A stretch of 64,000 nt of DNA, taken from NCBI GenBank assembly GCA_905178155.1, contig CAJINV010000002.1, positions 1,091,809 to 1,155,808 on the forward strand, in the 5' to 3' direction. Source of the stretch: Amoebophrya sp. A120. Its lineage: Eukaryota > Protista > Dinoflagellata. Under the pieces are notes generated by a model. The model was not told the DNA's origin, did not search any database, and saw nothing but the letters and a program-made list of their open reading frames with translations. A program made the position numbers and the translations under genes. Of the stretch, positions 1 through 64,000 are shown in pieces; positions within the stretch are counted from its first letter, which is position 1; each line of letters starts with the position of its first letter.

Positions 1-3000
1 CCAGAATGGTCAGCAACTTCTTTTCCTTTTCCGAATACAGGTCCTCTAACGTGAGAGGGCCACGTCGGCGTTGATGTTCTAGTTCTTCTTCCTGTGTCGT
101 GCCGCGGCGGCTTCGGGTGTTGTTGAGCGTGGAAGAAGCTGCAGATTTCCTGGTTTTAATTTTCTGCTTGCGTTTTCTCGTTTCTACTTGTTCTCCTCCC
201 TGTTGCTCCGACGTAGTTGTCCCTCTAGGCGTCATCATGAATTTCCACATCTGGCTCATTCGCTCCGGGAAAGAATATGATCCATGCTGCCCATCTGCCA
301 ACCTTGCTCCTTGTTCCCTTGATGTAATTCCGTGGTCCCCGTCAGGAGTTGCTGCAGCAGCGTGACCCAGTTGCCTCCGGGGGCCTTGACGACGTTTGGC
401 ACTGCTTTTGTAGTCCCGTTTTCTCTGCTGTAGGTCTCGTTGAAGATTTGACATTGACGCTGATCCCTGCTGCCGCCCTGATTGATGTTGAACATCTGAC
501 AGCACACGGCGTTGTTCCCGGTGGTTATTTGTGCCACGACAGGTTCGTTCTTGGCCACAGCTAGGCAATACCATCATCTCCGGTATCTTCAATACCGGCG
601 GTGGCGATTCTTGTTCTGTTGCACGACGAGGACGGGCGATGACGGCCGTAGGATTTTTGCCAACATTTGGTCTCGCCGTCCTCGACGGCCTTTGCCCGAC
701 GCCGAGGAGTTGCTCCGCTACTAGTCTTTGGCGCAAAAGCTCCTCGATGTTGCCGGAAGCTGCTGCACCAGAACTGGTAGCTGCCTGAACACGTACTAGC
801 CTTGGAGTGGAGGACAGAGGAGGAGCAGGTACTACTTCTGCACCACCACGGTCAACATTGAAGATTCTTGGCACAGCAGCAAAAGTAGAGCTGCCAGAAG
901 CCCCGCCTGCAAGAGGAACTGGCGCTCCACGCGGACTCGTAGCAGGAGCACGCGATGTTGAAAGAGGCCCGGATGTTAAAGTAGGGGATTGTTGGACGTC
1001 GAGCTGCTGGCCGTGAAGATCTCCACCTGCATGGCCCATCACGACCCCCTCTAACATAGAAGTCGGCGGTCGGTCGTGTATGTGGTCATTCGAAATAAAG
1101 GCGACCTGGTGAAGATTTGGATGTTGTGCCGCAGCTATTAAAGCTTCTGTAGATGAAGTAGAGGAGGAGGAGGAACTCGTCGAACCAGAAGCACGACCGG
1201 CAAGATTTTTGTCAGCACCACCTTGTTGTTGTCCGATCGTCCCACGGCCAGATGAAATTTTTATCCCGAGTTGTTCATCTTGCAATTCGTCCCTGATTTC
1301 ATTCCTGATATCGACAAAGTCGCTATGAACTGCAAAAGGAAAAGTATCGTACTCGTATAAATGCATTACAAATTTTCTCAGCATGAGAAATAAAATTTGT
1401 AATGCTGATTTACCTTAAAAGATAGATTTGTAATGCAAGACTTGCAGTTATACGAATACGATACTTTTGCACAGGATAGTCGCCTCTGTCCCACAATTTC
1501 CGCAGAACCTCGTTTTTGATGCGCACCAAGTTCTGGAAATTCGCATCCAGTCTTGAGGAATCTGGTTCCTGTCGCAGGGACGAAGATGAAGACGCGCCAA
1601 CAGATGAAGCGTGTAGTCCCCGATCATCGTTGTTTCTTGCACATGGAGGTGGATCTTCTGCTTGTTGCACTATTCCCATGATCTGTGGGGTCGTGCTGCC
1701 GAGGTGGAGCCGGTCTTGCGCACGGGATAAAGTAGTTCTTGTTGGCTTTATCCCCACCAGTTGCCCGCTCTCTTCGCAATACCAAGCAGACAAAAATGCC
1801 TGGTCAGTTGCTCGTGCTAGTTCAACATCCAAAGAGATGTCCGATGAGAACGCGGGGGCGCCACAAGTGCCTGACGGCGCTGAAGCTGATCCGCCGCCAC
1901 TATAACTTTCTGGGCCAGGACCAGGAGAAGATCCTTGTCTCGCCATCTCCTCCACCGATGGCGCAGCACTTTCTACTTCCCCAACCGCTTCATCGTCTTC
2001 ACAACTTTCATCTTCCTCACCGCTGCTGCAACTGCTTCCGCTTCTCTCCTCGTCAGAAGATGACGAACAGGACGGTAGAAGTTCCCCTTCTGACAATGCA
2101 TGTGATTCTTGTTCCGAGCAGGAGCCCGTGGAGCAACCACTTGGAAGAAGTTCGCCTTCCGACAACAAACCTGATGATGTTGATGAGGAAGAAGGAGCTC
2201 TGGTTTTTGAGTTACTCCTTGCGTTTTGCAGTGGGAAGTACAACAAAAACCCGAGGATGTTTCGCAAAAACTCCGCTCTTTCGTCCCTCAACCGCGGCGG
2301 GCCTCCCCCGGAAAAATTCAACTCGGAGAAGTAGTCTTTCGTCTCGGAAAAACTCAACACGTTGCCACTGATGTTCTTCACGTACTCGTCCCAAAAGTCA
2401 TCGACCGTAGCTTGCCCCGCGTTGGCATAGAACTCCGGGCGAATCGTGGCCACTACCGCTGCTTGAGCCGCCAACCCGGTGCGCCGCGATGGTCTTCTGC
2501 CGACTTCCCCCAATCCCCTCCCGGCTTTGCTACCAGAGCTCCGGCTGAAGAGAGGCGCGAGGGACAATTCTACGAAGAAGATTAGCCTTTTCAGCTGTTT
2601 GGCTAAATTCCTCTCTTCCCTACCCGTCCAGTAATCTTCCCTAGTACTGTAACTGTTTGCATCGGTCAACAGTTGCTGGGGTAAATTTGAAGCGCGGCAA
2701 CAGGGGCAACCGCGTTTCAGCGTCTCCAATTTTGTGAAAAACTTCGGCAGGATCAATTTTCCCGTCATCTGATTGTACTGGGCTTTCAACTTCAGGTGCT
2801 GGCGCTGAGATTGTTGCAGCAGTCTCAGCTTTTCGCTGAAGGGAGGGTGTTGACGATCAGCACTAGCACGCTCGGCAGCTGTATTTTTTCGACGACGACG
2901 CCGGTGTAGTTCTTGCCATCCGAGTTGTAATTTGCTTTCGGACTGCTTTTGCGATAGGTTTTGCAAAATCTCGCTTTGGAAATCTCGCGGAAACTTGTCA

Positions 3001-3635
3001 AAGTGCAGCTCCTTCTCGTAAAAGTCGTCGATTTGGTGTTTGACAAAGAACAGTTTTTTCTCTACTTGCATTTCCTCGTCATTTGTCAAGCAACTCGTGC
3101 AAAAGCCGTGACTAGTATTATTTCTCGTTTTATTTCCACCCTTTGCGTTGTACTCGTTCACGTTCTTGCAACTGTACGGGTAATGCATCAGTGGGTGCGG
3201 CTCCAGACAGATCGCGCAAACGTCGTGCTCCTTGTTGGGGAGAGGACCTGTGGCAGCTTTTGGGTTGCCATCTCTAGAAGTACTCTTACCTCCGGGACGA
3301 GGTGGTCGAAATGTCGCTGCCGGGGTCGTCGTGTGAAGTGTCCTCTTCACCTCCTCATCTTGGTCCACCGGCGCAGCCGCAGCCGCGCTACTAGCATTAC
3401 CTTGATTTCGACCCGCTGCATCAGCATCGGGTGTTCCTGCCCCACCGACGTGTTGTCGAAGTGGGAATAGAAGTGGATCTTCGATGCCACCGGCGGGGGA
3501 GGTCTTTCCACTCAGAAAGCGTGCCTGCGCCGCAGAGGAAAGCTGCAGCAGCAAGCCAATCTGGTGGAAGAGTTTCATCTTACGAAGCAGGAGCATCCGC
3601 GAGTTGCCTGTGAAGCAACCGTTGGAGTAGAGCAT
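1..3635 (-). CDS. Large protein with probable signal peptide and interrupted RING-HC-like zinc finger (3' end runs off the window)
   Basis: ORF 1410-3785 continues in frame to position 1 after removing element 1324-1478 plus 5 nt (LWDRGD|FVDIRNEIRDE...). Motifs CAIC..C..HGFCTSC...CPCCR and hydrophobic MKLFHQIGLLLQLSSAAQA. Start uncertain (ATG 3635, 3596 or 3578). Confidence 0.7.
1324..1478. mobile_element. Introner, family A (TIR core TGCAAAAGTATCGYACTCGTA)
   Basis: TAT..ATA ends, direct repeat (DR) gtcgc/gtcgc, frame restored. Confidence 0.9.
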
Positions 3636-6375
3636 GACTCTTGTGCCCGTTTTACTTTTCTTTCGTAGCACGATCGAGTTCCGAATAAAATCGCTGGATG
3701 TAGTTCTCAGAGTGGAGCAACTAAGTAGAAGTGTGAGGACTCGCTTTGTGTTTTGCACACTTGCCTTGATCTCATCACGTAACAACTGCGTTCGCGTTGT
3801 CTAAACGAACCCTAATAAAAGAAAATTGAAAGCATCAACCAAGAGGGCCTGCAGGCCTGCGATGAACTGTGGCCATGGGTTGTAATCAGGGGGGCAGCGG
3901 CAGTTTTTCTTTTTTTATAAAATAATTTCCAAGCAAAACACACCCTCGAATGAAAAAGAAAACGCGATCGTCGGATGCCGACTCACCTGTTCTAGTGATG
4001 AGTATGAATCTAAGAGTAAGAACCACTACTTCAAAGTTGATCTTGATCGAGATGAACAAATAAAACCAAATTGCAGGGCGTTATAATGGACTGGAGCTAG
4101 ATCTTGACTCCTCTACCACAGCACGGGCTTGCTTCGCCTTGGAATGTAAGCATGATCTTTGCGGCTGTTGGCCGTTGCTTGGTAGGCGTGCACAGTTCAA
4201 ACAAAACAGAGCTGTTCGCCACTCTTGCTTCCGGTACTACTCACGCAGCTAGCTAAACAGCAAAATCTAGTAAAAAATCTTGCGATGGCAGTTGTTCTTA
4301 CCTCAATGTAGACTGAAGAGCGAAGAAAAAATGAACACACGCAAGCCCCCTCATCCCACAAACTCTGGGCAAGTGAAAAACTCGCGAAAACGCCCGCGAT
4401 GGTGACACGATGCTGCTGGTCGGTGCTGATAGATTAGGCCTGTTGCTTCAAAGCGCAATTACGCTTCAGGACATAGAGCCCGCGCCACGCGTGGAGACAC
4501 ACGCCTGGCCCCGCGAGCAAAAGGAGGGAGAAGGGCCCGCTGTGCCCACGTAGAGGTTGGCAACCAGGCTCGCTCAGCTAACAGTGGGTGCTGGCGGCGG
4601 ACGGCCTATGCTTGTCGCGGCGGCATCACTCGACCCAATCAAGCCGAAGGGCTGGCTGCGCGATGGCGGCGGCGCCGAAAAATGCTGGCAAGCAAGCAGG
4701 CGCGAAGCACCTTCCCTGCCCCGCCCTCCGGCTCCGCTCGGCGCGCGCCCGCGTCGGGCCATACATTAGGCGGGGAAGGGCGGGGCAACGACAGGACCGG
4801 GCGCGCGGGGGGCGGCGATCGGAGACGGGCACGCAGGCGGGCACGCATGGCCTGCCACCGGCCGGCACTCTCTCCCACCCCCCCGCCCCGCCCGCCCCGG
4901 CCGGCAGGGGCAGGGGGCGCGCCCGGGCCACTCCTTACCTACGCCCGCGCCACGCCTACCCCGTCCAAGTCCCGAGCGGGGGCGGGGGCAAGCTAGCGGG
5001 GCCAGGCGCCGGCCGGATGGCGCCGCAGGCATGCACTGTAAGAAACTGAAACACAAAGAAAGGCCGGCCGGGAGGACCTTACTCACGAGCAAGCGCAATC
5101 CTACCCAAACCGCCGCCGCTGCCCCGCGCCTCCTTTGTCTTCAAATACTTCATGGCATCGTGGGCCGGGGCATCCCCCCACCCCAACACCCGAACGGGAG
5201 AAGCCCCGGCGACCGACCCCCCAAGGGCACGGCTGGCAGGCCGGGCCCGGCGCAGCGAGCCAGCGCTTGGGGAAATAAGCAGGCGATCCCCCGGCCGCCT
5301 GCGCTGCACACGCGGGCGCCCCCTGCCCCCCCCCGGCCCCACCCACCCCCCCATTGATTGGGGCGCTGGGTGCTTGGCTGTCCCACGGCGGTGCTTCGCC
5401 TTGCCGGCTGAGTTGCAAAAGCGGCGGCACGCTGGTGGCCGTCAACAGGTCACAGTCGCCACGGCCGCAGCCCAAGCGGCTGGCCGCGGGCCCGTTTCGC
5501 GCACGCCGGCATTGGGCCCGCTGCGCGCCTTGCCCCAAAATGCTAGGCCCCAAGGCGCGGCCGCGGGAGGAATACGAATATTGCGGCCGGCCCGCCGCAA
5601 ATACGCGAGGCGCCCGGCCTCCCGTCGTGGTCGACTTGCGTCATATTTGGGCGCGATTACACCACACCCAACGGCCGGGGTAGGGCACAAGCCGCAGCCC
5701 CGGAGAGGACGGCGGAGGCGCCCCGGCGGGCACGGTGCGCAAATGGTTGGCGCCCACCCGCCCGCCAGCGGCTGGCCCCATTCGGTTTGCCTCGGCTGTG
5801 GTTTCACAGGCACGCGCTGGGAACGGACAGAGGCAAAAGTACGGAGCTAGAACCTTACTTACTTGTCCGAACACATCATGCTCGCCGTGACACGCCTCAC
5901 TTGCGTGCTTGGTCCGCCTCAAGTCTCCCCAACAAACTGAAATCAGACGTGCGCAGCATAAAGTGATTGACACTGGCACTGTCATGTCTGCTTCCATGTA
6001 TAAGTAATATGTTCGTTCGAAAGAAAGTTCGTAGTTTCTACGACATCTTCATCTAAACCGTTTTCAAATCCAATCCTATTCGACATTCCGAACGTTACGT
6101 TCGTTCACCTCGCTTCAAGAAAAAACCAAAATTTAGTATCAATTTGCTCGATAGTTTAAACTTGATTTAGATTTGCTCCTGTCTTATTTAGCGGTGAAAA
6201 AAGTAAACTGTACTACTGGGGGCGGCATGAGTAAGAAAACATCTTCGGGTTGGGGATCATGTTGATGTCAAGCGAAAAAATAAAGCTCTGCGTATCGATA
6301 GGCGGGTAGGTTTGGTCGATGCGTGCAGAAATGCATGGTCGTGATGTATGTACTTTATTTGGACGAAGCTCACCC

Positions 6376-9300
6376 TCAATTCCCGACCACCTTCGTGACC
6401 ACCACATTCAAGTTCCCCTCGCGCAAGACAAACCAATCCGGTTCCCGTCCCCGCAGGGCTCCAGTTCGCGAAAACATGGCTGCGTCGGAGATAATTTCTA
6501 CTTTCAGATGCCGGTTTGCCTTGCTGCTTGTGCTACTTCCGGCGTAATATCAAGCGCAAAATTATCGCACTCGTCGGACTTCTTCTTGCAACAGCACTGC
6601 ATGACAAATCTCGTTTCTCAGCAAAGAAATCAGCATGACAAATTGCATTTTTCCTATCCTGACATCAAAACTTGTGATGCAATTCATACGTAGTCCGATA
6701 ATTTTGCCATTCATATTCCGTACGTCACATTGAAATCCTCTTTCCACCAATAGGGCCGGGTGTAGTATCCTGTCCAAAGTATCGCACTCGTATTAATGGC
6801 AATTATGCATTTACAAATCCTTTTCTTAAGCAGGTAAATCCGCACTACAAATTTTATTTTTCATGCTGAGGAAATTTGTAATGCATTTATAAGAGGACGA
6901 TACTTTTGCAGTTCATATGTACGTGCCGGTGACGGTTTCCTCATCGAATTTCTCCTCAATAAAAGCCTCTTCTTTGTAATGTGGAATCCCATCAACGGAG
7001 GAAAACGCGGGGTGTTTCGACGTATTTGTCTTTTTGCCGCCAGTAGTTGCTGTAGTACCAGGAAAAGATGTTGCGGCCGCTTTTGTACTACTAGTCTTGA
7101 TCACGTCTTTACTGATGTCGCTGTCCACTTCGGCTTTGCTATCTGCTCCTTCCCCGGCTGGCACCAAGACATCATTATCCTGTTTTTCAAAAACATCCGA
7201 GTTCAGACACTTTTCAAAAATATCAAATGTAAAAATGTCTGGGTCTGGAAGATTGGAACTTGTGATGCTAACTTTGGACTCTAGAAAAATCGGTATTGCA
7301 TGACCAGCAAGAGGAGTCTAGTTTGTGCTACGCGGGGAGGGCGTTTGTCATGCGGAGTAGACATGGGGAAGCCCTCTCAAAATCTGTGATGCGCGGCCGT
7401 GCATTACAGACATCCTGGGTCATGCAAAACATGCATGACAAATCTCAGAATGTTCCAGACCCAGACATTTTTACATTTGATAGAAAACCTCCTTCCCCAA
7501 CGTGAACATGGTTTCTGTTCCCCACGACCCCGCGCGTTTCCCGCAGGAGTCCGTGTATGTTTTTGTACTGGATGCAGTATTGGTTGCCGGAGCAGTAGTA
7601 GTAGAAGGTTCTTGTTCCGAAGATGCAGATGTTCCCTCCTCCGCGGATGAACTACCCGCCTCTACTGTCGTTTGATCATGCTCGTCCTCGACAACGCTCC
7701 AACTAGCATCACACCCCTGCGGCAAACAGCTGATCACCAATTTCCCCGTGTCTTTCAAAATCCGCAACACAGTATCAAATGTAAAAGTGTCTGGGTCTGG
7801 AAGAATGCAACGTGTCATGCTAAATCTGAAGCATGCAAAAATCTGTGTTGCATGATGACCAGCCTGGAGGGAGTTTCTCATGCAGGATAGGCATGAAAGA
7901 GATCGCACAGAATCTGTCACGCTAGGTCCTGCATTCCAGGCTTCGTGGGTCATGGAAAAGCTGCATGACAAATCGCGCATTCTTCCAGACCCAGACATTT
8001 TTACATTTGATACACAGATTTGAGCCAAATGCACTGCGCCCTGATAGAGAGTAATTGTACCACGGAACAGGTTAAAACGTAGTCAAAGGAGTTGTCTTTG
8101 ATGAAGGGCAAGTGCAGAGACTGATCGTAATTGACTTGGCAAAACTTCTGCTGCTGGTGCTGCTGCTGATGTTCATGATGTTGTACTCGGCTTTCAGCTT
8201 GATCGGAATCTTCTTTCTGGTGGGGTATTGTTGTTCCTTTTGCAGAAGCCGCAAAAGAAGAAGTTGAAGAAGGGCTTTTCATTTCTGTGCTTTGTGGCAA
8301 AACAAACACATTGTCCGCGGAGTATTTGTTGGCAAAGTCCACCGCTCCCTTGATGATATCCACACCGTAGATATGGGAGTGTCAGGATTGAAATCGACAA
8401 AGGTGAAATGATTTGTCATGCATAAAATGGATACCAATTGGACCCACAGTTTCTACTCAGTGCATGACAAATTTTATCCGTACCGGAGGCCAGTTTGTCA
8501 TGCTGTTTCGGGCAAAGGGGCTCCCCTCTGTGATGCTAATCAGCAGCCCAATTCTCGATCCTTACCAGCACTACAATCTGCCTCCCTTGCGTCCTCTGCA
8601 ATAGAGGCAATTTCTGCGCTGCATTTTATGCATGAGAAACTATTTCAACTCTGGCGAATTCGGTCCTGACACAACCATACTAGACCCGCACCCCGTACAG
8701 CTGCTGCAGCCACATCATTTTGTGGCCGCACCCGGAACCGAAATCAAAAATGGACTCGTTGGGGAGAAGCTGTAAATGGTGCGCGAGGGAGTTAATCATA
8801 CAGTAGTGCCGGGATCTCTGGTCGAATTCCCACATTTCGGTGTCGATATCCATTGCAAAAGTATCGTCCTCGTAGTAATTGCAGTTATGCATTACAAATT
8901 TCTTTCTCAAGTTAAATCCGCATTACGAATTTCATTTTTTTACACTGAGGAAGTTTGTCATGCGATTTCTACTAGTACGATACTTTTGCAATTTATAGCC
9001 GAATTGACAGGTCGAAAACAGCTTGTGCCTGTCCATGCGGTCATTGTACTTGAAAGTTGCGTGGTAATCTTGGTTTTTGAGGACAAGCTGCTCCTCCTCT
9101 TCGCCGCCCTCTTCATGTTCGGATGATGAATTTTGATTTTCAGAAATGTTGGCGGTTCCTTCTCGCGCTAGGATCGAGGGACAATGAAGGTGCAGTTCCG
9201 TATCGTTCGTCTTCATTGCTGCGAAGGCGCTCGGCCCTCCAATTTCTACCGCATCTTGTTCAGGAGCTCCTGCGCTATTCGTATTTTTCCCTCTGGTGGC

Positions 9301-11813
9301 CGCTGCCGTGTCTGTTTCTGCCTGGTGGTCCAGAAATGGATTTATCGCCTTTAAATCCCTCACCCGCTCACGACAGTTTTCGATCAGCTGTTGACTTGTT
9401 CGGGCGACGTTGCAATAGGCATCAGATTCCGCTTTCATCACGTAGCCAGTTTTTGTTCTTCTTATTTCGCCGGTGGTGGTGGTCTCAACACTTTTTTGTC
9501 CTGCTGAGGAAGAAGTAGCTGAAGAGGATGCAGTAGCAGTACTTGCTGCAACAGCCACAGCGCACGTATTCATATTCTCCCCACCGTTCCCGATTTTGTG
9601 GAAGTTCATGTGGATGGCGATGTCTTGCCGGTTTAGAGAAGAAAACGGGGTCAGAACGGGGTCGACGAAGATTGTTTCCGATGTTGCACTACTAGACTCG
9701 ACGTCTTTATTTCCTTGTTCAACATCCTTCCGCGCCGACGAAAAAATCCCCGCGAGCGCCAACCCCTTTGTCGTAAACTGACTGTACTCCGCGACCGTCC
9801 ACAAATTTTTCACGTCGGCGCGCACGTAAATGGAGTGATACTCGGAAAGAACCACAATCGCGGCGAGGAGAATGCGGTAACAAGTGGTAGCTTGGAGATT
9901 CGCAAACAGGGATTGCTCCTCGAGGAGGTGCTGTTTGCTGGCTGTTCTATTTGATGCTGGTTGTACTCCCAGCAACCCGGAGGTGACGTTTCTGGTCGTG
10001 CTCGCGTCGGTACTTGGCGAAGGAGTGTAGTTGTCAACAACGCGGGGTGGAAATTTTTCTGCGATTTCAGGAAGGGATCCAGATGAAGTTGAAGCAGGTG
10101 GTGCAGCAGCAGTAATATCTGCAGCTGCGTTCTTGGCACTGCTGTTAAAAAAGAACCAACGCTTCAAAATTTCAAAAATTTCGCGGTTTTGCTGCGTTTG
10201 GTCTTCAACATCAACATGCGGTGCAGGTCGACCAATTCCGATAACGGCAGTCGGCTCTGCTTTCGTTTTCCCTCGCCAGGTGGACTGGGCAGTGGTTGGA
10301 GGTCGTGTTTTATTTTCCTCAATGTGATCATCTCCCATCACCAGCTGCAACACGTTTTTCGTGCGGTTTCTCACGGGTATTAAATCCTGAACCACATCCG
10401 GAAACATCCCGTTCCGCAATTTTTCGTGCAACCGGGAAAACCACCTAACCAAGTCCCCGTCCCGGTTTGCGAAAAAAGGGCTGTTGTGCAGCATCTGGGT
10501 CCTGACGTGATCGTTTTTCCCGGCTAATAGCCTGTCGCGGTCCCGCGCAACCCCGAAAAACCGGTTTTTGGTCGTGAGAAGCTCGGCGGATGAGGTGAAG
10601 TTGGTGTATCTTATTTTCGTTCTGGCGGTTGTAGAAGATGAAGATCTTTTTGATGTTGTCAATACTTCAGAAGGTGGTGCACGCGGCGCTGCTTGTTCCC
10701 TCTTGCCCTCGTGCGGCTCCGCCGGCGGTGTAGTGATTTTGCTTCCACCGTGACGAGATGTTGAGAACTTGAACTTCTCCAGAAGGTCGAGATCAACAGT
10801 TGCATTTGGAGCTGCAGGCTTTATTGTGTTCTTGTCCCACAGTGAGTTAGAACGCCGCAGGTCCACTTGGTCCATTTTTGCAACAGGGTCAAACAAAGAG
10901 TTTGTAAAGCTGGAGAAAATCCCTAACCGTTTCCCGAGGGCATTCACGATCTGCTTCGCGAGGGTGACGACTCGAGTAGAAGTGCTATTGTTGTGGTCCT
11001 GTTCATCTTCATATTGGTCTTGGTAGTTCACGGAGGTAGATGTAGTTGCATCCCGATGATTTTCTTTTCCTTCCACCAGCTTCCAAAACTTCAAAACGGT
11101 TTCCTTCTGCAAGTTTTATTCCCTGAAAATTAAACATCCCCATCCAATTTGTCATGCAAAAAGTCTGTGTTTGTCATGCAAAAAGTGGATGGGGATGGTT
11201 TTGGTTAATTTCCAGGGGATAAGTTTCCGGCAGTCCTCATTCCTAGCACCGGACAGCTGGTCAGGGCGAGAAGTTCCAGATTGGTGGAAGACGAAGAGCT
11301 CGGCTGGTCTTCTTTTGGTTGTCCTCCATCTACTGCGGTTGGTGTTTTCTGGGGCTTCCTGGTACCATCTTCGCTTGTAGTAGGAGTGGTTCTTTTGTTT
11401 TTACCACTCGGACGAGAAACAACTACCGTGCTTGTGGTTTTCTTGGTGATGTCAGACGACGAAACCATTTCTCTTGCCATTTTTCGTTGGGCTTGTTTTT
11501 GCTCCCCCGAAGGCGAAGAACGCCGGTGTGGATCATCATCTTCTGCCTCGTCGGCAGGGCCCCGCAGAATGGTGCGAGAGCTGGCCGGCGCAATCAATTC
11601 TTCAACTTGCACCGCAATTTTGCCGCCTGGCGAACCGCTTCCGCTAGCAGCAACAGCATGAGAAGTGGACGACCACGACGTAGAAGACGATAGAACACCT
11701 CCTGCCCGCAATAACCCAGGTGTGGGTGATGTGCTGATGGGAGAGGACGGGAAAATCTGCTGTGCCAAGGCCAACCTGGCGATACAACACGAGAAGAAAC
11801 GGGGTCTGTGCAT
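6376..11813 (-). CDS. Class I SAM-dependent methyltransferase domain protein, 8 exons, probable signal peptide
   Basis: Removing 7 elements gives a continuous frame with ESIFDFGSGCG (motif I), VYGVDI, LPFIKDNSFDYV and LRILKDTGKLVI. Ends ...VVTKVVGN* at 6376. Confidence 0.85.
6548..6715. mobile_element. Introner, family A (diverged)
   Basis: TIR gcaaaattatcg; DR ttccg with 6 extra nt on the left; frame restored. Confidence 0.75.
6766..6917. mobile_element. Introner, family A (reverse orientation)
   Basis: DR tgtag/tgtac; frame restored. Confidence 0.9.
7221..7482. mobile_element. Introner, family B (TIR TATCAAATGYAAAAATGTCTGGGTCTGGAA)
   Basis: DR aaaaa/gaaaa; frame restored. Confidence 0.9.
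7773..8012. mobile_element. Introner, family B
   Basis: DR cacag/cacag; WLKSV|LRILK. Confidence 0.92.
8372..8679. mobile_element. Introner, family D (TIR GTGTCAGGATTGAAATCG)
   Basis: DR gtaga/ctaga; VRV|YGVDI. Confidence 0.88.
8847..8997. mobile_element. Introner, family A (reverse orientation)
   Basis: DR gtcga/gccga; frame restored. Confidence 0.9.
11117..11221. mobile_element. Introner, family E (TIR with CATCCCCATCCA)
   Basis: DR agttt/agttt; joins ORFs 11205-11813 and 8932-11112. Confidence 0.9.
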
Positions 11814-12589
11814 GATGATTTATGCCTGATGAGTGCTAGGCCGACGCAATAGAAGAGAACTGCTTCTGAGCAGGAAACATGAGCAACGCTTTGCCTTTGT
11901 GGCTAAAGCAGAGACGACAAAAATAAGAGTTCTTGTTCGGTGCCTTGTTCTCGTCTCCAGTGGCTCGCAGGATGACAAGATTATAGATACCGAAAAGGTC
12001 ACCGTCACGACCACGACGACGACAACGGGCGCGTAGACGTGTCATGCTTAGAAGCATCAACACCGTCACAACGGACAGATTCACAACTGCGGTGAACACA
12101 TACCACTAAAACAGGCGCAGTGCGCTATTACGCATGGCACGAACTTCGTGCTGTTGGCAGCGGTGCTCCTTTGGTTTGGATATCGATAACATTGCCATAT
12201 CAATCAGTTGTAAAAGTTATCAACATTAACTCCACCAGTCTGTCATAGAGATAGTCTTTTACAATCGATAAAAAATCCAAGTTTTTGCTGCCTTTGCCGT
12301 TTACATTTTTGGATGAAAGATCAAAATCTTCTTTGAGTGCTCGTAAAATCTAGCCTGACTAGGAGTCCGTCGGTACATCTTTGGTACATCGAGCGTGAAT
12401 CTAGTATAACGCCGTGGTGCCCCTCACAACAACTACATTCATAACATTGAGATGTTGATTGACTCAACTTCTGTATCTGTACGTGTACGTGTACCTCAGC
12501 AAAATTATCCGAATAATAAACATGGGAGGAAACAACAAGTGCCAACACACCAGAGCAGAAACGGAGCTAGATCATGGTCGTGGGTTTGT

Positions 12590-15010
12590 TCACATCGCCC
12601 GTACCAAGCGGCCACCGTTCATCCCGAGCTTGTTGGTCATGGTATTGTTCCGGAGATTATTGCTGTTCCCGCCGACCATACTGCCCATCCCCCCGAACCC
12701 GGCATCCGACAACAGCATCAGGCTTCTCAAATCCGAACTTTTCACCTGTTTCGCGTACTCAAATACCCAATCCGGCAAGGGTTCCATATGGCGTTCTCAA
12801 ACGTGACACTCTCAACTGTTACACTTACATGGACTTGTAATGCAAGAACAGCAAAAGTAAAAGAGGCAACGTTACAGCTTTCGCATCACAGATTTGCCAC
12901 AGATTATCATGCTGCTTGGCCCTTCGAAAATTTGTCATGCTAAGCACCTTGATCAAGTGGAGGCTGATGGCAATTTTGCATCACGAATCCATGTAACAGT
13001 TGAGAATGTAGCGTTTGAGTACGCCATATTCCATGTCCTCGCGAAATTTCGGCTGCCAGTCCAGAAAGTTGTCCTCCAGGTACACCTATCAAATGCAAAA
13101 GTGTCTGGGTCGGGAAGAATGCGCGACTTGTCATGCAGCTTTTCCATGATCCATGAGGTCTGGAATGCAGGACCTAGCATGACAGATTCTGGGAAGTCTC
13201 TATCATACCTATCCTGCATGAGAAGACCGCTCGTGTTGGTCAAAAAAGGACACTTTTTGGTGATCACGCAACACAGATTTTTGTGTGACCCACAGGACGC
13301 ATCACAAGTTCCAACCTTCCAGACCCAGACATTTTTGCAGTGAATAACATCTGTCCCTCTTCCTCCAGGTCTTCCTCCTCGTTGATCGCTTCGTCCGCCC
13401 AATTCAGGCTCGATTTTTGCAGCACCGCCGGCTGGTGGGGCTGCTGCTTCGCGTGCTGTGGGATCCGGACGCCGCGGGCCGCCGTGCCAGCATGTGCCAT
13501 CATGTCTTTACTTGTACCTCCGGAGATCACCGTGCCCGAACTCGTTCCCGTTGGGGTCGGCAGGCCTGTTTTTGTTCCATTCCCATTCGTATTTATGTGA
13601 ACATTTTTTGGTTTTTTTCAAGCTATTAAATGCAATACCGACAAATCTTATTCTGGTTTCAATAACAAAACAAGCACTGTACTGTGTGGCTGCGTCAGGT
13701 GTCCGGATTTGTTCAACCCCTTCGCCATGGACAGAGACATGCTGGTATGGAATGGAAAACATCTTTATTTTGTCATGCTGTTTCGCAACATGATCATGAG
13801 CGCACACGTAAATAAGATCATCGTCAACCTCTTCATACAACTGATTATTCATTATTGCGCCATATTAGCTTCGACCGTATATGAGAAACAGCATGACAAC
13901 ATGCCTCATCATGTTCATCCTCGCACGAAGCCGTGTACTCGCTCAGGCTGGGGCTCGAAGACAAACTGCTACCGGAAGGAGAGGGCTGTAGTTTTAGTTG
14001 TAATTGCGTTTGAATTTGGTTTGCATGCATGCATGCATGGGAAAGAGGAATCGCATGTAGGTGTAGACATCATGACGTATGTGACACTCAGTTCCTCGTC
14101 ATGCACCACATTCACCCAAAAAAAAAATCTTCAGCAGCAAATTCTACTAACCTGTGCCACGACGCCCGACTTTGCAGTCTTCTTTCCACCTTCCTTCGCC
14201 TCGTCATCATTTGCAGAGGCGGCTTTCTTCTTGGCCCGCTTCTTCTTCGCCTTGGTCGCTGCAGATTCGTTGGTTGAATTTGTACCGGAGAAATCGGTCG
14301 CCTGATCATCTTTCCCGCCAGCAGCAAGAAGCACCGCTTCCTGTTTGTTGGCATCTTTGTCAGTGCTGGTACCAGAAGTTCTTTCAGCAGTGGCGGAGTT
14401 GATATTGCTGTTATCGCTCTTCTTCTTCATCTCATGACTTCCTTCCCCTTCCGATTCTTGTTTCTCATGATTCAAACTTTCCACCCGGACGGTAGAAGTT
14501 TTCGTCGCTCCGCCCGCAAAAGTTTTCGTTTTTTTCCATTTGTCCGCTTTATTTTTCTTGCTATTTTTTAAGTCCTTCTCCAGAAGCGCCGGGTGGATGT
14601 TTGCATCGTCTATTCCAACGTCTCCCACAGCGGAAGTCGTTCCAGTTGTTCCCAATAAAAGCCTATCCTGTGCAAAAGTATCGCACTCGTATAAATGCAT
14701 TACAAATTATTTCGATTTCCTCAGCAACAGCATGAGAAATAAAATTTGTAATGCGGATTTACCTATAAGAAAAAGAGTTGTAATGCATGATTGCAGTACG
14801 AGTACAATACTTTTGCACTGGATAAAGCCAGTCCGCCAGTTGAGTGATTGATTCGTAGAAATCTTTGACGAGCAGCTTCAGTGCTTTATCCACCTTGCTG
14901 TGCCCTACGTAGGACTTCAGAAAATAACCGACTGCACCAATAACGATGAGGGGAATCGCTATGCGATTGAAGTTCTCCTGTGCGGAAAACAAATCGTTGG
15001 CGAAGAACAT
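12590..15010 (-). CDS. Hypothetical protein with N-terminal transmembrane helix
   Basis: MFFANDLF..IAIPLIVIGAVGYFL start. Frame restored across elements 14664, 13087 and 12787 (..EGQ(M/V)YLEDNFLDWQPKFREDMEPLPDWVFEYAKQ..). The intron at ~13620-14150 is not resolved. Confidence 0.6.
12787..13028. mobile_element. Introner, family C (TIR CTCAAACG..CTCAACTGTTACA)
   Basis: DR ttcca/ttcca; frame restored. Confidence 0.9.
13087..13346. mobile_element. Introner, family B (reverse orientation)
   Basis: DR acacc/acatc; frame restored. Confidence 0.9.
14664..14824. mobile_element. Introner, family A
   Basis: DR aagcc/aagcc; frame restored. Confidence 0.92.
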
Positions 15011-15966
15011 TTTTTGGCTCTAATTTCTCACTGTCACTTGGTTATGGTTGAGCTGGAAATAAAATTTTTCTTCTAGTATATGTGCATCTACAAGTCGTTC
15101 GAGCTTGTTTGCCCAGGCTTCTAAATTGGTAGTCGTAGTCTGTTGAAGAATTCACGCGCATGCTACTGTAAACGAGAAAGACGAACCAGATGCACACGAC
15201 CACAATCGTAAAAGAAACAGACGGACAACGCATTTTTGGCGGAAAACAAAAATCGGACAAGGAATCGGAAGATGAACCCGTTGTTCCGATGAACAACAAT
15301 TAACAAAGAAAAGGAAAGCTAGCCAATAAGACTTTTGTACACACAGCCTCCTAGTAGGAGGTGATACTAACAACATGTGAGGTCGTGTAGCTCCTCGTCC
15401 TGGACGAGGTGCACCAGCAACAGGAGTTGTCTACTACCCTGTCGCGCTCCCCCGATTCAGTTTTTTCTGCCGGACGAAGGATAAATAGCTCCTGCTGCGT
15501 CTTGGTTGTATACAATTAGTGCTCAAAAACCAATCCAGACACATAGTACTTCTCATTTCGATCGTCCTTCATACGCATCGGCATCAGGACAGTGCGAAGA
15601 TTCTTTACCTGCTGTACTATTTTTTCTGTCCTTTCCAGAAAAAGTAATGTGCCGTCAACATCACGTTTAGGTCCTCCAAAAGAAAGAGAAACCATCTTTT
15701 CGCATGGCCGATCTGACGACGTGTGGTCGTGCGGTTCTACTCGGGAGAGAGTATTGGTATTCTTAATTTCTTGATTATTGGGTACGCTCCAAAAATGAAC
15801 TACGACTACTTCCCTGTTGTAGTGATGATGTTCACTAGCTTGTACGTACAACTTGATTTATTTCCAGCTATGTCCAGGAAGAAGAAACTAATCTTTGATG
15901 TTCCGTGGCCTCCACCAACGCCCGTCCTAGCCTAACATCATAGCGTTTCTTCACCATTATGAGCTA

Positions 15967-18463
15967 TCAGCACCCAAACAAGCAGCACCTTCTGGGCGGG
16001 TTTTTCCGCTCTTCTGCGAGGATCTCTTTCAGAATTTCCGAGGATTTCTGTGTGTCCGGGATTTTCTTACCCTGTTTCCAAACCTTGGAGGCGGACCGCT
16101 TGTTGGCATCCTCGTTCTTCTTATCCTGTGCAAAAGTATCGCACTCGTAGTAATGCTTGCGTTTATGCATTACAAATCTCCATCCCAAGGTAAAACAGCA
16201 TGACTAATTCCATTTGTCATGCTGAGCTAATTTGTATTGCAGTTACCACTACTACGATACTTTTGCAGTTCATATTTCTCCTCGTTGTTCGCGTTTTCCT
16301 TGTCCTGATTGGGACAGTTTTTCTTCGCATCCATGGAGGGCGAGGTCTTGCTGTCGGTTTTGTTCTCCTGCTCTCCTACTACCTCCAATTCGCTCGTCAC
16401 GATCTTATCAGCAACCAGCGAGTTCTTCTTGTTCCCTGCCTTCAACACTCGGGCCTGTTCATCTTGTTCACCCACGTTTTTCATCGGCATGAGAGGGCTG
16501 CTGATCACCACGGGGGAGGCTCCCGGCGTGGGGGAGGTCACCGTGATTGTCGGGATTACCACATCACGCGGGTTCAGCGTAGCTTCCGGACCGCCGATGA
16601 TAATATCCGAGTGGGAGGAAGTACGGGGAGATTTGATATTACCGGAGCCCAGCGGCGACTTCGCGTTCTGATCTTTCATGTTCTGGTGAATCGACCGAAT
16701 AAGGCTGTTGCGCACCGGGGGCGCATCATCTTCTGCAGGAGACTCGGTTTTTTTACTGGTTTCGATTTGTTCCCCTTCTGGCAGCTTTGTGCTGACCATG
16801 GCTGAGTTCTCCTTGACTGCAGCGGTGGAATCTGTGATGTTAGCGAAGATTGATAGATGTAAGAACACCTCCGGTCGTGGGGAGTTCTTTAGACGAAACA
16901 TGGCCGCGAACCAATTCTGTATTAAGTGAACCTGAACCCAAGCCCAAGAACTCCACGTCACAATCGAAAAATCTCCAATTTTCCTCGTATTCTTATGCTT
17001 ATGTCGTTCCTCGAGTCCATACCTTTGCTAACTACACTATCCATACCTTTGCTCATAACTACACAACTATCCATACCTTTGCTCTCCACCGTGCTCGTGC
17101 CGCTCGTGAGATCGCCTATCACCTCCTTAGCCGAGTCTGCAATCGCTGTACTCACCGCCTGATTCAAAAATTTCTCACGCATTTGTCATGCAGTGTAGCA
17201 ATTTGTCATGCAGTTTAGAAATTTGTCATGCAGTTTAGCAAAATGATTATTTATAATATGCACCGTATCGACAATCGCTCCGGCAGCTTCGATATCCTGT
17301 GCAAAAGTATCGCACTCGTAGCATTCGCAATTATGGATGACAAATCTCCTTTCCAAGACCAAGCTCAATCAGCATAACATATTCGATTTGTCATGCTAAG
17401 CGAATTTGTGATTGTTTTTGTATTGCAATCCGTACTAGTACGACACTTTTGCAATTCATATTCGATGTTTTGATCCTTGACGATACCCGCCACAACAATG
17501 TCTTCCATATCCTGTTGCGCTGGTACGCCTTTGACGTCTTTTTCAACCTGGGAATTTTATTCATGCAGAGGCATCGGAAAAAGGCAAGCATCATCGGCCT
17601 CATCAATTCAAATTCACTGAACGAGTACTGACTAGTACAGATAGAATTTTTATCTTGCAGCTATCTTCGCAAGAAATGCAGGTCGTTTGGTTTTGTCCGA
17701 ATATTAAATTTGCTCCACCGCAACTGATGTTCTTGCTGGCACAGCACCTAATACCTTTTGCGTGTTCTGGTCATCAGCTGCTGGAGTGCTGGAGTTTCTT
17801 GTCTCACTCGGCACCGGCTTCGTATTCGTTCCCACAACGCTGTTCTTGACCACAGAACGCTTCACCTCCGCCATATCAAATTGCACCGTCTCCCGCGCAT
17901 CCTGATCCTCATCAGCGGTCCCACGAGCCATCATATCAGTGGCCGACAATGGGGAAGAAGCAGATGCCGTGGTTTCTTTGCTAGCCGAAGTGGAGGTAAT
18001 ATGCTCCTTCTGGACGGCGCCAGCAGCTGAATCGGAGACAGCCGTGAAGTTAGACGTCGTGGTGACAGCAGAAGCAGCAGCATCTTTTTCTTTCGCGGAT
18101 GTTGCAGCTGCACTCTTGTCCCCAGCCAGGCGAGCGCCCGGCGTGCTTTGCTCACGAGTTGTTGTTTCTCGCCCGTTCTTCGCAGCATCCGAAGCGGTAG
18201 ACGTCGGCTCTTGAGCCCCTGCAGAAGTCGAAGTGGTTCGGCTCATAGTATCTTTGTTGCCTTGTTGTTCTGCCCCAGCTGCAGAAGTACTTGCGGAAGA
18301 TGCGTTGGTGTTTCGCCTCGATTTTTTCTTCTTTTTTTTCTCCGCGTTCTTACTCGAGGAACTGGTTTTCGAAGACACTTTCGTGATGCTCGCGGACCCA
18401 GACTCGGAGGTTACTGGCGGCACGACGGGCCACAGACGACGCCCTGAGAACCCACGAAGATCC
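15967..18463 (-). CDS. Low-complexity Ser/Thr/Lys-rich hypothetical protein ending RRCCLFGC
   Basis: Exons joined across a GT-AG intron at 17548-17754 and elements 17293 and 16122. A TTTTCAG acceptor at ~18463 suggests an upstream exon (possibly ORF 19747-20121). Some junctions are unresolved. Confidence 0.55.
16122..16274. mobile_element. Introner, family A
   Basis: DR cttct/tttct; frame restored. Confidence 0.9.
17181..17240. repeat. 3 x 20-bp tandem repeat built on the intronic motif (ATTTGTCATGCAGTTTAGCA)
   Basis: Directly visible; lies in a short intron. Confidence 0.85.
17293..17460. mobile_element. Introner, family A
   Basis: DR ttcga/ttcga; frame restored. Confidence 0.9.
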
Positions 18464-19086
18464 TGAAAAGATCACCCCCGACACCCCAGGGGGAGGGGTC
18501 GGAAAGATTCGGAGCGTCCGCCCCTCTGTAGCTTCCAGGGACAGCCTGCCGACGAAAGGGAAGCATAGACCGCTCGTGTAACGCGCGTTACACGAAGGTA
18601 TGGTAGATGTGAGAAAGGGCCAGACGCCCCGCGGGCGTTGCCACAAGCGCTAGCTTGCTGGGAGTGACAAATAACCACGCCCAACAAAGGCGAGCGAGTG
18701 GTCGCGCGGTTGTAAAAGCCCTGGCGCGACGCGGAACAATCTGGGGCCCGGCAATGGACGGAACTGCCCCCGTCCGCAGGGTCCATCTCGCTTCCATGGG
18801 CCAGATATACCCGAGCCCGAGGACAAGGCCAGGTCGGAAATGGTCCAGCAAAAGACGGCGCACTAGCCCCAAAGCGAGTTTTTTTTTTGATTCAAAAACG
18901 AAGCCGCTGAATTTGTTGAATCAAAGAAACAGCCCGTGTTTCAAGGGTAGAAAGGCCACTTCTTGAACCCCGAACAAAGGATCCGACCAAGGTTCAAACA
19001 ATGTTCAAAGTCGCCAATCACGGCGGTATGGCGAAAGCTTCAGAGGCCAAAAAAAAGTTCCTAAAAAGTTCCGTTCAAGATCCGAT

Positions 19087-19228
19087 AAAGTTCCGATCAA
19101 GATCCTGTCCAGAGGACACTTTTTTGGCCACTTTTTTGCGCCGCCAAATCCATAGATTCTAGGCGGGGGAGGGGCCAGGAAAAGCGGCGAAAAAAGTGTC
19201 CTCTGGACAGGATCTTGATCGGAACTTT
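19087..19228. repeat. Perfect 39-bp inverted repeat with 64-bp spacer
   Basis: 19087-19125 is the exact reverse complement of 19190-19228. Confidence 0.9.
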
Positions 19229-21577
19229 TGAAAATGGAGATGGCGGCCATGAACTCTGGAAAATGGCCCCGTGCCTGGCCGAATTCCACTGGAGAATGCT
19301 CCTGAGTACAAAAATTGTGCCGCGGGGAGAAAACTCCCACCCTTGTTTGACATGCTTTCTGCAGGATTGGCCTGCCGATCCCCGCGACCCCAAGAAGCAA
19401 AACACTTGGCACCACATCGCGCCAAAGGCCATCGCCTCTCTGCGGGCTCCCGGATGCTGGGCAGGTAGAATGCCTGCGGTCGAAACACCTCCGCGCCACC
19501 CCCTTTCCAATGTCCAAGACTACCGCGAAAAAACTACAGAAGCACACCAGAAGGGGGGGCAAAAGGACACGCTGGCCGCGGCGGGCGGCGCGTTCCCTGG
19601 CGGCTGGCCCGCGCCAAGTTTTGCGTGGCCGTAAAATACCGACATACCCCCGCAACGGGAAAAAAAATCGCGCTTCCCAAACAGGGCGGCCCTCGGGATA
19701 GGCTCGGCAGCTATGCGACACGCCCAGAAAAGGCCGCGCAAATTTGCTATACAAAGGAGGCAAAGCGAAGGCCAAAACATTGGGCCTGATTCGTAATTTC
19801 GGGGCGCCGAAGTAGCCCAGCGGCCAGGATCTTGATAGGATCTTTTTGGGATCTCAGACGAGCTGAAGTGGCCCGGCGTTCCGTGAGTAAGGAGGAAATC
19901 CGTAAGTTGTCGCCCGTAACCAGGGAGGTTTTGGACGTCCCAGAAAGCAGACTAGCGGTGGACTCGTGCAGTTTCGCAATAGAAACTATCTGCTCTTCCG
20001 CAGAATCCAAATCCGAATTCGCCCACCAATCGTCGCTGTCCTTCGGAGCGGCGGGGGCTTTCTTCTGTGCGGACGGCATGATCCCTTTGCCTTTTAGTTT
20101 TGCTGGTCGTTCTTGAAACAATGAAAATCAATGAGAAAAATGTTTACACAAAGTATGTGAAACCTTAGTTCGCAATTCCACCTGTCCCGCTTTTGTTCCT
20201 TCAAATTTGATTCTATTCAGGAAGCTCCTGCGCTATACAAGTTCTTTCTGAGTTTCACTGTCAAACTTCAAGCCCAGAACCTTGCTCCTTTGCCGATCGT
20301 CCACATTCACCTACGCCCCTGCTGTTGCTGTATCATGTCCAAAGACACTCCAAAAGAAACTTTAGCATAAACTTCTACCTAAGAACGCTGCGAAAGGGGA
20401 GTCTCTTCCATCAGGCAGCAAAAGGATACTTAAAACTGGGATCTTGATCTCGACCTTGACGCAAAGAAAACTGCAACGAGCCGAAAAGCCTAGACCTGGT
20501 CGACGGTGGTAACGAAGCAAACACGTGCCAACGTCCTGATAAATGTGATCGCCGTCCTCGCGGCCACGAGACCTGCGCGCGGTCTAAAAAATAAACACGT
20601 AACCGCCATAAGCAGTGTGCTGTGGGTGCGCGTGATTGTGAAAGAGAGGGAAAATAGATGAACCGAGAATTTTCAAAATGGATCCGCAGCAGCTGCAACA
20701 GCATGTAAAAGCGAACGAACCATGGCTGGGTGTTAAAATGTGGAGCGGAGACCACGACAGCAGGCGATGAAACCACAGATCCTATGCATGATCGCGCCGA
20801 TGAACAACAAAGGCGTGACTTCTGTCATGAAGACGACATGATGCCTAATGGAAAAAAGGCCTGCAGGTGAGGTGCATTTGTTACAACTGCATTGATTTGT
20901 TCATCTCACCGCTGCATTTAATATTTTCACAAAATTTGTACAGAAATACAGAAATTCATTCGATCAGGCAGCGGCGGACTCGTGGTTTCGCACAGAAACC
21001 ACGCTTTAGGAGTACAGGACCTCTGCCTTCTTCAACTGTACAGGAATTGTTCGTTTGTTGATATTAAATTCAAGCTGGTCGTGTCTGATAAATCCGGTAG
21101 CTTAATAGCTGGGTTTGAAATTGTCTGATTAAACTTCAAGCTTGTCAACAGCTGCTGCTAGACCACTTCTGGGCGCGAATCTAGCGCAGCACTTTCGTAT
21201 TTGTCTGATTTATCGAGAAAAAGTCTGATCTATTTTTGTCTATTTCCGTATCACTCTAATTCCAGTAAACTGTTTTTGTGTCGTGTCAGCTCTGATAGCT
21301 GTGTCTGATTAAACTCTAACAGGTCCTTGGTGGAGCTTCGCGAGCGGCTCAGATGAAGCCGCTGCGTTGTGTCTAGCTGTATCAGCGTATCGTGTCTGTT
21401 TCTGATTATATATATTAGCGCAAATAACAGGTAAAACATCGGCTTTTCGATATTAGTAGTCTCAGGTATGGTCGTACGATTCAAGTCCTCTGCTTGCTTG
21501 ATGTGGCGTTGTCTTTTTCAAAAGTAGAAAACAATGTCTGTGCTTGCACTTCTCCATCCTATCAAGAAGCCGTCACC

Positions 21578-24500
21578 TCACATTCCCAACGCAGACTTCA
21601 ACTCCGGCAGATCCGCACAGCACGAGGCCACATCCAGCGCAAATGTCCTCGCTTCCTCGGCATTAGAAATCGCGTACTCATCGCCAGCGACGGCGGCAAT
21701 TTTGGTCCAATCTTCGCCCACGGTCGCTGATGTTGATTTTTTTTCATGTTTCGCTTATTTTGGAATTAAAGGAAACAAAATCTCATGCTAGAGCTAGAAG
21801 CTCCTGTCAATGTCCTGCACGCTTCGCTATTTCAATCAAACACTTGCAGTTCGCATACAAAAAAAAAAATTCTACCGTCTATCCACACTTCTCGTTCCCC
21901 TCCTTTCCGCACTGCCGGCCGGATGGATTCTAACAGGGAGAAAAAATTCACGTCCGCATTGATCCGCATGCCGCCGAGGAGGTGGCATCCTGTGCAAAAG
22001 TATCGCACGACTCATAGTAATTGGAGTCATGCATTACAAGTCTTTTTATTGACGTAAAGCCGCATTACAAATTTCATTTCTTATGCTGAAAATTTGTAAG
22101 TAATGCATTTATACGAGTACGAGAATACTTTTGCAATGCATAAGTGGCTGAGCTTGACGACCTCGCCGCCGATACCCCCAATCAACTCCACTACGGCCGC
22201 GCAGGGAACAAAATTGTCGCTGTCCGCGATGGATTTCAAGACACACCGGAGCTTCGCCAGACAGAAGGGGCCTGAGATGGACCATAATTTTTAGCATCAG
22301 AATGTGATATCATGTGTAGATCTACGAAAGAAATGAAAAGCACTTGCTCATGCACATAATTTCTTTTTCGTTCTCAATTCTCAAGGATAAATCGTCACAT
22401 CAAAAAAACTTAAAGTTCAACAACTTTAGCACCTTCCTTTCCCGCCTTCAAGCCGTCTACCAACCCCTTTTTCAATTCCACTAGCGATGCCGCTACTGGC
22501 ACCTTTCCCGCCACTACTGCTTCGTCGTCCGTTGGCTGTCCAATGTTTGGCAGGTTCTTCTCTGCCTTTTCGAACATGAGATTGTCTTCGTGCACCTTGT
22601 GACTCGTCTTTACCTTGGCTAATGATATCCACCTGTGTGCAAAAGGTACCGTGCTTGTAGTATGACTAATTGACACCAGTAGATGCGCCTTGCTAGTACC
22701 TGACTGCTCTGCATGACAGATTCCATTTCTATTTTGAGAAACAATCCAGATTACTAGCAGTAGCACGATATCAGTTTTGCAACGCATAAATGACGTGTGG
22801 CAGCTGAAACTAGAATTCTTTCCGAACGCGTGGTGGCCGGTTGCGTATCAGGGGGTAAAGCGTTAACGTCGGCAGTTTAGATCGCACATTGCAGCCAGGC
22901 ATGACATTGACAGGTTCTGGTTGTCATGCGTGCTAGGCAAAACACAAATTTCTAGGCTACAAATTCGCTCGCGTGAGCGTTTTTGCATCACAAATTGAAA
23001 TTTTGTTTTTTCCGTATCCGTTAACGCGTTTTTTTCCAGTGATAGTGCGGCAGACGCATTCAGGGAAGACCGGATGTAGGCTGTTTTGGTGTTTACTTTT
23101 TTATCCTGTGCTGTAAAAGTATCACAGTCGTTCATAGATGAATCTCGTTCATGCATTCCAAATCTCGTTCTTTAGGTGAAATTCCGTTTCTCATCATGCT
23201 GAGAGAGTGCGCAACAGTCAACATCACAAAAACAAAAGCTGTACATTTTGCTGATTTCAGCTGCTCGGAGTAGAATGTAATTGGCACGTCAGTGGCGTAC
23301 TTCACCGTGGTTTTCACGTCACTTCTTGTTCTCAACGGCTCCGCAACCCGCCTTGTGGCTTCCACTGTGATAGGATTGGATTTTCGATTCAACTTCGCAG
23401 TTTCGATGCCCCTTCTCATGCACAAGACACAGAGAAATCATCTTCACGTCTGTCATGCACTACCTACAACGAGCACAAGCATTTGGAATTATTGCGCACC
23501 GTCAACATGATGCATGTAGATGTAGCAAAACAATGATCTTCACTTTGAAAAAATCAAAATTTCAATACTCCTTGGCACCATGTCCTGCGTCGTTGTTGTT
23601 GGGAAGGGAAAAATACACTTGTCTTTCTCGACCTGCTCTACCTCCTTCATATACTGCTCTGCGAACTCAACTGCCTTGTCGGCATGTTGCAGCTCTCTTG
23701 CTATCCGCTGTAAAAGCATGGTAATAAGTAGCAGAAATCGCATCACAAATGCGGTCAGCATGAAAAATGAAATAGAAATTTGTAATGTTGGATAGGGTAC
23801 AAAAAAATAGATCTGTCACGACGCATGACTGCCATTGCTACGAGTACGATACTTTTGCAATGCATACTTGGACCGGCGGAACTAAAGTTGTCTTCTGCGT
23901 GCGCGTCGAGGTTGCCTTCTCGCTGGGTTTAGATTATTTTTGAGAAGCACTACAAACAAAATACTCAGCTTTGTCTACTCAATCTTAACTACGCATGACA
24001 AGTTGGATCTGCAGCTGCATTGTTGATCATTCGCTTCTACTTTTTATGCATTGCACACTCATCAAAAACGCCCAGGGAAAGCAATGAGTTATACGAAAAA
24101 CTTCCCCGTTTCGCCGCTTGACCTTTCCAGCTTGTCGTACGTCTATGGAAAGGAAAAAAACTGCACGGTGCTCCTGCTCTCTTGGTTTTGAATGCGATCA
24201 ATCAAAGCACAAGCTGAAAAATTGCCGTCGGTTTGGCCTCCGTCCCATGCACAAGTTGTCCATGCGTTTTGAGACTGAATGAAAATGTTAGACGAAGACA
24301 ACTGTCTTCAACATTGCCTTCTATGAGTAAATTGCCCGAGGAAAAGGCACGTACGATCAAAACCTGAGCAGTATCACGACCCCGCTGCATTTCACCATGG
24401 CGTACTACCCTGTGCCCGTATACCCTCTGGAAGGTGTCATCTGTTTCTTTTACCTCACTCGGTTTCTGTTGTAGAGGTTGGGTTTTGATGATGATGATGA

Positions 24501-25366
24501 TGATGATGGTATCTATGAATTGCTATTGCAAAAGTATTGTAATCGTACTGGAGCTGGACTAGTTGTTGTATTGATGGCATTACAAATTTGCTCAGCACGA
24601 CAACTGCGGTTTGTCATGCTAAGTCACGGTATTATAAAAACCGGATTTATTGTCATGCACTATTGCAACTACCAGCCACGTGTAGAAGTCTTCTATACCT
24701 TGGTAAAGTCCTTTAAGAGTCCACTCCGCCTGACGTGCCTATGGAAGCGTCAGGTTTGAAATCGACAAAGTTGAACAAATGGTTTGTCATGCATAGAAGG
24801 CAAGGCATGAAGTGCCTGTCTTGCCGGGATGGCAAGTGGGGCAGGTTGTGAGCCTATTTAGGGCTTGGGGTAGAACTGCTAAAAGAGCACGACGAAAGCA
24901 GTCTTCTGTGCCCAAACAGCATGACAAATTGGATTCGGGTGATCCAAAAATTTGTCATGCGCCGCTTGATAAGTGGGCTTCCAGCTGGTATCCGTTTTAT
25001 GCATTGCAAATTATTTCAACCTTGACGATTTCAATCCTGACACTCCGATAGTGCCTCTGTGGGATGTATCGGCCTTGCCCTGTCTGCTCTCGGAGAACCA
25101 GCTCTTCATACCAGTTGGCCTATGCATTGCAAAAGTATCGCACTCGTATAAATGCATTACAAATTTCCTCAGCATGAGAAAGAAAATTTGTAATGCAGAT
25201 TTGCCTTGGAAACAAGATTTGTAATGCAAGACTTGCTCTTGCATTTGTACGAGTACGATACTTTTGCACAGGATATGGCCATCAAAGTGCCAAATTTGAT
25301 GAACCGGTGGTGCTGGAACGTCGGATCCGTGAGCGCCTGATTGTAGGCGTCATCGGAGGCCAACAT
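21578..25366 (-). CDS. SPAG8-like NWE-motif axonemal microtubule inner protein with degenerate calcyphosin-like C-terminal region
   Basis: Spliced peptides TLMANWYEELVLREQTGQGRYIP, DDTFQRVYG, GPRE, YATDVPITFYSEQL, AFGKNSSFS, then NFFSLLESIRPAV..EREVWID. Family resemblance recognised by eye. Several junctions between 23900 and 24700 are unresolved. Confidence 0.55.
21986..22142. mobile_element. Introner, family A (reverse orientation; left end CAT)
   Basis: DR ggtgg/agtgg; frame restored. Confidence 0.85.
22626..22788. mobile_element. Introner, family A (diverged)
   Basis: DR aatga/aatga; frame restored. Confidence 0.82.
22846..23044. mobile_element. Introner, family L (TIR AAAGCGYTAACG)
   Basis: DR ttgcg/gtgcg; frame restored. 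Confidence 0.8.
23102..23245. mobile_element. Degenerate introner, family A-like
   Basis: Left TIR recognisable, right end ACA instead of ATA; DR ttttt/ttttg; frame restored. Confidence 0.55.
23702..23866. mobile_element. Introner, family A
   Basis: DR cttgc/cttgg; frame restored. Confidence 0.82.
24740..25050. mobile_element. Introner, family D
   Basis: DR gtgcc/gtgcc; frame restored. Confidence 0.9.
25121..25275. mobile_element. Introner, family A
   Basis: DR tggcc/tggcc; TLMA|NWYEE. Confidence 0.92.
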
Positions 25367-26269
25367 CTTGGTCAGGTAACCAGAATAAACGCGGTTGATT
25401 TCTTTCTCAACAAGAACGTGGGTCCTAACGGTTTGTATTGATTTCTCCTAGGCTAGGAACTCAAAGCTCATGTTGCTGTTGTAGAAGTGATGAAAAGTAT
25501 TAATCTATCTTTTGCAGGAGGTTGGTGGAGGTGACCCCCCCCTTTTGCAACGCGACAACTTGCTGCTCGAGGAAGAACAAGAAAATGTTGCGTTTTACCG
25601 CGTAGACTCGTGGAGGAAGACCTTCGCTCTAGTACCGACATCGCACGAATTCGCATCGGGCCAAAAACTACAAGCACAATACCACGCACTACACGACAAT
25701 CGCCGAGCTCACTCAAAGCCAGCTTCACTCAGGATCACGAAATTCATCAAGCCGACGAGTTTACTTAATATCATTTCAAGAAGGCCAGCAACGTTCCTCC
25801 TGGTGCACGAAGAGCTGCGACTCTCTCCAACGATATCAAACGTGAAACAATGCTGACACTTCCGATGCTTTTCGTAATCACGAGAGCTTCTAGTCATCGT
25901 GGCGACGCACTACCACGACGCCGGCCAACGTAGAAAACACCTTTCGGTTCTTGCCTTTTACAACTGATAAACTTGTTTTTACCTTTTTGAGTTTCATCGA
26001 GTGGCAGTCCTGTGAGACAACTATAGTTGAAAAATTTAAGAATGGCGAATTGACTCCACCACATCAACCATTCTTGAGCAAACAAGCAGCAAAATGAACT
26101 GCAATCGAAAATAAATTCCGTATAGAATGGACTACTTCTTGGAAATCATGTCTCGTCCATTTTTTTTCCCTTCGCATCACGGAGAATCTATGGCTTTTTG
26201 TTGCCATTCGTTGTCTCTAAAAACTCTTTTGGTTTCATAGATAGAGAGCTCATCGTACTGGACGACCCT

Positions 26270-29200
26270 CTACTGGTACTGGTTCGCATTTGCACCGACA
26301 CCACTTGCACCACTTCCGTGTACAAGAAATTCCTGGCTTGCGATTGCGTCACCGTGAAGATTCAGGTGCTGATGTCCTTGCTGCCCAAGAGCTGCAGCGC
26401 CGGCACCACTTCCACCTAACAGATTCAAATCTCGGTGTGATCCCGCGGCCACCGCACCAGCACCGCCAACCCCATGATCTCCCCGCTGCTGCGCAAGAAG
26501 ATTGTAAAATGCCGTGGCGTGGTGGTAGAACTGCTGCATAGCGACCGCCTGTTGCTATCGCAAGAAAAAACTGCCTCACTGTGAACTTGTGATGCGTGGA
26601 ATGGAGCACAGAGCTATTTGTCTTGCTACACCTGCAAGACCTTGACTCTTTTAGAGGTATTTTCCCTTTGGAAGCGCGCCTGGCAAATTTTCTGTGTCAT
26701 GTGTAACAAACTTGTGATGCAGATCTTGCAAAATCATCACAGTGAAACAGTAGTTTTTTCCTGTGATAGTTGCGCTTCCTGCTGTACTACGGCTTGTAGT
26801 TGCATTGCAGCGTGCTGCTGTGCGGAAGTTGGGTCCTCACAGTAGACGCCACCGCTTAATAAGCTCGTCCCGGCGGTAGAATTGTTCGCAGGATCGAAGG
26901 GTGAGGGGGCTAGGAACTTGTTGTGCGGGTCAAGAATGTGACTGCTCTTGCTTGAAGATGCACCAGGACCACCAGTTGCTCTTGCAGCAGTTGAAAAACC
27001 ATTGAACGCTTTATTCTTCTTAAACGTAGAGGTAGAAGTTGAGGTCGTTGATCCACCACCAACTCCCACCCCGCTGGTTGCCGCCTCGTAGTATTTCTTT
27101 TTGCTGCGGGGAAGGCGAGCGGACGAAAAGTTCGAAGAGGAGCTGTAAGAGCCTTTGTTTTCACGGTCCGCAAGATGTTGAAACTGGTGTGGTCCGGCTT
27201 TAGTCTTCTTGTGCCAAGAGTGGTGGTCGGAAATGTTGACGCTCGTAGTACCACCTGTTGTCGGGCCGCCAGATTTATTGAACTTGTTCTTCATTTTGTA
27301 CTTGCTAGTTTTGTTGGCTGAGAAAGAAGCGCCGGTTTGCTGGTAATAGTCGGCGTTAGCGTAGTACTCATTGTCATAGCTGTACTTCTTGATGCTTGCA
27401 TTTCCATTTCCGCCGTTCTTGTAGTTTGATTCGTAGTATTTCGAAGTGTATTTGAAAGTATCATCTTGCGAAAAAGCGGCCGAGGCCGTAGGCTTCTTCA
27501 ATGCGTTCAAGGGACTAGTAGTTGCGGTCGGGACAATTTCTTCGTCCTCCTCATCTTCGTCCTCATCTGTGTCCGAGCTGCAGGTGTCCTCCTGATCTTT
27601 AGTACCATTCTCCTCATCCAAAATTTGGATCTCGGGCGAGTTGCTGTTACTACTCCGTAGCGACTCTGCCTCTAACACAGACCCCCCGGTGCGACAGGAG
27701 GACTCACCCGCGTTGGTCGTTTCTAACAGACTGTTGTCCAACTCGTACTTTGGGGAGCTGGTACTGGGAGCGGAGGTAGTCGGCGACCCGGAGTTTTCGT
27801 GGAGTAATTTAGAAGTGGAAGAAGCATGATCTCTTTCGGGACCAACATTTTTCTTCTTCGAGAACGTGTTCTGTGCCTGCTTCACAGGAGTTGACGATGC
27901 CATGGTCCTTGTCCTCTCCGGCGTGTTAGCATTCTTGTACTTGTTACCCGCTGCAGAGTCTGCTGGTGTTGTGTTTGAAGCAGTTGTACTTCCTATACTT
28001 ACATTATTTCCACACGGCGGGTAGTTGTTACTCATTCCCCCGCCTGCTGAAGTAGACGCGGAAAGCATCCGACTTTGGAACACCTCCTGCGAAATAGAAC
28101 CTGACCGTCGAGTAGAGGACAAGCCGATATTACTAGACCGCTGCTGGAGGTAACTGTAAGAACCTGAGCCACATTTTTGACGTTCCTTGCTACTAGCCCT
28201 CGAAGTAGAATTCGAACAATTCAACATCGTAGTTGGTGCGCCGTAGAAGTTATTCTTGCTTTTGTTCGTCATATCTAGCACGGGCGGTCGCTCCGCGACC
28301 GCCGGAGAGGTATGGAGGAGACAAGGAAACGATGGGCCCGATTTCCCTGTAAGACGTCTGCAGGGGCGCGGAAGGAGTGGCGGGGGGACGAAAACCCTGC
28401 AGGCGCAGGGCTTTTCCGTGCGTCTGAGCCCCCCGGAGAAAGACAATAGGCGTGACAGGGGCCCGTCCCAGGCCCCGGGAGCAGGAGAAGCTCTGGGTCC
28501 GGGGGAAAGAAAGAACAATAAATTTGCGATCTCCGGAGGAGAAGCTCCGCGGGTTCCCAATAAATTTGCGAGCACCCCCTCAGGCTGCGAGACTTGCGGG
28601 CGGCTGCTCGTCATTCTAGTTACGCATCCAAGGCGGCAGTCAGCCAACACAGTGGGACTGGGCCCGCTGTGTGTGGTAACCATTTAAGGCATCGAGAAAA
28701 GGCGCTTTCTTCTTTGTTTGTGCAGGGCGGCGAAAGCATCCACACCAAGAGGGGGCCGCCCCGGCCTGGCAAAACGTGGCGACCCAAACAAAGCGCAAAG
28801 CCATCCCCGGCACCGTGGCGGGGCCGGAGCTGCTAGTTCGCCTGCACTTGCGGGCCCAGCAGCGCGCGCCGCGCCACCCTCGGTCAGATAAATAAGGACT
28901 CACCCTCCTACGGCTGCGCCCCCTTGTCCCGGGAACGAGCGCCACGTCCCGCGCCACCACGCAGGCACGGGTTGCTCGGCGCTAGTTTCTCCACAGGGGG
29001 CGAGGGAAGCCAGGAGCGCGGGCGAGCTCTGTGGCGCAAGCTCGGGGCGAGCCGACCCGCGGGGCAATGGGGGCAGTTTTCTCCTAGTAAGCTCTCTACT
29101 AGTACGCTTACTAGTAGTTTTTTTGCTTGCTTGTCCGGATAAGATTACTAGCAACGTTGTTTACTAGTAAAATTCTCGGATTTTCCTTACTAGTAAGATT

Positions 29201-32200
29201 TTACTAGTGGAAATCGGGTTAGGCGCCAATCACTTTCCTTGCCGTATAGTATACCCTTCGAACAATTCAACATCGTAGTTGGTGCGCCGTAGAAGTTATT
29301 CTTGCTTTTGTTCGTCATATCTAGCACGGGCGGTCGCTCCGCGACCGCCGGAGAGGTATGGAGGAGACAAGGAAACGATGGGCCCGATTTCCCTGTAAGA
29401 CGTCTGCAGGGGCGCGGAAGGAGTGGCGGGGGGACGAAAACCCTGCAGGCGCAGGGCTTTTCCGTGCGTCTGAGCCCCCCGGAGAAAGACAATAGGCGTG
29501 ACAGGGGCCCGTCCCAGGCCCCGGGAGCAGGAGAAGCTCTGGGTCCGGGGGAAAGAAAGAACAATAAATTTGCGATCTCCGGAGGAGAAGCTCCGCGGGT
29601 TCCCAATAAATTTGCGAGCACCCCCTCAGGCTGCGAGACTTGCGGGCGGCTGCTCGTCATTCTAGTTACGCATCCAAGGCGGCAGTCAGCCAACACAGTG
29701 GGACTGGGCCCGCTGTGTGTGGTAACCATTTAAGGCATCGAGAAAAGGCGCTTTCTTCTTTGTTTGTGCAGGGCGGCGAAAGCATCCACACCAAGAGGGG
29801 GCCGCCCCGGCCTGGCAAAACGTGGCGACCCAAACAAAGCGCAAAGCCATCCCCGGCACCGTGGCGGGGCCGGAGCTGCTAGTTCGCCTGCACTTGCGGG
29901 CCCAGCAGCGCGCGCCGCGCCACCCTCGGTCAGATAAATAAGGACTCACCCTCCTACGGCTGCGCCCCCTTGTCCCGGGAACGAGCGCCACGTCCCGCGC
30001 CACCACGCAGGCACGGGTTGCTCGGCGCTAGTTTCTCCACAGGGGGCGAGGGAAGCCAGGAGCGCGGGCGAGCTCTGTGGCGCAAGCTCGGGGCGAGCCG
30101 ACCCGCGGGGCAATGGGGGCAGTTTTCTCCTAGTAAGCTCTCTACTAGTTCGCTTACTAGTAGTTTTTTTGCTTGCTTGTCCGGATAAGATTACTAGTAA
30201 CGTTGTTTACTAGTAAAATTCTTGGATTTTCCTTACTAGTAAGATTTTACTAGTAGAAATCGGGTTAGGCGCCAATCGCTTTCCTTGCCGTATAGTATAC
30301 CCTTCGAACAATTCAACATCGTAGTTGGTGCGCCGTAGAAGTTATTCTTGTTTTTGATGTTGTTCGTCATCATATTACAACTCCGCCATCGCCGCGCCTC
30401 CAGCTTCGTCTCTTGGATCTGCGCCCGGAACTTCTCCATGAGCGGATTCTGCTTTCCCTCGACCGAAAAATGCAGCAATAAACTCGTCCGACTGGTCGTC
30501 TGGGAACTGAGACTCACGTTGTTCTGAAAGATTTTACGCTTCGATTTCTTCGTCAGTCTCTCGTTCAAAATTTCCTTCCTGTACTGCTTCTTCGCCGTGG
30601 CGAACCCGGACTCAAAGTTGCGCTGCCTGATAAGGATCAAGTCGATATTTTTGTATATCAAGCGGTGGCGGGGTTCTGTCCTTTACGTTTTCCAAAAAGA
30701 TCACAAACGAAAAAGGTCGACGCACGAGGCACAAAAAAAGAAAACCATCAATTCAGTAGTTTTTTTACTTCCTCGCCCGTTGCGGTAGCCAGTGGTTCAA
30801 ATTCGGAAGGACTTCTTTCAAAAAGTCCGGCACAAAAGCCACCTCCACCATAACTCCCGGGAAGTAGTGCTCCAGGTTTGTCCGAAGGTGCCGCGCAACC
30901 ATCCAATCCTCCTCGATGGCCAGGAGCTCGAGAATGTCGTCGGGCTTTAGGAGAGAGGTGGAATTTGTCATGCTGTTCTGGTGCATGCTGGTGTTGCTGT
31001 AAAGGTGACTAGCCGATCCTGAGGATAGAGGTGGAGGTCCAGCACAGAAAGAAGTCGAAGTTGTGCTCATTGTACTAGTACCCCCACCCACAACATTAGT
31101 GTACACGTAGGACCAGATTCGCTGTGGCTTCAGATGAGAAGTGGTCATTCGCGCAGTTTCGCAGTTCTTGCCGCTAGAACTGCAGCCAGATGTAGTTCCG
31201 CCCTCATCTTCTCGACGTTCCTGCACCTCCTGCACAGAAGATGCAACATGATCAGCCGGCGCACTGCCACTCATCTTTTGATCGGAAGGATTGATGCCCA
31301 TCGATGTTTTCCAGCTGCAGCAGGTGCCCGGCCCTCCTCCTCCTTGTTGTTTATTTCCAGCGGCAGTATTTTCCCTTTTCGCCGGGTCCACCACCCGAAC
31401 CAAAACCGATTCCCGAGCGTGCACTCTAAATTGGTTTTTGTGCACTTGCTTCAAAAATTCCAACATAGAAATCGCGTTTGTCGTGTTGGCGCTTGCTGTT
31501 TCTGTGCTGTCGTCCTTCTCGTCATTGGCGCAGGTCGTGCTGTTTTTAATACCGAGTTCATTATCTACCTCGTAGTCAGAAGCTCCTGACCCACCGCCCG
31601 CAGGGGCCGGCACATCTGCGGTGTTGCTTTTGCGTGATTCTTTCGCATCACAAGTTGAAGTTTCCTCCTTGTTCTTTTGTCCTTCCTCGTCGGTGCTAGA
31701 ACTACTACAAGTTGCCGCCTTCTTTTTGATCACGTAGCGTTTCTGCAGCTTCTCCGAGTTGTAAAAATCTTCATCCGTCTGAATTCCTTCTCTTTCCAGC
31801 CAAGCAAGCGTCTGCTTCCGCAGATGAGTCAACTTCTCTTGCTTCTGCTTCGCAGCTAGAAGATGAGCGGCTTGCGCTTTCTTCCGTTGTTCTTCTACTT
31901 CAAGCTGCTTTTCCTGTAGTTGTTTCTGCAGGCTGTCTTCGTCATCTTGCTGCTGGGCCGTCGAACAAGTACTGCTAGTACATGTTGTTGTCGTGGTCGT
32001 GGTAGAAGTCACCGGGTCCATTTTGTTCGGGGGTGAATTGGTGTTCTGCTCTGGAGGAGGAACAGCAATAGTTGAGCTACTTGTTGCAGATCCCGTACTG
32101 GGTTCTGCTGCAGCTTCTGGATGAATAGTACTTCCAGCAGTAGGAGTCGAGCCGGCAGCTGCGCACGAGTTTTCCATTGTGCTGGTTGTCTTGCAGGCAC

Positions 32201-32582
32201 TAAACGCAGTTTCACCACCACCGTTTTGAAGCTGCGCTGTCGATGTTGTTGCCGAAGGATCTCTGTTTTCGAAACATATATTTCCCTGATGAAGATTTTG
32301 ATTTACTAGCTGGCAAGACTGAGGCGCAGTTTGAGAAGTCAGCTCCTGCTGGCTGGAGTTGCTGTGCAGCTGCCGCCCGTGGTCGTGGTAAAAATCTTCA
32401 TTCGGCGTGACATAGTGGCAAGAACTACTCCCTCCACCCAAATCTTCGTTCTGTTCTTGCGAAGACGAAGAGGTCGTGCTTAAGCTTATGCTAGGAACAA
32501 CAGCCGACACAGAAGCCGCACCTCTTCGAGGAGCGGTAAGTTCGGTGCTAGATGGAAAGACCACGGCAGAGTTGTAGTACAT
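26270..32582 (-). CDS. Large low-complexity hypothetical protein; one gene spanning the 2.1-kb duplication
   Basis: ORF 30765-32582 joins 30301-30680 via a GT-AG intron at 30681-30768 (RARK|TEPRHRLIYK). It then crosses putative GT-AG introns 29321-30300 and 28275-29254 into exon 26769-28274, and element 26556-26768 into ..EAQQAVAMQQFY..NQYQ*. Confidence 0.6.
26556..26768. mobile_element. Introner, family F (TIR GAAAAAACT..CACTGTGA)
   Basis: DR gttgc/gttgc; frame restored. Confidence 0.85.
28211..30350. repeat. Tandem duplication, 1046-bp period (X-Y-X-Y-X)
   Basis: 48-bp X at 28211, 29257 and 30303; two ~1-kb Y copies differing at about 5 positions. Confidence 0.95.
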
Positions 32583-33270
32583 TTTTGCGATGTAGTTTCA
32601 TCAAGACGTCGTCTCGTATTTTACTTAAACCAACAACAGCCAGAGCAGCCATCCACTTCGGGATCTTTTCTGAAAGCGCCTGCTGCTCAATAACGCCACT
32701 ACTTAATAGGCGAGTCTAGTGATAAACTTTATCTTGCTGCATGCCAAAGATAATTTCAAGAACAGACCACACCGACAGTACTACGCACCAGATGGAGCGC
32801 AGTGAGGCAAAAGAAAGAGTAATATCCTAAAGTCGCAGAAGGTAGCAGAACAACATCAACAGAATACTTACATCAAAAACGCAGCTGCTGCAAATATAAA
32901 TGATCACAAATGCAACGAACACGTCCGATGAAAGAGGAGGAAAACAAATAGTGAACCAGACCGAAGACCTTGACCTGTCCTAGGGTTTCTCTTTCTTTTT
33001 ATTTTTTGAAGAACACCAAGGAGCTGCAAAAAGATTAAGACGGTCAACTGCAGCCAATATTGCTAAAGATGCTCAGGAGGCTCGTCTAAGTTCATCTTAT
33101 TTCGGTTTGTAAGTACAAGTACTTAAATCATCGCGCGCGTCGTCTTTGTAGTCAGCGAGGCTGCTTTCTTGGAGCTGCACGTGGGGCATGCTAAAAACTC
33201 CTGGATTGCAGCTCTTGTCGCTGAGTGGCTACTTTCTTCGCAAGAAAACAACAGCTAAGGACTTCCAAGC

Positions 33271-36200
33271 TCATTCCACCAACTGATACGCTTTCAAAAA
33301 CCCCCGGGTCTGTTCAGCACTGCAGTTTTGGAACCTGGTCCCGCAATTCCCGCACACCGCCTGCATTTCGCAGTACACAGACAAGCACCCAGATATGAAC
33401 TGCAAAAGCATCGCACTCGTATAAATGCATTACAAATTTCCTCAGCATCAGAAAGAAAATTTGTAATGCGTATGTAATTTAAAAAAAAGAAGATTTGTAA
33501 TGCATGATTGCAATACGAGCACGATACTTTTGCACAGGATACCAGAGCAGACCATGCCACTGTTCACTAACTTGCGGTGACATGCGCAAACCGTCGCCAG
33601 GTTGCACATGGTATTGGCCGAATTGCTAGTAGACGAAGACGAGGTTGATGTCATGCCGCTTGTTCTCATCATGCTCAACAACACGCTCGCCGGCTCGAGC
33701 GGTTTCAGAAAAAGTTCCGCTTTCGGGCTCGGCTGCAGGAAAAGGGTGTACAGCGCCGCGGTGGCGTGAATATCCTCGACTTTGTATCAAGTGTAATAAG
33801 TGTCTGACTCTGGAAGAATGCGCGATTTGTCATGCAGCAATTCCATGACCCGTGAGGTCTGGAATGCAAGACCTAGCATGACAGATTCTGTGCGATCTCT
33901 CTCATGCCTATCCTGCATCAGAAACTCCCTCCCGACTTGGTCAAAACTGGACGACTTTTGGTGATCACGCAACACAGATTTTTGCATGCTTCAGATTTAG
34001 CATGACAAGTTGCATTCTTCTAGACCCAGACATATTTGCATTTGATACTTTGTCGATCTCCACGATTTTCCCGTTCGCCTTCTCTATCACACAGAAAAAA
34101 GCTGGCAGGGCATATTTGTAATGCAAAAATAAATAGACAGAAAAACTTGTATTGCATATCCTAAATAGCATGCTATGAGGCCGCCCATGGCACATTTTTC
34201 TGTGTATTTATTTTTGCATTACAAATATGCCCTGCCAGCTTTTTTCTGTGGGATATTCTCGACGCCCTGCTGAAGCAGAACGGAGCGCTTGCAGGTCGTG
34301 GAGATGTTGCGAACATCATCAACCGCATGCTGATCTTCAGACGGAAGAAGTGCGGATCTTGTTGTCTCGTTCGTGCCATTTCTGTTTGTTCCACCCATAG
34401 CACGAGCTGCATCAGAAGTTGCGGTTCCTGCCTCACTGCAAGACGCCGGAAACCGCAGTAAATCCACTCTGACCTTCTGTTGGATCGCGGACAGAAACGT
34501 GCGGAACAGCGCGTCATAGAAGGCCGCTATCAAACAAAAAAGCGCTAACGGTTTTCTTTTCACGGATTGGAAATATGCATTACAAATCTTGCCTAGCATG
34601 CATGCTGTGCATAACAAATTTCGGAACGTTTTGTGATGCGTTACTGCATCACAAATTCCGTTAACGTCAACACTTTTTCCTATGATAGCCGCGTATTGGG
34701 TTTCACTCACCGAGCCGTCGATGATGATGATCCTGCCGCGAAGCGTCTGCTGAACTTGGGAAATATCGACAGTTGCTGAAGTAACAGCAGTCGCTGCGCT
34801 ACCAGAGCCTGTATTCATTTCGCTGTCGTGGTTTACGATTCCTCCCCCGGAAGACGTAGTTCCTGCGAGCCCCATCTGTGCGGTCGCGCTGGCGGTGATC
34901 AGCTCCTCGGCGTTTTGGAAGATGGTGACTTGGTTACTTCTTCGTGAAGCTGTTGAGCCGCTGGCGTGACCACCAGAGGGACTGTCTTCGTCCTCGCTGC
35001 CGAGGAAGAATTCCTCCTCCTCTTCTTCAAGCTCCAGCCTGTTCTTCTGTTTCAAAAGCTCCTCTACCTGTGGATTGTAGCTACCCAGAGCTGCTGTTTT
35101 TGCACCACCGGCTGCTGTCCTTTTGCTGCTGTTCTTCTTATTTTTATTTTTTCCCTCGAAAATATTAGAATTTGAAGACGTCGCCTTGGCATTCGCTATT
35201 CGCGTGTCGCCACTGGAAAACTTCGCGAGTAGGCACAGGGCCTTTGCGAGGACAGCCGGCATGAGGGAGTCGCGTTCCTCTTCGAACCAATCGGAAAAAA
35301 TTTTTTGAGCAGCTGCGCCGGGGTCGCGATCTAGCCTTACCGTGGGGGCCTCAGGTCTATTTGTACTTCTACTTGCGGCTGCTGCTGGTGAAGTAGTGCT
35401 AGTCCCCGAGGCGCGAACAACCTGCTGTGCCTTGACGACTCTTTTCTGCCACACTTGCAAGGCCATCAGAATGTTCCGGATTAGCCGCTGCCAATGCGCA
35501 TCAAACTCCGAAACTGGGACCGGAGGCAGCAACATGAGCTCACCCAGCTCCTGCACTTGCTCGTGAGGGGATCTCATCGCTTTGGGGTTTTTGAAATTCT
35601 ATGCATCGCAAAAGTTGTACAATCGTACTAGTAGTCTACTTGCATTCTCCTGATTTATTTTTCCGAAGGAACTCCTGCTAGAACTTGTCATGCGGATTCA
35701 GGCAGGAAAGCTACCACACTTGTCATGTGAAATTGGAGCTGCATTCTACGTAATATTACGAGTTGTACGACATTAGTTTTCCTCAGGATACATTCGCGTT
35801 GTAGGGGAGAGCGGTGTTCAGCTCGGCAAGGAGATGATGGCAGTCCTGCTTCGCAGCACGAGCAGGAGCACCCGTCTGAGAAGAGCTACCGCTAGCAGAA
35901 CTTGCGGAATGAATGAACTCTTTGTCCTCTTCGAAACGAGAGGAACTTCCTGCTCCAACATCCCGGCCTGTCCTGATTGTGCCCAACACGGCGACGTAGT
36001 TGCCAGCTCCTCCACTAGAAAACGCCAGCTTCACCAGCTTAGCGAGTTCCGGAATGAGCAGTCCGATGTCGGCCTCGTAAAACCAGAAACACGGATTCAG
36101 GTCCAAGACCAGCACGATCAGTTCCGAGGGCGGATGACTCGGCGGCGCGGCCAGGAGCAGGGGCTTCAGCGGCTGAAACTTGCTCTTGCTCGTCTTGGTG

Positions 36201-39200
36201 GGATTCGTTGCTATCATACTCGTCCCAGCCGGAGGCCGAAGAAGTGCATCTTCCGCCGGCGGCGAAATCATCCTCGCGCTGTCTACTAAATTGTGGCCCA
36301 ACATGCAACCCGCGGGACAGAGGTTCAAATACAGCTGACTCTGGATGCTGCAGGTGTTGCAGAAGTGCGAGTTGCACACGGGACACTCGACTTTCGCGTA
36401 GTCCTGTTGACACATCGCGCAGCAGGGCAAAAACTTTTGACGACGTAGTCTGGATGTTGAGCTGGATGATGGTGCACCAGGAGAGGTGGAAGGCCCTATT
36501 TTTCGAACATTTGAACTACTGTTCGTACTGCCGATGGCGGGCGGGAACGCGGCCGGTGGCTGCATTAGTTTCCGTGCTTTATTTGGGAGAGCAGCAGCAG
36601 CGGAGGTGCCTTGTTCGGCCTGACGATGACCTGCGTCCTGGAGGCTGCTCGAGCCATCTGTTTTGAAGTTGTCGGTTAGCCGCACAAAGGGCAGCATTTT
36701 CTGCTCCGATCGGCCGTAGTATAGGTGGCGAGCAGCAACTCCTGTAGAGGACGATGTACTTGCAAATGCATGTTCTTGTGCCCCCACCTCCGACTCCGAG
36801 CCGCCCCCGGCCCCGCTACTGCACCGACTCTCCACCAAGCTGGTCCCATCCACCAGGTAGATGCCACAGGTGAAGCACTTTGCCGGCAGGGAAATGGTAA
36901 AATCCAAGCAGTTATGCATTGCAAAAGTATCGCACATGTACTAATTGCAACTATGCATGACAAATCTTGTCCTTAAGGGAAAACAGCATGACAAGTCCAG
37001 TTCTCATGTTGCTGAGGTGGAAATTTGTAATGCATCTATACGAGTACGATACTTTTCCTTTTGCAGTTCATAGCAGTCCGGGCACTGGTACAGGTATGGA
37101 TCATCGTGATCCGTGGAATCTTCTACTAGGGCTTCGTGTTCCTCCTCCCCACTACCCAGCCGGTACGATTTCCCAAACAGTCGCTCGTACAGCGCCGGGT
37201 CGCCGATTGTCGTTTTTCCTTATGCATTGCAAAAGTATCCTCGTCGTATAAAAAATGCATGACAAATTTCCTCAGCATGAGAAAGAAAATTTGTAATGCG
37301 GATGTACCTTAATAGCAAGATTTGTAATGCATGAATGCGATTAGTACGAGTACGATACCTTTGCACCGCATATTCCCAGTCGCTCTTTGAAAACTTCGCT
37401 GCGACGGATGATCAACCTGGGGAAGCCCATACGGACCAGGTGGTGTTTCGTCGTTGTGGTTGTCGCGCTGTTGCTGACATCCCCGCCCTCGTGCTGCCCT
37501 TTCGTCGGCGCACTAGAATTTTCCAAGTGCGCGAACAGACATTCTTTGAATTTGTCAGCGTTGACCGCAATTTTGTAACTACTACTCAGTTCCTTCAGAA
37601 TGCGCAGCTCCGGGGAGATACTGACCACGTGGAGCTCAATTTTCTTATCCTGTGCAAAAGTATCGCACTCGTATTGCAGTCATGAATTGCAAATTTTTTT
37701 CTCAAGGTAAATCCGCATTACAAATTTTATTTCTCATGATGCTGAGGAAATTTGTCATGCATTTATACGAGTACGATACTTTTCCTTTTGCAATGCATAT
37801 TTCTCCTTCTGCATCAATTGCCTGCAGTAAAACTCGATTTGCTTGTGATTTTTGTCGAAAGTCGCGAGATTCGCCGTGCACAGAATAACCTCCCGTCGCC
37901 CATAGGCCGGACACTGCTTCAACTGCTGCTCGGCCAATTCGATGCAAGCTTGTAAGGAGAACTTCCCCGCGTGCGGACTTGTCGTTGCAACATTTGTAGA
38001 AGTTCTTGAGGCTGCTCCTGCGATAGGGTTTGCCAAAGAGGAAGTAGTTGTACTAGCGACCCCGCCGCCCGTCCTCGACAGGTGCGCCGACTTTCGTTCC
38101 AAGATGCGCACCAACTGATCCCGCTTGGCTGAGGAAATAGGGGAGGGAGAGGAAGAGCCTACAGTTGCGGCGGAAGAAAAGCTGCTGCTTGGTGGATTTA
38201 TTGCTGTCGCCCCGTACGAAGATGCAGATGCTCCGCGAGAAGTTCTCATGCTGCTGTTCCCCGAAATCGGCACCGCCACCTCACAGCCCCCGTTCATCGC
38301 GAGAGACACGCCGAGCATCGAGATTGGGTTTTTCTTGTGGAAAAACGAGACAAAATCCACCACCGTTGTGGCCATGCCCTCCCGGTTGGACGGTTTCCAC
38401 ACCGAGTGAATTTCCGACGTGTCAATTTCCTTGGACCAATCCAAGATGACCATCACGTAGCGAAGTAAAGACGCGGAGGGCGGCGGGGGCTTCTTGATGA
38501 TCCGGCTCGTACTCCGAGGTGGAAGTTCATCACTCCCTTGCCTTCTCGTCCCATCCTCGGCACCAAGGGTTGTGGCTGTCGTGGAAGGAAATCCTGTTGT
38601 TCCTCCGCCTCTGTAGAGCAAAAGTCGTTCGCGCTGCGCTTTTTCCTCAGCTTGCTGTTCCCTTAGTACCGCAGTGCTCCCACCAGTGTCTACCAGATTT
38701 CCGGTTTCCGAATCGACCTCCAGTCGGTCCCATTTCCGCAACTTCGCCCGGTTTTTGATTTTTTCAATTCGCTCGTCGTTGAAGCTGCGCGCATTCGCGT
38801 TGTCTTGGTCGACGTCCGTGTACTGTCGGAAGTCGGAGGAAGCAGACGAAGCTCCAGGAGCCGCGGCGTGATGTGCGGGTTTGATATATCAACTGTAAAA
38901 ATGTCTGGGTTTGGAACATTCTGACACTTGTCATGCACATTTTGCATGAGCCCTGATGTCTGTGATGCATGCCCTAGCATCACAGATTTTTTCAGAGCTT
39001 CTTGATGCCTATTCCGCATGACAAATGCCCTCTCCGCGTAGCAAAAATTACATTCCTTTTGGTACTCATGCAATACAGATTTTTCTGGAATCCAAATGCA
39101 GCATGACAAGTTGCATTCTTCCAGACCCAGACATTTTTACGTTTGATATGATATTTCCTCCTGCAATCGGGTTGAAGGACGAGGACGAGGAGGACGAGGG

Positions 39201-39639
39201 ACCGCCACGGCCTATCCTGAGTAAAAACGTCCCCACCCCAGAGTCAAGATGGGGACTTTGCAACACAAACCCAGAAGTTTTGGGAGTCACGCATGACAAA
39301 TTGTAGTCCCTAGTGTAGTGCAGGGTAGCAGGGAGAGCCGCAATACAAATCCAGCTGCTCATCCTGTTTACAGCATTACAAATGCCAAAACACGATTGAA
39401 AATGCTCCTCATGGAGATGCGCATTACAAATGTTCCTGTCGTCGCACACTTGCATGACAACTCTGGGGTGTTTTATGTACTGGAAAAGACCAAAATTAAA
39501 GCACAGAGAAGTTTGGGGTGGGGACGTTTTTGCTGAGGATACGGCCGGCTCCAGAAGTGCCAAAGACATTGGTGCGCGCGTTGCTGTTGCCGTTATTCTG
39601 GTTCGCGGCCCGGGCTGTTGATGACGTGAAAGCGTTCAT
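33271..39639 (-). CDS. GTF2H2-GTF2H3: TFIIH p44 (Ssl1/GTF2H2) - p34 (Tfb4/GTF2H3) fusion protein, 11 exons
   Basis: After removing 10 elements: p44 vWA (LLRYVMVILDWS, NPISMLGV, GKFSLQACIELA, GRREVIL, LVRMGFP), C4 finger (YQCPDC..LPAKCFTCGIYLV) and C-terminal zinc domain (CPVCNSHFCNTC..LNLCPAGC). With no stop it continues into p34 vWA (SELIVLVLDLNPCFW, GRIIII, TQYAAFYDALF, LLQQGVEKANG) and the p34 finger (CACHRKLVNSGMVCSGCLSVYC..CGNCGTRF). Confidence 0.9.
33394..33541. mobile_element. Introner, family A
   Basis: DR ccaga/ccaga; restores p34 finger VCSG|CLSVYC. Confidence 0.95.
33785..34047. mobile_element. Introner, family B (reverse orientation)
   Basis: DR ctttg/ctttg; frame restored. Confidence 0.92.
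34085..34255. mobile_element. Introner, family G (~50-bp TIR CAGAAAAAAGCTGGCAGGGCATATTTGTAATGC)
   Basis: DR ttctc/ttctc; LLQQGVE|KANG. Confidence 0.92.
34528..34687. mobile_element. Introner, family L (3n length, stop-free)
   Basis: DR gccgc/gccgc; removal restores TQYA|AFYDALF. Confidence 0.85.
35600..35790. mobile_element. Introner, family A (diverged)
   Basis: DR aattc/cattc; joins ORFs 35783-36937 and 34219-35577. Confidence 0.85.
36913..37072. mobile_element. Introner, family A (reverse orientation)
   Basis: DR gcagt/gcagt; restores YQCPDC|LDFTISLPAKC. Confidence 0.95.
37221..37372. mobile_element. Introner, family A
   Basis: DR ttcct/ttccc; frame restored. Confidence 0.9.
37646..37799. 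mobile_element. Introner, family A (reverse orientation)
   Basis: DR tttct/tttct; QKEK|IELHVVSISPE. Confidence 0.93.
38887..39148. mobile_element. Introner, family B (reverse orientation)
   Basis: DR tgata/tgata; frame restored. Confidence 0.92.
39213..39541. mobile_element. Introner, family H (TIR AAAAACGTCCCCACCCCA)
   Basis: DR cggcc/cggcc; frame restored. Confidence 0.9.
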
Positions 39640-40666
39640 GGGGAGTAGGATCGGGCTCGGATTGCCTTTGCCTTTTTACCGTCGTAGCAGCAGCATGATC
39701 TTCACGGTTCGAAAAACAATGCGAATTACGGTGAATGTACAGGATTTGGCGTCAGAGTTGAAGTATATCACATATTATAAAGCCGTTTGCGACGACTTCA
39801 TCTAGATCTACCGTTGCTTGGACAATGCGCATACTGTACATCTTGCCAGTCATTTTATTTGATCTAGATAGGAGATGGACTACGACCAAACGAATTTCTA
39901 TATGAAAGTGAAGAAGAGCCTGCTGTTGATTATGACATTGCTCTTGGACGATCATGATGTTGTGACCAAAAAATACTTGGAGGAGAAGGTGCTCTTCATA
40001 CTGATACTCCGCATTGATATATGATATCCCAGGCTGTACTATGGCGGAAGAGGAAATCAAAATTTCGCTCCAGTTGCTGTGCAGGAGAGAAGTGGATCCG
40101 TTTCTCGAGCTGATATTCGACCGCATCAACATCAAGGTAGTACTAGAAGTAGTGCTCGAGGTCTTCGATACGTGAAAAACGATCCGTGGAACTTCTAAGT
40201 TAGCTACGTACTTGCTACACCTCCAGCAACACGACCGTACCCGTAGGTGCTGGTACAACTGAGGGCGCTAGATGCAATGAATCAGAACAGCCAGCACATC
40301 TTCTCAATCAGAAGTCGCGTCGAGATCATCAAGATCGTAGTCTTCTCAAAAGCGAAAGGAGCGAAAATGTTGAAGACACAAGTAAACACGATGAACACCT
40401 AGCAAAGAAAGGATGCGGTCCAAGGCCGTGGTTCTCGCCGTCGACAGACTTCTTAATACCAGCCACCGTGCCTTAAATGCTTTCAATATGATCTTCTTCT
40501 TCTGCACTATCAACATCCTCGAAGATGACGATCATCGAATATGCTCCCTTATCCAAAAACGGATGACATAGACACTGACACGCGACGCATTCTCGTTGCG
40601 TGATGAAAGAGCCGCAAGTAAGCAGCGACCTTGATCGAAGGGCTGATCACGACTCCACCCGTCTGG

Positions 40667-40706
40667 TGCGGTTGGCCCTGCGGTTGTCCCTGCGGTTGTC
40701 CCTGCG
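40667..40706. repeat. 12-bp tandem repeat (TGCGGTTGKCCC) x3.3
   Basis: Directly visible. Confidence 0.8.
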
Positions 40707-41406
40707 TGGTCGTCCCTCCGGCCGTACCAGCGGCGCAACTACTCCATGTTGGCCGTGGTCTGTGTCTTAGTCGTACTCTATCTTTGAACAAATGAGGTAA
40801 AAAATGAAAAACACAACACGTCGAAACGTCAAATCCTACAGGAATCTTTCTTCTTGTTTTATCAATTGTTCACCAGCGAGTAATAGACTAGAGGTTTACT
40901 ATCTTCATCAATTATCCAAGGGTGCTACTTTGGTAAATTCATAGCGCATTTGCGATTTGTATGTCAACACCTTGGTAGGTTTTGGTTTTTTCGATTCAGG
41001 GCACTATACTGAAGTTCATTCTGTATTCTCGAGTGAGGGTATACTGTACGTTTGCAGGAGGATTGGTTTCCCAGTCATCAACAAAATAATCGTAAATGTG
41101 GTAAAAAGCATGCTGTGCTTCTTGTCTAGTTCATTTTATGACACATCATAGGGATGTAATTTGGTACTAGCAGGATAGAAACCGTCTTGCTACAGGCTTC
41201 ATCTGCATCATTAATTTTGATTTTCAACAAACGGAAATAAGTAGATGTTAAAAGCTGTAGCACATTTGTTGTAGTATTAATAGAAAAAGAAATGTAGGTG
41301 TACTATTAGTCGAGTGAATAAAAATTTGTAAAAGCCGCGCGGCCTAGTTGTAGGTGGACTTCTACTAGCGTTTTCTCTGCACTACTTTTGACTGAAGCCG
41401 CCCTAC

Positions 41407-44400
41407 TTATTCAAACCCGAGCTCGGGCACCTTCATGTTGAAGCGGATGGCGACCTCGGGATTCACTTTTTTGTTCTTCGTCAACTCGGCGTCGGACCTC
41501 ACTGGGCGGATCGGAACCCCGGCTTGCTTCAGCTGCAGGCCGATATGGATTGCAAAACTATCGAAGCACACTTCTAGTAGTGAGTGCATTACAAAGTTTC
41601 CCAGCATGACAAATGGAATCTGTAGTGGTGAACTGCCCAAGAAACCAGATTTCTCATGCATGACTGCAATGATTCGGATTCCTACGAGTGCGACAGTTTT
41701 GTACCACAGGATAGTTGACCTGCTTCAGCAGCTCGCGGTTCATCTTTTTCTCGTTCGCGTTCATTTCCGCTTCCTTCAGCTGCAGCTTTTTCTCGACCAT
41801 CATCCTCCGCAACTCGTCTTCGTTTCGCTTCTCCACAGTTCGTCGCTTGCTAAATTTGTCTATGCAATACAAATTTCCCGTACGTGTACGAAATGCATCA
41901 CAAGTTTCGCCAATTTGAAGTGTGCCTCTTGTCATGCTCATGCCAAACTAGTATTGAAGCCGTATCTTGTCATGCAGAGACCGCATTTGCACGTCTACGG
42001 AAACTTTACTGTGGATATTGTCCTTCTCGTTTTGATTGTACAGTGCATCCTCGGACAGCGTGCGTTGGAGCTGCGTTTTTTGATGTGATTTGTCATGCAG
42101 AAACGTAACCACAGTAGCAATTCGTCTTCGTCATGCTGAAGCTGAATAGGAAATAAAGCGGCAGAAGAATCTTACTCCTACCTGCCTCCTGCCCTCTGCC
42201 ACTTCCTCGTCCTTGTTTCCCTTTGTGTTATGGCGTTTTCAAACGTTTTTGCATCGATCGCTGCTACATGATTTCTATTTTGATAATTTGTGCTGCAAGA
42301 TGAGAAATGAACGCAAATGAGGACGAAGCTTGCAGCGCAGCTTTCACCAGCATGACAAGTTTGACATGGATTTGAATGTTGTTGAGGGCGTTAGAAAATT
42401 GCTATGCGAGAAAATGGCTTGATCATTCAGAAAGACAAAGAATGTCGGGCCGGGTGGCGAAAGTGCCTTGCATGACAAACCCAGTAGAGGAAATGAACAT
42501 GTATATGTAACGGCGAACAATGTAACCACGTTTGAAGAGAGCACCATACCTCTCTGCCATCTGCTTGATGTGAAACTCCTTGGTCGCATACCGCATCGAT
42601 TTCAGCATCTGCGCCTTGTCGTTTTCCCTCTGGATCGCGGTTTCTGTGATGCGCTTCTCCTCGTTTCTGGCACGCTCCTCGGCTTCCTTGAGCTTCTGGT
42701 CCGCTACGGCAGTCTATGACATTGCACAACTCCCCATACCCCTCATTTGCGTTGCATGAACAGCAACACAGGCGCTGGCAAAGATGCAGCTTTTACATGA
42801 CAGAAGACTGTAGTGCTGTTTTGGATTCCCGAATCTGTCATGCAAACAGTGCTAACAGGCAAAGGGTGGATCATTTGGAATTTTGCATGACAAATGAGGG
42901 GGAGGGGGAGTTGTGCACCCTCATACAGTCACCGTGCTCGCCATCCGCTTCATGGCAGCGTCATTTCGCGCCACACGGGCGTCCTTTTCTGCTTATCAAA
43001 TGCGAAAATGTCTGGGTCTGGAAGAGGAGAAGTTTGTCATGCACACTTTCCATGATACATGATGTCTGTGATGTATGCCATAGCATCACAGATCTTTTGA
43101 GCGCCTATCGATGCGCATCCTGCATGACAAATGCCCTCTCCGCGTAGCCAAATTTGGCTCCTCTTGCTGCTCATGCAATACAGATTTTTGTAGCATCCAA
43201 ATGCAGCATCACATGTTTGGCTCTTCCAGACCCAGACATATTTGCATTTGATACTTCTTTATGCATGGTAAAATTCATTTGAGTCGACGATGCCTACCTT
43301 GCTACTATTTTTGAAACACGTTCCTACTTGCTATCACCCAGGAGGTGAACAACAAATGCTGAACGTCGGTAGCTGGCGTTTTTGCAACTTACTACAACGA
43401 CCCAGTTGCTGGAGTGAGTAGAGCCCAACATCCTCGTGCTGCTAGTAGGTATCAGCAGCAGACTCGACTCAAAAGTTCAACTTGTTTTATTTCCTACGCT
43501 TGCCGTTTTCGCTCCTCCTCGTCCATGCGATCGTTGTAGAGCTGCATCAGCGCGCGGTCTTGCTCTGAATTGGGACGTTTTTGTTCATCATCAGCATGAC
43601 AAATATCTTCAGCTGTGCTGTGTATGTGTTTTTGCTTTGCATGACATTGACAAAGAGCTGTCTGATAAGTAAGTACCTATCAATCTCTCCTTTGCTTCCT
43701 TTCTCTTGATCAAATCCAGCTCGTTTTCGGCCTGTATTCTGTGCAAAAGTTCTTGTATCGCACTCGTATAATTTATGCCAGTCCTCTTGCAGCATGATAA
43801 ACCTTAACCTCCTTTTTGACGTTTATCTGCGACGAGAAATTCCTTTTGGAAATGTTAAACATACTCATGCTACTCATACCGGTACGGGTACGATAGTACT
43901 TTTGCAATGCATATCCTGCACATTCGCCATGTGCTCCCGCTGGTTTCGTCTTCTTCTGGCGAATTTGTCGTCTTCTGCTTGGATCTCCCCCTGGATTCGT
44001 TCCTTCGTTAACGTTTCTGCGATGGAGTCGACTCTTTTCTGCTGCATTTTTGTTTTCTTCTCCAGCTTATGAACTGCAAAAGTATCGTACTAGTATGGAT
44101 TGCATTACAAATTTTGCTAGCATCATCATCATCATTGAGACGAACCCCCTGCGGTCGTCCTCACGGTGCCGTCTTGGCCCTAGGCTGTTTTGGACAGATG
44201 TTGGCTGTGCCCAGCAAGAGGACGGCTCTGCGTGGGCAAATGTTGGTAATGTCCAGCAAGAGCGCTGCCGTAGCATGAAAACTGAAATTTCTAATGCGGA
44301 TTTACCTTAGGAAAAAGATTTGTAATGCATAGCTGCAATGACTACGAGTACGATACTTTATTTGCAGTTCATACAGCTCTAATTGCTCGTCTCGCATTTG

Positions 44401-46760
44401 CTTCTCAATCTGGCACTTGTGGCGCATCTGGAGAGAATCATGTGTAGGAAATTTGTATTGCATGATATTGACGTTGTAGACAGCTGCAATGACTTTTGCA
44501 CAGCACACATTCGCGTGACCGTGACCAAAAATTATAGAACCAACAAGTAGTACATTATCCGCCTTATCTGCCTCTTCCTTTTCGTATCTTGCTACGTCCT
44601 CCAATATCCTAGGTGAACAAGTTTTTATTCTCTTCTTCACCCTCAACAACTACAGTGCGCAAAAACGCCTACGCGTCGCATGAAACATTTGATTAAAGGA
44701 TTTTGTGTCTACATCACATTAGTACAGCACAGTGAGGGTGAAGATAACGATGGTAAAAACCTCATCATTCACGGGATATCCAAGGCCCTCGCGTACCATC
44801 TCCGATCTTCGTCCCTCTCCGTTTGTCTTGCGGTTTGGAGTTCCACCACCTGCTTGTTGAGTGCTGACCGGACGGTTTGCCCGGACTGGTGTGTAATCCA
44901 TGAGCAAAACGATTTTGATGATAGTGGACCTACGTACTCGAAAACAAAAGTAGGTTTTTGGCACGACTACAACTTTCCATTTACTGTCGTACAAAAAAAA
45001 TTGCTCCAATTGAACAAATTGTGTCTCGATGTAGTCTCGTTGATGTTCGTAGAACTACCGCCCCAACATGCTTTGTTTCAATGTGGATCCATGATACAAC
45101 GCTGGTGACTCCTCGGCAGCTTCATCGGTCGTCACCATCAACATCGTTTTTCTACTGGATAGGCTTTCGGATTTTCTGCTCGATTACAGACCGGTGCTCC
45201 TTGAAGAGAGCGAAGTCGTCGAGTATGCGCCAGTCGGCGACGCTGTATTGTATTTTCAGTTCGCATTTATTTTGCATGACAGCCAGGGCTTATCTTCAAA
45301 GAAACTGCATGACAAAGTTCCTTATCGCAAAAAGTACAGTGAGCTCTCCTGTTTCTCTTCGCCGCCGACGCCTGAACCGGGGATATCCTGGGTTAAATCA
45401 TCTTAAGTCACCAGCATTCTTTCTACTGCTTTTCACAAACAACAGATAGATGCATCTGTCATGCATCAAGCGTGCACGACAAGCAATTTGACAGTTCCCT
45501 TTGTGGTCCTCAACAGCGTCGGTTTCCGTTTCTTTCCCTTTGGTAAAGAAGGTGTACAAATAGCATCGCTTGTTCGTTATTTTTCTGTGCATATAGTCAC
45601 GAGAAAGCTGACTCAAGATGACTTTATTGCAAACTTCCCGCGGGATAAGAGACGTGTGATGGCTGTTTTGATCCTACCTTGCTATTCGAGCTACTTCGGA
45701 CTCGATTATGGAATTGGAAAAAGCGAAAAAGCTGCTGTGCTTATCATCCGTTTCATGCATCACAGATTCTCGTTTTAATATTTGCAAAAATGCCGTGTGA
45801 TACTGACATCACAGGTTTCTAGAAAGATTCAGCATGATTCTGTTTCTGCCAGAGGACCCAGTAGAGTGATTTGCATTTACAATGTATGAACATGAAGCAA
45901 GAGCTCGTTCATCAGTTTTCCAGCACATAAATTGAGTACTTCTCGTTATCCTGGCCTACTCCGGACGCGGTGCCTGCGTTTTTTTTTTTTCTTTTTCTAA
46001 TTTCAATTTGTTCCCTTCTCACTTAGATTTATGCACGACAAAGACAATGAGAGACCAAAACAAACGCATGATATTCGGAAACGGGTGTGAGTCTGGTAGC
46101 TCGACAAAAATATTTCAACTTCATCTTATCATCTTCTCATGATACCTGACCCGCTGGTTTTGCTTCTTATCTTTTTGTCTAATTTCTTCAGGTTGTTCTC
46201 GGTGATCGAAGCTGAATTGAGAAAGGATTCCACCTCGCTTTTCACTACCTCGGTCAATTGCGTCTTTTCCGCTTCCGTCGCGTTTTTGTGATCGGTGTTG
46301 ATTACCCTGAGAAGATGAAGAAGTGTTTCTCTGTTTGTGATGCGAAAATGCATGACCAACTTCCAACGGGACGTGCCCGTGCTCGTGTTTGTGATGCAGC
46401 ATGACAGAACAAGGCAGCGATGCAAAAATCACGCATAACAAAGACGAAACAAGGACGAAAACAGCGTCTATGACGAAGTAGGTACCTTTGCTTGAATCTC
46501 TCGATCAGCACGTCCTTCATTTGTTCGCGCTTTTGAATTATGCATTGCAACAAGAGCATCGTACTAGTAGAATTTGTCATGCTTATTCAGCTTGGAAAAG
46601 GCAACTGTCATGCATGATTGCAAAACTAGTACCAGTACGATATGGTTTTTGCAGAATGCATATGAATCGCCAACAGCTTCTCTTTCCTCTGTACCGTCAT
46701 GCCGCCCCTTCCAAGCACCTCCAGCTGCTCTGCAGCCGCCTGCGCTTGCTCTGCCGTCAT
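41407..46760 (-). CDS. Coiled-coil protein, probably flagellar/ciliary
   Basis: Spliced RKEKLLAIQKREQMKDVLIERFKQRY, EVESFLNSASITENNLKKLDKKIR, DWRILDDF, then long E/K/R/Q heptad stretches. At least 7 elements plus GT-AG introns. Region 44550-46100 is not fully resolved. Confidence 0.65.
41544..41713. mobile_element. Introner, family A (diverged)
   Basis: DR gccga/gttga; frame restored. Confidence 0.78.
41861..42017. mobile_element. Introner (TIR AAATTTCCCGTA-like)
   Basis: DR ttgtc/ttgtc; frame restored. Confidence 0.82.
42715..42925. mobile_element. Introner, family I (TIR TGCACAACTCCCC..CCCCTCATTTG)
   Basis: DR cagtc/cagtc; frame restored. Confidence 0.9.
42994..43253. mobile_element. Introner, family B (reverse orientation)
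   Basis: DR ctgct/cttct; frame restored. Confidence 0.88.
43735..43913. mobile_element. Introner, family A (diverged)
   Basis: DR gcctg/tcctg; frame restored. Confidence 0.85.
44068..44373. mobile_element. Introner, family A with ~153-bp internal insertion
   Basis: DR cagct/cagct; frame restored. Confidence 0.9.
46539..46662. mobile_element. Introner, family A (short)
   Basis: DR tgaat/tgaat; KLLAI|QKREQ. Confidence 0.88.
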
Positions 46761-47000
46761 TATTGTTTGGAAGCAGGAGCAGCTGCTTTTTGTTGTATTC
46801 GCTGCAGAAACAAGTGCAGTTCTTGTATAGCTAGGGAACTAGTAGTAGTACGAAGCCGATCTTTATTCCGACCTCCTGCTGCTAGCGTCTTAGATTGCTT
46901 CGCCCCTGGTCTGTCATCGTTTCTTCTGAAAACACTCGCATCGGGTTCACCCAGGTACTACTTAGTAAGGTGGTCGTTAGATGGGACCAAGAAGCAGACA

Positions 47001-47363
47001 AGGTGTCCGCGACACCTAAAATTAGGTGTACGCGACACCTAATTTTAGGTGCACGCGACACCTAATTTCAGGTGCAGGCGACACCTAAAATTAGGCGTCG
47101 CGGACACCTAATCTGCGACACCTAATTTTAGGTGCACGCGACACCTAATTTCAGGTGTCGCGGACACCTAATCTGCGACACCTAAAATTAGGTGCACGCG
47201 ACACCTAATTTTAGGTGCACGCGACACCTAATTTCAGGTGCAGGCGACACCTAATTTTAGGCGTGGCGGACACCTAATCTGCGACACCTAATTTTAGGTG
47301 CACGCGAGCGACACCTAACGACACCTAAAATTAGGTGTCGCGTGCACCTAAAATTAGGCGACA
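47001..47363. repeat. Palindromic minisatellite, core CACCTAA(AA/TT)TTAGGTG
   Basis: About 15 units of ~22-24 bp with variant linkers and no unique spacers. Confidence 0.92.
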
Positions 47364-47784
47364 TAATGCAATATGCTTCTTGACTTGTGGTCCTTTTACC
47401 TCTAGCATACCCACATGTCTTTAGTAGAAGCAGAAGGTCACCCGTCCAAAACTGCACTGCAAGATGCATCTCTCCGGCACACCGCTCTCTTTCTAACAGA
47501 CACTCTCGCTGCTTTGTTTTTATTGATTCACTCAGGAAGAAATTGATTCACTCAAGAAGAAAATGCGGTGAGAAAGGAGCTGAAGAGCTCACTCAACTAC
47601 GATAGAGGAAATTCACTCAGGTCTAGTGAGGGTGACAAGGAGAAGACACTCAGCTTTGCTGTTCAACTAGAATTGCTTCAATGCTCATAGAGTCCTCGTA
47701 GGACACGACTTAGAACAGAGACTTTAGCACCACGTGCCTTCTGGCAAACCAACAAAACCGCAGAGCTACTTATTTCCTATCGCT

Positions 47785-49011
47785 GCCACCGTCACGACGT
47801 CGTAGTCGTGAGTTTGTGTAAATGAAAACTGGTTTTAAACGCTGTTTCTCATAGATCAGAACTCAGAAAATGAGCAGGATGATAAGGAAAAGCCAAGAAA
47901 TCGATCGAGCAAGAAAAGGAACGAAATACCAAGGAAAAGCAAGCAAATTCTTGCCACGATCGAAAGAAAAAGGAAAAGGAGAAGAGAAGAAGAGAGAAGA
48001 CAAGAAATTAGGTCTGATTTACGCTGAATCCGCATGAAAGGCTGCCTTTTTACTACTTTCAAGAAGCTGAGCCACGGCTGCGGGCTTGTTAGGAATACGA
48101 GTTTAGCATTAGAAACTGGAAAAACTAGACTCGGGATTATGAATTTGTAATGCGTATTTGTGGCCCTTGAAGTGGTTCTAGACGTTGTTCGAATTTGATT
48201 TCGGTATACTTTCTTGCGTTTGAAAATAAAGCTCTCCGACTCGAAACTAGATCCTTCAATTGGTGGAGAGCCTGGGCATAGTTCGACTCAGCTGCAAAGA
48301 TGCTTTCTACTGTTTTAGTTAGATTCCCCACTACAATGGCCTCGAAGAACCGAAGGAAGAAAGAAAAGGCGCTAAAGAAGGAGAAGAAGCACCACAAGAA
48401 CGCCGCAAAGAAACCGCAAGAACAGTATTACACGAAGGGGGAAAAGTGTGCTTCAGCAGGAGACCAAAACGCACCTGGCCCGCAGGTGAAGTCGAGAAAA
48501 ATGGAGAGTAGAGCTCTTAATGGAACAGGACCGCGCAAAGAATTTGGATTAGCATTAGACGATGCTCAAAAGGAATAGAACGGAGATCAACCAGACCAGT
48601 CCCAGAACCGGAGACCGCCTTCGTACGTTTTAGACCACGGGGAAGATTTGTTTTGAGACCACTGGATATATTTGTTTAACGAGACCTCAGTCGCGCTATA
48701 AAGTTCGCGGGAACTAGTTCGGAAAAACGTCGCGGCTGGGGTACGTTCCAGGATTTGTTTACGGATTCGGGTTTTTATTTTTACTACGGGATACGATTTC
48801 GGATTTCTATCTACGGACGCGGATCTACGGTTTAGCGATGGCAGCGAAGATTTTCGATTTGTTTCATGGCAGCAGGACCCGATGCAGTTTTACAGGCGCG
48901 CGACCATTCCGGCAAAAGTGAATTTACGGAGAACAGCTACAGCACATTTTGAAGAGCTGCTTGCTACAGAATTCCGGCCACCGTCATGACGTCGTAGTCG
49001 TGAGTTTGTGT
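47785..49011 (+). repeat. 35-bp direct repeat pair (47785-47819, 48977-49011) flanking a decayed plus-strand segment
   Basis: 34/35 identity; internal stem TCAYGAC..GTCGTGA. Confidence 0.75.
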
Positions 49012-49674
49012 GCATGATCGAAAGGCTTCTGATGCAGGACAGTGTCAAACCGAAGAAAACGTCGAAGGTGCATCATTTGCTCGTCCGTCACAAGGAACGA
49101 AGCCAGAAGTGATGCATCGATTCAATTTGTTCTTCGCTGGACAGTTGTACAAGTAAAAAGGTACCAAACGAAACTATTCTCTGTGGTGATGTACATTTCT
49201 CAGACCCGAATTCGCAGTGCTAGGTTCCACATGCTACCTCTTCCAGTGCCCTCGTGGACGAGCTGGAAGGGAGAAAGGAAAGAACAAGAACTGTGCCTAC
49301 GTAGTACTTTGTTCTCAGGAAGTTGGTCGCCCACAGCTGCAACGCCAGTCTGTATCTGAGACGAGGTCGTGGGCTACCCGTTCCAGATCCGGTGTCACGG
49401 TTGATAGGAGCATCTTCCGCAGGTTGTACTACCGTCGCCTAGTGCTGGACTACTTATAGTTTTAATTGTATTTCAAAAAAACTACAAATTATTCAAAAGT
49501 CATCCAAAGACGACATGAAACAACCTATTTCTACATTGGGTCAAAATCGGATACTCGTCATACTGTATTGATTTGGAAGATTTCTGCTCGTTTACGTTTT
49601 TCTATGGCCTGCGGCCGCAAACAGAAGTCTAAAAGCGCCAGGAGCGCCTTTACGTTGCCTTTTACTCTTTCGCT

Positions 49675-52600
49675 TTACATGTTCAGATTTCGATGCGGCA
49701 AAAACGGCGACGCGGGGGGCGAGCACGCCCTTCCAAAACCAGCTCCAGGTGGACCGGCGGCAGCCCCAGCAGGCTGTGGTCCTCCACCCGTGTGTCCTGT
49801 CCCTGCTCCCGATGAAACAAGCTGTTGCTGTTGCTGCTGGGCCGTCGATGAAAAGACGATGTTCGCATTCCCTCCCGTCGGTACGACGAACCCGCGGACT
49901 ACTTGGTACGGCTGGGAGCCTGTGTGAACCAACGGAGGAGAACGGTGGTACGGCAACAGTGGTGGAGATGCTGGCGCACCAGCAGTACTCGCAGCTGGTG
50001 GAAGAGAAGTTGTACTACAACCCGGAAGAACGGGCTGCAAGTTTTGCGCCGGACCGGGACCAAGGAATGTACCCTGGTGCTGTTGATGCAACAGCTGCTG
50101 TTGCAACATCGCCTGAGCTTGCACCGGCGAGGTGGCTCTCCTTGTCACGCCGGTGGTACTAGCCGAGGCTGCGGCGGCGATTGCCCCTACAGATGAATTG
50201 TCAGGGCTTCTGTTCCGCGAAATTACCCTGCCCTGCGCGTTCACTGGCGGACCAATTGAAGGGCTAGGTTGTTGCTGAACTTGCTGCAAAATCGGAGAGG
50301 CCGAGTGTTGTCGCACCACAGAACTAGCAGTCGTGCACGGAGTCGTCGTCGTTCCTGTGTAGTTAGTGCAGGAGAAACGCATTGAGCTGCCGCCACCAGC
50401 GGCACCACAAGCACCGGGGAAGCAAGTGGAAAAGTTCGGGAGATTCATGAGCGAACCTGCTCCGACAGCCCGCGTAGTGCAAGACGGAGAGTTCGGCGGG
50501 GATCCGCAACTCGCGGCGACGCTTGCTCCGGCTCCGACCTGCATATTAGGCGTTCCCAACTCCAGCAAACCTCCCGGCTGTGGTACCGCTGCCACCTGCG
50601 GGGGCTGTTGCGGTGCTAATAGCGTCGTACTGAGCAAGGGTGCATTAAAGCCGACAGGCACTGTGGCGCATTCTGGTGCATATTGCAAGTGCTCGTCCCC
50701 AGCTGATGCGGACATGATCATTTGCTCAACTCCGCCATGGTCGCTCATTGCATTCAATTGCTGCACTGCTCCGAGCGGGCTTGCAGGCGGCCACGCTCCT
50801 GCAGAGCGACGAACATTTGCGTGCGATGGGCCACAGCCACTGGCACTAGCAGCGGGCATATTAGTAGCACTCGATCCATTTTGGTGGTCCACTACATTCT
50901 GCTGCGTCGCCACTCCTGCTCCTCGTCGCGCATAATTATCGTGTAAACTGGTCGCCGAAGCGGAGATGGAGAGGGGAGCACGAGCAAGCTGCCTCCCGGG
51001 TGATCCTACCCCAACTGCCCACGCACTTTTCGTAGTCCTGGTAGTATGTGGGCGCACTAGGCGTCGCGACTGATTTTGATTCGTCGCGGAGGGGGAAGAA
51101 GCTGAAGCTGTTCGTGTTAATAGCTGCCGCCCTTGCTGGTTTACTTGGTTAGATAAGCCCATTCTGGTGTTCTGTAGGTCATCATACTCCACCTGAGCAG
51201 CAGCTGCTGCCCGTCGTTCGTTTTCCAGCTGTTGTTCCAATTCCAACTCTCGCACTGCTTGCTCGCGCAACTGCAACTCCTGCTCCCTCGCCAGCAAGGA
51301 TTGGTTTCTCTCCTGTAACCTCAACCGGTTCGTTAAGGCCACGTTATCACAGCTTGACATGCGTCGAATACTGTTCACAATGTGCTGATGGTTCTCAGCA
51401 CGAGACCTTGTGCGCGATTCAGGTTGTTCTACTGGGCTGTGGGGTTGTCCGGCGGTGGACGTGTCAATGTCAACACCAGCATGAGTGGTACCACTGACAT
51501 TACCAGCTCTAGTTGCAGTAGCAGAGCCGGTTGTTGATGATGATGCGGCCGCGTGCGAAGCCACGTCCGCGTTCACGCGTGACGTATCAGCAGTCGCATT
51601 ACCGGTAGTTGGATCTGCTGCTGCTGCTCCGCGACTGGTTGTCCTAGCCTGCTGAAACGGGCTAGTAGGCGCAGCACCCGCACCAATTTGTTGTTGCTCT
51701 CCGCCTCCCCGGGCTACCGCGCCGCCTCCTGCCCTCGCCGCGCAATTTGCCACCATCATGCGCTGCCGAAAGTACGCCGCCTCATTGCCCCCCTCCCTTG
51801 CCGTCCGCGCAGCCGCTTCGAGTTCCACGCGCCGCAGGGAATTGTCCAGTGACCCTGTCGTCTGCATCCGTTTCGGCGGCGGCACATCGGACTTTGTGGG
51901 GCGAAGCTGCCGGGGCGGATCTGCAGCTTGTTGTGAAGGTCTTCGCACGGTCTGCTGCGGTGGCGGGGGCAGTGCTCCTGCATGATGCGATGAGGAGGAG
52001 GACGTTGCACTTGCAGGTCCAGGTGCAGCCCTCGCAGCGAATGATGAATTACGATTACCGTGTAGCTCTGGCGTCGCACCAGAAGTCGCTGCACGAGTAC
52101 TAGAACTACTCGGCGCGACGGCGGCGGCCCGCAGGGATGCTGACGCAGGATCACCCCGCTGCAAGTCGTTGCCGCTGTCACGACGACCAGCACCTCCTCC
52201 TCCTACCATCCCCAAGTTTTGCCTTGTTACAACAAACCCGGACGAACCTGTACTCCCGCCGCCAGTCTGGGCCGCGGACGCCGCGCTCGCGCGTTGGAGA
52301 ATCAGGTCTAACCGTATCTATGAAAAAACACCCTTTTCCATTCTTTTTTTGTATGGCAAACACTGCAGCTTATGCATATTTTGCATGACAAATTGGATGG
52401 GGATGGGTGTTTTTTCCTGGATAAACCGCCGGGCGGTTTCCTGCGCGAAGTCGCGTAATTCGGTGAGGAGCAGCTGCTGTTGCTGGGACTCGAGTTCTTC
52501 CTCTTGATTTGTTTGCGGTTGTTCAGAACAACCTTGGCCCGCCGCCGCGGAAGAGATCATCGTCTCCCGTGTCTTCGCTTGGTGATTCTCTTGTTGAGAA

Positions 52601-54474
52601 GATACGTCGACAGGGGCAGCCACAGTAGCTGATACGACGAGTTGTGGACTGCTAGTACTACAACTAGCACCTCCCACAAACTGCGTTTGGCACTGTGATA
52701 TTTGTGGGTGGCCAGCATGAAGATTCCGGCCTGAGTCGTGATTTTCAGGCACCAACACAGGTGCAACAGAAGGTGCTGCAGTGCTACTGGCCAGTCCTGC
52801 AGTTCTTGTTGAAGATGAAGCCCCATGATCAACATCAAGGGGAACAACTACGGCTGGCGCGGTACCTCCAGTCCCGCCAGGTGGAACATCAACTACACCT
52901 GAACAACCGATCGCCGCCGCCGCGCCGAGGAGATTCGCGATCCGCCTCCCCTGCATTTCCTCCTCCGTGTCCCGACACTGCAGGCTTACCAAGCTGCTCC
53001 CACTTTTCCGTAAATTATTAGGCGATCCGCTGTCCCCACCCGATTCCGAGCTGAGCTGGAAAAAATCCGTGCTTTCCGCCGAGGTGGACCGGTGTAGGTG
53101 GGTGGCTTGCTGCTGGTGCTGGCGCAGAAGTGCTGCTTCTTGCTGCTGGTCTGTCGCGGAACTGGAGCGGGGACGCAGAATCGAGATTTGGGCGGGAGGA
53201 GCTGCTTCTGATAGTGAGACATCACGTCGATCAGCAGCATCGTCTACTCCAACTCCGGTTCTATCCTCGTCAGCGGCTCTATGAGTTTCCTGGTTTTCTT
53301 CTGCTTGAGGACCTCTGCTCGGACCCTTTCCAGGTGCACAACCAGTTGCGTCACCTCCTACACTAGAGACAGACCCGAGTTGTTGTACAACTACCCCAGG
53401 AGGGGGTGGCAAGGGTCCCGCAGCCTCGGCTTTGACCGTAGGTCTAGTACTCGAAGTAACGGCAGTAAAACCTCCAACATCCCGTGCTGCGCTCGTCCTT
53501 GGGGTTGACTCATTACTCCCGGCGTGAGGGTAAGGCAAAATCGGCGGGACCGGCTGGGTAACGTCCAGAGCAGGGTCAACAACCCGGCGCTGCTGAAAAG
53601 ATGAATCTTGTTGTCCTACTTCGCAGCTTCTTGCAGCCCCAACAGCACAAATCGCTGTCGAGGCTGTAGTTCCACCCGCGGGCAGCTGTTGTTCATCCCG
53701 TTGTCCGTGCTCCTCCGGCAGGTAGCACGCGGTCCTCAAGCCGACTTCAGCTAAAACTAACGGTGGCGGCTCCCCCAGAAACCGCTGCGTCGGCAAGTTT
53801 GGGTCGTGCGGCTGGAGCAGCCGCTCGGTCGGAAGGTTGCTGTAGGGCGTTGCGGCATGTTGAGCCGTTCCATCTCCAGGAAGATAGGGACTAGTTACGG
53901 GTAGAACTAGCGCTGCAGCGTCGCCTGCAGCACTGAAGACAGGAGGACCACCGGATGTGATTCCGTCATTTTCGCCAGAGGTCGAGCTCGTGTAGTAATA
54001 ACCACGATGCCCCCCTTCTTCTTGCGCTTGCGGCGAAGAGAATACCGGGTTCCGCGCGGCTGTGGGCTGTACAAGAACTGCGGGGGCCCCTGCTGCTGCG
54101 ACTGCTGTACTGCTACCGCCTCCCGTAGTAGTTGGCCAAGCGTTTAATCCGTCGGTTGCGGCGGAGGAAGATGAAGACGACGAGGTTGAAGTAGAGGGCG
54201 TTGATGCAGGGACCACTGGTGCGGCAGCAACGACACCAACTACACCACCAAATAAAACGACGTATGTACTAGTTGCTGGTGCGCTGTTGATGTCGGCGAC
54301 TGGAAATGATCTGTCGATTGAAGAAGAGGAATGGAACAATAGTACACACAGGATCGAAAAAATCACGTGGAACAGGGGGATCTTACAAAACTGGGATGGG
54401 CGGACTTTGTGGGCGGGAATCAAAACGTCGAGTTGCCGCAAACCCATAATTACTTTCCGGTAAGAACGGTCCAA
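49675..54474 (-). CDS. ~1560-aa low-complexity (Ala/Gly/Ser/Pro/Gln) protein with N-terminal hydrophobic segments and a short coiled coil
   Basis: ORFs 52318-54474 and 49675-52215 join in frame on removing element 52315-52423 plus 5 nt (ETARR|LDLILQR). Start uncertain. Confidence 0.7.
52315..52423. mobile_element. Introner, family E
   Basis: DR aaccg/aaccg; joins the 718-aa and 846-aa ORFs. Confidence 0.9.
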
Positions 54475-55052
54475 CTTCGGAGCACAAATTTTTGTAAACT
54501 TCTCCTCATCCTCTTCTTCATCTGCTCACGACCGACACCAACGCAAGCGTAACTGAGGCTGACGCTGACCACAAAACTTAAACTACATTTGATATCGAAT
54601 GTGAAAATAAAGCACCTTCGAATCGAAAAAAGCATAAGAGGTGGCTTTCACCATCATTCTGAAAATTGAGTATCGCACTGTGGACAACAAAAAAAAGGAT
54701 CGAAATCGACGCAAACATGAGACTAGATCACGCCAATCACTAACACACGACACTGAACTACAACTTGGTCCGCAACTGAGATTGCGGATAGCTCCTGTGA
54801 CGAGATCTTCAGCCACACTGAAGATGCTCATCGGTCACAGTCTGATCTAAATCTATCAGCGGGCCTTTATTTTATCTTCGATACTCATCAGCATCAACTT
54901 CAACATCTTCGACATCGTACAAGTAAGTAGCAGAAACAGAAACAAGCTAGTGCTACTAGCTCTGCATTATTTTCCGTGTTGATGTTCCGTTCTATCCGAT
55001 CTTTCTAAATTTGAATTTATCAACCACGACCACACCATTATGTGTCGTGGTT

Positions 55053-58000
55053 TCACAACTTGAACACATTTTTCCACGCCCCTGCATCCTGAAATTCGGA
55101 GCTCACCCCCGACAAAACCACCTGGGCGGCCGCCAGCACGATAAACACCGCAGTGCTGATCAGGAAGAGGGACGCATACGGGTACTCGAAAATCACCCAG
55201 TCAAAGTAGGGCTCGTACTTGGTCGCTCGCGCCTGGCGCTGCAGTGTTTGGTTCGCCAGTGCGTTGTTGGAGTTCTGGGTAGCGTCCGCTTGAGCTGCGG
55301 AGGACTCGGGGTCGTACAGGGTTTCGTAGTCCAACCCGACATGCCCGCTGGTGATCTGACGATTTTTGCATTTTTTGATTTGTGTCGCCATACAGAATTT
55401 ACAACGCTGCACCAGCATTGTTTTTGTTTCGGATGCGCCGTGGGTTGCATCCATGACAAAAGAAATGTGTAATCCATACAATACCAGGTCGTCCCCAGGC
55501 AGTGCATTGCCCATGTTCACGATTTGTGCGGAACACCAGCTAGCGACCTTGTACAGCCCTTCCACGTAGGTTGGCAGCAACTCGTGCTCCGATGGCGCGT
55601 TGTCCATTGCACTGCTGTTTCCCGCCGCGTTGCTTGTGCCATTCGCCGCAGTAGCTTGTGATGCTGGTGCGATGGATGCTGCTGCTTCCTCTCGATTCTT
55701 GTCGAAGTTGAAGTAGGACAGCAGTACCCCAGTCGTGCTGTTTGTGACACCAGACTGGTTGGGTATGCATTGCGAAAGCATCGTACTGGTAATTAGTGCT
55801 TCTACTACTACTTCTACTTGCCTTACAGATTTTACCAGAAGCATTAGTCATAATCCACGACTTCCAATTTGTGGTAATGCTGATTTAGCCGTAAGCAGCC
55901 CATCTGTCATGCATGACTGCAATTAGAACTAGAAGAAGTACCCGTACGAAGATACTTCTGCAGTGGATCATATTGGCAACGCCACTGCAGTTCGTGCTGG
56001 TTGTACAGGCGAGAGAGAAGTTAGACGCAGCAGCAGCCAGTTGCGCCGCCAGCAGTACAGAAGCAGCGTCGGAGAAATTCTTCTGCACTTGATTCGCGTC
56101 CACGGCAGCCTCGGTCAGCGTTTTGCGTATTGCTTCCTCCGGGTTGAACACGGGACTGAGCGTTTTGTCGTCTTTCCAGCTCGCGTGGTGGTGTACGGTG
56201 AAGTATCAAGTGCAAATATGTCTGGGTGGGTCTGGAACTTGTGATGCAAGCCAGGGAATAATGAGCGCAGTGTAATACGTGGCCAAGCATGGCAGATTTT
56301 TCCGTGGCTCTGTGTAGTTGCGGATTCCGCACGAGAAGCATGTTTTTGCATGACAGACACGAGGAGCTCTTCGTAAACACGCAATACAGAGCTCCGTGGC
56401 ATACCAGACTAGCATGACAAACCCGGGCGGATTCTTCCAGACCCAGACATATTTGCAACGCATATGAAGCGCACGCCGAGAAACCGGTTTGTGGTGGCGT
56501 TCTGGAGCTGTTGTTGCGACAACGTCGACGGGTCCTGCACGGCTTCAGTGAAATAATTCGTGCTGTTGTCCACATGGTAAGCCGCGAAAATCTCCGGTAT
56601 GGAGGATTTGAACACCAGATTATCAAATGCAAAAATGTCTGGGCCTGGAAGAATGGAACTTGTCATGCAGATTTTCTATGACCCGTGAGGTCTGGAATGC
56701 GGGACCTAGCATGACAGACTCTGCGAGGTCTCTGCAATCCCTATCCTGCATGAGAAACTCCCTCCCAACGAACTTGGTCGAAAGAGGACAGCTTTTGGCA
56801 CTGATGCAACACAGATTTTTGTACGCTTCAGATTTACCATGACAAGTTACCACCTTCCAGATTCAGACCCAGACATATTTGCAATGCATACAGATTCGAA
56901 CCGTACAAGAGCGACGAGGGGTAAGTTTGGTTTTGTGCAACGCCGGCGGAGATGTTGACCGAAGCGTTTGCTGAGACGTTGCTGCTCGACGTCCCGGAGG
57001 ACGCGGTAGTAGGTCCGGCCGGTGACCAGTGCTCGAACTTGAAATCGCTGGCGTTCAGGAACTATGCATTGCAAAAGCATCGCACTCCCACTCGCTAGTA
57101 ATCGCAATTATCCATGACAGATCTGATCTCTTTCTCATCCAAGTAAATGTAAATCAACATGACAACTTCCATTTTTCTGTCACCATGCTAAGTTAAAATT
57201 TGTAATGCGATTACAACTACTTAACAGCACGATACTTTTGCAACCCATAAACCGAGCGGGTCGTGGAAGTAACTGGCGAGCACCGTCTGCAAACTCTCGG
57301 TCAGGCTGGTCTGCTCCTTGGTCAGGATCTGCAACAGGTCACTGCTCACGTTCAACACCGCTGGCTGTACCAGGGCTGCAGATATGCATTGCAAAAGTAT
57401 CTTCGTACCAAGTCTAAATTGCATCACAAACTTTTTCAAGAAGAAAAACGGAATTTGTATATGCTGATTGATCTGAAAAGGGATGTTTCTGATGCATGAG
57501 CATGGTAGCAAGTACTAGGAGAACGATAAGTACTTTTGCAGTGCATAGCAGATGCGTTTGATGCTCCACCACTGCTTGCTGATGGAACTACTACAACTGC
57601 ATTCAGATTCAGCACCTGGTCCAGCACAGTCGCATTTCCCTTTATCGTGGTGTTGTCGTACAGAATCGCGTCTGGGATTTTCACTTCGAAAATTTGCAGC
57701 ACGTTCACCGGTGCTTCGTGGTTGCCGCAGGCGGTGCCGAGGTGCGTGGCCTCGTAGATCAAAACGTTGGTGTAGAGGTCGACGTATAGATTGCAAATAT
57801 GTTCGGGTCTGGAACAAAGTTGTGATGCAAGGAAGGCAAAAATACTTAACACACTGCAATACGCTGCCAAGCATGACAAGTTTTTCCGTGGTGGTTCTGG
57901 GTTGCGTATTCCGCATGAGAGACTCCATTTTTGCATCACAGTCAAGAGGAGCTCTTCGCGGCCACGCAATACAGAGTTCAGAGTCATGCCAGACTAGCAT

Positions 58001-58821
58001 GACAAGTCTCACAATCTCCCAGACCCAGACATATTTGCAGTTGATACGACGCAGATCTTCGCGGCTTTGTTCATTCTCGAGATCCAAGAATGCCGGTCTG
58101 GCAGGCGCTTGGACACTGGTTTTTTTTTTCAAAATTCTGTCTTGTCATGTTTTACTACGCATTAGAAACCAAAACAGCAATCGAAGTGGCGCAGCACAAA
58201 ATTTAAATTTTCTATACCGGCTAAAAGCTTCGACTTTGCTTGACAGGTAATGCAGCGTTCTCGGAACTTTTCTCCAAGCTGAACCAATTCCGCGTTGGTT
58301 GCGGGAGCCGGGGATGCGTAGGCAAAGAAGGTGGGGGAGTGAATGTGCGTGGATCTTCGTGAAGAGGTCTTTGCGTGCAGCTCAACAACATTGTCCTTGT
58401 CGTGGTGATACTGTACTGGCAAATAAAATCGACCTTGCAGAAGAATGAGTGCAAAAACAGCTACACAGAACGCCATGGAGATGAAAGCGACCGCGCGTAG
58501 ATGAAGTAGTGGTCGCCGCCGTGGTTTAGTTTTCTTCCGCTGCTGTACTACGGGAGGCACCTCGTGGAACAGGGAATTTTTCTTCGTTGGGCCCCTTGTC
58601 TTGTTTGGCTTCCCCCCGGCCGCGGCGATATTTCTCATTTTGACGTGGAAGCTGTAGCTGGTGTACTTGTTCCGATCTATTTTTTTCCTTGCGGGTGATG
58701 TTCCTGTGGCGTCAAGGGAGCAGCGGACACGACGGCCAAGCACAGCTTCGGCGGGTGCTCTGAAGAAATAAACCGACGTTGACATTTTTTTACGAAGCAG
58801 TTCTATATTCAGATCATTCAC
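55053..58821 (-). CDS. Membrane glycoprotein of unknown function (N- and C-terminal TM helices, many N-x-S/T sites)
   Basis: GT-AG intron 58116-58217 plus 6 elements give a continuous frame. TM segments AVAFISMAFCVAVFALILL and ASLFLISTAVFIVLAAAQVVL. Confidence 0.7.
55764..55972. mobile_element. Introner, family A (diverged)
   Basis: DR ttggg/ttggc; frame restored. Confidence 0.82.
56204..56464. mobile_element. Introner, family B subfamily
   Basis: DR tgaag/tgaag; frame restored. Confidence 0.9.
56621..56890. mobile_element. Introner, family B (reverse orientation)
   Basis: DR cagat/cagat; frame restored. Confidence 0.92.
57063..57249. mobile_element. Introner, family A
   Basis: TIRs clear, DR diverged (ggaac/aaccg); element+5 nt still restores frame. 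Confidence 0.8.
57383..57547. mobile_element. Introner, family A (diverged)
   Basis: DR gcaga/gcaga; frame restored. Confidence 0.88.
57785..58046. mobile_element. Introner, family B subfamily
   Basis: DR cgacg/cgacg; frame restored. Confidence 0.9.
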
Positions 58822-59869
58822 ATGTGTATTTCATGTTGAAATACAGAAAGAATGGCATTTATTGTACTCCTAAAACTATACGACGAACAGTTCCAGTTAG
58901 TAGACACGACGGCGACGACGACGACGCGATGAATGTTCTACTCCTAGGTGTACTTCTTCGCGGTAGTTGTGAAAATGAATCATGAAAAACCTTTTTGGTC
59001 TACGATGACGTCGAGTTGCACCTTAGTCGCAATGAAGCATGATGTTCATGCCAGAGACAACTCGAAAAGCACATCTCTCGCGAAGTAGTACTACAACAAC
59101 TCAAAGAACTCTATCACTATGATGTCCCTCCAGATCATATCGAATTGCGAAGGCGCCGAAGACTTTTGCGCAACTACTAGTGCGTGGAGCAGGTACAACT
59201 TACTACATAGAAGAACCCGCTCGCCTTCACAACACCGCTTTCATATGAAAATCCAAATCTATATAAGTTTTTCAACTCGAGAACAGACACTGGGACTGGT
59301 TCGGTGACCCGAGCGATAAAGCGCATTACAGCTGGCCGGCGCTGTCGTTCGGAATGTTAACAGAAGCATGCGTTGCAGTCTCGAGGACAATTTCTTGTCC
59401 ATCTACGTCGACTTTTTCCACGATACTAAATCACCGGGCTTTGTCATCTTCAAAACTTGCAGCTACGGGTCCACCTGATTTTTCACGCCGTCATACTACA
59501 CGATAGATACTTTACTTGATTACACGAAAGACGACGACAGAAAAGATCTGCTGGAGGAGCGAAGTGCGTCTTCTCTGTACGTCTGATACTCCCTCTATAC
59601 GTACGGATAGATCTAAACTCATCAGTATCAGTTGCCACGACGGCGGTTAGAAGCTTACTTCTGCACTGTTCCTTTGCTATTTTCAAGCTTTTCAATTATT
59701 GTTTATTGCGGATGCGGTAATGGTAAAATAAAAATGATTTCATCAAAACTGTTTCATCTGTTGCGCGGCGCACAAGTTTCTACATCTGTTCATCTTGCGA
59801 CGTCAAATAAGTTTTCATTGTGTTGAGGTTATTTTTCACACTCGGAGATTTTGGTAGAGAAGGTACTAG

Positions 59870-62800
59870 TCAGCTCGCCTCTTCTTCGACCTCATCTTTA
59901 CCCGCCGGCTCCGTGCCCACGAGGAAGGCCACATTCTTGGATCGTCCGGTATTCAGGGAAAGTAGCAGTGGTAGTTTTGAGTCAAATAGGACAGCTCTCT
60001 TCTTTTATGTTGAAGAAACTTGTCATTATGTTGAAGAAACTTGTCATGCATCGAACGCGGCCAATGCGCTTGTGCATCGTAACAATTTCATTCAGTTTAT
60101 TTGCATCCACTTTGCTGTTGCGAAAAGCAAAAGACCACACCCTCTCCTGATCTGTCCCTCTAGACGGCAGCCCCTGCACTTTTCAAATTTTACGACGAAG
60201 TGTGAAGATGCTCATATGCAAAGTTTGTGTCTGCTCGTCGCGTACAAAAAGAACGCAAGACAAATGACTCAAATACAAATGCTTTCTGTTTGACTCAAAA
60301 CGACCACGCGCAGTTCAACAGTGGGATAAAATCTCGAATACGTGTTGTCGAAGACCAGCACCATGGTTCCTGCGTTGAATGTAGTTGTAGTACGTAATGT
60401 TTGTCATGCGAATTTTTCATGAATCGAAACATCTGTCATGCGTAGCAGCAACAGCAAGCATTCTGCTATACAACTTTACTAGGAACTGGTTGATTCGTCA
60501 AAAAGCATCAAATCCATTCTATACTGTCCTCATCGGCCACCCAACTGCCTTCGATGGTGTCCACGTTGTCGTATCGTTCCACTGGTAACACGTCTTCCTG
60601 AAGTATCCAACTCCAAATCGGTCCGGGTCTGGAAGGAATAGAACCTTGTACTGGTCATGCATCACAGATTCATTGATCATGCTGCTCAAAGCGAGTGAAC
60701 TCATTTTGCACTGCCTGTATTCAAAAACTTGTCATGCTGCCTTTGCCTCTATCAGGCTGTCCTTGTTCTATTGCATTCTTCACATCAACGAATATAATAG
60801 CGGAAGTGTAGAAGTGGATCACAAGTTGTTCTTATTTTTCGACCGGGACAGATTTTGAAAATTTCCCTGTGATATCCACGGAGCCGCCGTCCTGCATGAC
60901 CCTTACGCGCACCCCGAAACCGATATCGAAGTCCTTCACCCGAAAACTCCATCGCATCAGGGTTCCCTTCTCGACCAGGTAGGCGGTTGTGTATTCCGAC
61001 CGCGCAGACACGGAGAGCTCTTCGGCACCGCGGATCTGGGGTAAAAATTCAGATTTTTTCGACATAGAAGAGGTTGTAGCTGACCACAAAACGCGACATC
61101 AAATTCAAATAGAGCACGAGAAGCTATAGCAGCAGCAGAAGAAGACCGCGTAGGTATGTAGGTTAGCATTTCACGTACCTTGATCTCCTTCCATTTTTTT
61201 GCTGCTTCCCCCCTCTGGAGCAAGACTTCCTGTGCGGATTTTCCCCACACCAGGCCCACCTCGTCTTATGCAGTGCAAAAACAGCATGATCGTACTCGTG
61301 TAATCATCGCAGTCGCGAATGAGACATTTGCTTTTTTAATACCCTGAAATGGCATGCCAGGACCAACTTGTATGAATACTGCACTTCATTTCCAAAAATT
61401 TATCATGCAACTACACCGAAATGGCACTAGTACGAAGTAGGTTGTTTTGCAATACATACGTTTCTGATTTTCACGATTTTTCCCTTATCGTAAGGAAAAA
61501 TCCCCCCTCCCCATATCGAAAGCGTATCCGTCTGAAAATTTGTGATGCGCATTTGTGACCTCAAATCCTGTCTGTCTTGCAAGAAGGCAAGTCCAGAAAG
61601 CGTTCCGCAATTTGCAGGCGGTTTGTGATGCTGTTGGGCTTAGAGCATACACGTTTGTCATGCGAGGCGCCTACGTCAAAACCTCTCGACTGAGGCTTGA
61701 CATATGCCTGCAGTCGTCTCTAGCAAGACAAATCTGATTTGTGTACGCAAATCCAGCATCAGAAACTTCGTTTTGATATGGAGAGGGGGGATTTTTCCTT
61801 TTGATATCCCTTCCCCTTGGACCACAGCTCCTTCGATTTTACCGATGCTCGCTCCTTTACCTCCTTCGTCTTATCTCAGGTGTCACAATGAAAAACAGAC
61901 ACCTCCGCTTGTTCCCCAAAACAAAAAGTAAAAGTAGACCTTTAATGTGCCGCACCAGCGTCATCTGTACATCTTTCAGACCAGCAGTGTGTGAGCCTGT
62001 CATGTCAGAAGACATCAAGCCACAGCAAGGTCGAGTCAGGTGTGGTTTTGGAGTGGTGGAGAGGTCGAGGTGTATTATTTTCCTTGCGATAAAAGTACTC
62101 CTTTGTTTTTTCCTCTACTTTCGACTTGATCTCGCCGGATTTTTCGATGACCTTGGACTTGTACTCCTCCGTTTTTTCAAGCGTCTTCTGCACCTTCTCG
62201 TTTGCCAGGAATTCCCCGTATTTCTTCTTATGGCCGTCTCAAACGTTACATTCTCAACTGTTACACGATTTGCCATGCAAAATCAACATCAACATCAACA
62301 GGGTGAAGCGACTTCGCATGACAAACTCCCGGAGGGCTAAACAGCATTGAAATCTGTGCGGAATCTGTAATGCTAGAGGCGCAATTGTCCCCCTTTGAGT
62401 TTTCCTATTCTTGCATTCCAAGTTCATGTAACAGTTGAGAATGTAACAATTGAGAGTCCCATACTCCTTCGCCTTTTCTTGTGCGGTCGCCGCCATCGCG
62501 GTGCCCTTCTCCGTTAAGTTCTTTACCCTGTTGTTTTTTCTTCAATTTCCACCAAATGTTGAACGAGAATTTGTCATGCACATCGACCAAGAACTGTCTG
62601 AACCTCAAACGAAGATCGAACATTTGTCATGCGGACGCAAGAATAGAGGGTTTCACTGTCATGCAAGAGCAGTAGTAGAAAACATAACTCTTTACCTTTC
62701 ATTTTCCTGCAGCTTCGAGTAGGTCTCCTTTGCCTTCTCCTTCGTTTTGTCGACGATTTGTATATATCCTGTGCAAAAGTATCGCACTTCTGCGAATTGC

Positions 62801-63044
62801 AATCTTGCATATACAGATCTCTCTCCTATAGGCAAATCAACATGACAAACAAAATGTGTCTCAGCTTCCTGCGAAAATAAAAATTTGTGATGCAATTTGT
62901 ACTAAAGTACGATGCTTTTGTAAAAATGCATAGGGTTCCCTTTTCGGAGAGGTAGGTTACCGCAGCGCCGACTTTTGTTTGGTTCTTCGGTGGATCCGGG
63001 ATCGGATCGGTTATCTCGGCTGGCCCGCTGCTGGAGTCCGCCAT
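59870..63044 (-). CDS. GOLD-domain protein with Lys/Glu-rich helical N-terminus
   Basis: Spliced C-terminus AEELSVSAR..LMRWSFRVKDFDIGFGV..EDVLPVERY..IEGSWVADEDRTMVLVFDNTYSR(L/F)RSKNVAF matches the GOLD pattern. Six elements plus GT-AG introns. Confidence 0.85.
59950..60328. mobile_element. Introner, family J (TIR GTGGTMGTTTTGAGTCAAA)
   Basis: DR lost, but element+5 nt restores GOLD motif DNTYSR(L/F)RSK. Confidence 0.8.
60604..60874. mobile_element. Degenerate introner, family B-like
   Basis: Left TIR remnant gggtctggaa, TAT..ATA ends; frame restored. Confidence 0.65.
61267..61458. mobile_element. Introner, family A (diverged)
   Basis: DR cgtct/cgttt; frame restored. Confidence 0.8.
61486..61806. 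mobile_element. Introner, family K (TIR AAGGAAAAATCCCCCCTCYCCATATC)
   Basis: DR tccct/tccct; frame restored. Confidence 0.9.
62229..62463. mobile_element. Introner, family C
   Basis: DR cttct/ctcct; frame restored. Confidence 0.9.
62765..62932. mobile_element. Introner, family A
   Basis: TIRs clear, DR diverged; element+5 nt restores GT|QIVDK. Confidence 0.8.
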
Positions 63045-64000
63045 TTTGAGCGAATTCTGCTCGTCTCGGTAGCACAACGAACTACTGGCTGCTCTACTAG
63101 CTACGTTGTCTCTTTGTCTTTGTCTTTGCGTGCAGCAAGATTGTTTTTCTAGGTTGTACTCCAGGAATAAATCAAGTGGAAAAAGTTGTGGCCAAAATTT
63201 GTTTTATCGGGTCGTCGAACTACTACAGGTCCTGAGTTCTTGTAAGCAAAAGAAAATCGCTCATCGGTCCACGCCAATCAAATTCCAGGAACAACAGGTG
63301 GAGGTCCGATATTTCTAGTACAGCACGACCGTGTGAATAAAGATAAACATCATCCTGCTCCGTACTAGTGTAGTGGACTACAACTTCTGTACTTCCGCAC
63401 AGGAGGCGAAGGAGGGGGTGATGCGACTCAATCTCAACTACCAGGGCTTCCTGCTGTTCTGCTCTATTCTATTCTGTTTCCTATCTTTTTCTTTCGCTCT
63501 GTCTTTGTCTCATCTCTAGTACGCGCTCGTCCCTCTCTCTCTGTCTCTCGGCTTCGGTTTTCCTCTTTTAATTATTCGGGATGCCTTACTTGCTTGTAAA
63601 AGTAGTTTTTCTGTCTTTGCGAGAAGCACTGAATTACCTTGCATAGCGGAGGACAGAACAAAGATTATGGCGTGAAAATAGGTATTCGTATTGTATTCAG
63701 GAGGCGAAAGTTAGTTGTGAAACAACATCTTATCGCACTAAAAAAATCGATCATACTCATATTTGGCCGAATTCAAGACACAAAAAATGCTACTTTTTTG
63801 AAAAAAGCCTGCGCTTTTTTAACAAAAATCCTGTATTTCGGCAGCGATTTTTCTTTTTCGGCGGAAAATTTGCATGGCTTGGAGGTAAGGCCTGGAGCAT
63901 TCTGCTTGGGCGGCAACGTTGCTGAGCTCTGGACTGGCTGCCTGTAGTAGTTCAACTAGCTACGAGGAGGCGACTGGCGCGGATATGTCGCCCGCGACAA

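What the first reader, a model, noticed from the sequence alone, without database searches (positions are those of the whole stretch)
8367..8684. Imperfect direct repeats suggest the splice register: intron = N-TAT...ATA-NNNN
Seen: at 8372 the transcript-upstream repeat TCTAG would create a stop (GTC TAG), while the downstream copy TCTAC gives VYGVD, so the fifth base must come from the downstream copy. At 59950 the repeats are fully diverged; upstream bases 1-4 plus downstream base 5 give YSRLRSK, the best fit to the GOLD pattern. The fifth base is G in only about 14 of 49 elements scored. Inference: the cut lies between repeat bases 4 and 5. TAT(G/C) would then occupy positions +2 to +5 of a GTATG-like donor with a free +1, and the acceptor would be set by distance (4 nt after ATA), not by AG. 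This suggests a relaxed, stem-guided spliceosome.
Basis: inference. Interest (0 to 1): 0.75.

Follow-up and report, generated by a model that had tools for sequence, protein, structure and literature searches.

The report
Splice code of Amoebophrya transposon introns
In the plankton parasite Amoebophrya A120, transposon-born introns that lack the usual GT and AG ends are cut at one fixed place, one base before a TAT and four bases after an ATA, and the bases they keep suggest that an ordinary spliceosome likely measures the cut from a branch adenosine seven bases from the end.

Summary
The window is Amoebophrya sp. A120. The elements are its published introners, whose splice borders were left 'variable' or 'unknown' in print.

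Spliced RNA contigs constrain 22 elements: all 22 fit N-TAT...ATA-NNNN, four fix it exactly (24140, 57059, 59946, 61877), and none contradicts it. The deposited A120 protein reads VYGVD at 8372. Position +1 is free (G in 15 of 53), and nearby AGs are skipped.

'Stem-guided' is weaker. Three elements with no better-than-shuffled end pairing still fit 1+4, two of them exactly. In 319 elements of a close relative, terminal-triplet changes spare T+2, A+3 and A-7 (22 versus 3), and these bases are not stem partners.

Best reading (0.6): a relaxed major spliceosome reads N-TA and a branch A at -7. Against it: no lariat data, a poor U2-like context, and -7 A in GT-AG introns is unproven (10/10 discovery, 7/11 follow-up, absent in noisy predictions).

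The parts
8368..8680 (-). Focal intron at the 1+4 register (313 nt): G-TAT ... ATA-TCTA, in a methyltransferase-domain gene
   Evidence: Pfam methyltransferase below cutoff for the exon, listed for P0007
8372..8679 (.). Focal element between its terminal inverted repeats (TAT...ATA)
8680..8684 (-). Transcript-upstream 5-bp repeat TCTAG: bases 1-4 exon, base 5 (8680) is intron +1
8367..8371 (-). Transcript-downstream repeat TCTAC: bases 1-4 end the intron, base 5 (8367) is exon
8374..8374 (-). A at intron -7, candidate branch adenosine (inferred)
   Evidence: asymmetry test
24140..24405 (-). RNA-exact intron G-TAC ... ATA-GACG; weak stem; in-frame AG 3 nt upstream is skipped
57059..57250 (-). 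RNA-exact intron T-TAT ... ATA-GTTC; AG 3 nt upstream is skipped
59946..60329 (-). RNA-exact intron T-TAT ... ATA-CCGG; no significant end duplex
61877..62092 (-). RNA-exact intron T-TAT ... ACA-CCTG (variant triplet keeps A-7)
60600..60875 (-). Intron; RNA allows a cut after repeat base 4 or 5 only; no significant end duplex
62761..62933 (-). Intron; RNA allows a cut after base 4 or 5 only
21982..22143 (-). Intron ending ATG-CCAC; RNA excludes a cut after base 5
22842..23045 (-). Intron; RNA excludes a cut after base 5
8843..8998 (-). Intron; RNA piece and deposited protein allow a cut after base 4 or 5 only
   Evidence: (table 8)
16118..16275 (-). Intron; RNA piece end excludes a cut after base 5
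   Evidence: table 8
6544..6716 (-). Intron with fully diverged repeats; deposited protein allows offsets (1,4) or (2,3) only
43255..43255 (-). Predicted one-base exon between back-to-back elements 43256-43497 and 42990-43254
12198..12271 (-). Short 74-nt element-like stretch with a stem, retained unspliced in the RNA contig
   Evidence: (piece 12174-12781, no gaps)

Best explanation
These 5-bp-repeat TAT...ATA elements are removed from mRNA at one fixed register, N-TAT...ATA-NNNN, and are likely cut by the ordinary major spliceosome with its G+1 and AG checks relaxed, reading T+2 and A+3 as the donor and the A at -7 as a predicted branch point from which the acceptor is measured. Shown: the register; free +1, -2 and -1; skipped nearby AGs; orientation-dependent conservation of T+2, A+3 and A-7; splicing of elements whose terminal stem has decayed. 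Inferred: insertion as a DNA transposon with a 5-bp target duplication. Because the TIR is symmetric, either orientation supplies TA at +2/+3 and A at -7, and one repeat's worth of bases leaves with the intron, so the mRNA is restored at any target. Also inferred: branching at -7 and exon ligation six bases further on. The stem probably helps bring the ends together in young copies but does not set the cut.
For: Register: 22 of 22 RNA-constrained elements fit; 4 are exact, 3 more exclude a cut after base 5, 3 more exclude a cut before base 4. Only (1,4) fits all 7 elements of the focal gene in P0007. Asymmetry: in 151 coding, oriented elements of a close relative, 16 carry one deviant triplet base (-5 x7, +4 x5, -6 x3, -7 x1, +2 x0, +3 x0). 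After hand review of all 31 variants: 22 spared-class, 3 critical-class, 3 unresolved, 3 false; p 8e-5, or 0.002 if all unresolved cases count against. +4 variants are mostly T>C and -5 variants mostly A>G on the sense strand, so one mutational strand bias cannot give both. All three exceptions have a canonical escape: a GC donor, a GTG donor, and AG|GT inside the target repeat. Stem pairs are +2:-5, +3:-6 and +4:-7, so the held bases are not partners. End duplexes at 59950, 24144 and 60604 do not beat shuffles (p 0.195, 0.275, 0.5). In the yeast P complex, G-1 pairs with G+1, A-2 pairs with the branch A, and U+2 pairs with U6 (bioRxiv 212811, passages); losing G+1 and AG together while keeping U+2 and an A fits that geometry. 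A120 keeps 83 of 89 spliceosomal proteins and U2, U4, U5 and U6 (PMC7789003 section 10). Fixed short branch-to-acceptor spacing is known in Yarrowia, Trichomonas and Giardia (PMC2483917, passages).
Against: No lariat, snRNA or Prp8 data. The bases upstream of A-7 match a branch consensus poorly (T at -9 in 17 of 53). Six bases after the A is one fewer than the shortest distance seen in S. cerevisiae (7 nt, PMC10711555), though by my count from the printed consensus Yarrowia is shorter. A-7 is predicted paired with probability >=0.8 in 13 of 23 spliced elements folded and would need unwinding. Three bases cannot alone specify a site: the 74-nt element at 12198-12271 has them and a stem, yet is retained in the RNA contig. 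Sharing of A-7 with GT-AG introns is unproven: 10 of 10 in the discovery set, 7 of 11 in follow-up (p 0.13), 1 of 1 in L003, 1 of 4 by eye in L069, and no excess in unvalidated predictions (0.19-0.24 against 0.22-0.44 at neighbouring positions). U1 snRNA was not detected in A120. RNA evidence is assembled contigs from one sample, flagged 'RNA?', and cannot show minor registers.
Confidence: 0.6

Rival explanations
1. Stem-ruler spliceosome: the terminal hairpin hides the 3' arm, branching occurs upstream at a GCAT(G/T/C)ACAA copy, and the acceptor is taken four bases past the foot of the stem.
For: End duplexes beat shuffles (p <= 0.015) in 19 of 23 spliced elements. Arm complementarity is high at TIR positions 8-20 (mostly 121-146 of 151). 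GCATGACA is common in elements (181 in 31.9 kb, both strands), absent from 7.2 kb of intergenic DNA and rare in exons.
Against: Exact 1+4 cuts at 59950 and 24144 without a significant duplex. Tolerated variants break terminal pairs while keeping non-partner bases. The motif's position is unconstrained: no sense copy in 27 of 151, and more than 60 nt from the end in 72 of 151.
Confidence: 0.2
2. Non-spliceosomal excision by a protein endonuclease and ligase, or an unknown machine as proposed for Euglena non-conventional introns, recognising the paired ends and releasing circles.
For: No GT or AG requirement, and U1 undetected. Euglena introns with paired ends and a fixed offset are released as circles (PMC11282704, passages; PMC12501133, passages).
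Against: The held bases are the spliceosomal ones (U+2, A+3, a lone A near the 3' end), and the exceptions have GC, GTG or AG|GT escapes. Pairing is dispensable in old copies. No +1/-1 covariation (p 0.62), which is neutral. Cuts are staggered 1 and 4 bases outside the stem.
Confidence: 0.12
3. The register is not fixed: cuts slide within the repeats, as the published figure legend implies, and contigs show only the commonest form.
For: PMC7789003 Fig. 3 legend calls the sites 'variable'. Contigs drop rare variants. 8 of 22 elements are uninformative and 4 only weakly informative.
Against: Four exact junctions, in three genes, all give 1+4; the three agree in 4 of 4 runs. The nine most common A120 non-canonical motifs in Table S4 all have T at +2.
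Confidence: 0.05

Closest known systems
Amoebophrya A120 introner elements (Farhat et al. 2021, PMC7789003)
   Same: Same organism and same elements: inverted repeat starting TAT with an A tract, 5-bp direct repeats, non-canonical ends.
   Different: That paper calls the splice sites variable and the border unknown, and found no splice signature. Here one register and three held bases are shown. Its Table S4 (T at +2) and its phrase on four upstream repeat bases partly anticipate the register. Its figures 3 and S14-S25 are images I could not see.
Fritillaria borealis non-canonical introns (PMC13326754; review PMC11282704)
   Same: MITE-like introns with TIR and TSD, outside GT-AG, processed by a conserved U2-type spliceosome.
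   Different: Fritillaria keeps preferred ends (AG-AC, AG-AT) and a strictly conserved U1 5' end. Here +1, -2 and -1 are free, and U1 was not found.
Euglena non-conventional introns, N3CDG...CHG-N5-6 (PMC12501133)
   Same: Cuts at fixed offsets from short inverted motifs; direct repeats blur the borders.
   Different: Different motif and offsets. There the motif bases pair with each other and circles are reported; here the held bases are not partners.
Fixed branch-to-AG introns of Yarrowia, Trichomonas and Giardia (PMC2483917)
   Same: Acceptor anchored a fixed short distance from the branch A (-6 to -8 by my count from the printed consensus).
   Different: Those keep GT, a strong ACTAAC and AG. 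These lack all three, and the branch role of A-7 is untested.

Membership tests
Amoebophrya A120 introner elements | Host genome is A120 | tested here: met
   Exon 8016-8366 is 100% identical over 117 aa to a deposited A120 protein
Amoebophrya A120 introner elements | Terminal inverted repeat starting TAT with an A tract | tested here: met
Amoebophrya A120 introner elements | 3-5 nt direct repeats over the borders | tested here: met
   5-bp repeats, 4/5 at the focal element
Amoebophrya A120 introner elements | Removed from mRNA | tested here: met
   22 elements in RNA contigs; focal element through deposited protein
U2-type spliceosomal intron | G at +1 | tested here: not met
   15 of 53 in window, 50 of 151 in relative
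U2-type spliceosomal intron | T at +2 | tested here: met
   151 of 151 oriented coding elements; one GC case on hand review
U2-type spliceosomal intron | AG at the 3' end | tested here: not met
   0 of 53 in window; 14 of 151 against 14.9 expected
U2-type spliceosomal intron | Branch adenosine used to form a lariat | not testable with these tools
   A-7 held in 150 of 151 is a candidate only; no lariat reads
U2-type spliceosomal intron | Branch region complementary to U2; donor complementary to U1/U6 | not testable with these tools
   No snRNA in the window; the paper's snRNA alignments were not found as text; no genome held
Euglena-type non-conventional intron | N3CDG...CHG-N5-6 signature | tested here: not met
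   Logos show N-TAT...ATA-N4
Euglena-type non-conventional intron | End pairing required | tested here: inconclusive
   4 of 23 spliced elements lack a significant end duplex; prediction only
Euglena-type non-conventional intron | Released as full-length circles | not testable with these tools
   Contigs only; the raw-read runs did not cover exons
MITE (non-autonomous TIR DNA transposon) | TIR plus target-site duplication, many dispersed copies | tested here: met
MITE (non-autonomous TIR DNA transposon) | Cognate transposase | not tested
   PMC7789003 found none in A120; PMC12130899 reports TIR transposon introners in A120

The most novel reading that the evidence does not exclude
Amoebophrya A120 has a major spliceosome that has dropped the G+1, A-2 and G-1 checks altogether and defines an intron by three bases: U+2, A+3 and a branch A exactly seven bases from the end. 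A symmetric TAT...ATA transposon end supplies all three in either orientation, so any insertion into an exon becomes a perfect intron. This would explain tens of thousands of introners, one-base exons between stacked elements, and the apparent loss of U1. It predicts the same geometry for the TTA...TAA elements of strain A25.
Probability: 0.45. Interest if true: 0.85.

Novelty: new variant of a known kind. Interest (0 to 1): 0.63.

Why it matters
The 2021 genome paper reported over 60% non-canonical introns with no splice signature and left the mechanism open. A single register turns thousands of apparent dinucleotide combinations into one rule, which would allow re-annotation of about 30,000 repeated introns (count from PMC7789003). 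The orientation asymmetry names one base (A-7) as the predicted branch point, so one lariat-sequencing experiment can separate spliceosomal from non-spliceosomal excision. If true, this is a natural spliceosome that ligates exons without the conserved GU/AG pairings, and a transposon whose symmetric ends make it harmless at any exonic target.

Tried and rejected
No whole genome is held. No listed holder is on record as RNA. Raw-read runs X9-X11 laid only 25, 5 and 165 reads, on repeats, so they gave no junctions. One search showed 15 of 37 joints, and the focal joint was not among them. One joint (58047->62765, side 24, two runs) joins two different repeat copies and was dropped as repeat-derived. 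Blind acceptor and gene-model predictions to test A-7 in GT-AG introns were too noisy (9 of 17 supported at the strictest window setting) and showed no excess. The search for related loci with alignment A1 found no relative, so the A25 geometry could not be tested. Rfam found nothing in the window. GCATGACAA as the obligatory branch point was set aside because its position is unconstrained. A pull of +1 towards G was rejected: at base-5 mismatches the intronic base is A in 8 of 10 and the exonic base G in 6 of 10. +1/-1 covariation was not found. 21 non-JACKZZ loci of 154 were left out of the element statistics, and 168 of 319 elements were left out of the strict set as unoriented or not clearly coding. 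Two look-ups of earlier scan findings returned nothing.

Full report
Identity. Every stop-to-stop frame over 270 aa lies on the minus strand, and the RNA-joined GT-AG introns read on that strand. Exon 8016-8366 is 100% identical to a deposited Amoebophrya sp. A120 protein. A second gene has Amoebophrya orthologs at 75-84% identity. The TAT...ATA elements match the A120 introners of PMC7789003; I read its abstract, sections 10 and 16, keyword passages, and supplement passages plus part 3. That paper states that no clear splice signature was found, that sites relative to the hairpin are variable, that the border position is unknown, and that U1 snRNA was not detected.

Observation. I curated 53 elements in the window. 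A fixed rule finds 36 candidate pairs against 0 in 20 Markov controls. At 8372, keeping five upstream repeat bases gives a stop and any earlier cut gives VYGVD, which is what P0007 reads. Position +1 is A18 C11 G15 T9, and 0 of 53 end in AG.

Register from RNA. Contig runs X1-X4 are one sample, flagged 'RNA?'. They join GT-AG introns and elements in the same contigs with no other letters in the listed pieces, so they behave as spliced mRNA. One search showed 15 of 37 joints (9 elements, 6 GT-AG), and its piece table constrains 3 more elements. One search showed all 15 joints (10 elements, 4 GT-AG, 1 dropped as repeat-derived). Of the 22 elements, 4 are exact at 1+4 (24140-24405, 57059-57250, 59946-60329, 61877-62092). 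Three exclude a cut after base 5 (21986, 22846, 16122) and three exclude a cut before base 4 (8847, 60604, 62765). Four are weakly informative, 8 uninformative, and none conflicts. In the focal gene, (1,4) is the only offset pair compatible with P0007 at all 7 elements; that protein is a gene model, not raw RNA. In-frame AGs 3 nt upstream (24140, 57059) and an AG 2 nt downstream (61877) are not used. Contigs cannot show minor registers.

Is the stem the ruler? Most elements have strong end duplexes, but 59950, 60604, 24144 and 22626 do not beat shuffles (p 0.195, 0.5, 0.275, 0.29), and two of these are exact 1+4 junctions. Arm complementarity drops at TIR positions 4-7 (80, 99, 90, 47 of 151) next to the terminal triplets. 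A 74-nt element-like stretch with a stem at 12198-12271 stays in the RNA contig, so neither a stem nor the three bases below is sufficient.

Which bases matter? The element is symmetric in DNA, so only transcription can make its two ends differ. A pattern scan gave 154 loci. I used the 133 from one assembly, a close relative of A120 (91-97% amino-acid identity at L003). A flank codon model oriented 30 of 35 window elements, all correctly. Among 151 coding, oriented elements of 319, sixteen have one deviant triplet base: -5 x7, +4 x5, -6 x3, -7 x1, and none at +2 or +3. Hand review of all 31 variants gave 22 at +4/-5/-6, 3 at +2/+3/-7, 3 unresolved and 3 false calls. That is p 8e-5, or 0.002 in the worst case; by pair it is 9:1, 9:1 and 4:1. 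The three exceptions are a G-CAT start (GC donor), a G-TGT start (GTG donor), and a -7 G in an element whose repeat AGGTG offers a canonical AG|GT splice. Window variants agree: TAC and TAG at the 5' end, ATG, ACA and ATT at the 3' end. The stem pairs +2 with -5, +3 with -6 and +4 with -7, so the held bases are read singly, not as pairs. +1 and -1 do not covary (p 0.62), and terminal AG is at chance (14 against 14.9).

Mechanism (inferred). In the yeast P complex, G-1 pairs with G+1, A-2 pairs with the branch A, and U+2 pairs with U6 (bioRxiv 212811, passages). An intron class that frees +1, -1 and -2 but keeps U+2, A+3 and one A near the 3' end looks like a spliceosomal substrate whose acceptor is fixed by distance from a branch A. 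Non-AG acceptors close to the branch point are used in yeast lacking Prp18, with a shortest distance of 7 nt (PMC10711555, passages); ours would be 6 by that convention. Fixed short spacing occurs in Yarrowia, Trichomonas and Giardia (PMC2483917, passages). A120 retains nearly all spliceosomal proteins, and a spliceosome without U1 exists in Cyanidioschyzon (PMC10158995, passages).

Results against this reading. A at -7 appeared in 10 of 10 RNA-joined GT-AG introns, but this was the discovery set. Follow-up introns supported by RNA lengths or homology gave 7 of 11 (p 0.13), L003 gave 1 of 1, and L069 gave 1 of 4 by eye. Unvalidated predictions in the relative showed no excess. Several GT-AG exceptions have pyrimidine-rich ends with an A at -8 to -11. 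The context upstream of A-7 is a poor branch consensus, and the A is often predicted paired. What picks this A in stemless copies is unexplained; a T tract at about -14 to -18 is one candidate. GCAT(G/T/C)ACAA is intron-specific and a rival branch motif, but its position is unconstrained.

Comparison and novelty. The elements are known. Four searches of the held library (Amoebophrya with non-canonical introns and repeats; with introner and splicing; with splice sites and snRNA; with branch, intron and lariat) showed no paper fixing the register or proposing a branch point. I also read keyword passages of PMC12130899, PMC11282704, PMC11453091, PMC12005148, PMC9860276, PMC11170887, PMC13326754, PMC12501133 and bioRxiv 2022.06.08.495308. 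bioRxiv 2020.10.14.339549 was seen as a listing only. Subscription papers are not searched, and the figures of PMC7789003 (Fig. 3, S14-S25) are images that may show part of this. Its Table S4 already has T at +2 in all nine leading A120 motifs. I file this as a new variant of a known kind: register confirmed (about 0.95), branch-ruler spliceosome likely (0.6), interest 0.63.

Noticed in passing
window 42990-43497 (-): Two back-to-back elements leave a predicted one-base exon (A at 43255); the join gives RKRQAEKDARVARND, as in orthologs. A single large intron off-register would give the same peptide.
   Followed up: partly
window introns and loci L001-L154: GCAT(G/T/C)ACAA occurs on both strands in elements (188 sense, 210 antisense in 31.9 kb). 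Its core CAT(G/T/C)AC runs 20 sense to 10 antisense in 21 GT-AG introns; the motif is rare in exons and GCATGACA is absent from 7.2 kb intergenic DNA. Possible splicing enhancer or transposase site.
   Followed up: partly
window 12198-12271 (-): Short element with stem and ATT variant end, retained in the 3' part of an RNA contig; shorter than any of the 53 curated elements (minimum 110 nt).
   Followed up: partly
window 44428-44553 and 43565-43676 (-): GT-AG introns that contain decayed element ends (TGT at 44507, CAT at 43643), possibly old introners whose donor moved to a nearby GT.
   Followed up: no
window 13742-14152 (-): GT-AG intron whose end reads ATA-CCAG like an element end: an intermediate between the two classes.
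   Followed up: partly
PMC7789003 Table S4 and Fig. S23 legend: A25 motifs start TT and its repeats lie 1-6 nt from the sites; TTA...TAA plus 6 nt would also put T at +2, A at +3 and an A at -7. Not testable here.
   Followed up: no
window 28250-30300: Near-identical tandem duplication with a period of about 1046 bases (matching elements and ORFs at 28272 and 29318).
   Followed up: no
window 47010-47360: Tandem array of a short AT/GC unit (CCTAAAATTAGGTGTCGC-like) upstream of the coiled-coil gene.
   Followed up: no
window 18400-20130: GC-rich, low-depth stretch where RNA contigs show other letters; looks like a different repeat or mobile element.
   Followed up: no
window 37755-38888 (-): Exon with an Ssl1-like (TFIIH p44) Pfam hit, E 1.6e-11.
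   Followed up: no

Follow-up and report, generated by a model that had tools for sequence, protein, structure and literature searches.

The TFIIH subunits p44 and p34 are encoded in one fused open reading frame in Amoebophrya

In a 64,000-nucleotide stretch of the Amoebophrya sp. A120 genome (contig CAJINV010000002.1; here, the window), we found a continuous open reading frame that joins the core TFIIH subunits p44 (Ssl1) and p34 (Tfb4), with RNA contigs that run unbroken through the join, conservation of the join in three strains, and a recognizable family identity for both halves. We consider it probable that this is one gene with one spliced mRNA and a single frame of about 1,442 codons, which would encode a complete p44, a linker, and p34, be made as one chain, and be kept by selection. 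A natural fusion of these subunits had been proposed in a sequence-only reading of this locus, and it is borne out here by Ssl1 and Tfb4 matches above the gathering score in the three strains, by profile matches to PDB chains of both families, and by the RNA contigs.

Gene structure and continuity of the reading frame

The phase check places the ATG of the fused gene at 39639 and its stop codon at 33273-33271, with 1,442 codons plus the stop in between. The gene has 11 exons and 10 noncanonical introner introns (Table 1), the number of introners that had been read from the letters, and all 11 exons are open in the required phase. The sole split codon, at the junction of exons 7 and 8, is GCC (Ala) and not a stop. 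RNA contigs cover 38068-38881 in exon 3, with 47 further letters, and 37442-37640 in exon 4, where the match stops exactly at 37640. The frame and the introner ends suggest that the 3' boundary of exon 4 lies at 37374. This exon is skipped in the deposited A120 model (CAD7931981.1), and a counterpart segment is present in the aligned A25 and AT5.2 proteins. At the exon 9 micro-exon, the RNA contig has about 33 letters without a placement between its flanking pieces, and at exon 10 it covers 33542-33778.

Table 1. Positions of the exons and domains of the fused p44-p34 gene in the window
Feature	Position	Strand	Evidence
Whole coding region, fused p44-p34 gene	33271..39639	-	public-model mapping, exon-by-exon phase check, spliced RNA contigs
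Exon 1 (MNAFTSS...GAGR)	39541..39639	-	exact match, CAD7931981.1 residues 1-33
Exon 2, 57 nt	39150..39206	-	exact match, CAD7931981.1 residues 34-52
Exon 3, p44 N-terminal region and first part of Ssl1 vWA	37800..38882	-	Pfam Ssl1, E 1.6e-11; CAD7931981.1 residues 53-413
Exon 4, remainder of Ssl1 vWA (IELHVVSISPELRILK...LVRMGFP)	37374..37640	-	Pfam Ssl1 positions 128-193, E 9e-4
Exon 5, ends YQCPDC, first half of p44 C4 zinc finger	37073..37216	-	CAD7931981.1 residues 414-461; C-P-x-C invariant in 3 orthologues
Exon 6, fusion exon	35792..36907	-	open frame, RNA contigs, DNA contig, CAD7931981.1 residues 462-833
p44 C-terminal RING-like zinc domain (CCAMC...CPVC...FCNTC...LCPAGC; eight or nine Cys)	36305..36424	-	PDB matches
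Zinc-domain motif CCAMC	36424-36410	-	
Zinc-domain motif CPVC	36385-36374	-	
Zinc-domain motif FCNTC	36364-36350	-	
Zinc-domain motif LCPAGC	36322-36305	-	
Linker, 61 residues, Pro/Ser/Ala-rich	36122..36304	-	composition, length, conservation, RNA contig
p34 start (LIVLVLDLNPCFW...YVAVLGT), presumed first vWA strands	35792..36121	-	conserved in 3 orthologues
p34 start motif LIVLVLDLNPCFW	36121-36083	-	motif mapping
p34 start motif SELIVLVLDLNPCFW	36127-36083	-	motif mapping
Exon 7, middle of p34 vWA region (LPPVP..HW, AVLAKALCLLAKFS, RGRIIIIDGS), with long low-complexity inserts	34688..35595	-	RNA contig; in frame; motifs invariant across orthologues
Exon 8 (FYDALFRTFL...VRVDLLR...)	34258..34522	-	RNA contig; CAD7931981.1 residues 1137-1224
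Exon 9, 36-nt micro-exon (KANGKIVEIDKV)	34046..34081	-	CAD7931981.1 residues 1225-1236
Exon 10, Tfb4 C-terminal region to first half of zinc finger	33541..33777	-	Pfam Tfb4 positions 200-269, E 3e-4, this exon alone
Exon 11, second half of p34 C-terminal zinc finger (CLSVYC...CGNCGTRF) and stop	33271..33387	-	CAD7931981.1 residues 1316-1353

The join lies within exon 6, which has 1,116 bases (372 codons) inside an open stretch of 385 codons (36940-35786) and whose limits are set by the public protein model together with a spliced RNA contig whose match breaks off at 35792 and continues from 35595. The exon first encodes the second half of the C4 finger and a low-complexity insert, followed by the RING-like zinc domain of p44, the linker, and the first part of the p34 vWA region. 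The earlier claim of a single exon that is open from the zinc domain of p44 through a Pro-rich linker to the p34 start holds, with each motif found in its place. A missed stop or frameshift near 36300 was looked for, and the reading-frame check found neither between the zinc domain and the p34 start. A DNA contig spanning 34652-36967 has 0 differences from the window and 0 gaps across the join, and an RNA contig (35989-36587) that extends from the zinc domain across the linker into the p34 start likewise has 0 differences and 0 gaps. That the gene is an artifact of assembly or annotation that joined two adjacent genes is thus effectively refuted, since the join lies inside one exon, is identical in the DNA and RNA contigs, and is found again in three genomes whose assembly and annotation were independent; all that speaks for an artifact is the general risk in introner-rich genomes, as we found no specific support for it.

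One mature transcript crosses the join. The other RNA contigs of exon 6 (35792-35987 and 36581-36906) also have 0 differences from the window, and one spliced contig joins 35792 to 35595 and 34688 to 34522, linking exon 6 in frame to exons 7 to 10. RNA depth is alike on both halves, at about 4 to 9. These contigs are assemblies and not single molecules and so are blind to transcript ends; they break at 35988 and near 36581-36587, and no single contig connects the p44 exons that precede exon 6 with the p34 exons. The RNA nature of the run from which they come is a guess, though one that the spliced joins support. In two raw RNA-seq runs labeled with this species, almost no reads fell on the gene, and the only matches were to introner repeats.

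Family identity of the two halves

On the evidence of profile and structure matches, the p44 part is predicted to have the N-terminal region, vWA domain, C4 finger, and C-terminal RING-like zinc domain of its family. Pfam Ssl1 (PF04056) scores 40.9 to 56.5 bits in the three full-length orthologues, against a cut-off of 27, and a profile built from the three strains matches SSL1/GTF2H2 chains in the PDB at E values of 7e-22 to 1e-11, with profile residues 275-565 aligned to residues 181-504 of 8rev_D (E 7e-22). The central C4 finger, which is split between CPDC at the end of exon 5 and KCxTCGIYL in exon 6 and is invariant in the three strains, lies within this alignment, and in the search with the exon it aligns weakly to 8rev_D residues 348-375. 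The RING-like domain has eight Cys residues that are conserved across the three orthologues, and the best PDB matches of the fusion exon are the C-terminal domains of Chaetomium p44 (5obz_B, 5nus_B, and 8rev_D), although these are weak (E 0.05 to 0.26). Pfam C1_4 gave no match in the p44 zinc domain, in single exons or in the full-length orthologues. Of the profiles proposed for a check in the sequence-only reading, Ssl1 and Tfb4 match the public full-length proteins.

For the p34 half, Pfam Tfb4 (PF03850; cut-off 27) scores 42.4, 34.6, and 35.3 bits in the A120, A25, and AT5.2 proteins, respectively, in a match that covers only profile positions 201-273 or 240-273. There is a second weak Tfb4 stretch in each of the three orthologues at an E value of 10 or below. 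The three-strain profile matches residues 254-303 of the human GTF2H3 chain 28jm_F (E 9e-12), and the C-terminal C4 finger (C-x-C-H...V-C-x2-C-L-x-V-x-C...C-x2-C-G-x-R-F) is invariant in the three strains. The family-level evidence for p34 is in the C-terminal 70 or so residues. When the p34 vWA exons and the fusion exon were searched one by one, none matched Tfb4, and a phmmer search of the p34 exons alone against the PDB returned only chance matches (adenosine kinase and designed repeat proteins). The motif V-D-L-N-P-x-F-W of the p34 start is invariant in the three orthologues. No profile confirms the proposed start motif SELIVLVLDLNPCFW by itself.

An AlphaFold2 model of the 1,056-amino-acid AT5.2 orthologue from a three-sequence alignment is of too low confidence to use as a structure (pLDDT, 33.6), although strands and helices follow each other in turn at the conserved p34 motifs, with strands placed at the p34 start. 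The nearest named language-model clusters for the p34 vWA part of AT5.2 and A25 are the Tfb4 and Ssl1 vWA domains (0.86 to 0.88), which we treat as leads. The conserved motifs, the predicted strand-helix pattern, and these leads tentatively suggest that this part may be homologous to vWA domains. We also considered whether the C-terminal half is the decaying remnant of a p34 whose function is highly divergent or missing, given that the vWA part carries long low-complexity inserts and has no profile match of its own. We regard this as extremely improbable: the frame is open through about 720 codons; invariant motifs occur all along the p34 half in the three strains, with 30 to 45% of the columns in its conserved blocks invariant, among them all eight zinc ligands of the finger at the C terminus; the Tfb4 score exceeds its cut-off; and the p44 half has low-complexity inserts just as often.

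The linker and the form of the product

Between LCPAGC and LIVLV, the A120 linker has 61 residues, 11 of them Pro. Across A120, A25, and AT5.2 its length is 51 to 61 residues and it is always open, while only 5 of 37 gap-free columns (14%) are invariant in the three strains, whereas the zinc domain reaches 41% and the p34 start 34%. Chance would not be expected to keep a reading frame open across an unconserved linker in three lineages. The linkers of A25 and AT5.2 contain no Met, and the next Met lies 90 to 116 residues past the first p34 strand, so a separate AUG-started p34 is impossible in these two strains. In A120 the linker has three Met codons (CAD7931981.1 residues 663, 674, and 692), so that an internal start is conceivable in this strain.

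These observations bear on whether p44 and p34 could come from separate mRNAs, produced by spliced-leader trans-splicing or by polyadenylation in the linker, as in dinoflagellate polycistrons, with the contigs merging overlapping molecules. Dinoflagellate mRNAs are trans-spliced (PMC7789003), the contigs would miss such ends, and the Met codons in the A120 linker could serve such a scheme. However, a p44-only protein would have no in-frame stop at which to end, the linkers of A25 and AT5.2 lack Met and are followed by the next Met only 90 to 108 residues into the p34 fold, the RNA contig is unbranched through the linker with similar depth on either side, and the frame appears to be held open by selection in all three lineages. 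We therefore judge separate mRNAs to be very unlikely.

The same linker is long and rich in Pro and Ser, differs in length between strains, is not conserved, and would be accessible to proteases. It could thus be the site at which a polyprotein made from the fused gene and mRNA is cut into separate mature p44 and p34, in which case the fusion would serve only coexpression and equal dosage. Fusions of interacting subunits usually remain intact, which counts against such a cut. In addition, the linker alignment of the three strains shows no conserved cleavage motif, and, because the two tethered domains are binding partners in any case (PMC5737387), assembly does not need cleavage. On balance, we think a cut polyprotein unlikely.

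We favor, instead, a single chain that would occupy both places in the TFIIH core, in which the p34 part, a divergent vWA region plus a C-terminal zinc finger, would follow a disordered linker. By this linker, the RING-like domain of p44 would be tethered to the vWA domain of p34, its direct partner in canonical TFIIH. Such a tether would fix a 1:1 ratio of the two subunits and may raise the local concentration of an interface that has drifted far in a fast-evolving lineage. The join would predate the split of the three sequenced Amoebophrya lineages, and selection would have kept it since.

Distribution of the fusion and relation to known TFIIH

Public models with the fusion exist for A120 (CAD7931981.1, 1,353 amino acids), A25 (CAD7943805.1, 1,156 amino acids), and AT5.2 (g6409.t1, 1,056 amino acids). 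All three are unnamed proteins that exceed the curated Pfam cut-offs for both Ssl1 and Tfb4 and have the same join, which in A25 and AT5.2 rests on gene models. The fusion is thus in the deposited models and is not, as had been claimed, hidden from normal gene prediction, but it is unnamed there and, as far as could be searched, undescribed: we found no p44-p34 fusion in the searchable literature, and the words "fusion" and "fused" are absent from the genome paper (PMC7789003). Amoebophrya strains average only 48 to 51% amino acid identity (PMC7789003), so the join is old, and we conclude that the fusion is real and old within Amoebophrya.

When the fusion exon was searched with phmmer against 1.84 billion representatives, the join was spanned by only three long proteins, all from Amoebophrya. 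No fusion was found outside Amoebophrya in searches that were of low power: those with the whole alignment, the p34 C-terminal finger, and the p44 vWA core returned self-matches or nothing, with one missing the known orthologues, and conserved peptide patterns found no relatives in JGI metagenomes. Within the A120 genome, the Ssl1 profile and the AT5.2 protein match at this locus only, so the fused gene is the only p44 locus found there. The Tfb4 profile matched nothing in that genome, the known locus included, and this search has no power against a second p34. The Tfb2 (p52), XPB, and XPD-like genes are located elsewhere in the A120 genome. We give about even chances to a stronger reading, in which an obligate single-chain p44-p34 is the only source of both subunits in Amoebophrya, and perhaps in all MALV-II Syndiniales, and the tether let the RING/vWA interface diverge beyond recognition. 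An obligate single chain, if true, would be a natural experiment on which contacts the TFIIH core can do without, and would also provide a rare genomic character by which to recognize the lineage.

The p44 and p34 subunits are the structural center of core TFIIH, and the redundancy of their interfaces has been offered as the reason that no disease mutations are known (PMC5737387). The fusion leaves knowledge of what TFIIH does unchanged. It shows a remodeled basal transcription and repair machinery in dinoflagellates, where this machinery is poorly catalogued, and it allows three unnamed deposited proteins to be named and the conserved exon missing from the A120 model to be recognized. It also offers a natural template for single-chain structural constructs.

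In Plasmodium falciparum, a member of the same superphylum, p44 and p34 have a gene each (MAL13P1.76 and PF13_0279; Callebaut et al. 2005, PMC1199594), whereas Amoebophrya has one gene for both, and a fused gene is therefore not ancestral for alveolates. Each Amoebophrya half appears to have the same domain set and order as canonical p44 (GTF2H2/Ssl1) or p34 (GTF2H3/Tfb4), with a vWA-like region at the N terminus of p34. In contrast to the canonical subunits, the Amoebophrya gene predicts one polypeptide with a linker of 51 to 61 residues, and its two halves have diverged strongly and contain long low-complexity inserts. In A120, the final pair of zinc ligands in the p44 domain reads CPAGC instead of the canonical CPGC, and Pfam C1_4 does not recognize this domain. 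In "Rosetta stone" fusions, binding proteins that are separate in most organisms are fused in one lineage, and the Amoebophrya fusion resembles these in placing interacting domains side by side. The p34 vWA and p44 RING domains have been crystallized as a minimal complex (PDB 5NUS, 5O85, and 5OBZ; Radu et al. 2017, PMC5737387), and the domains in contact in those crystals are the ones predicted to be adjacent in the Amoebophrya fusion, which thereby lends evolutionary support to the RING-vWA contact in vivo.

Open frame of the fusion exon and its transcripts

A stop-to-stop scan of the minus strand found an open stretch of 385 codons (36940-35786) that takes in the whole fusion exon (exon 6), and the motif positions within it showed that the layout of this exon in the sequence-only reading was correct to within a few bases.

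Features of the p44-p34 join, in window coordinates
Feature	Position	Strand	Basis
CCAMC (p44 zinc domain)	36424-36410	-	motif placement
CPVC (p44 zinc domain)	36385-36374	-	motif placement
FCNTC (p44 zinc domain)	36364-36350	-	motif placement
LCPAGC (p44 zinc domain)	36322-36305	-	motif placement
p44-p34 linker, 61 residues, 11 Pro	36304-36122	-	
SELIVLVLDLNPCFW (p34 start)	36127-36083	-	motif placement

Across the three Amoebophrya strains with public fusion proteins (A120, A25, and AT5.2), the linker is 61, 60, and 51 residues long. Invariant positions make up only 14% of its ungapped columns, versus 41% for the zinc domain and 34% where p34 begins. The frame is open through this poorly conserved linker, and no stop is present to end a p44-only protein. 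In A25 and AT5.2, the linker has no Met and the following Met lies 90 to 108 residues into the p34 fold, so that a separate AUG-started p34 is impossible there; the A120 linker contains three Met codons.

We compared sequencing runs with the gene over 33271-39270. The RNA label of run X1 is a guess, yet its contigs are spliced. Its record 1 (1,901 nt) joins 35792-35987, 34688-35595, 34256-34522, and 33542-33778, with about 33 unplaced letters (a micro-exon) between the last two blocks and another 260 letters toward the 3' end. Record 2 matches 35989-36587 with no differences and takes in the whole zinc domain, linker, and p34 start. Record 3 matches 36581-36906 and has another 146 letters from the upstream exon. 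Run X5 behaves as DNA, and its record 11 matches 34652-36967 exactly and without gaps, as unspliced sequence. Together, the X1 and X5 contigs exclude any overlooked stop or frameshift around 36300 and show that splicing joins exon 6 in frame (35792 to 35595) to the remaining p34. X1 depth is alike on the p44 and p34 halves (about 4 to 9). The X1 contigs are blind to transcript ends, and their breaks (35988 and 36581-36587) do not fall in the linker. Two raw RNA-seq runs from 2026 with the same species label (X8 and X9) have almost no reads on the gene; they may derive from a different strain or consist mostly of host RNA. The 38 X8 reads all fall on one introner at 33965-34011 and continue into unlike sequence.

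Exon structure and introners

The deposited A120 protein (P0001, CAD7931981.1) maps on the window as ten exons and passes from 37800 straight to 37216. The open segment that it skips, IELHVVSISPELRILK...HHLVRMGFP, is a 267-nt exon (37374-37640, minus strand) for the C-terminal, conserved portion of the Ssl1 vWA domain. Its counterpart is conserved in the models of both other strains (A25 and AT5.2), Pfam Ssl1 aligns to it over profile positions 128 to 193, and an RNA contig lies over 37442-37640, with the match ending exactly at 37640; we infer the 3' boundary (37374) from the frame and introner ends. CAD7931981.1 is probably short by 89 residues. Including it brings the gene to eleven exons separated by ten introns, the intron count first proposed from sequence. 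Checked one by one, all eleven exons are open in the needed phase, with a single split codon (exon 7/8, sense) and a total coding length of 1,442 codons plus a stop at 33273-33271 (minus strand).

As placed, no intron of the ten has GT-AG ends. All (between 33388 and 39540, minus strand) are non-canonical introners of 154 to 334 nt that follow the pattern TAT...ATA and carry terminal inverted repeats as well as a direct repeat of 3 to 6 nt at the ends, in agreement with the published introner elements of the A120 genome, which bear both kinds of repeat (PMC7789003). Introns 3, 4, 5, and 10 have a common terminal motif (TGCAAAAG...GTATCG), and introns 2 and 9 have a different one (ATCAAAYG.AAA.ATGTCTGGGTCT). 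In run X5, summed contig depth was 10^4 to 3x10^5 in introner bins versus 25 to 45 in exons (33271-34270, 36871-37870, 38871-39270), and hundreds of contig joints link the gene's introners to one another, indicating that these elements are extremely abundant and near-identical genome-wide.

Orthologues and family identity

A phmmer search of 1.84 billion representative proteins with the fusion exon returned three matches only: P0001 (1,353 aa, 99% identity to the exon; Amoebophrya sp. A120, "unnamed protein product"), which is the deposited model of the window's fusion gene; P0002 (1,156 aa, 38%; Amoebophrya sp. A25, CAD7943805.1); and P0003 (1,056 aa, 45%; Amoebophrya sp. AT5.2, g6409.t1). 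The P0002 and P0003 matches run over the zinc domain, linker, and next segment. Since all three models were deposited with the fused open reading frame, though unnamed, gene prediction had not missed the fusion, contrary to what had been supposed. Average amino acid identity among the strains is only 48 to 51% (PMC7789003), so the join is old and maintained by selection. Long low-complexity inserts that A25 and AT5.2 either lack or have in another form lie in both A120 halves (36425-36850 and, in exon 7, 34690-35300, minus strand), among them an S/A/G-rich insert of ~120 residues between two zinc modules of p44, and an E-rich plus K/N-rich insert in the p34 vWA domain. They make up most of the length gap (~1,442 versus 1,056 aa).

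The window sequence was searched one exon at a time. Pfam found Ssl1 in exon 3 (E = 1.6e-11) and exon 4 (9e-4), a weak Tfb4 match in exon 10 (3e-4), and no family in the fusion exon alone. The full-length public proteins of the three strains all score above the curated 27-bit cut-off for both families (Ssl1, 40.9 to 56.5 bits; Tfb4, 34.6 to 42.4 bits), bearing out the proposed identities. Against the PDB, a profile of the three aligned proteins matched SSL1/GTF2H2 chains (E = 7e-22 to 1e-11) and, across the C-terminal finger, human GTF2H3 (E = 9e-12). The match to Chaetomium p44 (8rev_D) extends into the C-terminal zinc domain. The best match of the fusion exon alone was weak, to Chaetomium p44 C-terminal domains (E = 0.05 to 0.26).

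The p34 vWA assignment is the weak point of the family identity. Searched singly, the p34 vWA exons matched no profile or PDB sequence, and the p34 N-terminal motif had been overstated as evidence. The assignment draws on motifs invariant in the three strains (VxDLNPxFW, LPPVP..E..HW, KALC, RGRI..D.S, and YD..F...L.A....VR.D..R), on an AlphaFold model that is unusable as a structure (pLDDT 33.6) and in which strands and helices alternate at the conserved motifs, and on language-model neighbours of this part of two orthologues in the Tfb4 and Ssl1 vWA clusters (0.86 to 0.88), which are leads only.

Comparison with canonical TFIIH

In the A120 assembly, the fusion locus was the sole match to the Ssl1 profile and also to the AT5.2 protein. 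The Tfb4 profile missed the fusion copy itself, and its search therefore had no power on a second p34. Further core genes are separate and dispersed: Tfb2/p52 lies on contig 8, XPB lies about 6.8 Mb from the fusion gene on contig 2, and several XPD-like genes lie apart from the fusion locus. We found no description of a natural p44-p34 fusion in the literature, and low-power searches found none beyond Amoebophrya.

We conclude that the gene fusion, which stands as first proposed and positioned, is genuine, is transcribed, and is conserved throughout the genus Amoebophrya, and that its predicted product is most likely a single-chain p44-p34 core subunit. In canonical TFIIH, the p44 C-terminal zinc domain and the p34 N-terminal vWA domain have been crystallised as a complex, with a second, redundant interface at the p34 C-terminal finger (PMC5737387), and this crystallised pair is the one linked in the fusion. 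Plasmodium falciparum encodes p44 and p34 in two separate genes (MAL13P1.76 and PF13_0279; PMC1199594), whereas Amoebophrya has one fused gene, a new architecture of a well-known complex.
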